Source: Prorocentrum cordatum (lineage: Eukaryota). Taken from it: a stretch of DNA of 64,000 nucleotides. The notes beneath the pieces are model-generated. The model worked only from the letters and a program-made list of their open reading frames with translations, ran no database searches and was not told the origin of the DNA. Positions 1 through 64,000 of this stretch are shown piece by piece. A program made the translations under genes and the position numbers. The stretch lies in the NCBI GenBank assembly GCA_963575745.1, contig CAUYUJ010000270.1:124001-188000 (forward strand), in the 5' to 3' direction. How positions within the stretch are numbered: the first letter of the stretch is position 1; each line of letters starts with the position of its first letter.

Positions 1-519
1 GGCGCGCCATCTTGGCAGGCGGAAGCTTCGGCGCACGCACCTCTGGACTCGGACGAGGTGGAGGCGGAGGCTTCTTCGGCACGCGTTCCCTCTGCTCTGG
101 TGACGGTGCGTCCTTCGTCGGCGCGACGTTCGGCTTCGCGACCGGCGGCGGCGCCGTCGCATCGGGTGGCGAAGGTTTATTCGGCACCTCGCTTGCTGAT
201 CCAACTGGTGACGGCCCCTCCCTCGGGGGGGGAGGAGGCATATATACATTTTCGCAAGTGCATCGGCTTTGGGAAGTGGAGGCCACGCCTCCGCCACGGC
301 CTTGCCGGGCGGAGACTTGGGCGCTCTCCCAGCCTGGGAAACAGGCTGTCCCAAAGGTGGGAAATCTTCGGTGCCAAGCGAAAATGATGCGCCGGACGGC
401 TGAGCCGTCGGCTCCTGCTGCTGATCACCCGTCGACGATTTGGCTTTGGCCTCCTCTTCACTATCCCGGGCGAGCGTCTTGGGCGCCTCCGAAGCCTCGT
501 CTTTGTGCAACGGATTGAT

Positions 520-1370
520 CTTAGTGAGCCTGACTCCTTTCTTCTGGAGCCATGGCCAAATATCATCGAACTTACCATCGTTCTCAAAGTGAGGCTGCGA
601 TCTTTCTGCCGAACGATGGGCCCCAAATTTGGGGCCCACTGGCTCTGGGCCTCCCGGACTTGGTCCGCGGCGTCCTCCCTTGCTTTGGCGCGATATCGTT
701 CGACCCCGAAGTCTTGCTCCAAGGGCCATTCATTTTGTCGAGCGACATGTTGCAAGAAGACATAAGCATTCGTAACATGAAGCGCCGCAGGAGTCCAATG
801 GTAGAGGCGAAGCTCATACAATACCATCTCCAATGGTTCGCTGACGAACTGATCTGGGTTCCCCTTGATGATTGTGGGCTTTGAATAGAAAACGATCTCC
901 GCAGTTGCCCAGATGCCGTCTCCAAAAGTCTCTTCTGCAACAGAATATGTTGCATGAGTGGAAGGATTGTTGGTGCACGGAAAAGAATACACACCAACTT
1001 TATGCTGCTTGATACTCCCTCCATATTGAGGATTGGATGTAAGCAACTGACGGCTCTCCAAAATCGAATGGAGGGCGGTCGCGGACGTGCCGTGATTCCG
1101 TCTGGTCCAGCCTAAGGATGGGTCTTGGACCTCCCCAAGCTTTTCGTCCGTTACATAGAAGGGCAAAGTAAGCTGAACGCAGTGATTGATGCCCGCCCTG
1201 TGGGTCGTCGTTGACAACTTCGCCGAATTCAGGCGATCAGCAACAGTGAGCTTTGGGTCCGCACATGATCGATCGGCCTTAATCACAAAGAAACGTGCCC
1301 AATTGGGAACCACATAATTAGGTTCTAAGACTGGGGTCTTCGCGGGCTTCTGCAGCATCTGCAAGCCCAA
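520..1370 (-). pseudogene. Retrotransposon cargo: ADP-ribosyltransferase (PARP/ART-fold)-like domain
   Basis: ORF 177..1370 reads RNHGTS-ATALHSILESRQL...KVGVYS...HATYS...DQFV, resembling the H-G-T / G-x-Y / Y motif series of HYE-class ARTs. The frame shifts near 520 into a Pro-rich tail that leaves the window. Confidence 0.5.
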
Positions 1371-3580
1371 CCACGCCTCGCCATTTGCTTTCTTTGAATC
1401 ATGTTGAACTGTTTACTGCGAGCCGGGTTTTCCCCTTGTGCCACTCGTACAACGCGGCCTTCCTCCCCCAGGTACTCATTCATTGGCATCATGCGTCTAT
1501 AGAGCTCACCGCTCGCTACAGTGAATGGTCGGGGGAAATCGTAAGGAACTGGTTCCTTGTCGGACGCGATTTTGCAAGGCAGCTTCTGAATTTTCTGGCA
1601 TGCCAAATGCGCAGGCCAATCTTGTTCCCAGTCTTCAGGGCGATCAGGATCGCCACCTAACCTCAGGCGCCGCGGGAACTTAAACTTTTGGCTGAGCTTG
1701 GTTGCTTGGCCAACAGAGCATTTCATGCGGAGAGCTTCCTCCGCTGCTTCACCAAGTGCCTCAGCATCCTGAACGCCCTTTGCAGGGGCCAGAACGGGTC
1801 CGCGGGACGGCTGGGCCGCGCGCGCTACAGTAACATCACCCGAGGCGGCTGGGCCGCTCGGTGCAACAACAAGTGCTGCCTTCTTCAACTCATCAACTGC
1901 CGGGCGCATGCGCTCATCATTTTGCACCCCTTCGGTTGGCAATCGAAGGCGTTCCCCCCTTGGGGGCATTCCCGGACAACAGGGCTGACCACGCAGCAAG
2001 AAATAATAATCATCTTGCCACGGGAAAAAGTCTTTAGATGCATTCCCTCGCTTCAGAATATCAAAGAATGCAACGGAATAATTAAAGTGGATCGCCCCGC
2101 CCCCAGATCCGCCATGGACGGCCGGGAACTCAATGGGGTTCAAGGCTACTTTGAACGGGCGAGTATTAAGCACCGACTTGGGCACGTTGCCCTCTGCAGG
2201 GCTCCAGTCTTGACAGTGCCTGACTAGCTCATCAGCGGTGGCCTCCTCCAATGTATACCCATCGGATCTTTCGGCCCTTGTCTTCTTAGATGTGCCACCC
2301 CCCTGAACGGATGGGCCGCCGGAGGGTTGGCAAAAGAACAATGCGGCGAGATTAGCGGCCTTAAACATGTGCTCAGCGCGCAACTTGCCCGCTGGCACAC
2401 TCACCATTTGTCCATCCTTATCCATCTTATAGTCACTATGGTCAGACCAAAAGTGGTAAACATCCCCTGGGGGGTGCTGCAGTTTGCGGTAAAGGCTCGC
2501 ACCGTCAAGAATCATGATGCGCGGAACAATCCCCGCAGCTTTGTAGCTTTGAACTCGACGGTTCATTCGAGCCCGGACGAGGGTGGCAACGTCATCCCAC
2601 ATCTGGCTTACGCCGGCTCCAGCCGACCTCCAGCATTTGTGGTCCCCACCAACGTACCTGATCTCTACCGCTCCATCCTTTGTGCGAGCGATCGCGTCGT
2701 CCACAAGACCCTTCGCCGCTTCTATCAATATTCGGAGGGCCCCAGCAAACGCTGTTGGATTTTCTTGCCGCTTTGGCCCTGAGCCGACTCCGCTCAATTC
2801 GCCGGCTCCAGCAACAATATTATTGAAGTTCCAGAAGATAAAACGCACCGGCGTATGGATCCCTTTCTTGTAGTACTGATGCTCATTCCATGTGCGGTTC
2901 TTGGCCACTTCCCGCAGACCTGGGGCCATGCATCCACTCGTGATCTTCTGTGAAATGCCATGAACGTGGTCCTGCATATGGAACTGAGGGAGAAGACTGT
3001 TCGCGACCTTCTTGGACGCAATCCGGAACGAAATCGTGGAATCAGAGACAATATGGACAGACCATGACCAGAACATGTATGTCCCATGATCCATCAAGCA
3101 CAATGGGTGGAAAAAGTCCTTCACAGGCTTGTTTGTGGCCATCATGGCCGCAATGTCCTCGCCAACGAAAGGAACCCATGAATGCCCATTCGCGCGGGCA
3201 ATCTCAGTAATAGCCTGGCACTTCTGAAGGAACGACAACTTGAGTGCCCAAGCCTTCAACTGGGGATCTGTAACATCAACGTAAAGCTGAAGGATCTCGT
3301 TCACTTTAGATTCCCATTCATGCGACGGCGGCCTGGGGTTCGCAGCAAACTCTCCCTTCACCCGGTAATAGTCGAGTGCGCTCCAGGGGCCCCGCCCAAG
3401 GTAGGGCGGGTCACCCCCCTCGTAGCCCGACGTCGTCGACCCCGCATCGAGGCGTCCACCTCCACACCGCCCCCAAAGGGGGTGCCGGAAGGCGGGGCGC
3501 GCCCAGTGGGAGAGCCACCTGGGCCGGGCGGAGCACCTCCACCACCGGCTGGGCCGGGAGGAGAGCCTCCGCCCGCCCAA
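1325..3580 (-). pseudogene. Retrotransposon cargo: 751-aa segment containing an SGNH/GDSL hydrolase-like domain (~2440-3070)
   Basis: Four SGNH-like blocks in the correct order: HIVSDST (block I Ser), ITSG (II), FIFWNFNN (III), GDVYHF (V, DxxH). Confidence 0.55.
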
Positions 3581-5165
3581 CCACCGGCTTGGCCAGGTGG
3601 GGCAGTCGGATTCGAGGCTGACCCAGCGGATGATCCGCCGGCCGCCTGCCGACCAGTTCCAGGATTGCCCAATGACTTTAGTGGGCCAGATCCGGCCGAA
3701 GAATGCTCGATGGCAATGTTCGCACGGTGGCTTGCCGAACCGACTGGGTCGGTCGACATCCCCACTTCCAAGCGTGGCCTTTTCGGCGCCAGGTCGGGGC
3801 CCTCCTCTCTGCAGTCAGGAGGGCCCTCTGAGGGCGCCTCAGGGCGTCGCTGTTCGGGATCTTCAGGCACATTTGGCCTCTCTCCAGCAACGACTGGGTC
3901 GTGCTGGTTAGCCTCAGTCTCTGCGTCTGGCTGAGGGTGCTGCTTTTCTGCCAAGTCAGCACCGTCTTCAAGGCCGTCCTTCGCGAGCCATGCATCAAAG
4001 TCGCATGGGCGCGTCCACGAAGGTGCTGCCTTTCGCCAGGCCACGGCCTGTTGAGGGGAAGACTCAAAATAATTGGCTCTGGCTGGATCTGCGAGAGCCT
4101 CCTCAACAACATGCACTGGCGTGTAAGATGGGCCCTTGACAACAGGCAGGGCATATATCGCACCCCAACCATCCCCAGTGGCTTCGCCACGGGGAGGCGT
4201 GTGTGGCGAAGGGCCCCAAATGTTCATCCACAAAACGGGGGCACCTTCTGTCTTGTTGTCCCTTACTGGGGCGTTCACAAAGTCTCCGAAGACCGTCTTG
4301 CGCCCGATGGCTGGGCCAACAGTGGGACCCACGACCTTTCCCTTTTCAGGAGTTCGGACGGGGCGTCGAGTCCCCCCGGTGCGTTTGTGTACAACCTACA
4401 CACCAGCTTCGTCATTTCATCAGGGTACGACTGGAAAAAATACCTACAGGAATCTGGTCAAGTTTTGGAGGAGCACAATCAAAGCGGCACGTCGCCATTC
4501 TGTCGAATGTAGTCCAATGGACGATCCACGGGTCTTGTGAGACTTTGGAAAACAGACGCTCAAAGATCGTCTGGGAAGTGTCGGCTAGATCTGCCTTCAG
4601 TGCGGTAGCGACTGGGTCGTCCCGTTTGTGCAATGTATCATGTCTCCACATCGTGAAGCGCCAGCCCCATCCCCGTTTGCGTGCGAATTTAATGTCCCCG
4701 GCATAATCAGGCCGGGGCCATTCTTTCTGATCAGGAAAGCAACGGAAGATGGATCTCTCCTCGCGGGGCCATATGTCCCCTGCGAAGGGATGGCTGTCCT
4801 CTTGGCAGGCTTGCTGTCATCAATGGCAGCGTCGGCAGCTCTTTGGCGAGCTGCGATCTCTTCTGCGTGAATCTCTACGCCAGCCTCCATTTCGATGTCT
4901 ATATTCATCACGACATCGCTCGGACTAAAAGGATCAGCCGCTTTCCCAAGCGGCCTGGCCGGCGGGGCAGCATCCCCACTCAGCTGGGCCAGCGGGGTTG
5001 CCTTTCGAATTGGATTGGAAGGAGCCTTTCCTTTGGGCTCGATCGGGGGTTCTCCCTCCTCCGGTGACTCAGGAGCGAGTTCGTATATGATATCATCCGA
5101 GCAAATCGAAGTCACGTCCTCCCCCGACGGCTTGGCCGCTGAGGTTCCCATCGGTTGGCACATGA
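3358..5165 (-). pseudogene. Frameshifted N-terminal part of the cargo ORF, function unknown
   Basis: Overlapping protein-like minus-strand frames (C-terminal part of 4597..5835, then 4412..4651 and 3358..4332) link the methyltransferase to the SGNH segment through a Gly/Pro-rich linker. Confidence 0.5.
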
Positions 5166-5379
5166 GTTTGGTCGATGACCGATCGGGCGCGCGGGGGCCG
5201 CGGCAGGCAAGGCCCGCACAGCCGCAACAAGGCGGCCGCGCAGTCCGAGGGGGGGCCGGCCGCCAGGCAGCCCGCGCAAGCTCTGGAGACAAAACGGCAG
5301 CGGCACATGCGAAATCAGGGGATGGGACGAGACGACGATGAGGCGACAAGACGCGCTCCGCGGCGCGAGCAACACAAGT

Positions 5380-6020
5380 TTGAACCTGTTTGGCAAAGGC
5401 ATCCGTGTAATCTTCTGCTGACTTGCACTCCCGTCCTCTAGCCCCAACATGCTCGTGCGCGCCATCGCATCTGCGCTCAAGTCCCTCCGTCACGTCGGGA
5501 GACGTGGATGCAATCGCCCAGGGCTTTTTCATGAAATTTCCCTTGCTGTCCCTCAATCCGTGCGCACATCCATGCAAAGCCGTTTTGACAAACTCCAACT
5601 CTCTCATGAAATCTTTCACCTGGGGACCCCTCCAATAATTACACTGAGCTGGCCACTCAAGGCAAACGGCGCCCCCCGCTTTGTGCGCAGCACGGGCAAT
5701 CTCGCGGAAATTCCAAAATAGATATCTAAAGTCTGTCCTGATACCTCGAAGCCTACGCATCGCCCTATGGTTTCCAGCACGAAGAAAATGGGCTTCGTTC
5801 ACGCATTGCCAGGGGGAACCTCCGGTACAGGGCATAGAGCCCCATAACGTGATGTGCGTTTCCTTTGAACGTCTTTATGTCATTCAGAGCCAACCTTCGA
5901 CCTTCATCGGTTATCATATCTTCCTTCTCCGTGTACCGAATTACCTTACACGAATCGTCGGCAAAATTCTTGGGGTTTCCGATCCTGCTCCGAGGGCCAC
6001 AACAATATTCTAACAAGAGT
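5380..6020 (-). pseudogene. C5 cytosine DNA methyltransferase-like domain downstream of RNase H (frameshifted)
   Basis: LLLEYCCG (motif I-like, ORF 5765..6199), then PCTGGSPWQ (catalytic PC), CLEWP (motif VI-like), GCAHGL...KKPW and EDYTDAFA (ORF 4597..5835). Confidence 0.75.
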
Positions 6021-6417
6021 CGGTCCCCAGTCCCCTGGGTGGCCGGTGCACAGTCTTCCCGGATCCAGAATTCCGTCCAGCCGGTCCATCTACTTGGGTG
6101 AAAGTCGCCATCGCTGGAATCGCAATTCGAATACTGCTCAAAAGGGCGATGATATGTATTATCTTCGTCGCGCCAACTATCCGTACGGTCTATAGTCAAA
6201 CCATGTTGGGTATTGATGGCATAAGTCGGCGCCTATCATCTAATCTATCCGGGTCAACCGGGCAATCGGTAGTTGCTGGTATAAACGTGACAAGTCTGGG
6301 AACAAAGTACCATCGTTTAAGACTCTGTCCGTGTTGTGTCCACTGGCCCCTCCTATCCTGGATGTCAGCAACAGCAGCAGGCGGAAGGTGAGGAAGAAAA
6401 AGGTTGTATCCGAGCAT
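6021..6417 (-). pseudogene. Trp-rich linker module between RNase H and methyltransferase
   Basis: WTQHG..LKRWYFVPR..FIP...CPV followed by TDSW...WTGWTEF, split by a frameshift near 6197. Confidence 0.4.
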
Positions 6418-6439
6418 GTCTTGCTCGATGTTAACTGGC

Positions 6440-7649
6440 TCAACGCTCGATCGTTCTTCGCATCTCTTTTATCACATTCGATGTATCAGATTCGGTTCCA
6501 CTGTCGGTAACGTCAAACATCGCTCTCATCTCAATCTCTTTCATCGGCCTGGATTTGTCGGAGCTTTTCCTGGACCCTTCTTCGGTCGTAACAGGAGCGG
6601 TTGCATATGCTTCCACGGCTTGGCCGGGCGCACTCGCCTCCACAGCTCGGCCGGGGGCGTTCGCCACCACGGCTTGGCCGGGGGCAGCCTCGGTAGCAGC
6701 CGGGCGCTGGGCGCCGTCTGATGCCGCTGGGGTGTTTATTTGTTTTGAAGAATGCACAGCGGGCTTACCCTTGTTGGGGCGCGTCTTTTTCTTGTTCATC
6801 TTTTTGCTAGGTTCAACAACTCCTCTCCGCAAAGCCGAACTCGGACCTAAGCGGGGCTTCAGAACCCCCCCGGGTCTCAGGGGAAGTCCGTCTGAAAGCA
6901 TCGACTCCAAATAATCTCGGCACCGCTTGGCGGTCCAAAACTTGGGAGTCACAGCCTTGACAAGATATAGTACTGTAACCCAAGCAAAAGGGTCTGTGAA
7001 TCTCTTCGTTCCAATGTCGGCAGCTTCGTTTTGAATCCGTTCGCGCTGGAGCTCAACGATACCTCGAGGAAACTGTTCAGACACAGCTGCAGCATCTATG
7101 CGGTGAGTTCGCGGTAGGTGCATAGGCTTCATGGGCCCTCCAGCCTCAATGGCCTCACATGCCGCCTGGTTGTCCTCTAACAACAAACACCGCATCTCTC
7201 TTCCAAGCAATACTTCCCAAAGCGGAAAGGCTGCAAGCAGCTCTTTTCGCAGGGCAAGGCCGGCAGCCACAATCTCTGCCTCAGGGGTGCCATGGGAAAC
7301 GCATGTCTGTCGCTGCGACCCCGTAGACTGCCCGGCTCGAGCGCATGGGCCCCCAATGGCTTGATAACTGGCTCGTGCTCCTATGTGTTCGGATGTCACT
7401 GGCCAGGTCCGCGTCAGAGTATTGCTTCAACCAGACATCCTCCATCCTATCACCTACCCACGAAGACATGCGGTAATGAGAGGTACACTTGATGTAGCAA
7501 ATGAGGCGGAAGAGATCCATGTCTTGTTGCTCTGTCCATTTGGCAATGCAACTGGCCGCGTGGCGCGCGGCGCGGAGCAGGTCGTATCGAGCCATTCTCG
7601 CACCGTAAAAGATCTCCATCAAGACTTTCGCTGCGATGGGCTGGAGCAC
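6440..7649 (-). pseudogene. Copia RT C-terminus and RNase H (frameshifted)
   Basis: VLMEIFYGARMARYDL, YSDADLA...STS, TPEAEIVA, EDNQAA, HRID, ADIGTK: the Ty1/copia RNase H D-E-D-D series. Confidence 0.9.
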
Positions 7650-8955
7650 GCCCGACTGCGTCGGCGGCTCCGGGTCATTGGGCCGTGAACAAGAATGTCT
7701 TGATCTGGGGGCCCAACGTCAACTTTGATATGTAACGCGGAGGCGATTGCTTCCTCCGCAGGAGAGCAAACCTCACCTCTAAGGCCGCCTTGGCCACCCT
7801 CGAGATCGACGAGTTCTGGCCCGAACGGGGTACCCGCAGCGGGATAAGTAGACGGGTCAGTATCTGTGAGTTGTGCATATAAAGTGACACAGGATTCGAA
7901 GAACTCAGTCATGTCGTATTCTATGGCTCTGGCCTGTTTGGGTTCTCTTGGTTGGTATGGCTCGGGCGGCTGGGCCGCCGAGTCACCCCCGTTTCCTCCT
8001 CGCTACTCTCGTCTGGGACGGAGGCGTTCTTTTTGATTTTTGGAGGCGGCGGGTCCAAATCCAAAACCGCGAGCAACTCACCTTGCCACTCAACAAACTC
8101 CGTTGACAGTCTATGTTCACAACCCAAATATCGTCCGACCGCGGTCGGAGGGTCGATTTCTATGCCTTTCGGGCATTTGTCAGATGGGGTTTGTAGTAGC
8201 CTCCAACCTTCAGCTAGCTTGTCTGCAGGACCAGATAGCTTAAACTCGCCAACACAAATTATCAAGAACAGCCGCAGCTCTTTATGAAAATAGCAGCTGC
8301 GCCACGGGCTACATTTTACAAATCCTTTAGCCGTAACATGCCCTTCGCAGTGTTGCTCCCAATATCCCCCTGAATCAGGGTGTCCGTATAAAGATAAACT
8401 CAACGGGCATGCGGGATTGCGCATATGCGACCATTCCTTGGGCCACTCATCACGGGGTAGGAATATCCACGTCGGTGTGCCACCCAATGTTGACTGGGCG
8501 TAGGCCTGACGGGCGCTGGCTTGTTCAATACTATGGCCTTCGAAGAGCCCGTGAGTATCAGCTGCTTTGCTGGCCTGCATTGTCGCGGGACTGCTGGGCA
8601 GTTCTTGAAACAACGCAACATCCTTATTCTGATCTCTCACGCTCGAACCATCGAAAACGACCCGACCATTATATTTACGATATTTGCGTCCGAGTGGCAA
8701 CTCTGAGTTCTTCTCGACAAAGATTTCGAACAGGCGACCAAAGTGCGCCGTCTGTCCGTTACGTGCCGCAACAACATCGGAATATTCTCTATCCCCTTTA
8801 TCATTCCATGTGCGCATGTCTCGCAGCCTGTCCCATTCCTTTCTGAGAGCGGCCTGGGCATCTTGATTAGCCTTGGCCTCATCTTTGGAAACAGAGCGAG
8901 CTACAGCAGCATCAATCTTAGTATGTTGCCATTCGCTGGGAAGTTGGTAGGGCAC
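7619..8955 (-). pseudogene. Copia reverse transcriptase, catalytically decayed
   Basis: KEWDRL, KYNGRVVFDG, QASARQAYAQ, LSLYGHPDSG, RYLGC. The YVDD motif reads CVGE at ~8246-8257. Confidence 0.92.
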
Positions 8956-9853
8956 GTCAATAACCGAGATGGGATCAATAAAAAGTTTGTATAAGTAATC
9001 CTAATCGAATCTCTCCTTCTTACAGTGACTCGGCATTGGGGCCGAGCTGGCTTGCAACGGCATCCGAGGCACGCTTCGCCGCGACGCGGCGGCCGCCGGA
9101 CTCGAGGTCAGGCTTGCCTCTTGCGTCACCTCAGATTCATCATCGGATAACGGGCCCCTGCCGGCTGTGCCGGAGGGAACACCGCCGCGCGCTATGGCGC
9201 CACCGTGCCATGTTTGCTTCCACCAAACATCCTCATCATCCGAAAGCTATTGGTCGGAATCACCCTCTTCAGAGGATTCGGTAGCTACAGCTGCGGCTTG
9301 GCCGCCCTGTGCCGCCAGACGATGGAATCTCTCAGCAACCCACGGCGCGGCTAGTCTTGCCTTTGGATGCGCAGCAAGATAGGCAGCGGTCTCCTCAGAG
9401 ATAGGACGGACCGCAGGTCGCTGGGCCACTGCGGGCTCAGGCGGATTCGGTGGATCATCCACATCCGAGCCTATATCAGGCAGGAGGCCAAAACAAGGAC
9501 CAGGGTCGTCTATGCCAAAGAATCCTATCTTCTCGGCCTTGTATTGTTCGGCGGCCTGCCGGCTTTGAGCCTGATTCATGTTGAACCAACGTCCAGGACG
9601 AATTCCAAGATTGGTGGATTCAGGCAATTTCTTCAACCACTGAGCACCGTGCTTAGGATCTGGATCTGTGACCCACACGGGCTACTGGAACATAGTCGGG
9701 ATCATAATAGAGTACAACTCGTATGCTGCACGTCTTCCGACGGCCTGTCAACGGGAGCTTTTGTGTCAACTCCTCTTTCGTTAGACCAACGACAATACGC
9801 CTGCCCTCGAAGTGTTCCATAGTATCAAGGTTCTGTGTCGTGCGAGCAAGGAG

Positions 9854-11170
9854 CTACCCTTCCCCTGGAACTTTCTCGCGCGGCTTGGCCGCTGAGAAGT
9901 TAGATTGTCGATCCAAACGATGCTCAATGTGTGCGAGACCTAACTTTTGATATTTATCTTCGTCTGGGCGAGAGTCTCGCGGCGGATCTCGGCCGCCAAT
10001 CGCCGCAGGCACGTCATCCACGCACAACCCCCCCGGACCGTTATCCTCATCGGAATGGGCCTCGGAGCCCAGTGGTGGAGCGCCCTCGCCTTCATGAGGA
10101 AGCGGTGGCATAGTAATGGTGGGATCATCTGCGGCAAACAAATTGTCTGATCGTACTCCTGCCCTCTGCCGCGGACCGTCTGGGACGGCCGCGGCCTCTC
10201 CTGCGGGAGGGATCGTAACGGAACGCACCTCAGTCATTGCTTGCTCGTACGCTTTCCTCAGAGGAAACTGAGGCGACTGATCATCCGCAGTGCCGTCCAA
10301 GATGTTGCTGTATACTTGATCGGGCTTTTCTATGGTGGGTCTATTGCCCTCGGGCGTGCGCCCTGATTCCATGTTAAGTCCATCCAGTTGTCTGAGCGGC
10401 ACAACGTAGCTCTCTGGGCCAACCATGCCCCCCGCTTTGTGCAGATACCCCAAGTATATCCCAGGGATCATTGTTCCGCCAGTCTTGGCTGTCCGGAATC
10501 TTGACTCTGGTGGGGGCACATAGCGTACGAGAGACCCGAAGGGGAGAAGCGGCGCCTCAAACATGTGTCCAAAGCGACGTTCCCAACTAGATTTCCCCTC
10601 CTCAGGGGTCCTGGCATTGTATCAAAGACAAAAGTATCGGACGGCATACGTCCAATGTGGTGGGAGACCAGCCTGCATGAGCAGCGCTCGGGTCCCCATC
10701 TCTACCACGCCATTCGCACGTTCGGCAACGGCATTTTGTGTGTTGTTCCCTGGGAGGGTAGGATCATGGGCAATCTTGAGCTCGTAACGTGCCCTTGCAA
10801 GCTCGCGTGCACCATCTGTATAACAATGCTCTAACTTCTCACCCGGGGCCTTGAGGTTTACTAAAAAGCAACAAACATGAACCGCAGACTTGTCGTGCAC
10901 ACCCTGAGCGGCGAGGAAATCCGCTGCTCGGTCGCGAAAAGTCACGCACGCGGTCTCATCGTGGAGCCCCCGCGAGAGTTCATCCATCGCAAACCAATGG
11001 TCCATCGTCGTCAGGTGTCCACACGAAGTGGGGTTAGCTTATGGGCGGGGAACCTTCAGCCCTTTGTTGCGCGCTTTACGCTACTGTCTTCTGATAGCTT
11101 TGGCCCAATTGCATACTGAACAACATGGGTTCTTGGGGGTGTGAGTTAGAAGATGCGGCAGGGGGGCTGC
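9854..11170 (-). pseudogene. Copia integrase (HHCC finger, DDE core, C-terminal part), frameshifted
   Basis: HLLTHTPKNPCCSVC; TMDHW...YTDGARE...NAVAERANG; AGLPPHWTYA; PFGSLVRY...GIYLGY. Confidence 0.92.
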
Positions 11171-11789
11171 TGCCTTTTTGAGCCGCTCGGCAAGGGAGCT
11201 CGACACCTCAACCTCTGCATCATCTGGGTCTAGTTCTGGCGGTGCGTCGACGTCGACTAGGTCGACAGCGCCAGCGTCTCCAACATCACCCTCCTCGGGC
11301 CCGGGGGCCGCGTCGCACGCATTGGAGTCCAACCCTTGATCCATGTCATAGGGAAGGTATCCTGAGACCCCGTGCCAACAAGGGCTCTTATATGCGGCTG
11401 CGCAGGCCACGGCTTTGCCCGGCTGCTCGTCAGTCCGACCAACGGCTTGGCCGTGGCAGGGCAAAGTCGAGAGACATCTGGAGGCAGCAATGCCGGTCGG
11501 TGTCCGATTCCCACCACTTTCGCTAGCCTTACGAGGCGAATGGTAGAAATAAGTGATGGTATCCGCAGAGTCTAATGAAGACGGAAAAACGAGCGCGAAC
11601 TCAGTCGGCCGTCCGTCAACGTAGTTGTGGTTGCCAATCAACTCATGTGTATGCAGGTCTATGGTCGCGCGAGTCTGAACAGCATGGGGCGGAGGGCCTC
11701 CCGCTGATCCCACATTGCCCAGAAATGCCTCGGCGCCTGGCGTCACGCAACACCACCGCTCGGGAGGTTCACCCTCCCCAGCGGCAACC

Positions 11790-12343
11790 GCGCACATCCA
11801 CTGACCCAGCGCCTCTTTGCCTGAAAGGGTCAAGTATGGGATCTTGCCCTCAACGATCAGGTCCACTCTTTGACCGTTGGGCAACAATAGGTAGGGCCTT
11901 TGGCCTGCTGGCCAGAAGAAACAAAAGCCGCGATCCATGAACCGCTCTCCTACCGAAATCACGCACGGGGTCTCCGGCATGACTAAAGCGTTAAAACTAC
12001 CACCCTTGAACTTAGGGCATGCGATGCGAACTGAGCCGAGGGCTTTTGACTCTCCCCCGGCAGTATTCAGAATGATCGATTGCGGAAGCTTTCGAATCAA
12101 TCTCATCGCACCTGCACTTTTAATATACTTCTCCGCTATGAGGTTATACCCACACCCTGTTTCAATAATAAAGCTCAGCGCTCCAAGATACGCAGCATTC
12201 TTGTCTGCGCATCCCGCAGCGGCTGTGCCGCGTGGGCCCTCTTCCCCCTCCTCAGGCCTCAAACAAAGGTGCCAGGCGTCATCTTGGACGTCTGAGGCCC
12301 TGATCAGGGCCTCCGCAGCAGACGCTCTCGACTGAGTAGACAT
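11790..12343 (-). pseudogene. Retrotransposon aspartic protease (DTG motif reads ETG)
   Basis: FIIETGCGYNLI...LNTAGG...TPCVISVG...GFCFFW in ORF 11081..12343, in frame with the integrase zinc finger. Confidence 0.8.
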
Positions 12344-12921
12344 CTGTCGGCGTATTTATCCTGGGAACTTCCACCTGTCTTTGTCACTTGAGGGCAACTC
12401 TTTCAGGTCGTGGCGACGCGCCTTCCTGCAAGTGATGGCGGGCTCCGCAGTCGATGGGTGCAATCAAACGCGGAATTGGCACCGACCCTTCATCTGAGAT
12501 CGACTGCAACTCTTACTAGGGGCGTCGCTCCAGTACATCTTGATAGCGCCCCGAGAAAGAGGACACAGGAAATTTGCAAGGATATTTACAAGATTCTCAA
12601 CTTGCCTCCTGCATTCGTCGTGAAACTCTCCACTGGCGGGATTCCTGTCAACTCTCCCCCACCAGAATTTAAGGGGGCCTTTGAAAAAAAGGGGCCGGCC
12701 TGCTTCTGCCCAGGAAGGCCCCGAGCTAACGGAGCGGGGCGCGCTATTGCACCCAAGCTGACTTGGTCAGTGGATACCTTCCCCCCCCCCCGCTTTCGGT
12801 TTGACCGACGCGGGCGTCGCCGCGCCCGTCGAGCGAGGAAGATAGGACAGAGTACCCTTAATCAAATTATGCCAATCAGTCTTCCAGCGCTGGCGGCTGG
12901 GCCGCCAGTGCGGAGCCAATG

Positions 12922-14733
12922 TCACGGATGGCCAGTCGTGGTCTTGGCAAACCAACAATCTTTACCACGCGTGCATTTGCCTGTTTCTTTGAAAAGGTGA
13001 GAAATCATGTCTTTGCCTTTGCCTCTGCCCTTGTTCTTGTCTCCGTCTTTTCTGCGTTTCTCTGAACTGTTACTGGAGGCCCTGGAGCCACCATCACCCG
13101 CAGTTGAGGAGACATTGACAGCCGCGGCATTGGCTCGTTTAACTGTTCGCTCATATCCCAGAGACTGTCCCGCGTCAAGCTTCGCTTGTTCATACTTGTC
13201 GCGCTTGAGCTTCTCTGCATCGGTCAAGCCTCTGTGTTGCTTGTCGCAACCGTCTAAAAGCCCACGGCAATTCTTGGGGCCCCGCGAATAAGCATAACAT
13301 GGCAGCGAACTCTCTTTTCCGCGCGAACGGTTGGATTGACTCCTGTTCCGCTGCTGCGCTCCATTTCCACGGCCACCCGTCGGAGTCTGCGATCGGCTCT
13401 GCCCCTTTCGGCCTCGGCCGTCGGGTTTCTCAGATCTCCCTCTGGGATTCTTGTTCTGAGCTGGGGCAGCATTTGACTTGGTTCCCGCAGCCGGCTGGGC
13501 CGGTGCGGCAGCTTTGGGCTTCTTATGATTAAATGGGCATCCCTCACCTGCATTCGGGCAAATCTGGCACTTACGTGCAAACTTGCACGTCGTCTCGCCC
13601 TTAGTCAATTCGCTCTTCATAACATCCGAGGGTTTCCCGCGACGGGCTGCCACTTCTGCCAGGGCGGCTTTGCCGTTGGCATATCGACGATTGTCATTGC
13701 CATTGCCTCCACTTCCGCCTATTCGTGCCTGTCGAGCACGTTGATTCAGAGCGCCCTCATGCATGCTGGTGTTCCATTCTTCCTTGTCGCGCAACTTCAT
13801 TCCTTCAATCTGGGACATGAGCCATTCGTAGGACCTCACGCCTTCTCCTAACTTATCTTTGGACAAGTCGTAAAGTTGACACACGAAATCTAACTTCTTC
13901 GGCTTCCTGCATTGTTCGATGAAGTGTGCACGGATCGAAGCTCGCATCTCATCAGATGGAGGTCGGACGCCGCAGAGCTGCTGGTAAACGCCTGTCCATT
14001 CATCATAGAAATGAGATAAGTCAGCATCTGGCTTACTGGGGTCAATAACTACCTTGAAGATATCACGCGAAATGCGATGTTGACCCAACTCCGATCTGTC
14101 GGAACACCAATGACAAATGGCTCGTATCATCTCGCGCCCCGTTAAGAGCCTCTCCTCATTCTGGGCGCCATACTCCATTCGACTGATCTGTTGAAGGAAG
14201 TGCATGTGATGATTGGACAGATTACGATTCCTACGCATCTTGGTGAACTTATCAATCAAATTTGCTGCGATCATGATGTCAAGACGCCTGAAGCGACCTG
14301 GGTGTCTGAGCTGTTCGTTTTCTACAGCAGGGGCCATAGTTTCCATGATCCAACGCTGTGCTGCTTGAATCTCAGGAGATGATCCAGCAATAGCTCGGAC
14401 TGCATGCATCTGCCACTCCCGTATGTTTGTAACATCAGGAATGTCCATCAGATCAACCTTCTGATTGTTTCCAACCTGTCTCCACTGGTCCAAAGGGGTA
14501 CTCTCATCAAGGCCTCCCGGGTCATGTGGCCCTCCTGGGCCCTGAGGTCCGCCGCGACCACCTCCACCGCCTGGGGATCCAGGCCCCCCCGGGCCCCCCT
14601 GGGGGCGGCTTCTCTGGCCGGTCGCGGATGGCATCATTAAGTGCCGACAGAATCTCAGTACTCGGTGCGATACTACTGTCATCCCCATCCTTGTCCTGTC
14701 CTTCCCCGCCCGGCGGCGTTGCCGCTGGCGCAT
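12922..14733 (-). pseudogene. Gag core with C-terminal Cys/His (CCCH-like) fingers
   Basis: 603-aa ORF directly upstream of PR. A helical core (LDIMIAANL...LLTGREMI) is followed by CKF..CQICP...CPFNH, CYAY...C...C..QH and a third degenerate finger. Confidence 0.8.
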
Positions 14734-17570
14734 GGTCTTGATTTCCGCCAGACGGCTGGGCCGCCGGCGGTCTCACAGGCCCGCCCTTAGAGAATGAATG
14801 ATAGTTGACAAAAGTCGCGTCGTCACTGACACCTGTGAAATTCATATTGATAGGCAAACGATTCTCGGAGGCACTCGGCTTGGCCGGACCTTCGATTGCA
14901 GGGCCAGGAACAGTACAATTGGATCGCCTGACGAGCCTTACAGGCGTTTCATGTGAAAGCAAAGGTATATCAAATGAACTAGAATTGGGCAATGCATCCT
15001 GCTCCTTCTCCCAATATGGGAAGGACTTGGTGGTGATGGCCTTGAGCTTCATCACTTCTCTCTCCGATGCAACTTCGCGGGCCGGGGCCTCACCCTTCTC
15101 CCGCATGTTGACAGCTGCCCGTCTGAGCCCAGTCTAATCTGCTTATCAGCTTGCTCCTTCATTCGCTGAACATTGAGTTTATCAGCGCTGCATTCGTCCA
15201 GAAGCTTTTGCTGTTGAGCTCGAAAGTCACGATCAGCGCTGCGTTTTCGCCGCTGCTCGCCCCGCTTCTCCTGTTCTGCTGGCAAACTCTTCATTTGAGT
15301 GCATGTAGAACACCGCCTGGTGCTCGCATTGAACTGGTCTTTGCAGCTTGGCAGTCCACAAGCGGCGCATTCCCCTTCTTTCGGGTTGAAGCAAATCGAG
15401 CAACTTTCTCCATCATCCCATCTCGCGGGCTATGGCTGCGGCGCAGCCCTTACTTTCAGCATCGGCGGCATCGCGCCCCCCATGGTCGTCAAGCCAGACT
15501 GGGCCTGCGAAGACGCTGCGCCGGACGGCTGGGCCGCTGGCGACGGTCGTCTACTCGCCCCAGCCGGCTTGGCCGGTGGGCACGCATCTTCGCTTAACTG
15601 CATGCGCTGAAGAGATGCCCTGGCGTTCTCATGTAACTTGAGCTCTTCGCGATATTGATTATTATGATCGACTATCGTCGCAGCTACAATCTGGGCATTG
15701 CCCACTTCCAACCTGGCAGTTTGCAGTTGATCTTGGAGCTCCTTTTTTTCTTGTTCTGCCTGGCTGTAGCGACCCTCTTTCCTTTTATTCTCGCCGCCGC
15801 AACAGCGGCGGATGCGATCGCGGCATCAACAGGTTGACTGGTCACCGTCGCAACGGTCTGTCGTTCGGAGGCTATCATCTCAGCATATATGTTCTTGGCT
15901 TCTTCTTCCGCGCGCTGTTTGGCAGCCGCGGTCTGATGGGGCATGTGCCCCGCCAGCTCTTGTTCCCGATCTCTGGCAGCTCAAGCCAGAGCGAGTCTTT
16001 CAGCCTCGAACGTCTTCCGAACGCCCTCAGGGACTGCACTCATCTCTTCTCGGTCCAGTCGGGCCTTCTCGGTCCTCTGGGCTTCACGGCCCAGGAATTA
16101 TTGCCGAGTTTTGGCCTCAACAAACTTAGCCTGGTCCTGTGAATGAAAAGGTACGGGCAACTATGCTCTTCCATCGGAATGCAATCCTCACGCAACCACT
16201 GATTGCTACAATTGGGGCACACGTCTGAGCAATTCCTACATACTGGGCGCCTACAAGCTCCATTCGGTCTGCGGGCTTTCCCCGGGCATCTGTTCTCCGC
16301 CTGGGGCGGGCAGTTGGAGCCCCAGTTCCAGCATGTCTCGCGCATGGATATAGTACTGTTGCTCCTCGAAACGGATCGAGCTCCAGATCTTGGCATCTTG
16401 GGCCTTCCTCTGCTCGAAGCATTCGATCTGGGACGTGCGTGCGTACTCTCTGGCGGTCTAGCCGCCTCTCGAAGCTCCTCATCCCTTTCATCTTTTCTAA
16501 TCAACTCATTCAGCGAAGCCGGGGGGGTGATCATTCCATCGTCCTCAACTACAACGGGTATCGACGGTTGCCAATCGCCTGCGGCGACGGCAGTCCGATG
16601 GAATCCTTCCTGAAGCGGGGAATCGTTCAAGTCATAAGATTCATTCCTTTGCTTCTTGAGTTGGGATCTCCCGGCCATGCTTCGCATGAGTCTGAAAACC
16701 CATTTCCGCCTCATCCGCCTGGGGCGGCAGGTCACTTATCTCGGTATCCGAATCTGGTTCTGCCAACGCTTTCCCAAGGGCTTCCACGTGATCGTAGTCA
16801 ATTGTATCCTGCCCAGGGGACCACCTCTCGTCTTGGACGGGGTGGTCTGCGTCAGTTATCGAAGACAAATCTCGGCCCAATGATACTTGATAGTCGGCGT
16901 AACCAATGTCTTCCTCCATGGAATTTATGTCGTCTCCATCATCAAGCTGTTCATCACTATCTTGGCCGGTTTGCCCATTCAAGGCTGTAGGGATAGGATG
17001 AGTCCCGTGAGCGTTCCCCCATCCGTCTGGGACGGTGGGGCACACACCTCTGGACCCATCGGCTTCTCCCGACCCACTGGCTTGGCCAGCGGCCGGCACA
17101 ATAGTCCGCATAGCAATCGGGCTGGAATGTATTGTCTCCGAAGATTCGGCAACCAATGACGAAAATGCTCCTCGTCTAATTTTTGCTGTTGTGCCGTCCC
17201 GTCTCTTCGGGTCTGGGGTCTGTTCACGATCACCGATCGGGACTCGAGAGGGAGAATCGTCTCTTGACACATCAATAACCTTTCCCCTACTCCTTCCGCG
17301 AGAGACCCGAGTGGTGATAGAAGAAACGGGAAGGCGGCCCCTCCCCGGGCCGCTCTCCTGTAGTCCTTGCCCGTCACGTTGTAAAACTTGGGATCCAACG
17401 GGCAATTCGGCTGTCTCATCATAGCTCATCCCTGTTGCGACTTGGTCGCGGGTTTCGGCCAATAACCAGTCTTTCCTCTGAGAATCGGGGTAAGATGACA
17501 AAGGAACTGAGGTATCGTGATGACTCTGCTCAATAGTAGAGGATACGGGATGAGACATCGATGAAACCAC
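14522..17570 (-). pseudogene. Very long frameshifted Gag N-terminal extension (disordered, Cys-rich finger, coiled coil)
   Basis: Chain of overlapping minus-strand ORFs: 16641..17570, 16040..16735 (with CRRPVCRNCSDVCPNC...C...H.C), 15684..15944, 15430..15711, 15052..15294 and 14522..15106. Confidence 0.6.
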
Positions 17571-18859
17571 AAGTAACCGTTAAGCAACTGTACTCAGGAA
17601 TGGGAAGTGAGGAGGCCAGCAGGGCGACGACACGACAACGACGAGGGAACGACCCCTCGGCGCGCGCGTGCAAGCCCGCACGTTCCTTTTCTATCCTGTG
17701 AGCGCAGACAGCTGCGGTACACTGCCGCAGAGTCAAGGTGTGGCAAGGCAGGCAGCAAGAGAGGCAAGCGCAGTAAGAGGCGGAGAGGAGCATATTTACT
17801 TGGAAGGCGGGCCGTTCCCTGAATGGATCTCTCGCTTAGCTCCAGACACATCCATCTCAAGAGTGCTCTCAACGTTCACACAAGGGCGGATGGGAGCATT
17901 TTCAAAATGGCGCTCTCGCGCTAGCGCCGTGCACACTCGCCTTAAAAGTGTTAATGGTCACGCAAGGACGGTGTTCCCCCGCAGAGAACAGCGGCAGCAG
18001 CAAGATAAGATATAAGTCCGCTGCCCGTCGTGGGGATTATCCCACGTCACACTCAAGCCGACTCAGCCCAAGCACCCGCAAAGGCCGACAGGACGCAGTT
18101 TAAAATGGTGCTCTCGCACGGGTGTCAGGTACACAGGGTGCTTGTAGCAAACATGAAACATTAGAGGGACTTATGGCGAGAGGGGGGGGCGTATGACCAG
18201 GGGGTGTATCGCAGCATCTTCGACGCATCTTGGGTTTACTGTGGTCCTCCTTCCTCGTCCTCCCCCCCCTCCTCATCCTTCCCGCGAGGTCGCACGAGCT
18301 GGCAGCGCTGGGTGGGGGGTGGGGGGGCGGGGCAGACCACGTCCTTCGCCGAGGATTCCGCGGCCTGACGGCGGCGGGACGCTTGCTGGAAGGAAGGGGG
18401 GGCGGCGAATGCCAGACAGAGCGATCAGCGCACCGCCTTGGGGAAGGCTGGAGCGCGGGCGGTGACGCCCGATGTCTGGAGCTACAGCGCTGGGATCAGG
18501 TGCCACTGCGAACGAGCTGGGCAGCGACAGCTACAGCTCGGAAGAATTTGGAAGCCTGGTGTTAGGCATGGGTTTCGTTGGCCCCGTTTAGCATCCTCGT
18601 TTGCCCTTCGGAGGTTTATCCTGTAGAAGCCTACTCCTACATCCATATATTACATGTCTTGATTTGTCCCCACGAGCCCCGACCCTTTCCTCAGGTCTGG
18701 CTTTCATCCTGAATCGATGTCTGACGGCCGGGGGGCCCGGCGAGGCCCCCCAGAGGGCGAAAACAAGGAAAAACCTCCGTCCTGATTTTACTCAGGACGT
18801 TGGATGTCTGGGCTCCTCAACCCTCACACCTCACCCTCCATGACTGGAGAAACACAAAC

Positions 18860-19026
18860 GGCACAACCATACACTTTCGAGGCTCCGCGCAAATTTCTCG
18901 GATCGGTGCTGGACCCCCTTCCCTAGCGCGCGAAGCGCGCCACAGGAGTCGCCGGAGGGACCGCCAAGGGGGCCCAGCGCCGATCCGAGAAATCCGCGCG
19001 GAAAGACGGACATGCATGGTGATGCC
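18860..19026. repeat. Imperfect inverted repeat (MITE-like foldback)
   Basis: ccgcgc..atttctcggatcggtgctggaccccctt (~18885-18920) pairs with aagggggcccagcgccgatccgagaaatccgcgcgg (~18966-19001). Outer ggcacaaccat / atggtgatgcc also pair. Confidence 0.7.
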
Positions 19027-19899
19027 ACTTTTTCTTGTTCGAATTCGGCCGCGGGATGCCGCCCCGCTGAGCGCGCCCGAGTCGTGAGCAAGGACCGACC
19101 TTCCCGGCATCTCTACAGGCCTACAACGACATGTTTTTGGAACAACAGGCTGCCCCATGAACAAAGCAATGCTCTTATAACCCCAAACCGATTGATTAAA
19201 AATGCTGCCTCAGCCAGACATGTTATCTGATTACACTCCTCGCCCGTCGCCTCGAGAGGTTGCACAATCTATGCTTGCAACTGAGCAGGGGAGGCGGGTC
19301 GGGCAAACGATGCCTCAGTCTCTATGCCCTAGACTTTTCCTAGACGAGGGCCATGAAAACTGCTTCCGCTGCTTCGTTTTCCAGTAAAGATGCTTTGGCT
19401 GATGTGTTGTGCGTTTTGGCCATGTCAACGTTTTGGTGCCCCTGTCCGGCGGGCCCCCCAGGGCGATTCCTGACTGGGCCTGGGCGGGGGCGACGCCCTG
19501 AGAAAAGAAGCATGAATGCCCTGCGATCGTCGCCCGCGGATCTTCCTACCATGCTCCACCCACTGAAGCGCGGGCGGAGTCTGCGCCGAGGGCAGGCGGA
19601 ACGAAACATGGAGGGGCAGGGCCAAGGTTGACTCCCCCTCGAGAAATTGGCCACTGTACTTTGTTATGTCCTGCCTGGTGCAAAACACAGCGTGTGATTA
19701 GAACATGAGTTGGTGTGCTTATCCGCCACCGTGCGAGGCACGAGTTGGAGTGTCCTCAGGTCCTTCGCCTCATCCCTTAAGCCTGAATCCCCGATCCTTG
19801 AAAATTCTTTCAAGCGCCCATGCCCCACATTGTCCAAATCTCCTGGGGCGCGCCACGTGGCCCTTGGGACTCCCTGCGGTTTCTCGCGTAACTCTTGCG

Positions 19900-20065
19900 G
19901 ACCGAAGAGGGCCCCAAGACGGAGGAGGCTGCCCAGACGGTCCAAGAGGGCCCCAAATCAACGCACGACCTGTCCAACACGCTCTACATGGCCCCAAGGC
20001 GGCCCAAGAAGGCTTCGAGGCGCCCCAAGAGCCCCGAAAGTTTTCCAAGAGGGTCCCAAGAGGCA
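19900..20065 (+). repeat. CCCAAG-rich degenerate tandem repeat (also ~21440-21505, 23890-24145, 34535-34790, 41300-41435)
   Basis: Recurrent (g)cccaaga(g) units, about 10-11 bp apart where tightly tandem, on the + strand at five loci. Confidence 0.75.
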
Positions 20066-20309
20066 ATTCATGGATCCCCCGTACAATGTGTAATGATTTT
20101 CCCATCCATCCTGTGGTGTTCGGTGCTCGTTTTGAAGAGACAGCGCCCCGCGTCACACCTCCTCCCGCTGCCCCCTCCCTCCTCCCCCTCCTCCCTCCTC
20201 CCGTCCGCCTCGGCATTGCCATCGTCATCGTCATCATCGTCATCATCATCATCGCCGTCATCATGATACACATCAGCATGATCATCACCATCGCCATCGT
20301 CAGCGCCGC

Positions 20310-21235
20310 GCCCTTCACACGGTTCGTGGCACCATAGGGAGCTCCACCGAAGGCCAAAGTGGCAGCGGTTGCATGCGTCACGGCCGCCCCATGCTGGCAC
20401 ATCCCTCACACGGTTCGTGGCCCCATAGGGAGCTCCACCGAAGGCCCCAGCAAGAGCGTCCGCATGGCACCACCGCTTCATTTCGGCACACCCCTCACAC
20501 GGATCCTGGCCCCATAGAGAGCTCCACCGAAGGCCCCAGCGGGAGCGTCCGCATGGCACCGCCGCTTCATTTTTTCACACCCCTCACACGGATCCTGGCC
20601 CCATGAGGAGCCCACCGAAGGCCCCAGCGGGAGAGTCCGCATGGCACCGCCGCCCCATTGAGGCACACACCTCATACAATTTGTAACTAAAACTCCACCA
20701 ACAACTCCAGCGGGAGCGTCCACCTAACACCGCCAAACCATTTTGGAACACCCCTCACACGGTTCGTGGCCCCATAGGGAGCTCCACCGAAGGCCCCCGC
20801 GGGAGAGTCCGCCTTGCACCGCCGTCACATCTGGCACACCCTTTACGCGGTTCGTGGCCCCATAGGGAGCTGGCCCCAGCGGGAACGTCCGCATGGCACC
20901 GCCGCACCATTTTGGCACACCCCTCACACGGGTCGTGGCTTCATAAGGAGCTCCACCGAAGCGGGAGCGTCCGCACGGCACTGCCGCCCAATTTTGGCAC
21001 ATCCCTCACATGGTTCGTGGCCCCATAGGGAGCTCCACCGAAGGCCCCAGCAAGAGCGTCCGCATGGCACCACCGCTTCATTTCGGCACACCCCTCACAC
21101 GGGTCGCGGCCCCATAGGGAGCTCCACCGAAGGCTCCTGTGGGAAAGTTCGCATGGCACCGCCGCCCCATTTCGGCACACCCCTCACACGGTTCGTGGCC
21201 CCACAGGGGGAGCTCCACGGAAGACCCCACTGTCG
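20310..21235. repeat. ~89-bp tandem satellite, about 10 units
   Basis: Unit ccctcacacggttcgtggccccatagggagctccaccgaaggccccagcgggagcgtccgcatggcaccgccgc recurs at ~20403, 20492, 20582, 20752, 20921, 21003, 21092, 21181. Confidence 0.95.
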
Positions 21236-24200
21236 GCGTCCGCAGGAGTCCTCCCGACTCATCTAGACGCACCCTTCACACGTCTCATGGCAGAAGGCTA
21301 TACAGCGTACGCTACTCGGAGTTTGCGCGCCCCCCTCCCTCGTCTCATCTCCCTCGCGGCACTCGCAGCTGCATATGGCTGGGTCCTTCGTCAGGCTAAT
21401 TGGGGTCCTCGCCTTTTCGAGCTTCCTACGCTCCAGAACTGCCTAAGAGGTCCCCAAGACCGCCCCAAGACTGCCCAAGAGGCCCGCAAGAAGGCCCCCA
21501 AACGGCCGCAGACGTGCCAGCGTGCCGTGGCAGCGTGCCCGGCTTTATATTTTTCTTGTAGCGGCCAAGACTCTGGCATCTTGCTGCTTTGCATATCGTG
21601 TGTTTGTGCGCTCTTTCTGCTGCTCCTGACGGTGCTGGCAAATGTCGTTCTGGCTCTCGACTTGCGGGACGTGGTCTTCGTGCTGTTGCGCCTGGTGATC
21701 CTGAACATCGCCTTGGAGGGCCTGGTGCTCGGCTTCTCGCCAGGCCTTCTCCTGCGGGCATCCCTGATCAGATCAGCGCCAAGGGTCTTCCTGCTAAAGC
21801 TGGCGCTGGTCCTCTGGGGCCTCGCTAGGGCAAGGGCAACCAAGGGAAGGATATAGCCAACCCGTTGGTTGTGGACGCCCAGCCGGCTGCACTTCGAAAT
21901 CTTCATGCTCAAATGTTCCCTGGTGTTGCCGATGTCGCTCGACTTGCTCTCGAAACTCTTTGTGCAGAGCGGTTGGGTCTTGAAAGCCGTGGTCATGGAG
22001 GTGATATTTGGGATGACGGCGCCGACCTCCAGAGCAAGGGCAAGAACAAGAGAAAGGGGATCGCCCCGATGCAATCGCGCGAAGCATTGCCACAGCAGCG
22101 AAACTGCTGCTGTTCCTCCACGTGCCGTTCTGCGTGATCTAGGCGCCGTTCGTGCTGCTCGGCTCGCCTGACTTGATCCCCCCCTTTGTTCATCTACCTG
22201 TCCAGGGCACGGGCCAGGGGCCAGGGTAAGTACATGGGTGGGTCCTGTGAGTGCAAGGCTGCACGCGCAGTCCTCCTCCAACCTGCTGTCCTCCAGCACG
22301 TTCCGTGGCGATTCCAAAGCCCCTGGGGGTCCTCCCAGAGCCTCACAGTCCAATCCCGCGGTGAATGGATTCCCGCTCAGGGGCTCAAGGCGCTCATAGG
22401 CGCCCCAGGCACGCCCTGTGGCGATTCCGGATCCCTCTTTGGCGTTACGCCTCGTGCTTGCCCTTGGCGGCCTCTGGGCTGGAGCTCGCCTCATTGCCCG
22501 TCCGCCACTTGCCCTTGGTAGCCTGCAGGCTGGAGCCCCACTCCTTGGCCTTCCGCCTCTTGCCCTTGTCCATGTCTTTTCCCCTGCGCCTTCCTTCGTT
22601 CTTCGGCCGCGATCGCTGATACTGGAAAGTGGGGAGGGGAAGGGGAGGCGGCGGCGGAGCTCAAATGGGTACACGAATATGATTGCTTGGAAGCGAGACC
22701 GCTCGAAGCTAGATCTAGTGCCGAGAGTGCACTAACAGGAGCGGTGCGTTCGCACTGAGGGGGGCTTGAGCGCGCCTGCGCTGACCCAGATCGGAGATAT
22801 CCCTGGGGCCAGGCCGCAACAAAACCGTCGGGGCTACTGACACAGAGCAGCGACTGTATAAGCTGAACAAAAACGCTTCCAAGACTGAGGCGATGTTTAA
22901 AGAAACCGAGGTCCCCTGTCCCAGAGCGGCCTCCCGACGCGCCCAGAGAGGACCCTGGGCACCGTAGACGGCGAAGATCTTCCGCGTCGGATACCCATGG
23001 CAGGAGGGACCCTGAAGATTGTGTTTTTTGTTGTTGTTGTTGATAATTTCTGGTAACGGTCGTTTTCTGGCAGGGGGTGGGTGGGATTGGGGCCTCGGGA
23101 AGCAATATCGCTCGGGCGGGGCGGGGCACGTTGGGGCGGGGGTGCGCTCCGATCGCCATTCAGCATGTGGGAAGGGGGTCCAAGCATGGCCCCCCTACGT
23201 ACGCTCGTTACGTTTCCCGGGGGAGGGGAAGGGGGTGTATCCAAGTAACGACCGTTACGCTCCAGAGGGTGAAAGAACAATCTCCCTGAGAACCGAGGTC
23301 GCGAAACAAACTGCAACATCGCTAAAAATCCCGAACCGAATCCTTGGCCTCATCTCCATGCGGCATTTCTCGACCCGGATCGATCCGTAAAAGCCCTGGG
23401 GCACGAAGCTTGGCGAAGACATCCATTGTATAACAGATTGCCGACACTGTCGGCGTATGAGAAGAGGATTCCTGTGGTTGTCGACACAAGGGGGTGCTGG
23501 GAGACGCTTTTCCATTCGAAGCTCTTCCTCCCCTTCTGTGCAGACACCTGGGTCTCTCCAAAATCTCCAACCCGAGGTCAACCGACAGAGGTCGCAATCG
23601 AGTCGAAGGAGAGTCCCTTCCTCCTTTTGATCGATTCCCCGCCAGGGGTGAGGGTCCCCGCGGCTGGTCCCCGCGGTTGGTCCTGGGGGGTGGTGGGGGG
23701 GTGCCCCGTAAGGGAGGGGGGTGCTGAGTACCCCCCTCCCTGCAATGACTCGGAACCTCGGCCAACTTCGGCGCTTCTGGGGGTCTCTCGGCCCGTCTTG
23801 GAGACCCTGGGAGCCAACCCTAGAGGCCCGAATCGTCAGAACCCTGGATGTTCTTATGAAATTCTACGTGTCTCGCCACATCGATCGCCAAAACCCAAGG
23901 CGGCCCAAGAAGCCTCCCGAGACTGGTCCAAGATGGCCAATAAGGCCCCCACGACGGCACCAGAAGTGGCCAGAAAAGCGCGCTACCGCCGCGCCGCTGG
24001 AAGCCATCCCACACGAGATCTCCCAAAGGGCCCGCAAACTGGACCCAAGAGGTCCCAGGACGCGCCCAAGTGGCCCGCAAAGGCCTCAAGGATCCCCCCC
24101 AACAGATCCTACAAGCCCCCTAAAGCGTTTGGAAGACGCCCCAAGAGCAACGGCGGGATGGGCCGACGGCCACTCGATTTTCGCCCTTTCGCTAATGCCG

Positions 24201-27173
24201 CCACTGCGACGTGCCTTCGTCCTCACTGCCTCTTTCGTTTGAGTTGTTCTTGTCTCAAGGGTCCCGAACACAGCCGTAAGGCTTGTGCGGTAAGATCAAA
24301 CAAGTCGACATACCACACGTTATAAACATGTGCTTCCATGCTGCCAAGCAAGACGGGAGCACGACACTGGCCAGCCTGCCAGCTTTTGTAGCGTTCCCAG
24401 CTTGCCTGACAGCGCGAAAGACGGACAAACAGAGAGGCTCGTGGGGAGGCGGGGAACCCGCCATCCCCAGCAGAGCGCCATGCCGAGCCTGACAACAAAC
24501 CGTGGCACGGGCAACACATATCATTAACGTGCGGCTTGCGGATTTCGCAAGACCAGGGAGCGAAGGGCCGAGAGGGAAGGTCAGGAAGAGACCCTCTCTG
24601 GGAGAGAAACATCGAAACATACATCACTGATAGATCGGCGGCATGCCCTCGATAGCGAAACCGCACGTTCCTAGGCCGGGTGGGCTGTCGGGCCACGATC
24701 GGCGATCCATGAGCGACTGGCGGCCGATGCCTCCCCCCTATGATCTGACCCCCCTCTGAAACTGCACCCGAAGCCCCCCCCCCCACCCCCCCTGGGCCGC
24801 CTTCGCCACCAACGCGGGTGGCAGAACCTGGGCGGGCCCGCGGCGCACGCGCGCCCTCTGAGGGAATGGAGGGGCGGCAGGAGGGGCAGCAGCAGAGGGG
24901 GGAAGACCTAAACTCGAGGATCGAAGTCCGAGGATCGCAGTTTTTTTGTCTCTCTCTCTCTCTATCTTTCTCTGTCTCTCGCTCCCAGTCTATTGTTTCC
25001 TCCATGTGCCTGTAAGCGCACATAAATGCACATGTGCAAATAGATGCATATATGAATGGGCGACGTGTGGGAATTGAAATTATTGATATTGTCACCCCGT
25101 GCGAATGAGTGCGATTTATATACAGGTGTGAAGTTCGAGGCCATGTGCGTACATGCTACACGTTAACACTGTTCTTTTGTCCGAGTGCTCACCCAACTGG
25201 CCCAATTCGAGAGGTCCCCAGGCTCACGCACCTGCTGTTTGACCATCGGACCCCGAAGGTGTCCGACAGGTGGGGATCGGGTTGGCAGAGAGAGGGCCCC
25301 CATCAAGCCAGAGCCAGCTGAGGCGGATCGCGAAGAAGGCCCAAACCAGCACCCGCCCACACGGGACAAACCTCGTTCTACGTCGCAAAACGAAGAGACC
25401 GGAGGCGGAGGCGGAGCAGTCGAAGACGCAATTCTGATTTTTTGAATCAGCAATCAGAACCTCCGACAGACACAACTGGCAAGGCTCCTGCCCGCTGTCG
25501 AGGCGTACTCATTCCGGCCGCTCCCCTCAGCGAATCCCGAAGGCAATACGCACAAGAAGAAGTGGCTTGGTTCAATCTGAGCCACAACCACCAAAACAAC
25601 ACAGACTTGCACACGAATAACCCATCCACCCCCAACTGAAGTTGATCGCGCTGCTCGTCCTGTTAGCCATGAAATGGCACGCTGTCCTCTACGCACGCGG
25701 CTCCTTGCCGCCCCCCATGTTGATTACCTGTACGCCTCTCGGCGCCCTCCCCGGCTTGAGCTGGAAGCCCACAAAACTGGGGGCCCAACTCGCGCAGAAT
25801 GGAATATAACGCTGCGTGAACCTCTATCACATTGCCTTTCGTCTGCTGGACCTCTGGGAGCTCGGACGGAGTCTTCTTCGGACCGCCCGTGTTTCTGCCG
25901 TTCCTCTGTCCTCGTCCACGGCCTTTCTCTTTTTCGCGATCTCCCACGGTGCTTCCGGGACGGCCACGAGCGCCTTTGCCCCTCGGTTGTCTTAGGGCCC
26001 ATCGCCTGGCCTTCCGCCTGGAACGCGACGCGGTAAACCTCGCTGTCGCGCGACGGAGAATCCGCGCCATCCTTGTTCCGCACCCCTGCCGCCCCCATGC
26101 CATTGTCGTGACGTTTCGCGATAATCAAAGGCTAATCAAAGACTTGCGCTGCGACGTGCTCACTTTAAGCCAGTTAGTTCTCTAAGACGCGCAAAAACAC
26201 CCCGCAACGGAATTACTTTGGCGGCCCTCGCAGCCGGGCGCTGCCCTCTGCCCTGACCGTTTCGAAAAGATCTGCGCGTGCCTTCGGCTCCGCCTGCGCG
26301 GCGCCCGCGGACTTGTCTCTGGACGCCGCAAGTTGCGCGTGGTACTCGAGCGTTCGCACTGGCCTCGGGTAACTTGAGGATGCGATGAGAGACTGAATCG
26401 GCCAGGTCGGCGTTCGCCTTGGGCATGGCGCCCCTGCCCTCGATGGCCCCGCTCCCGTTTCCCGCCCGCGGGCGGAACCAGCCGCGACGCACCTGGGCCT
26501 GGAGCGAACGCGAGGCGCGGATTGCTTCCCTTCATGGATCCTGAACACACCCAGTAAATGCTCGCCCAAAACACGGCCGCGGAAACTTTCCACACCATCG
26601 GCCCCGCACTGACCCGTCGGACACGAGCTGCTGCACTGGACTACGGCGCCGTCGTTGAGCACCACCCGCCCCCCTCCCAACCTGGCCCCGGCGCAGCACA
26701 TTTGAAGGGCCATCCTGGCTCGCTGACGTTAGCCTGTTGCATGTGCTCGTCGATGTGCGCGTTGACATTGGAGTTTGAACACCGCGCGCCAAAATTGGGG
26801 ACGCCCGCGCATCCCCCTGGAGCTGCCCAAACCAGGCCCCCGACCCGCGAGGCTCCTAGAGACGGCGCCTAGAAACTAAAACCGAATCTCCTGGCCAGCT
26901 CAGACAAAGTTCCAGCCGCTCTAACCGGCGCCCCCCCCTTGTCGACACTTGTGCAGACTCCATGCGCGGCGCGCAACACTCCGGCAGCGCGCGCGCTTCC
27001 CCATGCATCGCCACTGAGAACGCGCAACGCTGCGGAGCAAGACGCGATCGCGCCCAAACAGCACGCAATCAAATCATGGGCCCCCAGTCAGAAGCGACTG
27101 AGACTCGAAGCGCGGCTCCACGGCGTGCGACGACGACGACGACGAAGACGACTACCTGATCGGGGCGCAGGCG

Positions 27174-28200
27174 GTGGACTCCGACGACGAGCCCACGCCG
27201 CGGCTTGTCTTCGCGGAGCTGGCGAAACAGCAGAAGGCCCTGCAGCGCGCGGCCACCGACCTGGCAGGTGCTATCCGGAGCTCGCCGCGAGGGCCTCCGT
27301 TGGGCACCCAGACGTCGCGGCCACGTTCGAGCGGTTCGGATCGAGCCTCGGAAGCGGGGCCGCCCAGCCCCGAGGTGGGCCGTCCAGCCGGCGGGGGCGA
27401 GGACCAGCCCGCGCCATCACAGATCGACGATTTCATTGCGAAGCTGCACGAGCACGAGGCGACGGTGAGGCAGGACTCGAACCGCGCGACGATCGGGTCG
27501 GATTCGCGACCGAGCTCTCTCGACAACGCAGGACCCCGGGAGCAAGTCGGCCCGCGGGGCGAAGAGCTGCACGACCGCATCCAGCTGTTGAGGGACGAGA
27601 GCCGCACCCCTCGCGATGGACTTCTGGCTGCCCTCGAGAACTCAAGCCTGCAAGGACGGCCCCCCCGCCCGGGGGATCAAGGCGAGGGTCGCGCCCGCGG
27701 TCCTGCGCAAGCTCTACCGCTCAGGCCGCGCGGCCGTTTGTGGAGCTGGGCGAGTGGTTGAGGTCCGAGGAGCTTCAGCGGGAGAGCGTCAGCAGCGAGG
27801 TGACGATGCTGACGATGGAACTCGACCGCGCAATGGCGGAGGGGGCCCGCGACCAGCTCGTCAAAAGTCCCGCGGCTGAGCTCGCGTGCCTCAGGCTGTG
27901 CGCCATGTGAAAAGCTTGCGAGGACGTGAAGTGCTTGATTGACTGGGGCAGCAGAGCGGGGCCAAGCGGCGGTCCAAGGTCGACTGGGCGCTAGCCGCCG
28001 AGTACCTGAAGGTGGACGCGGATCACGAGGTCACCAATTAGAGGGCCGACGGCGAGGTGACATGGAGGCCGAAGAGGAGGGCGACCATCGCGGAGCACTT
28101 GCAGAGCGCCATGGACGGGAGCGCGGCCGGCGCAGGGCACGAATAGGCGACGACCAGGGGCCCCGCGGCAAGTCCCGGCCAAGCGCGCGCTCAAGGCGTA
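27174..28200 (+). pseudogene. DIRS gag-like ORF remnant
   Basis: ORF 27174..27761 shifts into ...EWLRSEELQ...LDRAMAEG...ELACLRLCAM*KACEDV...DW, located upstream of RT. Confidence 0.5.
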
Positions 28201-28947
28201 GCGCTGGTGGTGAAGGCTGATTTTTGGGTGCATCGCTGCCTTTCAGTCTCCAGGGAGGTCGCGATCGTTCGAGGGCGCGGGCTGGTGCATGGCCACGATC
28301 CCGCGGGTCTTCCACTCCGGGGGGGGGCCGACTTCTCCTGGCCGGAGCGCGACATCGTCGAGCACGGCCTAGACTACAACGACACTTTTTCCTGTGTCGA
28401 GGTGCAGGGCACCGGGTGGTTCCCCGTCCTGGTGATGATGGGCGAGCGGGAGCGCGGTCCTTCGCGAACGCTACCCCTGCTGCCCCACCCGCTGTCTGCC
28501 CGGCCTTCGTCCGCGGGCTTGGGCGAGAAGCAGCTGCAGCAGATGCTCGCAAGAGTTCAATGGGCGACGGAGGCCACTCATGGCTTGGTAGCGGGGCACA
28601 CGAGGCAGGAGACGCTGATCCTGGCAAGGGCGAGGGGCTGGCGGGAGCGGAAGACTGCGCCCCCCTTGCAGACGGTCATCACCAACGATTCTTGGCACAG
28701 GCACGCCATGTCGGGGTGCTGGGGGGCCATCGATCGACGATGGCCGGGCGGTGATCTGCCGCCTGGGTGGAGAGGGAGCGTTGGCTCACCTAAAGGTGAG
28801 GCTACCAGCGCAAAGAGCCTGGCCAAGGGGGACATGCGCCCGCTGGTCGCGGAGCAGGTCTCGTTGTCGCCTCCAAGCACGAAAGGACTAAAAATCAAGA
28901 CGCCCCCGCAGACGGCGGGGGTCCACCTCCAGGACTGAGCGAACGAG

Positions 28948-30060
28948 ATGATCAGGGAGGTGGGCCAGGTCGACTGGGAGCGCCGCGCGATCGCCAAGAG
29001 CAACGCCGACCCGGGCTGGCGGCGGACGGACAACAGACTCGAGCTCGCGCTGCGAATGCTTCGCTCGGGCACGATTGGCAGCGCCAAGAACGTCCGCGAG
29101 CGCGCCGGGGATTTCACCGTCATCAAGAACATGCACTCGATAAGCACAATCGCGGAGAAGAGTCGGCTAGTCTTGGACCGCACGCGCGTGAACCTGCCGT
29201 TCAAGGACCCACCGCGGGCGCCTCTTGGCAGCCCCGCGCCCCTTGGTGGAGCTGGACAAGTCACTCCTACAGGGGCGGCGGCTCTTCTCCTTCCAGGGCG
29301 ACGTCCCCGACCGGTTATACCTGCTACGGCGGCCGCGATGCTTGGTGGGATATGTTGCACTGCCCGAAAGCGACGCCGCTGCGCATCTACGGGTGCGCCA
29401 TCTCGCTCGGGGTCGCTATGCCGAAGCCCAAGCCCGACGATGCTGGACTTAGGGCCATGCCCCCCCTGATGGGGTCAAGCTGGGCGGTCGTCTTGGCGCG
29501 CAGCTGTCTGCCGGGCGCCATCGAGAGCTTGGAGGGCATCAAAGCGCAGATCATCTACGGGAGACCGACCCCATCCTTCGGGCAGGTTCAATTGCTACTG
29601 ATGTACATCGACGTCTACATCGGGCTGAAGCTGCGCGACGAGACAGGGGACGAGATGACCATCGACAGGGACACGGTGAAGGAGCACCTCGAGAGGCAGG
29701 GGCCGCCATGCACAAGGAGGACAGGGGCGAAGACCTAGCGAGGGGCCTGGGCCCGCGCATTGGCCCGAGGCCTTGCCGCCTTCGAGTGGCCCAAGAAAAA
29801 AGGCAGACATGGTGCTCGCGACCGAGGCGGTGGCCATCATGGGGCGAGCGCCGCCAGCCGCCCTCAGCAGCCTGCTCGGCGCGTGGACGCGGGCGATCAT
29901 GGCCACCGGGGCCGCCTTCTCCAACCTTGAGGCGAGCTGCCACTGGGCGAACAGCGCCGCGAAGCAAGCCGCGGAGGCACGGCGGCCGCTGGGCGAGCAG
30001 ACGAGAGGCGAGCCACAGGCGCTGGCGTCGCTGCGCGCGCACCTGCAGGCGGACTTGGAG
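28948..30060 (+). pseudogene. DIRS-type reverse transcriptase remnant
   Basis: FTVIK...SRLVLDRTRVN.PF..PP, GDVPDRLY, PLMGSSWAV, LMYIDV (YIDD equivalent at 29604-29615). Confidence 0.85.
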
Positions 30061-30079
30061 GCCCCGTGGCCGGCGAAGG

Positions 30080-31720
30080 TCTACATGGCGGACGCGTCGG
30101 AACAGGCGCTCGCAGCGGTCGTGGCGGAGGCCGACGTTCGCGAGATCAGGACCGAGACCAGTCGAGGGGCGCTGCAGTCGTGGACGACCCAGGCGGCGCG
30201 CGCCCGCGCCGACGCGGTGCTCGAGGCGGGGCCCAGCCTGACGAGGACGACAACCTGATCTCACCAGAAATGGGACGGCCGGGCTTCCTGGAGCTGTTCG
30301 CGGGCAGCGAGAGGCGTCCACAAGCCATCCTGGCGATGACCTGCTCGTGGGGGTAGGCATGGGACATCATGATGGGCGAAAGGTTAGGCTCGCTCCGCGT
30401 CTCCAACCTCGAAAAGCTCTTCTGGCGTCCGCGGTGGCGGTTGGTGGTGGTGGATGCAAACCCCTCCGTGCTCGACCCTTCCGCGAGCTCGCCAAACCCC
30501 CTCAGGGCGGTCGAGCACCCATGGGGACTACCAAGGCTGGGGCAGGGCGACGCGGACAAAGCTCTCGGCGATGGCCGAGGTCATTATGCGCGAATGATGT
30601 CGGATCTCCGTGCCGAGCCTCGAAATTCCACAAGGCCACCTGGCATCGACGAGCGCCAATTGCGTCGACGCGCCCACTTGCGAGACCAATGAAGAAGCGC
30701 GCGCCCCCCCACTCGAGCCACAGGGGCCGACGAGAAGACTCGGCGGCCAATTCTAAGGGCGCCGAGGAAAACCAGACGGGGCACGGCGCATAGTTCTAGT
30801 TCTCGAGGAAGAACAACAACTATGCACCGTGCCGCCGGGAGACCTACACATGTCAAGGCCTCTCGGAGGATTCCTTCTGATCCTTCATCCGCGGACCCGC
30901 TGGGCCTCGCGACGATTTCCAAAGGCGTGGGCGCGGGCCCGTGTCAGTCCACAAACCCTGCACCAAAATCATGCGCAAATCTGCAAGTCTGAAAACTGCA
31001 CCAGGGAAGTGGCCACGGTGCGGCGCATGTAGATCGTCTGCGGACAACAGGCTCAATTTCGACTACTGTCAGTGCGGCGAAGAGTTGGAGAAGGCCGCGA
31101 CCCTGGCCGCGAACTGCATGGCTCTGCAGCGGCCGGAGCCGCGGTTCCAGGGCAGCCGAGGACTGTGCTCAAGGATGGGCACTGGCGCCGCGAGCTGAGG
31201 GGCAACGCGCCAGACTGGGCTAAGTCGACGAAGGTCGCCTGCCCGTGCCCCATCCTGTTCTGCGAAGAGCACGCCCGTGTCGCGAAGGAGATGGAGCCGA
31301 GCTGGGGGCGGGCGCCAACTGCAGCGCAGGCGCGACTCCGACGCGGACTGTCGAGGGCGGCGAAGGCCAGAGCCCAGCAGTTGCCCTCGCGGGAGACCTG
31401 TCTCAACGAGCAGGGGTGGCACGTGGCGCCCCAGGGCCGCTGGCAGCGGGAGGCGCGCGACAGCGTGCCGGAGCTGAGGGCGATCGCCTCGCTGCTTCGA
31501 CCCCTCTCGACAACGCGTTGCGGGCGCGGGGGTCCAGGGTGCAAATCATGACCGACACCTCAGCGAGCCTGGGCGTCTTGGCGAAGGGCGCGAGCTCAGC
31601 GCGAGCTCTTTCGCATCTGGCACGGGCGGCTTGAGCGGCGCAGTTGGCGCGCCGTCTGAGGCCCGACTTCCGGCGGGCCCCCTCAGAGGTCAACGTGGCC
31701 GACGGGCCGTCGCGGGGCGT
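30080..31720 (+). pseudogene. DIRS RNase H split by a C5 methyltransferase-like domain (~30280-31150)
   Basis: MADAS (30091) precedes FLELFAG (30285). The remaining RNase H motifs VPELRA (~31470), MTDT (~31550), KGASS and SEVNVADGPSR (~31683-31715) follow the methyltransferase remnant. Confidence 0.75.
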
Positions 31721-31939
31721 CGGCCTAGGAGCAGCGGCAGAAACAAGGGCTGGTCGAAGTGCGAGATATACTCCGAAGCGCCTCCTCCGCTGGCTTCGAG
31801 TGCTACGACGACGAGGGGCCGCTGGGCCTTCACGCGGGTCACCCTGGTCGCCGGGGCGCAGCGGGCGGCGGCCACGAGTTTGAGGGCTCCGCCGCTAAAG
31901 GAGCGGGGGGGCCTAGCGTGAAAGGTAGCGCCCACCGCC

Positions 31940-32876
31940 CCCCCATGAAGCACTACAACAGGCTCGTGACCCGCGCGCCGGACGGCGGCGCGCCAATGCG
32001 TTGTGCGAGAGGTCGGTGAAGGAGCGCCTGGTGGACGCGAGGCGCGGCGCCCGCCCCTTCGGCAGCGCGGCGGAGCGCGACGAGACGCTGGCGGGCTACA
32101 TCGCGGATTTGTGCTACGTGCAGCATGCCAGCTACGCAAAGGCCAGTTACCTGTTCAACGGGGTCATGCTGCGCATCTTCGAGGACCACAGGAACCGCTT
32201 GCCTGTCTCGGCAAGGGCGCTCAATAGCTGGGGGCCGCATGGGTTTGGCCGGCGAGGGCGAACCCACCCCGATGGAGGCCATGGGAGTGATCATCCAGGC
32301 CTTCTTCGGACGCGGCCAGATCATCGAAAGCTCGGCCGCGCTCACCCAGCTGGGCGGGCGGCAGCGGGAGCAGGACTGGGGCCAGCTGCGCGAGGGGCGC
32401 GTGAGTCTGAGTGCGGATGCAGAGGGGCGGACGGCGCTGATTCTTGGGCGCCGATGGGCGAGGCGAGAGACGGGGTCCGACTAGGGAGTCGAGCTCAAGA
32501 TGAAGGTCACCTGCGCGTCCCTGGAGGCATTGACTTCAACGGTCGCGGACGACGAACTGGCGCTGCCCGGCCCGTGGCGAAGGGCAGCTCCAGGAGGTCC
32601 TGGGCAAAACTGCCGGAGGAGCTGGGCCTCGATCGCACGGGCCCGCCCCGTGGCATCCGCCACGCGGCCGCGGCCGACTTCGCGGCGTCAGGCGGAGGGC
32701 TCGAGGAAGCTCGCAGGCGCGGGCGCCGGAAGACGCCGGCAGCCCTCAGCAGGCATAGGCGCCGAGCGGAGCTACAGCAGCACGTGATGACCATGGGCCA
32801 CCAGTTCTGGCGGGAGCCCGCGAAGCAGCTTCGCCGCGCGCGGAGACCTCCGACAAGAGCACCAACCCCATCGTGA
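31940..32876 (+). pseudogene. Tyrosine recombinase remnant
   Basis: LAGYIADL...ASYL, LPVSARALNSW, QREQDW..LR, PRGIRHAAA (HxxRH-like), RRGRRK...SRH (RGRW...RY-like). Confidence 0.75.
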
Positions 32877-33217
32877 AGGCCATGATCTAGCGCCTCGCCC
32901 TCGTCACTAACGACCGCGTGGCATGCTGCGGCACGGCGATCGCCGTGTCTGAGCCCGCGGGCAGGCCCTCGAACTTTCACCGGGTACGAGCTCGCCGCAG
33001 GACGTGAGCCGTGCTGCTGCTGCTGCCGCCTCCTCTTTCCTCTCCTCACGCTTCAGTCAGAAAATCCGTTTCTGGTGTGGGAGGGCTGGCCATCAGGGGT
33101 GTGGTCAAATGGGTGTTTCATTCAAGCTCCCTCCCGTCCCCTCCTTCTGTGGAAGCAGGCTGCAGGCCCATTTAGGGTCAGAGTCTACCATGCGGCAAGT
33201 GTGGACTGGCTTTCACG

Positions 33218-33791
33218 ATAACTTTAGTGAACGCAAGCTCCGTGGCACAGGTTACGGGCACTGCAGGAACTGTGCCGCTGGCCGGTCGCGACAGGGTTCG
33301 TGATTTCGATCGACTACAAAAGGCGCGGTGCCCCAGCTGGTGTCGTGAAAATATGTTCGATCGCGCTGTCTTCAAGACTCCTTTGGGGGATTTCCGCCCG
33401 ACCCCTTCTTGTGGTTGGCCCCTCCCCGTAAGCAGTACTACTTACATACCAAAAACACGTTTTTCGACGAACTTTGTTGTGTGTAGTTTTGGGGGTCGGG
33501 GCCGCCTGTGGTGCTCCTCCGCGTGAGTTGGCCCTACATCCCTCGGCCGGAATTTGCCCAAAATCCCGCTGGCGCTTTTGCGTTGCACTCGTGTATGTCC
33601 ATGCGCATAGCATTTTCGGTCCCCGACCCCCCGCCGCTCAAGGGAAACTTACAATAACTCTGATAAATGCGAGATCCGTGGCACAGGTCGCGGGGACTGC
33701 ATGCACCAGCTTGTATTTGGCCCTCGTCTGTCGCGACAGGTTTCGCGACTTCGATTGCAAGGGCGCGGTGCCCTGCTGATGTCGTGAAAAA
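33218..33791. repeat. Diverged ~135-bp direct repeat (33218-33352 and 33655-33791)
   Basis: Shared taact...tccgtggcacaggt...gtcgcgacagg.ttcg.ga.ttcgat...ggcgcggtgccc...tgtcgtgaaaa. Confidence 0.75.
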
Positions 33792-33882
33792 TCTTCGACG
33801 CTCTGTCTCCGAATTCGGAGCATGCGCAGCCAACCCGATGCGGCCTCCCCCCACCATCCCTGTCAACAATAGAAAGTACACT

Positions 33883-33911
33883 TGGCGGCGGCGGCGGCTG
33901 CGGCTGCTGCG

Positions 33912-33958
<47 letters not shown>

Positions 33959-34180
33959 GGCGGGGGCAGCGGCGTTGGCGGCGGCTGCGGCGGCGGCGGC
34001 GGTGGCGCGGTGGCGGTGGCGGCTGCGGCTGCGGCGGCAGCGGCTGCGGCGGCGGCGATTTGGCAGCGGGGGCGGCGGCGGCGGCGGGGGCGGCGGCGGC
34101 GCGGCGGCGGGGCGACGGCGGCGGCGGCGGCGACGGCGGCGGCGGCGGCGGCGGCGCGGCGGCGGCGGCGGCGGCGGGCA

Positions 34181-34214
<34 letters not shown>
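33883..34214. repeat. (GGC)n microsatellite
   Basis: Directly visible. Confidence 0.97.
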
Positions 34215-34814
34215 ATTGGCCCCCGGTAGCTGCCCATCCATAGACGACTGCTGAATATGCTGAGGCTCGGGGCAGACTCGGGTGCTACGTATGTGTTGGG
34301 AGGGCGGGTGGGAGTGAGCGAGACGGCTTACGGGCGGGGAGGGAGTCTTGACCCCTCCCCGTACCCCCTCCACTGGACCTGGACGGGGCGCCCCGCGACC
34401 GATTAGAGCGCCCAAGAAGGCATCGGCTAGAAAACACAAATCATTGATTTTACGTAAAGTGTGGGCCCATGTTGGTCTCCTAGGGGGCGACCCTAACTGA
34501 GGACCCCCCCTATTTGATCGAGTTCCTCCAAGGTGGTCCCAAGATGGCCGCCGAGGCTCCCAAGAGCGCCCAAGGGTCCCAAGAGGCGCCCAAGAGGCCC
34601 CAAGAGGCCCCTAAGACGTCCCCGACAGGTTCTCAAGAGACCCCAAGAGGCCTCAAGAGGCTCATCCGAGACACCCAAGATGGTCCAATAGGCTCCTCGG
34701 AACGCCAAGAGACCCCAAGACGCCCTAATATAACCCCACGGCGCACTCGAGAGGCATCCGAAGAAACTCGGGGGGGGGGCCCAAGAAGCCTCTGGCATGT
34801 CGGATCGCATTCAC

Positions 34815-36120
<1,306 letters not shown>

Positions 36121-38720
36121 TCGGGTGTGACTGGCGTCCCAGCCCTGCATTCCACTGCATGCTCCTCCACATCCCTGATCAGGGCAACTCGCCTGGGTAG
36201 GGTTTTTGGATGGGCTGGTGGGCTTGCGCGAAACGTCTAGAATATATCCACGTCCACCGTCAGCTGGGGCCTCAGGACATCGTTTCCTGGGGGCGGTGGA
36301 TTGGGGGCGCGCCCGATGGGGTGGCACGAGGGGGGGGGGCCTTGTAAAACGCTCGCGCTACCCCACTGGGCGCGCCGCCCAATCGATATGGATTAATATC
36401 AGCATCGTCTTGGGGGACAGGCACTCTGGACCGCCCGCGCCCGCGCACGCCCGCCGGCACGCCCGCCGCCCCGAAGCGGCGGCCGCTCCACGGCGACGGC
36501 GCCCGACGACGACGGCGGCGTCGACGACGACGACGAGGCCACCGCTGGCGGCGACGACGGGAGCGCCGCGGTAGGGCCGCTCCTGCAGGCCGCCGCCCTT
36601 GTACTGGGCGAGCCTGGGCGCCGCGGATTGGCGCGCGCGCGTCCAGCACGCCTCCACGGCAGCGGCTCGTGCCCTTCCGGCCTGGCCTTGAAGGTATACG
36701 TTCGCCGATCCTGGGGCAGGAGGCTCGCCTGGCCAAGCTCGGTGTGGGCTCCCTGTTGGCGCCCTTCCGGGGAGGGGGAATGGAGGACCGCAACGCCGTA
36801 CGAGAGACGTCGTCTCTACCACAAGCGTGCCACGGCATGCCATCGCATACAACTATCATCGCACACCATTCCAAAAACATCGCACGGACGTGCTAACGCA
36901 TAACAGGAACTGGCATGGCGGGCATGGCTGGCATGGCTGGCTGGGCTGGCAGCGCTGGCAGGGGGGGGGGGGCGGGGAGGGACGGGCGAAGGAGAGGAGG
37001 GGAACTGGGGGGGCAGAAGGGGAGGAGAGGGCGAGGAGGTGGGGGGAACCGCAAGGGGGGGGAAAGGTGGGTGTCCCAATGCGTCGGGCGTTCCACGGGA
37101 GGCTTTCACCACACCAGTCTGTATCTTGGTGGCCATCCAAGTGTTGTTGCGCTTGTGAGCATCACTTGCAGCAGTGAATGTGTGAGCGGCCAAACTCGAC
37201 TAGCTTCAACCAACGAGCATCATGATGCTAGCCAACGCAAGCTCCGAACAACATGCACTTGCACTCGCGGTGTGCAACATTTATGCCATTTATGCTACAA
37301 CATGTGCAAAGGCACCCAAAAGGCTGTTATCAATGCGGCCAAATTCACATGACACTATTGGAGTCCAAACGTCGTGCCACATCTTATCAATCCACCCGCA
37401 ACTTTTTGGCACAACTCAACTTGGCGACGGTAGCGATGACGATAGTGATGTCCATGGAACGTTGTCGACAACGACGAAGGTGGTGGAGCTGATGGTTGTG
37501 GTAATGATAGTGGCAATGATTACGTTGGTGATGCAAATGATGACGGTGCGGGCATGGATGATAAAATGCTCGAGCTGAAGCTTGACACGGGCAACTGCAT
37601 CGACGATGACAATGATGACGGCGGTGGTGATGATGACGACGATGATGACCATGATGACGACGATGGAAACGGCAATAAAGGCGCTGGTGGTGATGAGAAC
37701 GGTTGTAGTGATGAAGATGGTGATGGCGCGCGCGCTCGCATACGTTCAGCATTTCGGACACGTTGTATTGAAAATCATTGAACCATCGTACGTGTATTAA
37801 TACTTCTGTTGGAATGCTGAGACCTCCAATGGCCGCGAAACAGCCAACGCTGCGACTGCCGCGAGGGGCCCGAATGCCAGAAGGCGCGTTCGTAAACAAC
37901 GGATGCTAGAAATGGTCAGGATTATCCAAAGAATTCGAGAAAGTTGCCGTGTTGTGCTGCGGCGTGCCCGCGCGCCGTGCCGTGCCACGCTTGGCCCCGA
38001 GAATTTGAAGAAACAACTAGTGCCGTGCCTTGGTTTGCCCGCGTGGCGTGCCGTGCCGGGCTTAGTTTCAAGAACTCATTCATTCATTCACAGCATTGGT
38101 GCAAATCGTTCGAGTGAGCACATCTCGCTGAGAAAAAAGAATGCAACCCAGATATCTGATCAGCGGTGCGATGTCCCTGCCCTTCTGGCGGTCCAAGAGC
38201 CCCCACTCCTTGCGGGTGGACTCGTAGCCGACAGACGCGCAAGCGTCCCAGCCTGAGTCCCACGCCATCCGACATATAGGGATGGTCGCGGGAGCCCGAG
38301 TGCAGGGCCGAAAACGGGCCGAAGGAGGTAGACCATCCGAGTCTCTTACACTGCTGCAGAGCCTCTAAGCTCTCGAAACAGATCGACGCACACGACATGC
38401 GAAGGTGAAGCTATGAAAGTCAGCCGTATTCCGAGGTCGTACGCGGGTCGAGTCTAACTTATGCAGAAAAGATACCACGAGAGAGAAAGAGAGAGAGAGA
38501 GAGAGAAACGAACGGAAGGAGGAAGAGGGCAAGAGGAAGAGGGCGAGACGCGAGAACAGGGGGGAGAGGAAGAAGAGGGGAGGAAAAGAAGCCTCCTGCT
38601 GCGGTGCCTCATTTGCGGCGCCCTGTGACCTGCGCGGGCGCGTCTAGGTTGAAGCCAGCGGTTCGCACGGATGTGTCGAACAGAAGCCAGAGAAGCCAGA
38701 TTAGTCCTTTGCCGCCAAGC

Positions 38721-39183
38721 CACGACTTGAATGATGCGCTTGGTCTTGATACCGCAACTGCGTTTACATGTCCCCGCGGTACATCATGCCAAACGCCATG
38801 TACTTGCCGTAGCCAGGGTCACACTTCACGTACATGTGTGCGGGCTCGAAAACGGGCATGGTGATGTCCTCCACTGACAGCTGCACTAGGTACGCCATCT
38901 CCGCAGAATTCCCGCGCGCACAGCTCGAGAGTATGAAGTGGATGCGCGTGTCGGGCACCAAATTGTTAACGGGCGAAGAACGGTATAACATTTTTGTTTC
39001 GCCGTCGGGGGCGCCTGTCCCTGGGCGGCTGGAAAGTTTATACCCCTACGGTGCCACCGTAAGGGTATAAACTTTCCAGCCGCCCTGGGACAGGCGCCCC
39101 CGACAGCGAAAACAATTATTTTATACCGTTCTTCGCCCGTTAAAATTGGTCTGCAACTCGGCGATGTCCACGTTCGGGGCGTA
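38721..39183 (-). pseudogene. TUBA: Alpha-tubulin intronless fragment (roughly residues 247-344), interrupted by a MITE
   Basis: [23 protein letters not shown]...[46 protein letters not shown]...IKTKRIIQ matches alpha-tubulin NVD.TEFQTNLVPYPRIHF.LSS...SAEKAYHEQLSVAEIT...FEPA...VKCDPRHGKYMACC.MYRGD...IKTKRTIQ. Confidence 0.93.
38965..39143. mobile_element. 179-bp near-perfect palindromic MITE with AATT target-site duplication
   Basis: Arms ttaacgggcgaagaacggtataa...acggtg / caccgt...ttataccgttcttcgcccgttaa centred at 39054. AATT lies at 38961-38964 and 39144-39147; removing the element and one copy restores the tubulin QTNLVP codons. Confidence 0.92.
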
Positions 39184-40099
39184 TAGCGCGGCGGCACAGC
39201 CGTGCCTAGCCGTCGGAGGCGGAGCGGGGACAGTAGGTGGGAAAGACACCAAAAACTTCAGAAAGCGCTGTTGGCATGCGAAGGAATTGCCGTGCACTGC
39301 CGTGCCTGGCTGTTTGTTCACTGCAATCAGGAAGAAATTCCATGCCGCCGCGTGGCGACCATGCTTATCATCATGCAGCGTCGGTTTTTAGGGTGTCTTG
39401 TCTATATGGTTTCGGTTTGCCGGAAGCGGCCCCAGAAATTCGGCCGTCGCCGCAGCGAGACGATCTATGCAAGCATCCCTGTCCAGAGGCACAGCGCGCC
39501 GGGTTTCATAAAGCATTGGGCCGCGGCGCGCTCAGAGCACGATTAACCGCGCCGAGTCAGCCCTCACCGACCTGCAACGTGAGAGCGGGACCGGCTCAAT
39601 CGCATATTCCTGGGCGGCATTGGGCGGCTTGGGCTATCAGGCCCCTGTTGGTGATCAATGTGCGATCGGGGGTCGATGCGTCCTCCCCTGAGCCATCCCC
39701 CCCGTAAGGTTGACCCTGACTTACTGACTGCGACATCTTGGCCCGCATTGTTGGGCAAAGGAGCGACAGGAAGGTGGCGGGGGGGGGGCAGGCGCGGCCA
39801 TCAGCAGGGTGCCGGTCGCAAGGGCCCGCAGCTGGGCGTCGGCTGAGCAGGACAAGGGGGAAAAAGCGAAGTGGAAGAGAATGAGGGACGGGGTTGCACT
39901 CCTCTTCCTCCACTCTTTCTTCGTCCCCATTTTCTCCTTCCGCTCTGTTCTCCCCGTCCATCGTTCACTTCCCGCCTCTCCCCCCCTCTCCGCCCCCCTT
40001 CCTCCCCCGTCCTATTACCTCTCCGTCCTCCCTGGTGATGCCCCCCTCTCCCGTCCACATCCTCCTCCTCCGTCAAAGTACGTCAATGGTTAAATTCAT

Positions 40100-40412
40100 T
40101 GACCTCTGGGGACCTCCTTCTCCTCCTCATTTTCCTCCTGGTCGTCCTCTTCCTCCTCTTCCTCCTGTTCCTCCTCCTCCTCCTCCTCCTCCTCCCCCTC
40201 CTCCTCCTCCCCATCCTCCTCCTCGTTGTCGTCCTGTTTCTTCTCCTCCTCCCCCTCCTCCTCCTCCTACATCCTCCTACCTCCGTCCCCCCGTCCCTCC
40301 CTCATCCTTTCCCTTTCTCCCTCCCACCCCACTCCCCCTGCTCCTTCCTCCACCCCCATCGCTCCTCCCCCCCACTCCTCCATCCCTCTACCCCTCCCCC
40401 CTCCCCCCTCCT
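40100..40412. repeat. (CCT)n / pyrimidine-rich low-complexity tract
   Basis: Directly visible. Confidence 0.9.
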
Positions 40413-40736
40413 CAATCACGAAGCACAACCATGAAAAACGCCGGCGGCGGGGCGAAGGGAACTCTTGGTCTGTGAGTTCGCTGACCTCACATAGTTAGGC
40501 GCAGCCCAAAGCACGAACGGATCGCTCTGTAGTAAACACGTGCTCCAAAACGACGACACATGCGACGATGACAACGACGACGAGGCCGAGAAGGAAGACG
40601 GCGACGACCCTACCTTCAAATGCGTTACATGACCTTCGCCGTGTATAGCCACGTTCGGCAAAGCCCTGCTGCGATCATCAACAACACTACAATATCAATA
40701 CTCACTTCGAGCAAACCGATCACGTTTCAAGCTTGC

Positions 40737-40768
<32 letters not shown>

Positions 40769-41061
40769 CAAAAAAAAAAAAACTAAACACAAAAAAACGA
40801 AAAAAAAACAGAGACAAACAGAAACATAGACAGACGGACAGACATAAAAAGGCAGGCACACAAATTCTGCGCACGAGGTCTGTCGGAAAAAGGAACACTC
40901 GCACGTAGAAAAACAAAACCGCCCAACGAAGCAGGTTGCGCTGCTGCTGGCGCCCCATCCCAGGATAACTCTCGTACAGGGATTTCCTCGAGGGGGGCGG
41001 GAATCCCACCTGCCCTCAGGGCGACAGGTGGTCTAACGAGGGTCTCTCTCATTTGTTTTGT

Positions 41062-41093
<32 letters not shown>

Positions 41094-43319
41094 CCACGAC
41101 CCGTCTTCCACTCGGGGAAGGGAACACTCCCCTCCCCTCCCCTCCCAGGGTGTTTTTTTTTGGAAAAAGGCCCGATGTGTCACACGGTCCTTTTTCGGCC
41201 GGGTCACTTTCTGACACCACTTCCGAGGATCGTGGCCCCCGAAAGGCCGAGCGGGGGAACTACATCGAGGACCCCATCATTTGACCGACCGCCTCTAAAA
41301 TGGTCCCAAAAGGCCCCCCCAAGGCTCCCCAGAGGCCCCCAAGAGGGCTGCAAGAGCGCCCGAAGAGGCCCCAAGAGGCCTCCAAGAGGCACCCCAGAGG
41401 CACCCAGGAAGCCCCTGAGAGTCAGAGCCCAAAATGACCTCCACGCGGGCCTGGAGATGGCCCCAACACGCCGTCCAGGCCGGCTTCCCTCGCTGCTTGA
41501 CTATGCGTGTCTCTTCCTGTCTTCCCCCGTCAGTTCTCGTGGGCATCGTTTCTGGATGGGCTGGTGGGGATACGCGAAGCGTCAAGACCTGCTCGCCACC
41601 GATCCGACGCCCCAGCGACGCGGCGCCCGCCATGCGCCGCCCACTGGACCCCGGCCAGCGCAACGGCCGGCCGGGCGCCGAGCAGGGCACCGCCGCCCCC
41701 AGGTCGCCAGTTGTCGGCCGCCCGCGGCGCTTCCCACGCCGCCCAAGCCTGTTCAGCAGCCGTGCGTCCGCCGTCTCAGCGGCGCCCGGCGCGGCAGTTA
41801 TCCGCGCAATCGCGGGTCGCACTCCAGCGCGCATGCGCGGGTCCTCGCCCGCGCGCAGCCGTCGCCCCCAACGACGAGGCTGGCCGCCCGCCGGCGCGCG
41901 CGCCGCGACCCGCTGCCCCGCCGCGGTGCCCTCAGCGGGGTGCTGCACGGACGCTTCGAGCCAGCGGCGGCCATCGTCTTCCTGACACTCGAAATCGATC
42001 ACGTCGCGCTCCGTCACCTCGGCGCGGCCCGGCCGCGGCCTGTCTGAGAGGGCCCTCGCAGTCCGCCGAGCCGTCCCGCCAGTCTGTCGCGCCTGCGCAC
42101 CACCCCGCTGCCGCTCTGGCAGGTGGCGTCTTGGTAACCGAGGTCGCCCAGCGGCCGAGCGCAGACCTCGCCGCCCCCCAGAGGTGGAGCCGGGGGCGCG
42201 CGCCCCCCCCCCCCCCAGCGCGCGTCTTCGAGCGCGCAGAGCGCCTCGGCGGGTTGCTCAGGAAGGCTGCCGCGCCTGGCCCAGCTTGCCCTCGCAGAGT
42301 GGCTTGTTGGAGGGGCGCAGCGCGGTGTGCCTGTTGCACCTTCTCCACAGTTATGCATTGTTTGAGCTCGTGCGCCAGGCTGTTAGCCAGCACTCCGCCG
42401 TCCGCCGGCACCCTTCGTTTCCTCCAGCTTGCGCGCGACGCTTGGGTTCTGGCGCGGTCGGGTCCTTCGGCGGCTGGGCCTGGCCCTTGCTTCTGGCCTC
42501 GGCCATGGCCGTGGCCCTGGCAAGGCGGTTTTCGCTCGCGCCCCGAAGCTTCTGGGCCCGCTCGTTGCCTCGAGCGCGCGCCGCGCTGACGCTGATGGGC
42601 GGCCGGCGGCCCTCGCCTCGGATCTCGCGCGGGGCGCGCCCGGCCCACTTCGTCGCCCAGAGCCTCCAAGACCGGCCGTCCACTCGGAACGTCTCGTCGC
42701 TGCTTGCAGGGCATTCCTCGCCGAGGCCGATGGCGCCGAGCTTCCATGGAATCCTCGCGGCGGCCTGCTTAGCGCACCTGGACGGCTTCTTGAAGGCGTC
42801 GCGGCACTCGACGGCCACGCCCGCCCCCTTCGGGGGCGCCTCGAGGTAGGTGCGACGCGGGGGGGCCTCGGATCGCACCGCGATCAGCAGGTGCTCGGCC
42901 TCGTCGACTCCCTCGGCCTGGCGCTTCTGCCCCTCGGGCTGCTGGGCGCCGGTTTCGTCCTCGCCCTGGCCCTCTCGAGCCGAGGCGGCGGCCGCCGCGG
43001 GCCCGACCGCCGCGCGTCGACCTCGCCGATCAGCGCGCGCACCGCGCCCAGCTCGAGGGCGTCGCCCCTCTGGATCTGCTCGCAGTTCATGATCGCGCAC
43101 TCCTTGGCGACCTCTGCGCGCCGAGCTGCCCTGCGCTGGCGCCAGTCCAGCTGCTGCGGCTTGGGGAACTTGTGATCCTGCTCAACCGTGACCCGCGATG
43201 CTCGGGGGCCCACGGGCTCTCGTCAGCGTCCGCCTGCTTCCGCCCCCTGGCGCCAAGCTTCCACCAGCTCCTGCCTTCGCGCCCGCCAGCCCCCGCCTCC
43301 CCCTGGCGCCTGGACTGGA

Positions 43320-43612
43320 AAATGAGAGCCCCATAGCCCTGCCATGCGTTCGTGACTGGGGAGAATTAGCTGAAGTGGTGAGAATCCAATGGCCCTGCCA
43401 TACGTTCGTGACTTGGGAAATCTGCGATGGCGAAAATACGATGGCCCTGCCGCGCGTTCCTGACTTGGGAAGCGCTGAGAAAATGAAATCCCGCATCCCT
43501 GCCACGCGCTCATGACTTGGGAAAGCTGAAGTGGCGAGAATAACTTATCATGGCCCTGCCACAAGGCCGAGAAAATAAACCCCGTAGCCCTGCCACACAA
43601 TCGTGACATCGC
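43320..43612. repeat. ~52-57-bp tandem repeat; related array at ~51800-51965
   Basis: Unit ccctgcca..cgttcgtgacttgggaa..ctg..atggcgagaa at both loci. Confidence 0.85.
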
Positions 43613-43949
43613 TTCCATCTTCGCTCCCGCCTTCGCTTCTGCCGCCCCCCATTGCTTCCGCCAGCCCCCGCCGCCCCCCCCCCCCCCAGCCCCTATTCCC
43701 CCTCCTCCGGGCCCTCCTCGGGCGGAAGCAGGTCGAAGCTAAGGAGCACCCGTGGGCCTCCGAGCCGCGGCGCCGCTGATCTTAAGGATCGCCGCGGTCT
43801 AGGCCTCGCGCGCTCGGTGACGGCGGGCGCCCTCGGTGCCCTGGACTCGCCGGCCGCTCTGGGCCCTGCCGCGCCTGCCCCTGCGGGGCCCCCTCCTCGG
43901 CGACGCGGGCCGCCATGCCGTGCCGGGGGGAGGGCCTTGATGCCCACCT

Positions 43950-45742
43950 TCGCCATGGCCCTCCCATCATTATTCTCGCCCTGGCCCGTCTGCGCCTTGA
44001 CCTTGAACCTCCGGGAAAAGCTCGTCTTGATGTTCGAGGCCCTGCGTGGGAGTCTCGCCTCGGCCGCGCCTCGGCCCGGGCGCTCGAGGCCCGAGCGAAG
44101 CCTCGCCGCCAGTCTCGGCCTTCGCGCGCTGCCGCGCCGCAGCTCGCCCTGGAGAAGGCCCGGGAACTTGGCCGCTCACCTGCTCGCGCGCGCAGTTGCG
44201 CGAGCCACCTTGAATCGCTTCTTGAGACGGCGCGGGAACTGGGCCTCCTTGATCTGGTCTTCGGGCGGCCAGAGCACGCCCCTCTGCTCGTCGGTGGGCT
44301 CGAGGTCCACGTCTCGGAGCTCCAAGAAGCAGGGGATCTCGCCCTCCTCGCAGTTCTCGGGCGAAACCTGGACGCAGAAGCAATCGCCGTCGAGGGCGCG
44401 CCAGTCGGGCGCGGGCGGCGCGCTGTCGGGGCAGGGCAGGACGCTGGCGCTCGCTCGCCAACCACAAATCGACGCCGCGGCCGGGCTCGACGGCGCAGCC
44501 CCCGGGCCCCAGGTGCCCTGCCCGGCCGGCCGGACCACGAGCATGTGGTTCGCTTGCAGCCTTTCGAGCGGCACCGCCTCCTTGCGCTCGTCGCGGAAGC
44601 GGGCGCAGGACTCGGATGCGCAATAGAGGCGCTCGCGGGGCCCCTAGCGGGTCGGGAACTCGCGCTTCTTCTCGGGCTCGGCCTTCGCCTTCTGGGCACA
44701 GTCCTTCTCCGTGGCCCAGTGCGTGTCTGCCTTGACCTCTCGGGTCGCGGCCTTGAGCTGGCCGTGCTCGTCGGTGCCTGGCCCATGCAAGAAGCTCGCG
44801 ACGTCGGGGGCCGCGGGCGCGCGGGCCACGTTCTCAAGCCACGCTCGGAGCGCGACGGCCCCGGCCCACTGGCTCGAGAGGCAGTCCGCGAACGAGGCCC
44901 TGGCCGCGCTGCTCCTCGATGAAGTCGATGGCCCAGGAGGCGGTGAGCCTCGTCCGCGCGTCGATGACCTCGAAGATCCTCGCGCGGCCCTCCTCGGAAC
45001 TCGAGCAGAGCGCTGCGCCGGCCCATGAGCAACGCGCTCGAGTGCTCGCCCGCTCGGAAACGCTCCGTCTTTCAGTCGCCCCGCTCGTAGGTGGCGTCGC
45101 GCCGCCGGGCGCCGCCCTCGAGGTTCGCGCGGCTTACTCGGCAGTGCATGGCGCGGGGAGCGAGGGGCACGCTGCGCTTCATGGCAGACTTGGGCCCCGC
45201 GCCTGGGTCGAAGCAGCCCTCGACGGCGGAGATGCTGACGAGGGCGATCCTGCACTTGCCCCCTGCGCTCGAGTATGCTTTGCCCACTTGCTCCCCGTGG
45301 TCGGGGTGGCCCGCCAAGAACTTGGCATCCTCGGCCTCGATGGCTGCCCTGCCCCCTGGCACTGCGCCCCGCGGAACTTGCGGCGGAGGTTATGGATGCG
45401 TTTCTTGGCGCCTGCGGCTTAGATCTCGCTCTCGCGGGCGCCCGCTACCTCCTCGCCCCAGAGCTTCGGCCAGAACGCGGCGGCGCCGGCGCGGGCCGCG
45501 CTCGCTCTGGCCCCTGCTCGGCGAAGGCCCAAGGGCCCGCCGAGGTCCTCGGGGCCGCCCCCCCTCGCCACCAGGCGACAATGGGCTCTGCGGGGGGGGG
45601 GGGGGGGTGTGATGGCAGAACGGCGCCAGGAGCGTCATAATACTGGGCATCATAATAATGGCGCCACGCAGCCCCCACCCCCTCCGCCGCGCGGCTCCGG
45701 CACCGCGGCCGCGCCCTCGCGCGCGACGACCTTGGGCGACGA

Positions 45743-45780
<38 letters not shown>

Positions 45781-47400
45781 AGCAACATGCAAGTGGCGAC
45801 CTGCCCGCGGCGCCCGCGCATACCGCAGCGCGCGCGAGCGCCGCAGCGCGCGCGCGCCGCGGTGCCCGCGCGCACCGCAACAGCCGCATGCGACGCAGCG
45901 CCTGCGCGCACCGCACTGCTCACGCGCGCCGCAGCGCCGGTGCGCGCCGCGGCGAATGCGTGGCACCGCAGCAAACACCACGCTGTGCACACCACGCTCG
46001 CGTGTACCGCAACGCCTGCGCGCGCCGCCAAAACCGCGGACACTGCAATGCTCGCGTGCACCGCAGCGCGCGCGTGCGACGCAGTGCCCGCGCACACCGC
46101 AGCGGCCGCGTGCGACGCGGCGCCTGCGTGCACGGCAGCGCTCGCGCGCACCGCGGCGCCGGCGTAGGCCACGGCGAATGCGCAGCACCGCAGCAGCCAT
46201 ATCCAACGCAGAGCCCGTGTACACTGCACTGCTCGCGCACACCGCAGCGCCCGCGCACGCCGCAACGCCTGTCTACACCGCAGCGCCCGCGCGCTCGCAG
46301 CGCCGGCGCGCGCCGCAGCGCCTGCGCGCACGGGGCATGTAGAGGAGCGCGCAGGCGAGGATCTGCCGCGGACTGCTAACCGCGGCCAGAGAAGTGCTGA
46401 TAATAGATTGCGACGTTCTTCCCTCTCCCCTCCTCTGCCACCTCCACCTCCGCCTCCACCTCCTCCTCCTCCTCCTCCTCCTCCTCCTCCTCCTCCCCCA
46501 CCCCCCGATGCGGATCCTCGTGGGATTCCCAGCGCAGACCTGACTCCAACGCGGACTTCAAGGCGGGCGCCGATGGAGATGCGGGCGCGCACGGCGGCAT
46601 CGACCTGGGCGCGCTGGAGGGGGGGGGGGGGGGGGGGGGGGGTCGCGATGTAGGGGAGGGGGGGGGGGGGGGGGGGCGGGTGCCGCGGCGCCAGCCATGC
46701 CATCGTGCCCCGAGAAATGAAGAAACGCGCTCGCGCAAGAACCTATCGGCCGTGGCCCGGGTTACCTTGGCCATCTCTTTGTAGAGCGCCTCGCCCCTCT
46801 GGCCGCGGGGGCGCCGGCCTCTGCGCCAGCTCGCGCGCGGCCGGGGCGAACTCGCCCGCTCACTTCTCGTTGTGATTGCACTTCTGGTTGATCGCGAGGG
46901 TCTTCAGGCGCTCGGCAACCCACTCGTGGACCTCGGCGCTGTAGCTTTTGCGCTCGGCCTGTCTCAGGTGGAGCAGTTTGTCCCGGTCGAACTCTGGCAC
47001 TGAGCGCACCCGCGTCGCGATCGTCTCCCCCGCGACCTCGCGGCCGCGCTCGCCCCCCCGCTTGGGCCCGCGCTCCGCGCGGCGCATGGCGCCCTTGAGC
47101 GGGCGTTCGGCGGTGACCAGACAGGGCGTCTCGCGGGAGAGCCCGGCGCCCTCGCTTTTGCGCTCGCCGCAGCTGGGGCGGGCGCGCCCGCGGGCTCGGA
47201 GACCGTTCTTGCCGGGCCTCGCCGCGCCAACTCTCTCCTCGAGAGCCGCCCGGCGCCCGTGCCAGCTCGCGACCGTCTCCTCGCTGCAGCGCCACTTCTC
47301 GCGCAGCTTGGCCCTGGCGGCGCCGGGCGGGCGGGGGGGCTTGCCGACGCTGCGATCGTCGGCGCGCTCGCTCCAGTCGAGGATGACCTGGAGCTTGGAT
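43950..47400 (-). pseudogene. Probable pogo/Fot1-type (DD35D) DNA transposase relic, interrupted by satellites at ~45420-46740
   Basis: FADCLSSQW...APDVASFLHGPGTDEHGQLKA resembles the DDE_1 motifs D...PxxTSxLQPxD...K, with 35 residues between the Asp and the Gly (GGC, one transition from Asp). Further protein-like minus-strand fragments flank it. Confidence 0.4.
45800..46335. repeat. 18-bp degenerate minisatellite (gcgcgcaccgcagcgcct-like)
   Basis: Tandem units that translate as TAAPAR-like hexapeptides. Confidence 0.85.
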
Positions 47401-49499
47401 GGCGCTGGTGGGTCTCGTCGCAGCGCGGGGGCAGCCCGCGGCTTGCGCGCCCCCTCGCAGCGCTCGGCCCCCCCTCGGGCCCGCCGCCGAGGCCCGAGCC
47501 TCGCCCGACGCCTCGCCAGAGGTCCTGCGGGCCCGGGGTCGGCCGTCCAGAAAAATTGAATTCGGGGCGCGAAATTCTACGCGTAAAACCAAATCCTTTT
47601 TCATCGCTCTCAATCGCACACGCGCAGTGGGAGGGGCCCATGGCGGCCCGTTCCAGGGGGGGGAAATGAAGAGACCTGGCCCGGGGGCCTGGGCGGGGGG
47701 AGGGAGGGGGGGGGCGGGGCAGATATCCTCGTCTGCTACCCCAGCCTCGAGCCTCTTGGCCTCGAGGTCCTCGTGGAAGCTCGCGGCAGCGGCGGCGCCC
47801 TCGCGCGGCGATGCCCTGGGCTCCTCGCGGGGCCTCGGGGTCTCCGCGGGCGAGCTGTCGAGCCCCCGGAGGGCTGACAAGCTCGACCGGTTGGTCGGCA
47901 CCCTGACGGCGTCTCGCCCCATCGAGACCTCGCTGCAAAGCTGTTCTGGTTCGAGCCTCGATGGCGTGAGCAGGCGTGGCCGCGGATAGTGTTGGTTTCT
48001 TGTTGTCACGGGCTAATAATACTGGTTCGCTGTTGTTGCTTTCTAGTTGTTAACTTATGACTGCTGCTGCTGGGCGTGCTCCTTTCTGGCGTTGGTGGCT
48101 GATTGTTGTAAGAAGATTGGTGCTGCTGGTGCGTGCGCTTGTGTCGATGGCGACCTGAGGTCGCTGGCGTTGGAAGCCTCGGTTTGCTAGTATGTTGCGA
48201 GGTTCTTCTTGTCATAGTATGATTGCCACCTTCTTTTTGCCAACTTGTCATTAGCTTATTACTGACAGCTTCTCGTCGTTAGCTTATTGTTGTTGTTAGC
48301 TTCTTTGCATTCGCATATTGTTGTTGCTGGTGTTGCTGTCGTTGGTGCTGTTGCATGCAGTTGTGCTAGTTGCTGGTTATGTTGATGTGCTCGTTGCTGC
48401 TGCTGTTGCTGACTGTGCTTTGCTGTCGTTGTTGCTGTTGTTGCTTGCTGTTGCATCGGCTCGCGCTGTTCTCGTTTTCTCCCCGCTGCGCCGCAGCCTG
48501 GGCGCTCGGCCGCAGCTCGCCCCCAGCGGCCGGGCACCCGCTGGAAAGACGCCCGCGCCATGGCCTCGGCGTCCTCCTCAGGAACGGCCCATGGCGAGTC
48601 CTGCCTCGCCAGCGCGAGATCGCCCGCGACCTCGGCGAGCTGAAACTGGACGACTTAGTCCCCGGACTCGACTCGACGACGTCGAGCTGGTTGTTCTCGA
48701 GCAGAGGTCCTCGACCTGCTTCTCCTGTGGGCAGCTGTTCTCGAGCTGCCCGGCGGGCGGCTTGTACTTGAGCTCGCTGTCCTCGGCCTTGCGCTTGGGC
48801 TCGCTGTCCGCGACCCCGCCCCCCTTGACCTCGATGCTCTGGTCCTGGAGCTGCGCGCTCTGGGGCTATGCGTCCTCGGGATGTTCCTCGACAAGCTGGC
48901 TGTTCTCGACGGCCGCGTCGCGGGCCTGGGCGCCCTCGCCATCCAAGAGCTGGCTGTCCAGGGGCCCGGCGTGAACCTGGGCCCGGGAGCCCTCGCGTTC
49001 GCCCTCGCAGCTGCTGGCTCGGCCCCCCCGCGTTCTCTCGATCCTTCTCGATCCTGACGTCGAGCGGAAGCGCCTCGCCGCGACCGCTGGCATGGCCATC
49101 GGCGCCTAACTGGAGACTCTGGTTGGCTCGGCGCTCGAAAGTTAGTCAAAGGATCCTAATGGTTCCGGGTGGTCGTTGCTGCCGTTGTTGCTGTTGCTGT
49201 TGCTGGTGTTGCAGTTGTTGTTGCTGTTGTTGTTGGTGTTTCTGTTGTCGCTTTCTGTTGTTGCGATGGTTTCTGGTGCTGTTGCCTGCTGTTGGGGTAC
49301 TGGTTGCTGCAGCTGTTGGTTTTGCTGTTGTTATTTATGTCGCTGCTGTTGCTTGCTGTTCTCGTTGCCGTCGCCGTCGCTGTCGCCGACTCGCCGACTC
49401 GCCGTCGCCGACTCGACGTCGCCGCCTCGACGTCGGCGTCGCCGATTCGCCCTCCACATCGCACAATGCCCCGCGTAGATTGCACCGCATTAGGCAGCA

Positions 49500-49537
<38 letters not shown>

Positions 49538-49549
49538 CAACACAGACTG

Positions 49550-50370
49550 CACCACATCGGGCCCCGACAATCCTCTGGCCTCGCGGCCTGGGCCCGACGA
49601 CGGCGACGACGACGGTCAACGATCGCCTAGGCTCGATCCTCGATCCTTGGATTGTGGACCCAAGGTCCTCGAGTCCAACTTGAGCGGTCCTCGGATCTAG
49701 GATCCGCGAAGCTCGAAAACGCTCGGATCCAAGATCGAGGGTCATCGCTCCGAGGATCGAGGATCGGGCCTCGTCGATGGCGGGCCTGGTGATGGTGACG
49801 AGAACGATCGACGACCGCCGAGGCTCGATCCTCGATCCTCGGATCGAGGTCCCCAGATCGTTCAGTCAAAACTGAGAAATCCTCGGGTCAAATACCCGAG
49901 GTGCTCGAAGAAGCTCGATCAACGAGCTCAGAGATCCTCGGATCAAAGATCGCGGATCCTCGATCCGAGAATCAAGGATCGAGCCTCGTAGATGGCGGTC
50001 TGGGCCCCGTGATGGCGACGAGGGCGATCGACGACGGCCGAGGCCCGGTCCGCGATCTACGAATCGAGGATCCTCTATTTTGGACCCAAGCTGGGCGATT
50101 CTCGGGTCGAGGACTCACGGTGCTCGAAGACGCTTGGATGCAAGATGCAGGATAATTGATGCAAGGGTCGAGGATCGAGCCTCGTTGATGGCGGCCTGGG
50201 CTCGACGACGGCGACGGGCGCGATCGTAGATCGCCAAGGCTCGATCCTCGATCCTCGGATCGGGGGCCCAAGATTCTCGCGCCCAAGCTGGGCGGCGCTC
50301 GAAGATGCCCGGATGCGAGATAGATGAGCGTCGATGCGAGGATCGAGGATTGAGCACCGTCGATGGCGCG
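49550..50370. repeat. GATC/TCGA-dense degenerate repeat cluster
   Basis: Recurrent ggctcgatcctcgatcctcggatcg and its reverse complement gaggatcgaggatcg. Confidence 0.8.
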
Positions 50371-50584
50371 CTCGACTTTCTTGTGCTCGGCGAGAGGGGG
50401 AGCGGCTTGAGACGCGCCCCTCATGGGGAATGCCTCTCAGGAAATGGGTGGCTCGATAGCGCGCGGCTCGGGGCGCTCGCCTCGCGCGGTCGCCGCGCGC
50501 CGCTTTAGGCGCGCATCGTGGTCGACCCCTCGGCCCCTGGCTCGCCCTTCGCCCGGGTCTCGCTCTTCCGGGCCGCGCGCTTGG

Positions 50585-51300
50585 CGGGCTGCTCAGTGTG
50601 CTGAACGTGGACCTCGGTGATGGACGGAAACTCAATTTCGGGGAACGCCCGCTCGCGCGCGGCGCGCATCTCGCTCGCTTCCACGTCAAACTTGAGGCGA
50701 TTGATCGCGTGATGCTCGTGGCCGAGCTCGCGCGACATGTCGACGGTCCGCTCGACGCGCCAACGGCACTGGACGATGCGCTCGGTTGTCGCCAGGGCCC
50801 TGTCGGGGCTCGACGCCGCGTAGTTTCCGCGGCACCAGTCCACGCACTGCTTGACCTTCTCGGGGATATGCTCGCAGACGTCGGCCATGGCGGAAGTGTG
50901 CTCGTCGAGGGTTTTCTGGGCGGGCCCGAAGCTCTGGTCGAGCGGCAGCACCAGCTCGTGGAGGTACTGGAGCCGCGAGGAAATCTCGGCGAGGGACTCG
51001 CCGACGCGCTCGGCGTGGGGGCGCGACCACGCCGATGCCGAGCTCCATGCCCATGGCCATGGCAAGCTCGAGCATCTCGAAGCGGAAGTTCAGCATGAGC
51101 CAGAAGAGGATATCGGGTGGCTCGCCGCGGTCCTCGAAGATGTCGCGCAAATACTCGCTGCGCTCGACGCGCGTCTTGCGCGAGCGGGCGACTGCCAGCC
51201 CGGCGCGCCGCTGACCTCTATCCTTGAAGATGCCCGCGCACTCGGTCGCCATGAGGCAAAACAACGAACACTTCAGAATCCAATCGGTCATCGTGATGGG
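50585..51300 (-). pseudogene. Frameshifted protein-like fragment of unknown identity
   Basis: Overlapping ORFs 50686..51360 and 50505..51065 have natural-looking amino-acid composition. No motif recognised. Confidence 0.25.
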
Positions 51301-54300
51301 CTCACTACAGTTCCCAGGCCAACGGGGCGACTTTTCCATGGCGGGCAATGCAGAAATCACAGCGCGCGCGGGTGACGCGCGTCACACGCGCGCGCCCATC
51401 GGTCACCCTTGGGAGCTCACTCTAGCCTCCAGGGCGACATGGCGGCGATTCTCTTCTGAGAAAAACTACATACTATCTCCAATATCAAACCGGTCACCGC
51501 TCCTGGTTCACATCTGTTTCCAGGCCAACGTGACGACTGTTCTATTTTGAAAACGTTGAAGAAAAGCAGCTTCGCTTCAAATTCCAATCGGTCGCCGCTC
51601 AGGGTTCACTCTAGTGCCGAGCTGGCATGGCGACGCGACGATTGCGGGCCGGGCAGAACTCGCCACGCGCGCGCGGGTGACACGCGTCACGCGCGCGCGT
51701 CTGTCGGTCACCCTTCGGGGTTCACTGTAGTATCCGAGCCAACATGGCAACTTCTGCTCTGGCTCATTGGCTTGTTGGCATACTTACACCCCGACCAACG
51801 TTCCCACGTTCGTGGTTTTGGGAAAACTGAAATGGCGAGAATCCCGCGGCCCTGCCACACGCGCGTGACTTGGGGAAGCTGGCATGGTGAGAACCCCATG
51901 GCCGTGCCACACGTTCGTGACTTACGAAAGCCGAAATGGCGAGACCCCCATTGCCATGCCACGCAATTTGATGGCGCTGCGCGATGACATAAGAAGATCA
52001 CAACTTCCATTCGCAGTTTACCCCGCGATAGTCAAGATCGGCCTTGACGCCCCTCTCCCCCGACCGAATCTGAATTGGCCGGGGATAATCAACTGCCAAG
52101 GGCGAGGGGGGGTCTGATAAATTGTCCGAGGGGGTCGGTTAACTCCTCGGATTCGTCGCCCAAGTCGCGCTGCAGCAAAGTCACCGAGCATCGCGCCGGC
52201 AGGCGCGCTGGTTGGCGGCGCCGGCGCGGGTTCGCAGCAGCGACGCGGCGGTTTGCTCCGCCGCGCGCGCCAGGTGGAGCGCGCCCCTAAGCTTATGCGG
52301 CCACGGGGCCGCTGGCTGTTGGGCCCCCTGAGCCCCCCCGCTGCCCGAGGCGCTCGCCGAACGCTGGGGAGACGGCCGCGCGGCGGAGTTGCAGCGCAGG
52401 CGGTGCAACCGCAACCCCGCGCGGAGACCAAATCCCATTTTCGCGCTGTCGATGAGATCAAAGCCGTCGGGCCCCAGGGCCGCCCACACGGCAATGAGGA
52501 CTACCGGGGAGGGGCCAGCCGCGACCGCCAGGCAAGCGTCGTCGAGGCAAGGGCAAAGCCGGTCAGCAGAGAACTCCAGCCTCTGGGGCCCCAGCCAGTA
52601 GTCGGCGAGAGCCTCGCGTTGCGCCGCCGAGGGGCCAGCGGGGGAGAGACAGCCGCCTTGGTTAAGCCCCTGCTGCTTAGCAGTTTGTGGAGCGCGCCGC
52701 AAGCGCCCCTTCAGTGCTGGCCGACCGGGCCTCCGTGCCAGGTGGCCAGGGCAGCAGCCAGCGAAGGGTCGTCGCGCCACCGCTGTGGAGGCAGGTTGGC
52801 GCCCCCCTGTTTGAAAGGCAACCTTCAAATCTCAACTCCAGAAGGCGGCCGCGGGTCGGGCCCCCGCCTGCGCCTTGGCGCAGGTCGCTCCCTTCCCCCT
52901 CCCATCGCCGCGCTGGTGCTCGCCGGCGGCGGCCGCCATTTGTTGCCCCCTGCGGGCCCGGGCCGACGCCCGCGGGCCGCGCCGCGGCCAGGCCGAGCTC
53001 ACCAGCAGAACAGGGCGAAGTTCGCAGCGCCCCAGCCGGAAAAACTCGACGCCGACCCAAGGGACTGCATCGGAGAGGAGCTGCGAAGTCTCCCGGCTGG
53101 CCCCGCCCGAGTCCGAGCGGGTGCCCGGCGCGGCCAGGGCGGCAGAGTCCGTAGGGGCGCAGCCAGGGACCTTCATCAACGTCTCTGGCGTTCGCGGGGC
53201 GAGCTTCGCGTTGGCGACCGCCGTCGGCGATCGCCCTTCATCCCCTGAAGCGGCGAGAGTGCGGGCCCAGGCCGCTCGTTGTTTGCGGGTCGGCTCGCGG
53301 CCCCTCCTCGGGGCGGCCCCGCCGCCCCCGAGGGCAGCCCGCGGCCCGCCGCGCAACCGCGCGAGCCTTTTCCTCGACCGCCCCCCGCGCGCGACCGCCA
53401 CAGACGTCCTGGAAAAGAAGGGCATGTCCAAGAGCGGGGCCAACGCCCAATCTGTTTCGGCCTCCAGAGTCCAAGCTTGAAGACCTCAAACGCCCTGCGC
53501 CTCGCCTCCTGGAGGCCCCCCTGGGAACGGCCCAGGACCTGCATGAGCAGTTTTGAAAACATCCCCCCGGCGCAGCGTATCCCGCTGGGCGGCGTCGGGC
53601 AAGCGCTGCGCGTCCAAGGCTGGGCGCAGGGGCGCGGTGCACTGGCGAGCGCGGAGCGCGCTGGCGCCTTCCCCAGCGGCCGCGCCGTTCGAGGCAGCGA
53701 ACAGAGCTGCCTGGTCGGGGGCGGATTGCGCGCGCAACCGGGCCGCGTCAACGCCCCCCTGGGCGGCGCGGCCGAGGGGCTTGAACAGGCGGACGGACGG
53801 ACGGGCGGACAGATGGACGGACGGGCAGAGACGGACAGACCGACAGACAGACAGACAGACAGGCAAGAAGGCAGGCAGGCAAGCGGGCTGGCAGGCAGGC
53901 GGGGCCGGCAGGCACGCCAACAGGAAGGGAGAGGGCAAGAGGAGGAGGACGACGACGACGAAGCAAGCGGCGGGGCGCGCGCGCAGGGGGGCCAGGAGAG
54001 GCAGCGGGCGGCGGCCAGAGGGGGGCGGGCGGCAGGCATGGGGCGGCAGGGGAGGGCGACGCTGCAGGCGCGCGGCAGGCCGGCAGCGCGGGGCGCGCCG
54101 AGGGCGGCCGCAGTCTCGAGGCGCGCCGCGGGTTCCCCCCCCCCCCTCTCCCGCCCCCATCCCCGCCCCGCCCCCCCCCCCGCCCCGCCCACCCTCTGAC
54201 CCCCCACCCCACCCCCTTCTGCCCCCCCACCCCCCGCCCCCCCTGCATTGCCCCCCCCCCCCCTCCCCCCGCCTCCGCCCGCGACTCAAGACTGCCAGAA

Positions 54301-54975
54301 TCAGTCGCCAGCCCGTCGACCTCACTCCTGACCATCCCGTGCTGGAGACCCCCAACGTCTTATTTCTGGAATGCGCGAAGCTCTGGAGATCTCGATTGCC
54401 TTTTGTTTGCGCCGTGGCTATCTCTTTGCGAACCATGGGGCCCGAACAAGGCTCGTCGACCGCTCTGGCTTTTGTCAGGGCGCCGCCCCCTTCCCGCGCC
54501 CCCCCCCTCATGCCCGTGGAATCCCGAAGGCCGCGATGGCGACGAGGATGGCCGCCGCCGCCGCCCCCTGGCCCTCGGCGGGTTCCTATTGGCTCAACCC
54601 ATGGGCCCCCGGAGCTCTCGACGCTTCCCCCGCGGCCTGGGCGCTCTCGCGACGGTCTCGAGCCGGCGTTCTGGCCGAGGGCGCGCCTGCTAGCCCCGCC
54701 GCGCGCCCGCGCCCCCGGCGCCCGACCAAGTGCCCGCGTGGACCTGCCCGCCTGGCGCCTGCGCCGGATGGGGGCCGAGGAAAGGCAGCCATGGCGCCGC
54801 CCTCCGGGCCCCGGGCTGCCGAGGAGGCAGCGCGCGGGGAGCTCCTCGCGGCGCGCGCGGCCAGCGGCCTCGCGGCGGGCCACTCCAGCAATGGGGCGCG
54901 CCCCCGCGCGGGCCGCGGAGGGGCCTGGCCCGCGCGGCCGTCGCCGAGCTCCGCGGCGCCGCGGTGCACGCGCAC

Positions 54976-55165
54976 GAAGTCCGCTCATATCATCATTTCA
55001 TTCAGATCTACTGCTGCCGTCTCGGCACAGGCACTGGAAACAAGCGCGGCGCCGCCTGCCCGCGGCGCGTGGGAACAGGGGCCCCCGCCCTCTCCCTTGC
55101 CTTCCTCTACCTACGGCAACCCGCGTAGGTTCGAATCTCTGGTCGTCAATGTCAACCTACATGCA
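54976..55165 (+). repeat. Left LTR-like repeat (uninterrupted copy)
   Basis: gaag.ccgctcatatcatc...ctgctgccgtctcggc.cagg.actggaaaca...gcgccgcctgcccgcggcgc...ccctctc|cctt.cc.tcctctacctacggcaacc...gtaggttcga...ggtcgtcaat...acatgca. Confidence 0.8.
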
Positions 55166-56573
55166 AAAGTTACTGCCATATTATATTTCGCTCTCCGTTG
55201 CGACACCCCGCCTCGTCAGTGACTGAAGCGCGTCGCGCTGGACCCCGCGGGGGCCAGCGTCTTTACGCGCGCAGAGTCTCTGACGGAGCGCGGGCGCCAC
55301 TGCGCCGCGGAAAGGGCAATGGGGCCGGCCGTGCCGCCCCTCCCTTTCCGGCGGCGGCAATGCCGACGCGTTCGAGGCTGCGCTCGGAGACATCGTGGAT
55401 TCCGACGCGCCCCCCGCGCCGGCGCCCTTTCCCGCGCCCGGGTTCGGACGCGGAGCCCCGTCGACAACGCCGTCTCCTGGCGCCGCCTTTAGTTCGGGGC
55501 CCTCGCCCGTGGAAGCGCCCGCGGTTGCCCTCGAAGCCGCCGCCAGATTCGCCTCGCCTTCTTCTCTTTCAACCTTCGCTGGCGGAAACGCTCGCGGCGG
55601 TGGCGCCTGTGAAACGCCCCCCCGGAACGTTTCTGCGCGACGACGCCGCTGGGGCGCGCGGCGCCCCGCCCGAGGGCCCCGCCGCGGCTTCCGCCTCAGA
55701 ACATTCGCGAGCCATAGAAGATCGCGCTGGGCGGACCTCGCAGCGAAGAGCCCCCGAGCGGCACCGCATCCAGTCTCCAGATGGGGGCGGCAGCCGCAGC
55801 CTCTCCCAGCGGCGCCCGCAGCAGAATTCCCCGCGGCGCGACGTCGCGCCGCAATCGTCGCCCTCAGCCAGCGGCCCGGCAGAGCTCAGAGACCAAGTTG
55901 AAACTTGCACGACCCAATAGCTGTAGGGCCATGCTGCGCAGACAGCAACACCGAGGCAAAATCTCCACGACGCCCTTCCCCTCGTCGGCGCCCGGATCGC
56001 TGAAGATCGATCGAGCGTCGCGCAGGTCCTGCATCGAGCCGACCGCATGGAGTCGCACCGAGGTTCCCGCCCAACTGCAATTCAGACGCTCCGCGACTAC
56101 TTCGCGAGCGTCAGGGGCAAGGGCGCTGCTGCTGTCAGGGCGCAACGCGACGAGCTCCTGAGTTGCACGGCAAGCTGTGCTCTGCCGAGATTGCTATTGT
56201 TCAGCGAGTTGATGCAACAAAGTGGCGCGTGCCAGCGCTTGAGGACCGAGTCTCTACGGTCGAGCTACGGTCGAGCAACCGTTGCCTGACGTGCAGACTG
56301 CTCTGACTGAGTCTCATGTTGCACGGGCCCAGACTGGCCAGCTGGGCACCCCGACTTCGGTTTACGATTTCACCCCCCTCGCTGCCGGGATGGCCGAGGT
56401 GAGGAAGGCGGCGGGCCACGCGCAGATGCGACTCGCCCAGCTCTCCAAAGAAAGAAACGCTGGGAAGGGGAGGGCGGAGGAAGTCCTCGTCTGTTTGGAA
56501 CTACAGCGCGAAGCAAACAACCGACGATTCCAGGACATAGAACATCGGCTGGGCCGGTGCTCCCAGCGAGCAT

Positions 56574-57860
56574 ATGACACCCACCGCGAGGTACGTGGTC
56601 GACCAAAAAAGCGTCGAGGAGTTGCAGAGTGATCTCACGACCACCGACGACACCGTGAAGGCCCACGTTAGCGACGCCAAGAGCCATTGCCCTAATTCAC
56701 AACCTCCAGGACCCACCACAGACAGCGCCCCGACCCTCGCCGATGGAAACATCCGCGCAGGACAACCGCGACGGACGTCGCCGGGAGCTGCCCCTGCAGC
56801 AGCCTCAACGCAGACGCGCCGCGCATCTCCCGCGCGCGCGCCATCGCCGACGCCACCAATCCCGCCGCATAATATATCGCAATATTCTCTTGGTGGCACC
56901 AACAAGATCAAGGAATCAAGCGCTGCGTGTATCCCTCAACTGCCACGCATTACTCAGATACAGGAGTGGCAACATATGGTCCGGGAAAAATTCGGCAGCG
57001 CCTGCGGGCGCCCTGCCAGGGCGTGCACATTCCTCTGCGTTGCCGAACAATCTGGCGCTTCATTTAAGGACTTACAAGACAGTGGCGATTTCGAGGGCAT
57101 CGATTGCAAGCTCGCCGCTGGACTTTCGGCCGTTCGCAGTGCAAACCTCCGTTGCTGGATGAGAAACATCCGAGCTCAAGAACATACAGCAGGCCGCATG
57201 CTGAAAGGTAGACAGATCTATTGGGTTGTATTACAATCCTACAAGGTCATGGACGTCGACGACACAATGCGCGACTTCGAACTTCTCCTACTTATTCGCA
57301 TGCGGGACGACGATCTCCAACAAACCATTGTGGCCTTGGACAATCTACTCTTGTGATGCCGCGATCCACCGGACACGAAGATGCTCGAATCAATGCCCCG
57401 AGCTCAGATCCGCAAACATCCATGCATGACGCAAGACATGCACGACCACAGCAAAATGATGTCGAATGACCCCACTCGCATCTACGATTGGTTGCGAGAG
57501 CGCGTTTTGGCCAACGTCGAGATGCACCGACTCGAACGTAACCAGCATGACCTCAAACACGAGGCGACTCGTCACAAATTGACCGCATGCGCAGCGCACA
57601 AGGCAAGTCGTTGCACAAACGGCGAAAGGTGCAAACTGCTACATGCTGGTTCTGGCAACCGTTCCACGCCGGGGCCTCAAGGGCGCGCGTCGCAATCCAA
57701 CGTGGACGCCCGCGAGAAACGACCCTCCGCGGGACGAGGCGCGCAGCGGCCGCCCACAGACGGAGGCACCAAGAACTTCTGTTTCTCCATCGCAAACCAC
57801 GGCGCCTGCCCGCGACAATACCGGCGCATATGGCCTCACGTGGCAAAATGCAGCTTCTCT
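56574..57860 (+). pseudogene. Copia-type gag remnant
   Basis: PRITQIQEWQ...LQDSGDFEGIDCKLAAGL...MLKGRQI aligns by eye with the first element's gag (PDVTNIREWQ...LRHPGRFRRLDIMIAANL...LLTGREMI). Stop at 57354, then YDWL and Cys/His fingers. Confidence 0.75.
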
Positions 57861-59496
57861 GCCGACCCAGGCAAACACTTCGAGCAGAGCAACAGCTGCC
57901 GCCGCGCCCGCATCGCGTCTGACACCGAGACCCCCGAAAGGAGACCTAGCCGCACCGCAGTCAGGACCGCCGCAACAGGACGCCCTCCCCCGGACGTGCG
58001 GGGGGCAATCGACACTTCCCGCGCGGGGGGCACAGGGGCTCGCGGAGTCTGGGGGGCCGCAGGTGAATTTCTCAGGTTCCGCCCTCTCTTCCACCGCTTC
58101 GCCACGATGGGCCTGCCATGGGCGCTGCCCCCCCCCATCGGGCGCGGCGTCTTCCAGCGGCCCTGCTTCTGGAGACGCAAACTGGAGTGGCATCACTGCA
58201 ACAACTGCCGCGCCGATCGCGGCGGGAGCGCGGAGGCCGACTGCGCCGCCGCGCCTGCCGCAGGGCTCGCAGCACATGGCCAGCAGTCGCGTTCGGAGAA
58301 GCACCCGCAGGGCGCTCCCAAAGACGCGGTGGCGCTACAACCTCGAGCACTGCAGCGACAACACCTACAGCTACTGGTTGTGCCACCTGAAACACTGGAT
58401 CTAGATCGATGGGAATGATTGTGAAACTATGCTGCCTGATAAAATTGCGACTCGTACTATTGGACACTATGATAACCGTAGCAATCCTATTGGGGATCCG
58501 GCATACTGTGACCAACATATGTTTCGTTGTTTGATTTGTTGTTGATATGGTATCGTCAGGAATATGTTGGCAGTCGTGCCATCTTTCTTTCGATGCTCAT
58601 ATAACAACATATCGTTACCTATCTTTTGGCATGATGGTTGTAGACGTACCCTGGCAGGTCGCCCGCCATTCACACATGACATTTTTGGCGACATCGAGGG
58701 CGTCAGCGCACCCAGACAGGTCGCCCGTCGCAAATATTATCAGATCATACACTGCACTCCCTTTTCATGGGATGCCGGACACACAGAGAACGACCTATGC
58801 AAAGCATGATTCCCATGAAACTTCTTTGAATACCAGATTTGCACCGAATTGCCGATGGCCATCGCATAATTTCAGGGGGCCTGGAGTGCCTCACTCGTCA
58901 CGTTAACAGTACCAATTCTCTGATCAATCGTCGTAACAACTTTGATCGGAATACCAGCTTGATTTTGGGCCTGGAGTGCCCAGTGAATGATTATTCCTTT
59001 AGCATGCCTTGATCAGTTGTCGCCCCGACTTTGCTCACAACACTCTTTAATTTAGACTTTGGGTTGCTACGCACCCGCGCGATTTGAATTCTTCCGTACG
59101 CGATGAACTGTGCGCCGGTGGAAACGCCCGCGTTTGTTTTTTCGACTTGGCATCGTTTTCCACTTCTGTTATCCCTTGTTCTCCCGACCTCGTCACCCGT
59201 GGAGAAGGGGTGTCGCCCAGGAAAGTCGAAGCGTTTTGGGGGGCGCACCCTGGGCCCGCTAAAGGCAGGTAGACTCCCCCAAGTACCCTGCGTGACGTGG
59301 TTGGTCCCCTCTCTCTCTTTCCTAGCCATGACGGCCTCGTCTGGAAGTTGCATGGGATGCAATGATGTGCTGGACGGATCTAATACCTTTGATCCCGACC
59401 CCCGCCTCTGTCTCCCGTGGGCCCGAAGCCCACGTGGAACAGGCGGGATTAGGGACGGTGTCTGTGAAGCCCGCTCATATCATCTTTATATCCACT

Positions 59497-59534
<38 letters not shown>

Positions 59535-59623
59535 AACTGCTGCTGCCGTCTCGGCTCAGGTACTGGAAACAGGTAAAGCGCCGCCTGCCCGCGGCGCATA
59601 GGAAAGGGGATCGCTACCCTCTC

Positions 59624-59657
59624 TAGCCATTTTGGCTCAGCTCATGCGAGGCTCAAG
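59624..59657 (+). other. Genomic relict of the dinoflagellate spliced leader, plus a possible second degenerate relict
   Basis: TAGCCATTTTGGCTCAG equals the last 18 nt of DinoSL (DCCGTAGCCATTTTGGCTCAAG) minus one A. It is followed by ctcatgcgaGGCTCAAG. Confidence 0.9.
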
Positions 59658-59753
59658 CCCCAAGCAGTCAATAAACATCCCCTTCGTTCGTTGCATCTGC
59701 ACCATACTATGGGCCAGAAAGCAATGGGTTGAAACGTCGAGCAGCAAAGATGT

Positions 59754-60350
59754 TTGGAAAGGCGATGGCAATACAGACCAGAACCGCGACGGGAATGCAG
59801 AAAATTCGCAGAAATGATCGTAGAAAAGCTCGACGCGACATTGAATGACCAGTTTGATATAATCCGCCGGCCGGGCGAAATCGAGTCCCGCACCTTGCGC
59901 GCAGAAGTGCAGGCCAATCAATACTGTCAGCACCCTGTCCCAATTGAACCTATGGTAGCAATGCGCGGGACAATTTGGTATTTCGAGGTACCTAAATTTG
60001 AGTACATCGAGAAGGTTGTCGAAGTTCCCAAGGCTGTACTTGTAGAAAAGATCGCAGAGCAGGCACTTGTCATGCCAAGCGCTCGTGATAATGCAAGCAG
60101 TGGTGAAATGGGTCGAGACGGCGCCCCTTCTTGTGAGGCGAGTCGCGTATCTAGTGAAGATGAGACGATCAAGGAAGCGGAGGCCACAATTGACTGTCGA
60201 ATCTCGAGTATTCCGACAAAAGTCGATTTGTTCATCGATGCGAAGGACGAAACAAGTTACATAGGTCTGGTGATGGATACGTTTGGGAACCAAATTGTGA
60301 AATACAAACAGCACGAAGTCATCGAGGGTTGGAGTGGAGCAGCGTTATGA
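59754..60350 (+). pseudogene. Intronless retrocopy ORF with an alveolin/IMC-like EKxVEVP motif
   Basis: FEVPKFEYIEKVVEVPKAVLVEKI at ~59982-60053, downstream of the SL relict. An in-frame stop at 59730 precedes the ORF. Confidence 0.45.
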
Positions 60351-63300
60351 GTTCATGCATCGAGATTGTCTCTGGCGGAGTGTATGCGACAAATGTCACA
60401 GTGGGACTGGAGACCCGCTGAGCAAGACAGACGAGTTGTTGGAATCGATGTACAAATTACACAGTATATGGCCGAGGTGATGGGTTTCGCATGAGTGTAT
60501 GTGAGGCAAACGCGCCCCTTCTTTTTACAACGCTGCATGTTCAAACTCATGGGACGGATTGTACTAGTGGAGCCAATCGTAAACACTCGAGATCGTAAAG
60601 TAACCATGTGCTACGGCATCTGAGCTTCGGCGCTCCGGCGCCCCCGCCGAGCTCTTAGAGGGTCGCCCCCCGGGTTTCGCACATCCGCACCTGTCCTGTC
60701 CTGCCCCTTACCCTCCTCTACCTACGGCAACCATTGTAGGTTCGACTCTTCGGTCGTCAATTCACATGCACAGCGCCGCGTTGCCGAAACCGCCCGCGCA
60801 GGAGCCCCTGGCTGCGGCGTTCCCTCGGGGGCGCCGACGGCCTCGCGGGCGCGCGCGGCGCGGTGCGGGGCCCTCGGCAGGCGAGCAGAGCAAAGGCGGC
60901 GACATGCACGCGGAGCCGCCGAGGAGGGGTGGCGGCAGAGCGGCGGCACCTGACGCGCTGGCTGGGGGCCCAGGCGCGGCGGCGGCCGCAGGCGCTCTCG
61001 ATGCGGACGGCGACTTGGCATGCCTCGACGACGACGGCTGGGCCGACAGCCTGGTTCGCAGTCGGCCGCCCGATGGCATGGCGGGAGCTGCAGGTGCTGG
61101 GAGTGGTCCTGGTGCTGTGGCTGGCGGGGGGGCTGTGGAGCGCGCGGAGCTCATGCAGCGCCTCGTCCTGATCCTCGGTCGGTCCGTCGACGGCATCCCT
61201 GCGCAGTTCGCCTCGCGCCGATCGAGAAGCTGCGGACGTTCACGTCGCTCGGCGAGTCAGTGCGGGGCCAGGGGCGCGAGGAGGTGGTCCTCTTCAGCGG
61301 CTCCGTGGTGCTCGTGTGAGCCATTTTGATGGCCGCGTCCCCCTCCAGGCGGGTCCAGGCGCAAACGTCTCTTTCCCTCAGGGCTGTCCTACATAGCTTA
61401 CGATGGTCTTGGGGGTCCCCACGGATGCCGAAATCCCCCACCGCCGCAAGGCACCAAGTGGAGTGTCGGCAGGCCCCTTTCGAAACTCGGCATTGGGTGA
61501 TGCAAGAATGCGGGCCAGACCCCAGATTTCCGAATTTCTTGGGCGCTTCCCCACCTCCGACCATGGGTCCTAAGATGGTTCCAGGGGGGCGTCTGAGGGA
61601 TATGTGGGGGTCATCGCGGGCCATCCCGAGGGCTGGCCCAGAGGAACAACACCATGGACAAGCGATAGGTGTGCATGACTTGAACACCTCTTCGGTCTTC
61701 AGAGCGCCCAAGGCGGATACTCCCACGAGAGCTCCAGGATGGCCCCCAAGGACACCCGCCATCGCCCCGCCGCCAAGGAGCCCCGTGCCGCGGCGGGGGC
61801 CGCGGCCGCACCAGTTTCACCTGCTAGCCCCGCCTGTTGCCGCCGCGTCGTCGGCGCCGTCGGCCGCCGCCGCCGCCGTAGTCGTCGACGTCTTCGAGGC
61901 TGCCGCCGACGCCCCCATGGGGGGCAACGATAGGGGGGATTGGCTCAGGGAGGGGCCATCGAGTTGGGCCACGATGGGCCCCCGATGGCAGAACCGCGCG
62001 TTCCTGGGCGGGGTGGGCTATCGAGCCCCATGTCAGCGATGCGTGGGCGATTGGGGGTCGATGCATCCACCCCTGAGCTTGTCACCCCCTAACACTGCCC
62101 CTGAGCCCCGAGCCCCCGCCCCCCCCCCCCCGTGGCGCGACGCAGACGGAGGTCATGCGCACAAGCTCGACGCTCGCGCCCTCGGCGGCAGCGGTACCGC
62201 CGCCGCTGAGCGCACAGGGCGTGCGGCACCGCCCCCGCGGCAGGCGGCGTCGTAGTCGCCGCTGTCGGCGCCGCCGCCGCCGCTGCCAGCATCGTCATCG
62301 TCGACGTCGTCGTCGCCGAAAGTCGAGGATACCTGGGCGCCCTGGTGCCCCTTCGAGCCTCCAGGAATCCTCTCGCCGACACGGCTGGATTTGCCTCAAA
62401 ATCCAGATTAGAACGCACCGCAGAAGATGTCCAGGGGCTGCCGTTGTCGTCGCCGCCGCCGGCATCGGCGGTGGCGCTATAGCTGTCGTCGTCGTCGTCA
62501 TATCTCTCTCTCTCTCTCTCTTTCTCTGTCTCTCTCTCACTCTCTTTCTCGTTCCCGTTCTCTTTATGTTTACATGTATATAAATGTGCGTGTCTCTCTT
62601 TCTCTCTCTCCTTCTCTCTCTCTCTCTCCCTCTGTGTGTCTCTCTCTCTCTCTCTCTTCCTCTCTCTCCCAGAGACATAGAAGAGCAGATAAGCCACAAT
62701 ATTCAGGCTTGTTCGCACCCTCACATCTAGGCATTCACACGCAGGTCCACTCATACTCAGCCGCTCGTGTTTCAGACTCCCTCACATCCAAGCACACTTC
62801 ACTTCTGAACGCGCCAGACATTGATGCACATGTGGACCTCAGACCACTGGACCGCGCGCCGGGTCGGGCGCCTCCTCCTGCGTCAGCTTCCCCGACGCGA
62901 GGCGGCTCAGCGCGGCGAGGGTCTGCGGTCTCCTGGGGGGACGAGGGCACCGCCTAACCGTCCTGGGCTTCCCACGGATGAGGAATCAGGAGGAGCAGGG
63001 AAGAGGACGAGCAGGAGCAATCGAATCGAGACATCGCACAAAAAAAACACCGCGGCGGACAGTTGATCATCGGTTTCGGCATCCGAAGGCCGCTTCACGG
63101 CCCCAGGACCGTCAAAAACTATCCAGGATGAAGGGCTGGTCCCCGGGTGCGCGCCCACGTCACGGACACAAAATTGCGGGAAGGGCAGACAGAATGAGGC
63201 GCGTTGAGGCGGGGCGCCTGAAAACGTTCAGTCGGACGGCCCCACGGGGGACGGGGGGAGGGGTAGGTGACGGAGACTAAATCTCAAAGACCCGATCGCT

Positions 63301-64000
63301 AGTGCCGACGTTCGTGTTGCTTCCGCTCGGCCCGGCAGACGCCTCTCGTACACTTACCCCTGCCATCGTGCCCTTGCTCCTCCCGATCCGCATCATCGTC
63401 GTCATCAGGATCCTCTTCCCCCTCCCCATCCCGCAAGTTCCCCCAGTCGCGCTCACCAAATGCATATGTAGGTCGGGCCAAACGCTCCGTGCCATTGCAA
63501 CTTACGATCCTGCCTGCAAGTAAATGTTGCTCTCGGTTTTGCGCCGCGTGCGTTCGCATGGAGCGTCCAACCAGCCCTTTAGGCCGTAAGCGGTTGATCG
63601 TTATTCCAGCCCTTTTCTTCCTCGTCGGGGAAAGGGTTTCGGTTTCACCCCTCCCCCTTACCCCCCAGATCGAACATGGCCCATGGCGGTTCCAAAATGG
63701 CCCACATAGCGCAAGACGCCCAAGTAACATCGCACACATTGGCCCATCATGGCTCAATATACCATATCGTCTCCAACATGCCTCCAGGAGGCACCCAAAC
63801 TGCCCAAATATGTTTCGAAATTGACTGAAAACCTCCCAACGACGCCCCTGGCCGGCGACGCAGCTGCGGAAAAAACTCCGCGACGTGCGAAGCCAACCCG
63901 GTGCAGATAACTCCCTGTTTGCCGCGGGGTGTGTGGCGCTGGCCTGTCTCGGAGGCGGCAGCGCACAACTCGCGGCGGCGGGCTGTGCTTCGAAGTGGCA

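Follow-up and report, generated by a model that had tools for sequence, protein, structure and literature searches.

Positions 1–17506 of the 64,000-nucleotide stretch of Prorocentrum cordatum DNA analysed here (the window) belong to a decayed copy of a giant copia-like retrotransposon, which carries 40 short triloop hairpins facing the same way. Because of these same-way copies, and because related elements have similar arrays with loop letters of their own, the array looks like an undescribed candidate recognition code on the nucleic acid of the element.

The family of the element is abundant: 12,070 related contigs from run X1 were placed, with all 30 bins covered, and 9 contigs diverge from the window at 17506. 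The copy is at least 17.5 kb long and is collinear with its closest relative, the metagenome locus L001, from the gag-like ORF through the ORF that follows RNase H. The original prediction placed the hairpins in a whole copia element, a description that does not hold: the copy reaches beyond the window start, the contigs leave it at ~17506, and neither an LTR or direct repeat (in positions 1–22000 or in the rest of the window) nor a second copy of the element in the window was found. Because the copy passes the window start and departs from the contigs at 17506, the LTRs may lie outside or may have been lost. The element and its regions are as follows (identities are to L001).

1–17506, minus strand: giant Ty1/copia-like retrotransposon, decayed truncated copy (ORF strand, L001 collinearity, X1 contigs)
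180–5874, minus strand: extra ORFs downstream of RNase H (4600–5874, 3361–4395, 1328–3814, and 180–1412)
6443–7426, minus strand: RNase H region ORF (45–72% identity)
7924–9000, minus strand: reverse transcriptase (RT) ORF (52 homologues)
9857–11038, minus strand: integrase-region ORFs, split by a stop codon (56–58% identity)
11084–12355, minus strand: protease-region ORF, ending in an H..H..C..C integrase-type finger (translation; 42% identity)
12925–14772, minus strand: gag-like ORF with CCCH-type cysteine/histidine clusters (translation; 30% identity)
14525–17579, minus strand: ORFs upstream of the gag-like ORF, some cysteine-rich (translation)

The RT ORF has 52 homologous proteins (E values from 1e-111 to 3e-28), 20 of which carry a precomputed PF07727 (RVT_2) match and three of which are named as coming from Symbiodinium natans. 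Through these homologues, the element can be assigned by sequence to the Ty1/copia type (RVT_2, PF07727); the window's own RT ORF had no Pfam match at E ≤ 0.01. Comparison of its translation with the homologue consensus revealed that the YVDD box is mutated to CVGE, and a frameshift lies at ~7985, where most X1 contigs have an extra C after 7985 (depth 1359/1769). The stop codon at 11039–11041 is private to the window copy, and all compared X1 contigs differ at 11039. The integrase-region finger and the ORFs that follow it lie upstream of RT according to the translations, the L001 collinearity, and the homologue consensus, with no Pfam match to an integrase or a protease. The protease-region ORF and the RNase H region ORF had no Pfam match, and a PDB sequence search with the latter gave no useful result. 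The gag-like ORF gave a weak zf_CCCH_4 hint in Pfam (E 0.043, below the cut-off), and residues encoded at 16148–16396 in the ORFs upstream of it match L001 at 35%. For the extra ORFs (180–5874), considered as candidates for a reader or an enzyme, Pfam, Atlas, and homologue searches gave no family, the homologue searches yielding 2 short matches and 0 matches.

The motif CGGCTKGGCCG occurs 18 times in the window, always on the plus strand. Shuffles gave 0.53 ± 0.80 copies (largest 4), with 18 reached in 0 of 100. Sixteen of the copies lie within the first 17.6 kb. These are exactly the 16 sites of the original prediction together with its two outlying sites at 56546 and 61035; its four variants and its 8-bp stem at 12890–12908 are also as described. 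Allowing any perfect 4-bp stem raised the plus-strand count for positions 1–17600 to 40 hairpins (22 with a TGG loop, 18 with TTG), compared with 3 on the minus strand. The predicted array and its strand polarity are thus real, but the predicted count of about 19 was too low. The hairpins are listed below in plus-strand letters, the minus strand being the coding strand of the element; all except the last two came from the perfect-stem search, and those labelled "exact" also match the exact motif.

655–667, minus, CGGAC-TTG-GTCCG
1121–1131, minus, GGTC-TTG-GACC
1808–1818, minus, CGGC-TGG-GCCG, exact
1845–1857, minus, GCGGC-TGG-GCCGC, exact
1956–1966, minus, CCCC-TTG-GGGG
2464–2474, minus, CCCC-TGG-GGGG
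3545–3557, minus, CCGGC-TGG-GCCGG, exact
3739–3753, minus, ACCGAC-TGG-GTCGGT
3890–3902, minus, ACGAC-TGG-GTCGT
4308–4318, minus, TGGC-TGG-GCCA, predicted variant
4609–4619, minus, CGAC-TGG-GTCG
5128–5138, minus, CGGC-TTG-GCCG, exact
6616–6626, minus, CGGC-TTG-GCCG, exact
6670–6680, minus, CGGC-TTG-GCCG, exact
6703–6715, minus, GGCGC-TGG-GCGCC
6922–6934, minus, ACCGC-TTG-GCGGT
7557–7567, minus, CGCG-TGG-CGCG, closing pair G-C
7965–7979, minus, GGCGGC-TGG-GCCGCC, exact
8010–8020, minus, CGTC-TGG-GACG
8590–8602, minus, ACTGC-TGG-GCAGT
9293–9305, minus, GCGGC-TTG-GCCGC, exact
9561–9571, minus, GGCT-TTG-AGCC
9880–9892, minus, GCGGC-TTG-GCCGC, exact
10176–10188, minus, CCGTC-TGG-GACGG
11442–11454, minus, ACGGC-TTG-GCCGT, exact
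12407–12417, minus, GTCG-TGG-CGAC
12758–12770, minus, CTGAC-TTG-GTCAG
12796–12808, minus, TCGGT-TTG-ACCGA
12890–12908, minus, CTGGCGGC-TGG-GCCGCCAG, longest stem (8 bp), exact
13491–13503, minus, CCGGC-TGG-GCCGG, exact
14753–14763, minus, CGGC-TGG-GCCG, exact
14876–14886, minus, CGGC-TTG-GCCG, exact
15526–15536, minus, CGGC-TGG-GCCG, exact
15564–15576, minus, CCGGC-TTG-GCCGG, exact
16297–16309, minus, CCGCC-TGG-GGCGG
16715–16727, minus, CCGCC-TGG-GGCGG
16829–16839, minus, CGTC-TTG-GACG
17023–17035, minus, CCGTC-TGG-GACGG
17077–17089, minus, CTGGC-TTG-GCCAG, predicted variant
17437–17449, minus, GCGAC-TTG-GTCGC, last before the end of the copy
396–408, minus, ACGGC-TGA-GCCGT, predicted variant, loop one letter off (sequence check)
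4951–4961, minus, CGGC-CTG-GCCG, predicted variant (sequence check)

Dinucleotide shuffles of positions 1–17600 (n = 300) gave 2.72 ± 1.68 TGG/TTG hairpins (largest 8) against the 40 observed, and synonymous-codon shuffles (n = 300) gave 3.09 ± 1.62 (largest 8) against the 36 within ORF segments, so that the enrichment stands against codon-preserving shuffles. The hairpins within long ORFs use all three codon phases (17/6/13), which agrees with the claim that they are not a peptide repeat. The remaining 46 kb of the window, which served as the control for motif density, has 8 and 8 hairpins on the 2 strands compared with 6.6 and 8.3 in 100 shuffles; the array is confined to the element, as had been proposed, and elsewhere in the window such hairpins occur at chance frequency. 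Triloop hairpins of all types, the CMA-loop class and beyond, are in excess in the element (164 compared with 75–87 in shuffles).

On the coding strand, the loops read CCA (22) and CAA (18), and the motif is an 11-nt stem-loop, CGNC-CMA-GN′CG, a near-palindrome with CpG at both ends. The consensus of the 40 hairpins is C (32/40), G (34/40), N, C (36/40), CMA, G, N′, C, G, with a C-G closing pair in 36 of 40. Position N is G in 22, C in 7, A in 6, and T in 5 hairpins; the predicted covariation of the stems among copies is therefore present, but mainly at this one pair. The sequences flanking the hairpins are unrelated between copies. The array spans 655 to 17449 with a mean interval of ~430 nt, and regular spacing was not found (CV 0.86 compared with 0.96, random-like). 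In a search of positions 1–20000 at E ≤ 1, no Rfam covariance model matched the hairpins. Frame-breaking insertions or bypass elements were considered and rejected, as most hairpins lie within long ORFs and are ungapped relative to L001.

The relatives comprise 80 metagenome loci, of which the 55 of at least 3 kb were shuffled and the 25 shorter than 3 kb were left out. A triloop-hairpin excess (z ≥ 7) without a tetraloop excess was found in 15 of the 55; other loci show a tetraloop excess, for example L011 (GTGA 7, GAAA 5, GTAA 4; z 5.2). The loops of the relatives are lineage-specific, being TCA in L001 and TNC, NNC, NNT, NAT, or TCG elsewhere, and the loop type tracks the RT tree. All 10 motif hairpins within L001-aligned blocks lie in ungapped alignment; therefore, they originated by substitution rather than insertion. 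Hairpin positions coincide with those of L001 no more often than the 3% given by chance, in 2 of 56 triloop hairpins and none of the 10 motif hairpins. Lineages at 70–73% nucleotide identity have exact hairpin positions in common (19/60, with 0.9 expected, 19/55, and 18/57). Loops at such positions also shift in concert: at 10 of 19 sites, L052 has T and L071 has C as the third loop base, with the reverse at 0 sites (background 233:193). In an RT alignment of 17 rows, 34 cells had changed on both sides compared with 16.8 ± 3.2 in shuffles (0 of 500 reached 34) and 10–23 in slid controls; the controls are not probabilities, and the 17 rows also supplied the structure under test. Some compensatory change is thus seen between lineages; among close copies, compensated pairs are rare and the hairpins decay like neutral sequence. 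Divergence among close copies is 30–40% lower within hairpins, a drop that ascertainment alone could produce. Among 40 of 5036 differences listed for X1 contigs, 0 fall in hairpins where ~1 is expected, too few to inform.

The explanation that we favour, tentatively and at somewhat less than an even chance, is that the hairpins constitute a family-specific signal under selection, which acts on the element's single-stranded nucleic acid, and that they are probably binding sites for an element-encoded RNA-capturing protein. Point substitutions would have placed the motif CGNC-CMA-GN′CG in every ORF of the element, ~40 times in all; each hairpin would be bound with modest strength by a nucleic-acid-binding protein that the element encodes, and the obvious candidate reader would be the gag-like protein with its CCCH-type fingers. 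Many sites together could allow this protein to recognise the very long RNA of its own element against a background of RNAs from many other retroelement families, and to condense it, as dispersed packaging signals do in single-stranded RNA viruses. A difference in loop identity between related lineages is expected if signal and reader change together. The original interpretation is partly supported, and Gag packaging or condensation is a reasonable reading. The sequences show the enrichment, the polarity, the independence from coding, the restriction to the element, the different loops of the arrays in relatives, and some persistence with compensatory change; the reader protein, the acting strand in this element, and the packaging role are inferred.

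The hairpins might instead engage a host factor, which we consider unlikely: they would act as a decoy or shield against a loop-specific deaminase or a triloop-reading decay factor, or recruit export or stability factors. The shift from NNC to NNT at shared sites of the relatives runs in one direction (10:0 for L052 compared with L071, 7:0 and 6:0 for L052 compared with L064), the trace expected if a loop C is deaminated. According to PMC7952602, APOBEC3A favours stably paired stems with a triloop ending in C, but the loops of the present element end in A. Nor would a single host reader predict loop identities that differ between lineages, and a deaminase cannot create stems.

Slightly less probable is that the hairpins act on minus-strand cDNA, in which the loops read TGG or TTG, as small DNA hairpins that might provide pause, strand-transfer, or second-strand start points during reverse transcription of a very long template. 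C-GNA-G DNA mini-hairpins are unusually stable, and in the TNC-loop relatives the opposite-strand loops are GNA, with no coding-strand wobble bias (about 1:1). In the present element, the stem-loops have equal energies on both strands, and the wobble evidence on strand assignment is neutral or contrary: inner mismatches (15) comprise 4 G·U, 1 A·C, and 10 others on the coding strand, which is not significant, and the first unpaired position beyond the stem is A·C in 13 hairpins, G·U in 7, and other in 20, that is, 13 G·T on the minus strand compared with 7 G·U on the coding strand. Coding-strand RNA is nevertheless favoured by predicted folding in context (mean pair probability 0.72, median 0.93, compared with 0.49 for the opposite strand). 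It is also favoured by the near-hairpins pooled over the clade (177 G·U, 66 A·C, and 175 others on the coding strand; background shares 17%, 15%, and 67%), by the inner mismatches of L001 (8 compared with 0, p = 2e-4), and by the stem-loops of L051, which are clearly more stable on the coding strand.

That the hairpins are a functionless mutational by-product, near-palindromes made perfect by template switching or by correction of palindromes as the element is reverse transcribed or replicated, is improbable. Such an origin would fit the rapid turnover of positions relative to L001, the neutral decay of copies, and the excess of every triloop hairpin type; however, it does not account for 40 independent sites that agree in loop class, closing pair, and orientation, for lineage-specific loops, or for a coding-strand G·U bias in the clade when decay among close copies yields G·U and A·C about equally. 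Least probable of all is a double-strand DNA protein-binding site, which the near-palindromic motif with its terminal CpGs recalls and which the original prediction also offered, or an artefact of composition or codon use, since a palindromic duplex site would not give an orientation of 40 to 3 and both kinds of shuffle give only ~3 hairpins.

To our knowledge, the selection by LTR retrotransposons of their own RNA for packaging is known for few models, with signals at the 5′ end. A broader proposal, which is possible but doubtful, is that giant copia-like elements of dinoflagellates carry a private hairpin code of dozens to hundreds of stem-loops through all genes, that the family's own capsid or nucleic-acid-binding protein reads the loops, that the loops switch in concert when lineages split, and that the code separates self from non-self RNA, so that each family packages only its own very long RNA despite a genome full of competing elements. 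If true, mobile elements would be using a new kind of label for their RNA, namely tens to hundreds of hairpins overlaid on coding sequence and distinguished between lineages by their loop letters. Such hairpins would also be a natural test case for a second code superimposed on genes, for signal-reader co-evolution, and for the handling of retroelement RNAs of >15 kb. Because the motif is short and defined, binding and probing experiments would be direct.

Among known systems, the Roquin constitutive decay element and the Smaug recognition element are triloop or pentaloop hairpins whose proteins read a small loop on a short stem of nearly any sequence; these differ from the present array in being single or few sites in the 3′ UTRs of host mRNAs. 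The triloop substrates of APOBEC3A, as described in part of PMC7952602, resemble the array in their stable short stems, 3-nt loops, and dependence on the 3′ loop base, and the relatives add common NNC loops with NNT at the same sites in one lineage; by contrast, they are mutational hotspots in human DNA rather than a selected array. An APOBEC3A-type hotspot does not fit the present element, whose triloops lack the target C as their 3′ base; the relatives with NNC and NNT loops fit better. In yeast Ty1, likewise of the Ty1/copia type, Gag picks out the genomic RNA by its structure, but the packaging and dimerisation signals lie in the 5′ terminal region according to PMC5454406 and PMC6844567, whereas ~40 motif copies are found here across the whole RNA. 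A literature search turned up no account of hairpin arrays dispersed through retrotransposons, and the terms hairpin, stem-loop, secondary structure, palindrom-, and packag- are absent from the main text of a paper on Symbiodinium copia elements (PMC5776459). Dispersed packaging signals are described for single-stranded RNA viruses such as MS2 in Twarock et al. 2018 (PMC6281560) and in a 2026 bioRxiv preprint on SARS-CoV-2. Like the array of the element, with its 40 CMA-loop stem-loops spread from 655 to 17449, they consist of many short stem-loops through coding sequence with a short shared motif and an otherwise variable sequence. The viral sites are individually weak and redundant, and the hairpins of the element may be alike in this. 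The present case differs in that the element is a retrotransposon and not a virus, and in that the triloop is closed by C-G on a largely fixed CGNC stem.

The window contains 18 exact copies of the motif CGGCTKGGCCG, all on the plus strand (18/18), compared with 0.53 ± 0.80 (maximum 4) in dinucleotide shuffles. Sixteen of the 18 are located within 1–17.6 kb, the region of the giant Ty1/copia-like element, with the remaining pair at 56546 and 61035. The copies have mutually unrelated flanks; therefore, no longer repeat lies behind them. When the search was widened to any perfect 4-bp stem with a 3-nt loop, positions 1–17600 contained 40 hairpins with perfect stems of at least 4 bp and TGG (22) or TTG (18) loops on the plus strand and just 3 on the minus strand, against an expectation of 2.72 ± 1.68 (maximum 8; 300 dinucleotide shuffles). 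Stems are of 4 bp (n = 17), 5 bp (n = 20), 6 bp (n = 2) and 8 bp (n = 1), and the closing pair is C-G in 36 of the 40. The CGGC-T(G/T)G-GCCG sites of the original prediction, its four variants and its 8-bp stem were all recovered as described, and its total of about 19 was too low. The scarcity that it reported beyond the element was also borne out, since the other 46 kb of the window has 8 + 8 TGG/TTG hairpins on the two strands, the chance level (6.6 + 8.3 in shuffles). Triloop hairpins of every loop number 164 in the element region versus 74.8 ± 8.8 in dinucleotide shuffles; without the 40 hairpins, whose loops read CMA (CCA/CAA) on the coding strand, about 124 with diverse loops are left in 1–17700 versus about 74 expected, and these may be older or decayed array members.

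On the coding strand, the consensus is C(32/40) G(34/40) N C(36/40)-CMA-G N' C G, in which free covariation among copies is mostly confined to the single pair N-N' (N = G22, C7, A6, T5). The flanks are C-rich on the 5' side and G-rich on the 3' side, so longer imperfect stems are possible. The ORF-internal hairpins occupy all three codon phases (17/6/13), and synonymous-codon shuffles of greedily chosen ORF segments (16644 of 17700 bases covered; n = 300) gave 3.09 ± 1.62 hairpins, with a maximum of 8, against 36 observed; the enrichment thus survives codon-preserving shuffling, the control that accompanied the original prediction. Hairpins are spaced at a mean of 430 nt with regularity no greater than random, and an Rfam search matched no family to them. 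All 10 motif hairpins within blocks aligned to L001, the closest related metagenome locus, lie in ungapped alignment and therefore originated by substitution rather than insertion.

The long ORFs of 1–17.6 kb lie on the minus strand. ORF 7924–9000 matched 52 proteins, 20 of which carry PF07727 (Ty1/copia reverse transcriptase, RT) and three of which are named from Symbiodinium natans; a Pfam search of the window's own ORFs gave no match beyond a weak CCCH zinc-finger hint in the gag-like ORF. L001 is collinear with the element over the gag-like, protease, integrase, RT and RNase H regions and into the next ORF, at 30–72% amino-acid identity, and its RT region has about 310 additional bases between two collinear blocks (L001 10124–10434), which may be an intron or insertion. 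Several large ORFs flank this core, some preceding the gag-like ORF and others following RNase H. Those beyond the usual gag-pol set (180–5874 and 14525–17579, minus strand) almost all lack a homologue and have no recognisable family and no Pfam family; at least two are also present in L001. Judged from its sequence, the copy in the window is decayed. The RT YVDD box reads CVGE, most related contigs have one extra letter after 7985, and a stop stands at 11039, where every related contig has a different letter. At 17506, nine related contigs diverge from the window sequence. The copy extends past the window start, and the window shows no LTR pair. The family is abundant in sequencing run X1 (12070 contigs matched, 30/30 bins covered, 946 contigs at least 99% alike).

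Outside the element, 89-bp tandem repeats, whose 41-nt core is conserved in 10 copies, form two blocks immediately beyond it (20287–21292). A long palindromic hairpin (18890–18996) is hit on both strands by MIR5387, a plant miRNA precursor model, at 33 bits, far under the gathering score of 69, and is probably a mere inverted repeat. Of the two stray CGGCTGGGCCG copies, the one at 56546 falls at the start of a plus-strand ORF (56541–57353) that is 28–30% identical to sequence lying upstream of RT in the copia-like loci L077, L069 and L065. This ORF is a piece of another copia-like element, which is unrelated to the first and lies on the opposite strand. Many 4-bp hairpins with ATAT/TATA "loops" in 48001–52000 (10 + 9) and 56001–60000 (7 + 8) are probably AT dinucleotide-rich palindromic repeats.

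Metagenome contigs were scanned with an RT alignment, and the best 80 of 463 confirmed related loci were retained, of which 55 of at least 3 kb entered the shuffle survey and 25 shorter ones were excluded. A triloop-hairpin excess of z ≥ 7 was found in 15 of the 55, whose tetraloop counts are at expectation. The closing pair is mainly C-G, and the main loop letters differ by lineage:

Coding-strand triloops of the element's relatives
L001: TCA (19), also CCA (5) and CAA (4)
L045, L046, L049, L058, L061: TTC, TCC, TGC
L064, L067, L068, L071, L080: TCC, ACC, CCC, GCC
L052, L056: TTT, ATT, TCT, ACT
L021, L022, L047: NAT
L048, L051, L055: TCG

L071 has 200 triloop hairpins within 12 kb. In an RT tree from a quick IQ-TREE search, the element groups with L001 (support 99), the loop sets track subclades, and the trait is missing in some clade members, such as L070. 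Some other loci have a tetraloop excess, with GNRA loops in L011. L066 lacks a triloop excess over the whole locus and carries repeated pentaloop hairpins, TCAGT (5) and TAAGT (4), which may be another loop class. Over the initial stretch of the RT alignment, L067 (439–1311) clusters with L064/L068, but its final ~190 columns are near-identical to those of L071; this locus may be an inter-lineage recombinant or a chimeric contig.

Exact hairpin positions are common to lineages at 70–73% nucleotide identity far over chance: 19/60 for L052/L071 (0.9 expected), 19/55 for L052/L064, 18/57 for L064/L071 and 9/45 for L045/L071. At such sites some stem pairs are altered on both sides. In the RT alignment (17 rows, 18 shared hairpins), 34 cells changed on both sides versus 16.8 ± 3.2 in shuffles (0/500 reach 34) and 10–23 in slid controls, and the covariation score was 0.117 versus 0.091 and 0.061–0.075, respectively; support for structural selection is only moderate, because the structure was taken from the same rows. 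At 10 of the 19 sites shared by L052 and L071, the third loop base is T in the former and C in the latter, and the opposite combination never occurs (background 233:193). L052 versus L064 gave 7:0 for the third loop base and 6:0 for the second; thus, loop identity shifts in concert. Other results count against selection on the structure. With L001, 2 of 56 triloop hairpin positions are shared (chance, 3%). Among copies 86–98% alike, hairpins are 30–40% less diverged than the remaining sequence, a difference obtainable from picking hairpins perfect in one copy alone; few pairs are compensated, and G·U products are about as frequent as A·C products. The chance-level sharing with L001 and this neutral-like decay indicate that single sites are labile, while the array itself is kept.

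Because of the 40:3 orientation and its independence of coding, the signal is more likely read on single-stranded nucleic acid. Near-hairpins were taken around the loop motif of each lineage, with one mismatch in the three pairs beside the closing pair; pooled over the element and 19 loci, they gave on the coding strand G·U 177, A·C 66 and other 175 (background 17%, 15% and 67%; binomial p = 1e-32 for G·U, A·C not raised). In several lineages, this implicates RNA of the coding strand. The G·U:A·C ratio is 19:2 in L071, 11:0 in L080, 31:10 in L052, 19:1 in L051/L055/L048, 8:0 in L001 and about 1:1 in the TNC-loop group. The pooled excess counts against one rival, that the hairpins act as DNA hairpins on minus-strand cDNA, which is favoured by the element's first unpaired position past the stem (A·C 13, G·U 7, other 20) and is compatible with constrained stem-loop energies that are equal for both strands. 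The element's own inner mismatches (G·U 4, A·C 1, other 10) are not significant, and context folding gave a mean pair probability of 0.72 for its coding strand versus 0.49 for the opposite strand. We lean towards coding-strand RNA as the acting strand in the element.

The hairpins could instead interact with a factor of the host, for instance a loop-specific deaminase; the one-directional NNC-to-NNT loop shift fits such an enzyme (PMC7952602), but the loops, being lineage-specific, favour readers particular to each element over a single host factor. That the hairpins are a mutational by-product is a further rival. A duplex DNA site, which the original prediction had offered as its alternative in the form of protein-binding sites, or a composition artefact is contradicted by the strand asymmetry and by both the dinucleotide and the synonymous-codon shuffles.

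The best-supported reading is that the hairpins would be a multivalent set of sites bound by a protein of the element, for which the gag-like CCCH protein is the most plausible candidate; many sites together would pick out the element's own very long RNA, and the protein bound at them would condense it. A full-text literature search found no account of dispersed hairpin arrays in retrotransposons, nor did a term search of the Symbiodinium copia paper (PMC5776459). New here are (i) a triloop class with an almost fixed stem; (ii) arrays with differing loop letters, common across the clade; and (iii) concerted loop shifts between lineages. In its candidate role, the array would be a further example of dispersed, structured recognition signals, a kind already known, and RNA viruses offer an analogue of the proposed multivalent RNA-binding sites in their dispersed packaging signals (PMC6281560).

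Follow-up and report, generated by a model that had tools for sequence, protein, structure and literature searches.

A spliced-leader-bearing mRNA copy at one nucleotide of a dispersed repeat in the dinoflagellate Prorocentrum cordatum

Introduction

Slamovits and Keeling are said to have described, in 2008, the 'recycled' processed cDNAs of dinoflagellates, tagged with the dinoflagellate spliced leader (DinoSL). DinoSL-tagged retrocopies and retrogenes have since been treated by Song et al. 2017 (PMC5585692), Song et al. 2018 (PMC6050394), and Haro et al. 2025 (PMC12014239). They contribute substantially to dinoflagellate gene content: in the retrocopy passages of the 2017 paper (PMC5585692), they account for ~22–23% of gene models in two Symbiodiniaceae genomes, and the gaps between SL relicts range from 6 to about 450 bp, with adjacent relicts also recorded. 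The agents are presumed to be reverse transcriptases of retrotransposons, and the type of mediating element is called unknown or unclear in the corresponding passages of the 2018 and 2025 papers (PMC6050394, PMC12014239).

The locus described here, found in a 64-kb stretch of the Prorocentrum cordatum genome (the window), is a clean example of this well-known process, SL-retrocopying, and not evidence of a new capture mechanism. As in other DinoSL-tagged retrocopies, the intron-free coding region is immediately preceded by a relict leader, and a probable second relict, decayed, lies downstream of the first; like the units AGCCATTTTGGCTCAAG described in PMC6616646, the relict begins near the internal AG. 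Unlike functional DinoSL retrogenes, the copy is frameshifted and reads as a pseudogene. It also differs from the published retrocopies in that a paralogous empty site fixes its junctions and shows that neither an A-tail nor a target-site duplication is present, a level of detail that the retrocopy passages of PMC5585692, PMC6050394, and PMC12014239 do not give.

Retroposition by template switching in LTR retrotransposons is described for Ty1 in yeast, Bs1 in maize, and in Drosophila and vertebrates (Tan et al. 2016, PMC5131818); the passages of that paper on template-switch chimeras give discontinuous LTR retrotransposon flanks and microsimilarity at the fusion points as their features. The present copy resembles LTR-mediated retrocopies so characterized in that its cargo is embedded in a repeat, without A-tail or duplication, and is possibly truncated at its 3′ end. 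It differs in that its flanks are continuous and only putatively LTR-retrotransposon sequence, in that junction microsimilarity is at most 1 nt, with a 6–7/11 pyrimidine resemblance on the 3′ side only, and in that the cargo is complete in the 5′ direction as far as the leader instead of being a partial internal piece. L1-type processed pseudogenes, by the hallmarks listed in the same source, share with it an mRNA copied in trans, the lack of introns, and death on or after arrival. Unlike them, the copy has no A-tail and no target-site duplication, and its 5′ truncation is limited to 4 nt of leader.

When LINEs insert independently of their endonuclease, or when cDNA is captured at chromosome breaks, the copies are tail-less and duplication-less and show little or no microhomology. 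The present locus is likewise tail-less and duplication-less, a likeness made up of negative features only, and it differs from these systems in having no target deletion, no filler, and no mark of a break.

An Empty and a Filled Copy of the Repeat

Two direct copies of a ~190-nt repeat lie 4.3 kb apart in the same orientation, one at 54976–55165 and the other split between 59466–59623 and 60706–60770. In the list below and throughout, a slash marks the point of insertion.

54976..55165, + strand: left repeat copy, uninterrupted; empty site at 55094/55095 (CCCTCTC/CCTTGCC)
59466..59623, + strand: right repeat copy, 5′ part, holding a (TA)19 microsatellite at 59497–59534 without counterpart in the left copy
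59624..60705, + strand: insert, retrocopy of a trans-spliced mRNA, 1082 bp, unique in the window
60706..60770, + strand: right repeat copy, 3′ part, starting at the nucleotide next to the left copy's empty site

No third copy was found within the 64-kb window, and two diagnostic patterns derived from the repeat each match exactly these two places (expected 0.00 and 0.01). When the 1082 bp are excised in silico, the copies align straight over the junction at 85.8% identity, counted on ungapped columns only (157 matches against 26 mismatches, with a further 47 gap columns), the gaps being mostly due to the (TA)19 tract of the right copy. The left copy reads ...GGCCCCCGCCCTCTC/CCTTGCCTTCCTCTAC... 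across its empty site; in the right copy, the 5′ junction is ...GATCGCTACCCTCTC (59623)/TAGCCATTTTGGCTCAG (59624–59640) and the 3′ junction ...CTGTCCTGTCCTGCC (60705)/CCTTACCCTCCTCTAC (60706 onward), with an overlap of at most 1 nt (a C). Because an empty paralogous site is available for comparison, both junctions are fixed to the nucleotide. A preliminary description of this DNA had called the left copy an empty allele; it is indeed uninterrupted, but it is a diverged paralogous copy and not an allele. The resumption of the right copy at 60706, given in the same description, stands, with its extent corrected to 60770.

Outside the repeats, blastn and tblastx of the flanks revealed no DNA or protein kinship, which rules out a tandem duplication of a larger unit, since the sequence beyond the repeats is unrelated; on the same ground, the repeats were rejected as 5′ parts of paralogous genes or as ends of a segmental duplication. 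An 18-mer from the 3′ half of the repeat hit 13 metagenome and 2 viral loci, all 15 matching over just 18–21 nt, a chance level, and a 24-mer from the 5′ half had 0 matches in viral contigs and 0 in prokaryote genome contigs. Rfam returned nothing at gathering score over the whole window and chance-level matches alone for 54800–60900, the tRNA search found none, and the repeat showed no folding advantage over its shuffles, with z −0.64 on one strand and −0.74 on the other. Given these null results, we no longer consider it a tRNA-derived SINE, snRNA, or SL RNA gene. The 5′ part of the right copy carries, at 59545–59560, an SL-like block, CCGTCTCGGCTCAG, followed by GT.

The Insert and Its Spliced-Leader Relicts

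The insert, a copy made by reverse transcription of an mRNA that bore the spliced leader, is seated at one exact nucleotide of the repeat. Its 5′ end is occupied by a relict and a probable second one:

59624..59640, + strand: DinoSL relict TAGCCATTTTGGCTCA-G, equal to SL positions 5–20, lacking SL bases 1–4 and one A from the final AAG
59641..59657, + strand: probable second relict, older and decayed, CTCATGCGAGGCTCAAG, 1 nt past the first

The first relict opens at the first inserted base and is the sole close SL match in the window; 16/16 bases are identical to positions 5–20 of DCCGTAGCCATTTTGGCTCAAG, the DinoSL reference as printed in PMC5585692, after which one A is lost. By our own estimate, the chance expectation of a 16-mer in 128 kb (two strands) is ~3e-5. 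The 8-mer GGCTCAAG occurs twice on the + strand of the window and 0 times on the − strand. As read from the sequence, the decayed second relict downstream indicates a probable earlier round of recycling. With the 16/16 leader, a co-linear intron-free coding region, and a continuous repeat, the preliminary description of an SL-headed retrocopy at one exact nucleotide inside the repeat holds, its sequences being as described. As a separate observation, the junction CCCTCTCTAG/CC reads as a candidate pyrimidine-tract-plus-AG acceptor upstream of the SL relict.

At its other end, the insert closes with a presumed untranslated region:

60481..60705, + strand: presumed 3′ UTR part of the retrocopy, without A-tail, with the pyrimidine-rich end CCTGTCCTGTCCTGCC

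The terminus reads ...CCTGTCCTGCC. The earlier statement that there is no poly(A) and no clear target-site duplication is borne out: no A-run ends the insert, and the best candidate duplication amounts to 6–7/11 pyrimidine-rich bases. Specifically, the last 11 nt match the bases upstream of the left copy's empty site at 7/11 positions (overlapping blast HSPs), a weak, pyrimidine-rich resemblance that is within chance for such sequence. GC content is 70% in the 100-nt bin 60624–60723 versus 42–55% in the bins covering 59624–60623, and the final ~82 nt, compositionally unlike the rest, may be of different mRNA origin. The 3′ end of the insert folds no better than its shuffles (z +1.54). We infer that the retrocopy is 3′-truncated and was internally primed.

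The Cargo

59709..60480, + strand: coding region co-linear with P0001 (266 aa), from profile search and tblastn

HMMER, run exhaustively against 1.84 billion representatives, matched P0001 to the insert with an E value of 6.4e-26, and only 5 proteins reached E ≤0.001, among them P0002 and P0003, two fragments with 70–80% identity. A word-based homologue search returned nothing of near length and, at shorter lengths, P0002 and P0003 only; protein relatives were found neither in viral contigs nor in genome contigs, and the parent gene is absent from the 64-kb window. By tblastn, residues 18–266 of P0001 align in two abutting segments (frames 3 and 1) with no sequence between them. In-frame ATGs stand at 59709 and 59724, a TGA at 59730–59732, and the next in-frame ATG at 59814, where a start would correspond to the start of P0004. 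Frame 3 extends to about 60308, and a frameshift at about 60301–60308 falls before the best-conserved C-terminal part, whose 59 codons lie in frame 1 (60301–60477; 40/59 identical to P0001) and end at a stop at 60478–60480. Because the coding frame is interrupted by this frameshift, the cargo is, as its sequence reads, a processed pseudogene and not a retrogene; the frameshift might be a sequencing indel. What had been described as an intronless ORF is therefore intron-free but not intact.

The cargo contains a sub-threshold alveolin (IMCp) motif, EYIEKVVEVPK. Against a Pfam PF12314 cut-off of 21.1 bits, the window ORF scores 17.5–18.9, P0001 16.7, and P0004 18.6; the cargo shares the alveolin/IMCp motif, with a family score below this gathering cut-off.

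Route of Integration

The sequence itself shows that the insert derives from a cDNA, that its junctions are exact, that its coding region is frameshifted, and that it has neither A-tail nor duplication; the integration step is an inference. The explanation that we favour, with a probability of roughly 0.5, is that a genomic copy of the repeat was already in place when an SL-bearing cDNA entered its pyrimidine tract, by a route that left neither tail nor duplication. It is drawn from a single case. In its favour, the repeat is continuous over the excised insert and the left copy is uninterrupted at the corresponding point; against it, both classic hallmarks of LINE insertion, the A-tail and the target-site duplication, are missing, and the Pfam-scanned ORFs of the window include no reverse transcriptase gene. 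The source mRNA would have belonged to a small family of alveolate genes that resemble P0001 and have an alveolin-type motif, and would have carried the dinoflagellate spliced leader, its gene having probably been retroposed once before. The target would be a pre-existing genomic copy of the ~190-nt dispersed repeat, inside a pyrimidine tract (CCCTCTC/CCTTGCCTTCCTCT). Priming presumably took place within the 3′ UTR of the mRNA, where the copy now ends in CCTGTCCTGTCCTGCC, and the primer may have been a nicked or broken DNA end of a similar pyrimidine tract, so that the enzymatic route would be LINE-type target-primed or break-primed reverse transcription in trans. Synthesis would have reached within 4 nt of the 5′ end of the mRNA, and that end would have been joined afterwards without staggered cleavage. 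If so, internal priming in the 3′ UTR and unstaggered 5′ joining would explain why there is no A-tail, no duplication, and no loss of target. Under internal microhomology priming, the parent transcript beyond the equivalent of 60705 would read something like CCTTACCC.

A different course, possible but unlikely, is that a ready-made SL-cDNA fragment, its A-tail already lost, was end-joined into a double-strand break in the repeat with no retrotransposon endonuclease involved. cDNA capture at breaks occurs in yeast and mammalian cells, and the absence of a duplication, of an A-tail, and of target-base loss, with an overlap of at most 1 nt, is what blunt end joining is expected to leave; moreover, no retroelement lies nearby among the Pfam-scanned ORFs. 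These supporting features are, however, all negative, with no positive mark of end joining among them. Filler and target deletion, which are frequent in break-capture events, are both absent, and the near-complete 5′ end, short by 4 nt of leader, is not specifically expected.

The preliminary description had instead taken the repeat for an LTR and the insert for a template-switch capture, which would mean that, inside a virus-like particle, a reverse transcriptase left the element RNA for a co-packaged SL-mRNA and then returned, producing a chimeric LTR that holds the cargo. We regard this as very improbable. The arrangement of the copies, direct repeats that share one orientation with 4.3 kb between them, suits it, as does a cargo without A-tail or duplication, a trait of LTR-mediated retrocopies in the relevant passages of PMC5131818; LTR elements are also argued, in a passage of PMC6050394, to be the likelier agents of retroposition in dinoflagellates. 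Further points in its favour are the SL-like block CCGTCTCGGCTCAG followed by GT within the repeat, a purine-rich stretch that precedes the right copy (14/19 purines by hand count), and an 8-mer near both outer ends. This 8-mer and the largest frame between the copies are placed as follows:

54956..54963, no strand assigned: 8-mer GCGCCGCG, 12 nt upstream of the left copy, again at 60773–60780, 2 nt past the right copy
56541..58418, + strand: reading frame of 626 codons lying between the repeat copies, interrupted once, by an in-frame stop at 57354–57356, and with a CCCH-like motif

The 8-mer GCGCCGCG is GC-rich and of low complexity, a weak candidate target-site duplication of a putative LTR-bounded unit; among 20,000 random flank pairs matched for GC, 3.5% have at least an 8-mer in common (post hoc p about 0.035). 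The TG...CA ends of the repeats are ambiguous. Compared with what defines an LTR retrotransposon, direct repeats are present (85.8%), whereas a 4–6 bp duplication, a primer-binding site, and gag-pol were not found: the 25 nt after the left copy contain no TGG, and 0/65 ORFs between the copies (21 of at least 110 aa and 44 of 45–109 aa) have a gag, protease, RT, RNase H, or integrase domain. The 626-codon frame has no retroelement domain either, and its part at 57357–58415 has no homologues of near length; a protein atlas gave only sub-0.9 leads for this frame, to CCCH zinc-finger clusters. Pfam found no retroelement family in the 84 ORFs of 47–64 kb and no family whatever in 150/163 ORFs of at least 125 aa at 1–47 kb, the other 13, at 44.6–47 kb, falling outside the scan; no reverse transcriptase gene is present among the Pfam-scanned ORFs of the window.

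On these results, neither the identification of the repeat as an LTR nor the template-switch capture is upheld, although the repeat may be a solo or non-autonomous LTR. The flanks are continuous to the nucleotide, with an overlap of at most 1 nt, whereas discontinuous flanks and microsimilarity are what the template-switch passages of PMC5131818 describe, and the template would have had to be switched twice, independently, with the return falling by coincidence on the adjacent base. In addition, an insert acquired in minus-strand synthesis would reach both LTRs, and one copy alone carries it. The preliminary description had raised this very caveat, which we share: were both repeats to belong to one element as its LTRs, an insert confined to a single LTR would be a post-integration event.

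That there was no insertion at all is the least credible account, since an exact 1082-bp deletion from the left copy would need to start by chance at the first base of the SL relict and end so as to keep the repeat continuous, and an assembly chimera is countered on purely structural grounds, as a mis-join would not pick up the same repeat at the next nucleotide, where it resumes here.

Significance of a Filled and an Empty Site

By itself, a single event of this kind is an anecdote about a dead gene copy. A filled site beside an empty paralogous one, however, locates the two junctions of an event with single-nucleotide precision, and the locus is valuable as a model for surveying filled/empty pairs across the genome, which could decide among LINE-type, LTR-type, and break-repair routes.

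A broader form of the favoured explanation, which we consider a long shot, is that SL-bearing RNAs are routinely pasted, tail-less, duplication-less, and in one orientation, into TCC-like pyrimidine tracts by a repeat-targeting, 3′-UTR-primed reverse transcriptase, the ~190-nt repeat, with an SL-like block of its own, being a recurrent landing pad or a solo LTR of the element responsible. If that were true, each new copy would bring a ready pyrimidine-AG trans-splice acceptor, and the long-missing integration mechanism for dinoflagellate mRNA recycling would be supplied.

Anatomy of the Insertion Site

The window contains exactly two copies of a repeat of about 190 nt, one of which (the left copy) is uninterrupted, while the other (the right copy) is split by an insert that occurs once in the window:

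54976-55165: left repeat copy, about 190 nt
59466-59623 and 60706-60770: right repeat copy, split
59624-60705, + strand: insert of 1082 bp

Two diagnostic repeat patterns each matched these two places only, against 0.00 and 0.01 matches expected in the window, and the preliminary description of the sequence of repeat and insert held on re-reading. With the 1082 bp taken out in silico, the copies align straight through the junction, yielding 157 matches against 26 mismatches and 47 gap columns (85.8% identity when gap columns are ignored; 82.5% over 143 nt by local alignment), most gap columns coming from a (TA)19 run at 59497-59534 found in the right copy only. The empty site of the left copy reads CCCTCTC/CCTTGCC, with the slash between 55094 and 55095, and the right copy reads CCCTCTC/TAGCC... 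at its 5′ junction and ...CCTGCC/CCTTACC at its 3′ junction, an overlap of one C at most. That the change was an insertion and not a loss is safe, because the opposite would need a deletion whose start happened to coincide with the first base of a spliced leader (SL) relict; mis-assembly is disfavored since the same repeat picks up again at the very next nucleotide. We therefore read the locus as an SL-bearing cDNA inserted into a pre-existing repeat copy, with a probability of about 0.85–0.9.

SL-tagged retrocopies are textbook knowledge for dinoflagellates, as the relevant passages of PMC5585692, PMC6050394, and PMC12014239 have it, and this locus is a further one of the established kind, a dead one. 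What it adds is small: the paralogous empty site fixes both insert junctions.

Head and Tail of the Insert

The insert opens with TAGCCATTTTGGCTCAG (59624-59640), whose first 16 bases are identical to positions 5-20 of the dinoflagellate leader DinoSL, printed in the pertinent part of PMC5585692 as DCCGTAGCCATTTTGGCTCAAG, and whose terminal AAG lacks one A. The repeat thus switches immediately to an SL relict, as first described, and no further close SL match was found on either strand of the 64 kb. The CTC at 59621-59623 is also present in the empty copy and is, therefore, target sequence, so that the cDNA ends 4 nt before the 5′ end of the leader. Immediately 3′ of the relict lies CTCATGCGAGGCTCAAG (59641-59657), within which lies GGCTCAAG, a sequence that the window has in two places on its + strand and nowhere on the - strand. 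CTCATGCGAGGCTCAAG is probably a second, older, and decayed SL relict, in which case the source gene would already have been recycled once earlier; tandem and spaced SL relicts are described in sections of PMC5585692, PMC6616646, and PMC12014239.

At the other end, the insert terminates in CCTGTCCTGTCCTGCC, which weakly resembles the target pyrimidine tract (7/11 against the left copy, in overlapping HSPs). The GC content per 100-nt bin is 42–55% over 59624-60623 and 70% in 60624-60723, a jump that leaves three possible origins for the last ~82 nt: these could be a GC-rich 3′ UTR end, filler sequence, or part of a different template. This tail stretch has neither unusual folding nor other matches in the window.

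The Cargo Is Probably a Decayed Coding Region

The longest ORF of the cargo, i.e., the coding region within the insert, spans 59754-60350 (198 aa from a TTG; first in-frame ATG at 59814). Five proteins reached an E-value of 0.001 or better when 1.84 billion representatives were searched exhaustively with HMMER.

Proteins matching the cargo ORF (handle; length; match; source)
P0001; 266 aa; E 6.4e-26, 36% identity; ENA metagenome assemblies
P0004; 197 aa; E 6e-10; ENA metagenome assemblies
P0002, P0003; short fragments; 80% and 72% identity with the window ORF; EukProt set
P0005; 1123 aa, repetitive; weak match

By tblastn, P0001 aligns to the window in two abutting segments: residues 18-203 in frame 3 (59766-60308) and residues 208-266 in frame 1 (60301-60477, 40/59 identical), followed by a TGA at 60478. 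Thus, the entire coding region is present in the copy without introns. The ‘intronless ORF’ of the preliminary description is, accordingly, intronless but not intact, as a frameshift at about 60301-60308 severs the best-conserved part of the cargo. Unless this frameshift is a sequencing indel, the cargo is a processed pseudogene. A TGA at 59730 downstream of in-frame ATGs at 59709 and 59724 is no safe sign of decay, since the start of P0004 corresponds to 59814. When compared with the window DNA, the translation of P0003 is partly in a shifted frame, which suggests that further copies of the cargo gene have decayed too.

The cargo, P0001, and P0004 all have sub-threshold matches to the Pfam family IMCp (alveolin), at 16.7–18.9 bits versus a cut-off of 21.1, which fall on the same EYIEKVVEVPK-type motif in all three longer members. 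The sole close relatives, P0002 and P0003, for which the identity ranges over 67–82% according to the tool used, are two short peptide predictions of a single EukProt set whose source label names a green alga, unexpected for a gene behind a dinoflagellate spliced leader.

How the Insert Arrived

The classic LINE hallmarks are missing at the insert: there is no duplication and no A-tail, the 225 nt after the stop codon (60481-60705) being devoid of any A-run, in agreement with what had been noted from the sequence. The element type behind dinoflagellate retroposition is stated to be unknown in the part of PMC6050394 that deals with it, and the mechanism to remain unclear in that of PMC12014239. 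We tentatively prefer, at somewhat less than even odds, reverse transcription primed at the target pyrimidine tract. A tract end left by a nick or break would serve as primer within the 3′ UTR of the mRNA, synthesis would nearly reach the cap, and the 5′ end would afterwards be joined bluntly. Almost as good an account, to which we give about one chance in four, is that a cDNA made beforehand was captured through end joining. The template switching during LTR-element reverse transcription proposed initially, a process known from Ty1, Bs1, and animals in the portion of PMC5131818 (Tan et al. 2016) concerned, is very improbable here. The chimeras of that process are described there as having discontinuous LTR-retrotransposon flanks and microsimilarity where the parts are fused, whereas here the repeat flanks are continuous, the overlap is 1 nt at most, and the insert is in one copy only, an anatomy that indicates insertion into genomic DNA; if the copies were LTRs of one element, a one-sided insert must be post-integration.

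Is the Repeat an LTR?

That the two copies are LTRs, whether a pair from one old non-autonomous element or two solo ones, is doubtful; the alternative is that they represent another short dispersed repeat. An LTR identity is favored by their direct orientation 4.3 kb apart, a moderately purine-rich stretch ahead of the right copy, an SL-like stretch inside the repeat, CCGTCTCGGCTCAG with a GT after it, and the presence of GCGCCGCG 12 nt upstream of the left copy and 2 nt downstream of the right one, judged post hoc against 20,000 random flank pairs matched for GC, 3.5% of which shared an 8-mer or longer. Against it, no retroelement domain turned up in any of the 65 ORFs lying between the two copies (21 of at least 110 aa, at E up to 0.01, plus 44 of 45–109 aa, at E up to 1), a TGG-type primer-binding site is absent after the left copy, the copy ends are ambiguous, the DNA flanking the copies is unrelated, and public metagenome, viral, and prokaryote contigs yielded no relative of the repeat. 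What lies between the copies also speaks against an LTR pair:

56541-58418, + strand: reading frame of 626 codons, with one in-frame stop (57354-57356) and the motif C-x7-C-x5-C-x3-H

This frame has a weak CCCH-finger signal and weak atlas leads to CCCH-finger clusters, with no Pfam family above threshold and no homologue of near length; it could be one more gene copy that has decayed.

Both repeat copies (59545-59560 and 55016-55031) carry CCGTCTCGGC(T/A)CAG followed by G(T/C), which resembles a DinoSL reduced to its two ends and followed by a donor-like GT/GC. The CCGTCTCGGC block could be due to chance or a worn SL-derived block.

Other Features of the Window

An 89-bp satellite at 20311-21229 (10.5 copies, 76% matches) has a consensus unit ending in the SL-like 13-mer CCCCATTTTGGCACA, and of the eight places in the window that match CCATTTTGGCTCA when up to two mismatches are allowed, four fall in it; lacking a CCGTAG head and a GT donor, it is no obvious SL RNA gene array. 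Large GGC/GCG-type and TCC/CTC-type triplet arrays, none of which contains an SL relict, occupy 33880-35300, 36000-36140, 40075-40315, and 46390-46500. For 1-47000, a scan of 150 of the 163 ORFs with a length of 125 aa or more, the other thirteen lying between 44.6 and 47 kb, gave no Pfam match at E 0.001 or better. Long Pfam-less frames on the minus strand include 1328-3814 (829 aa), 12925-14772 (616 aa), 4600-5874 (425 aa), and 11084-12355 (424 aa). A near-perfect palindrome at 38997-39111 consists of two 57-nt arms, 95% complementary, with 1 nt spacing.
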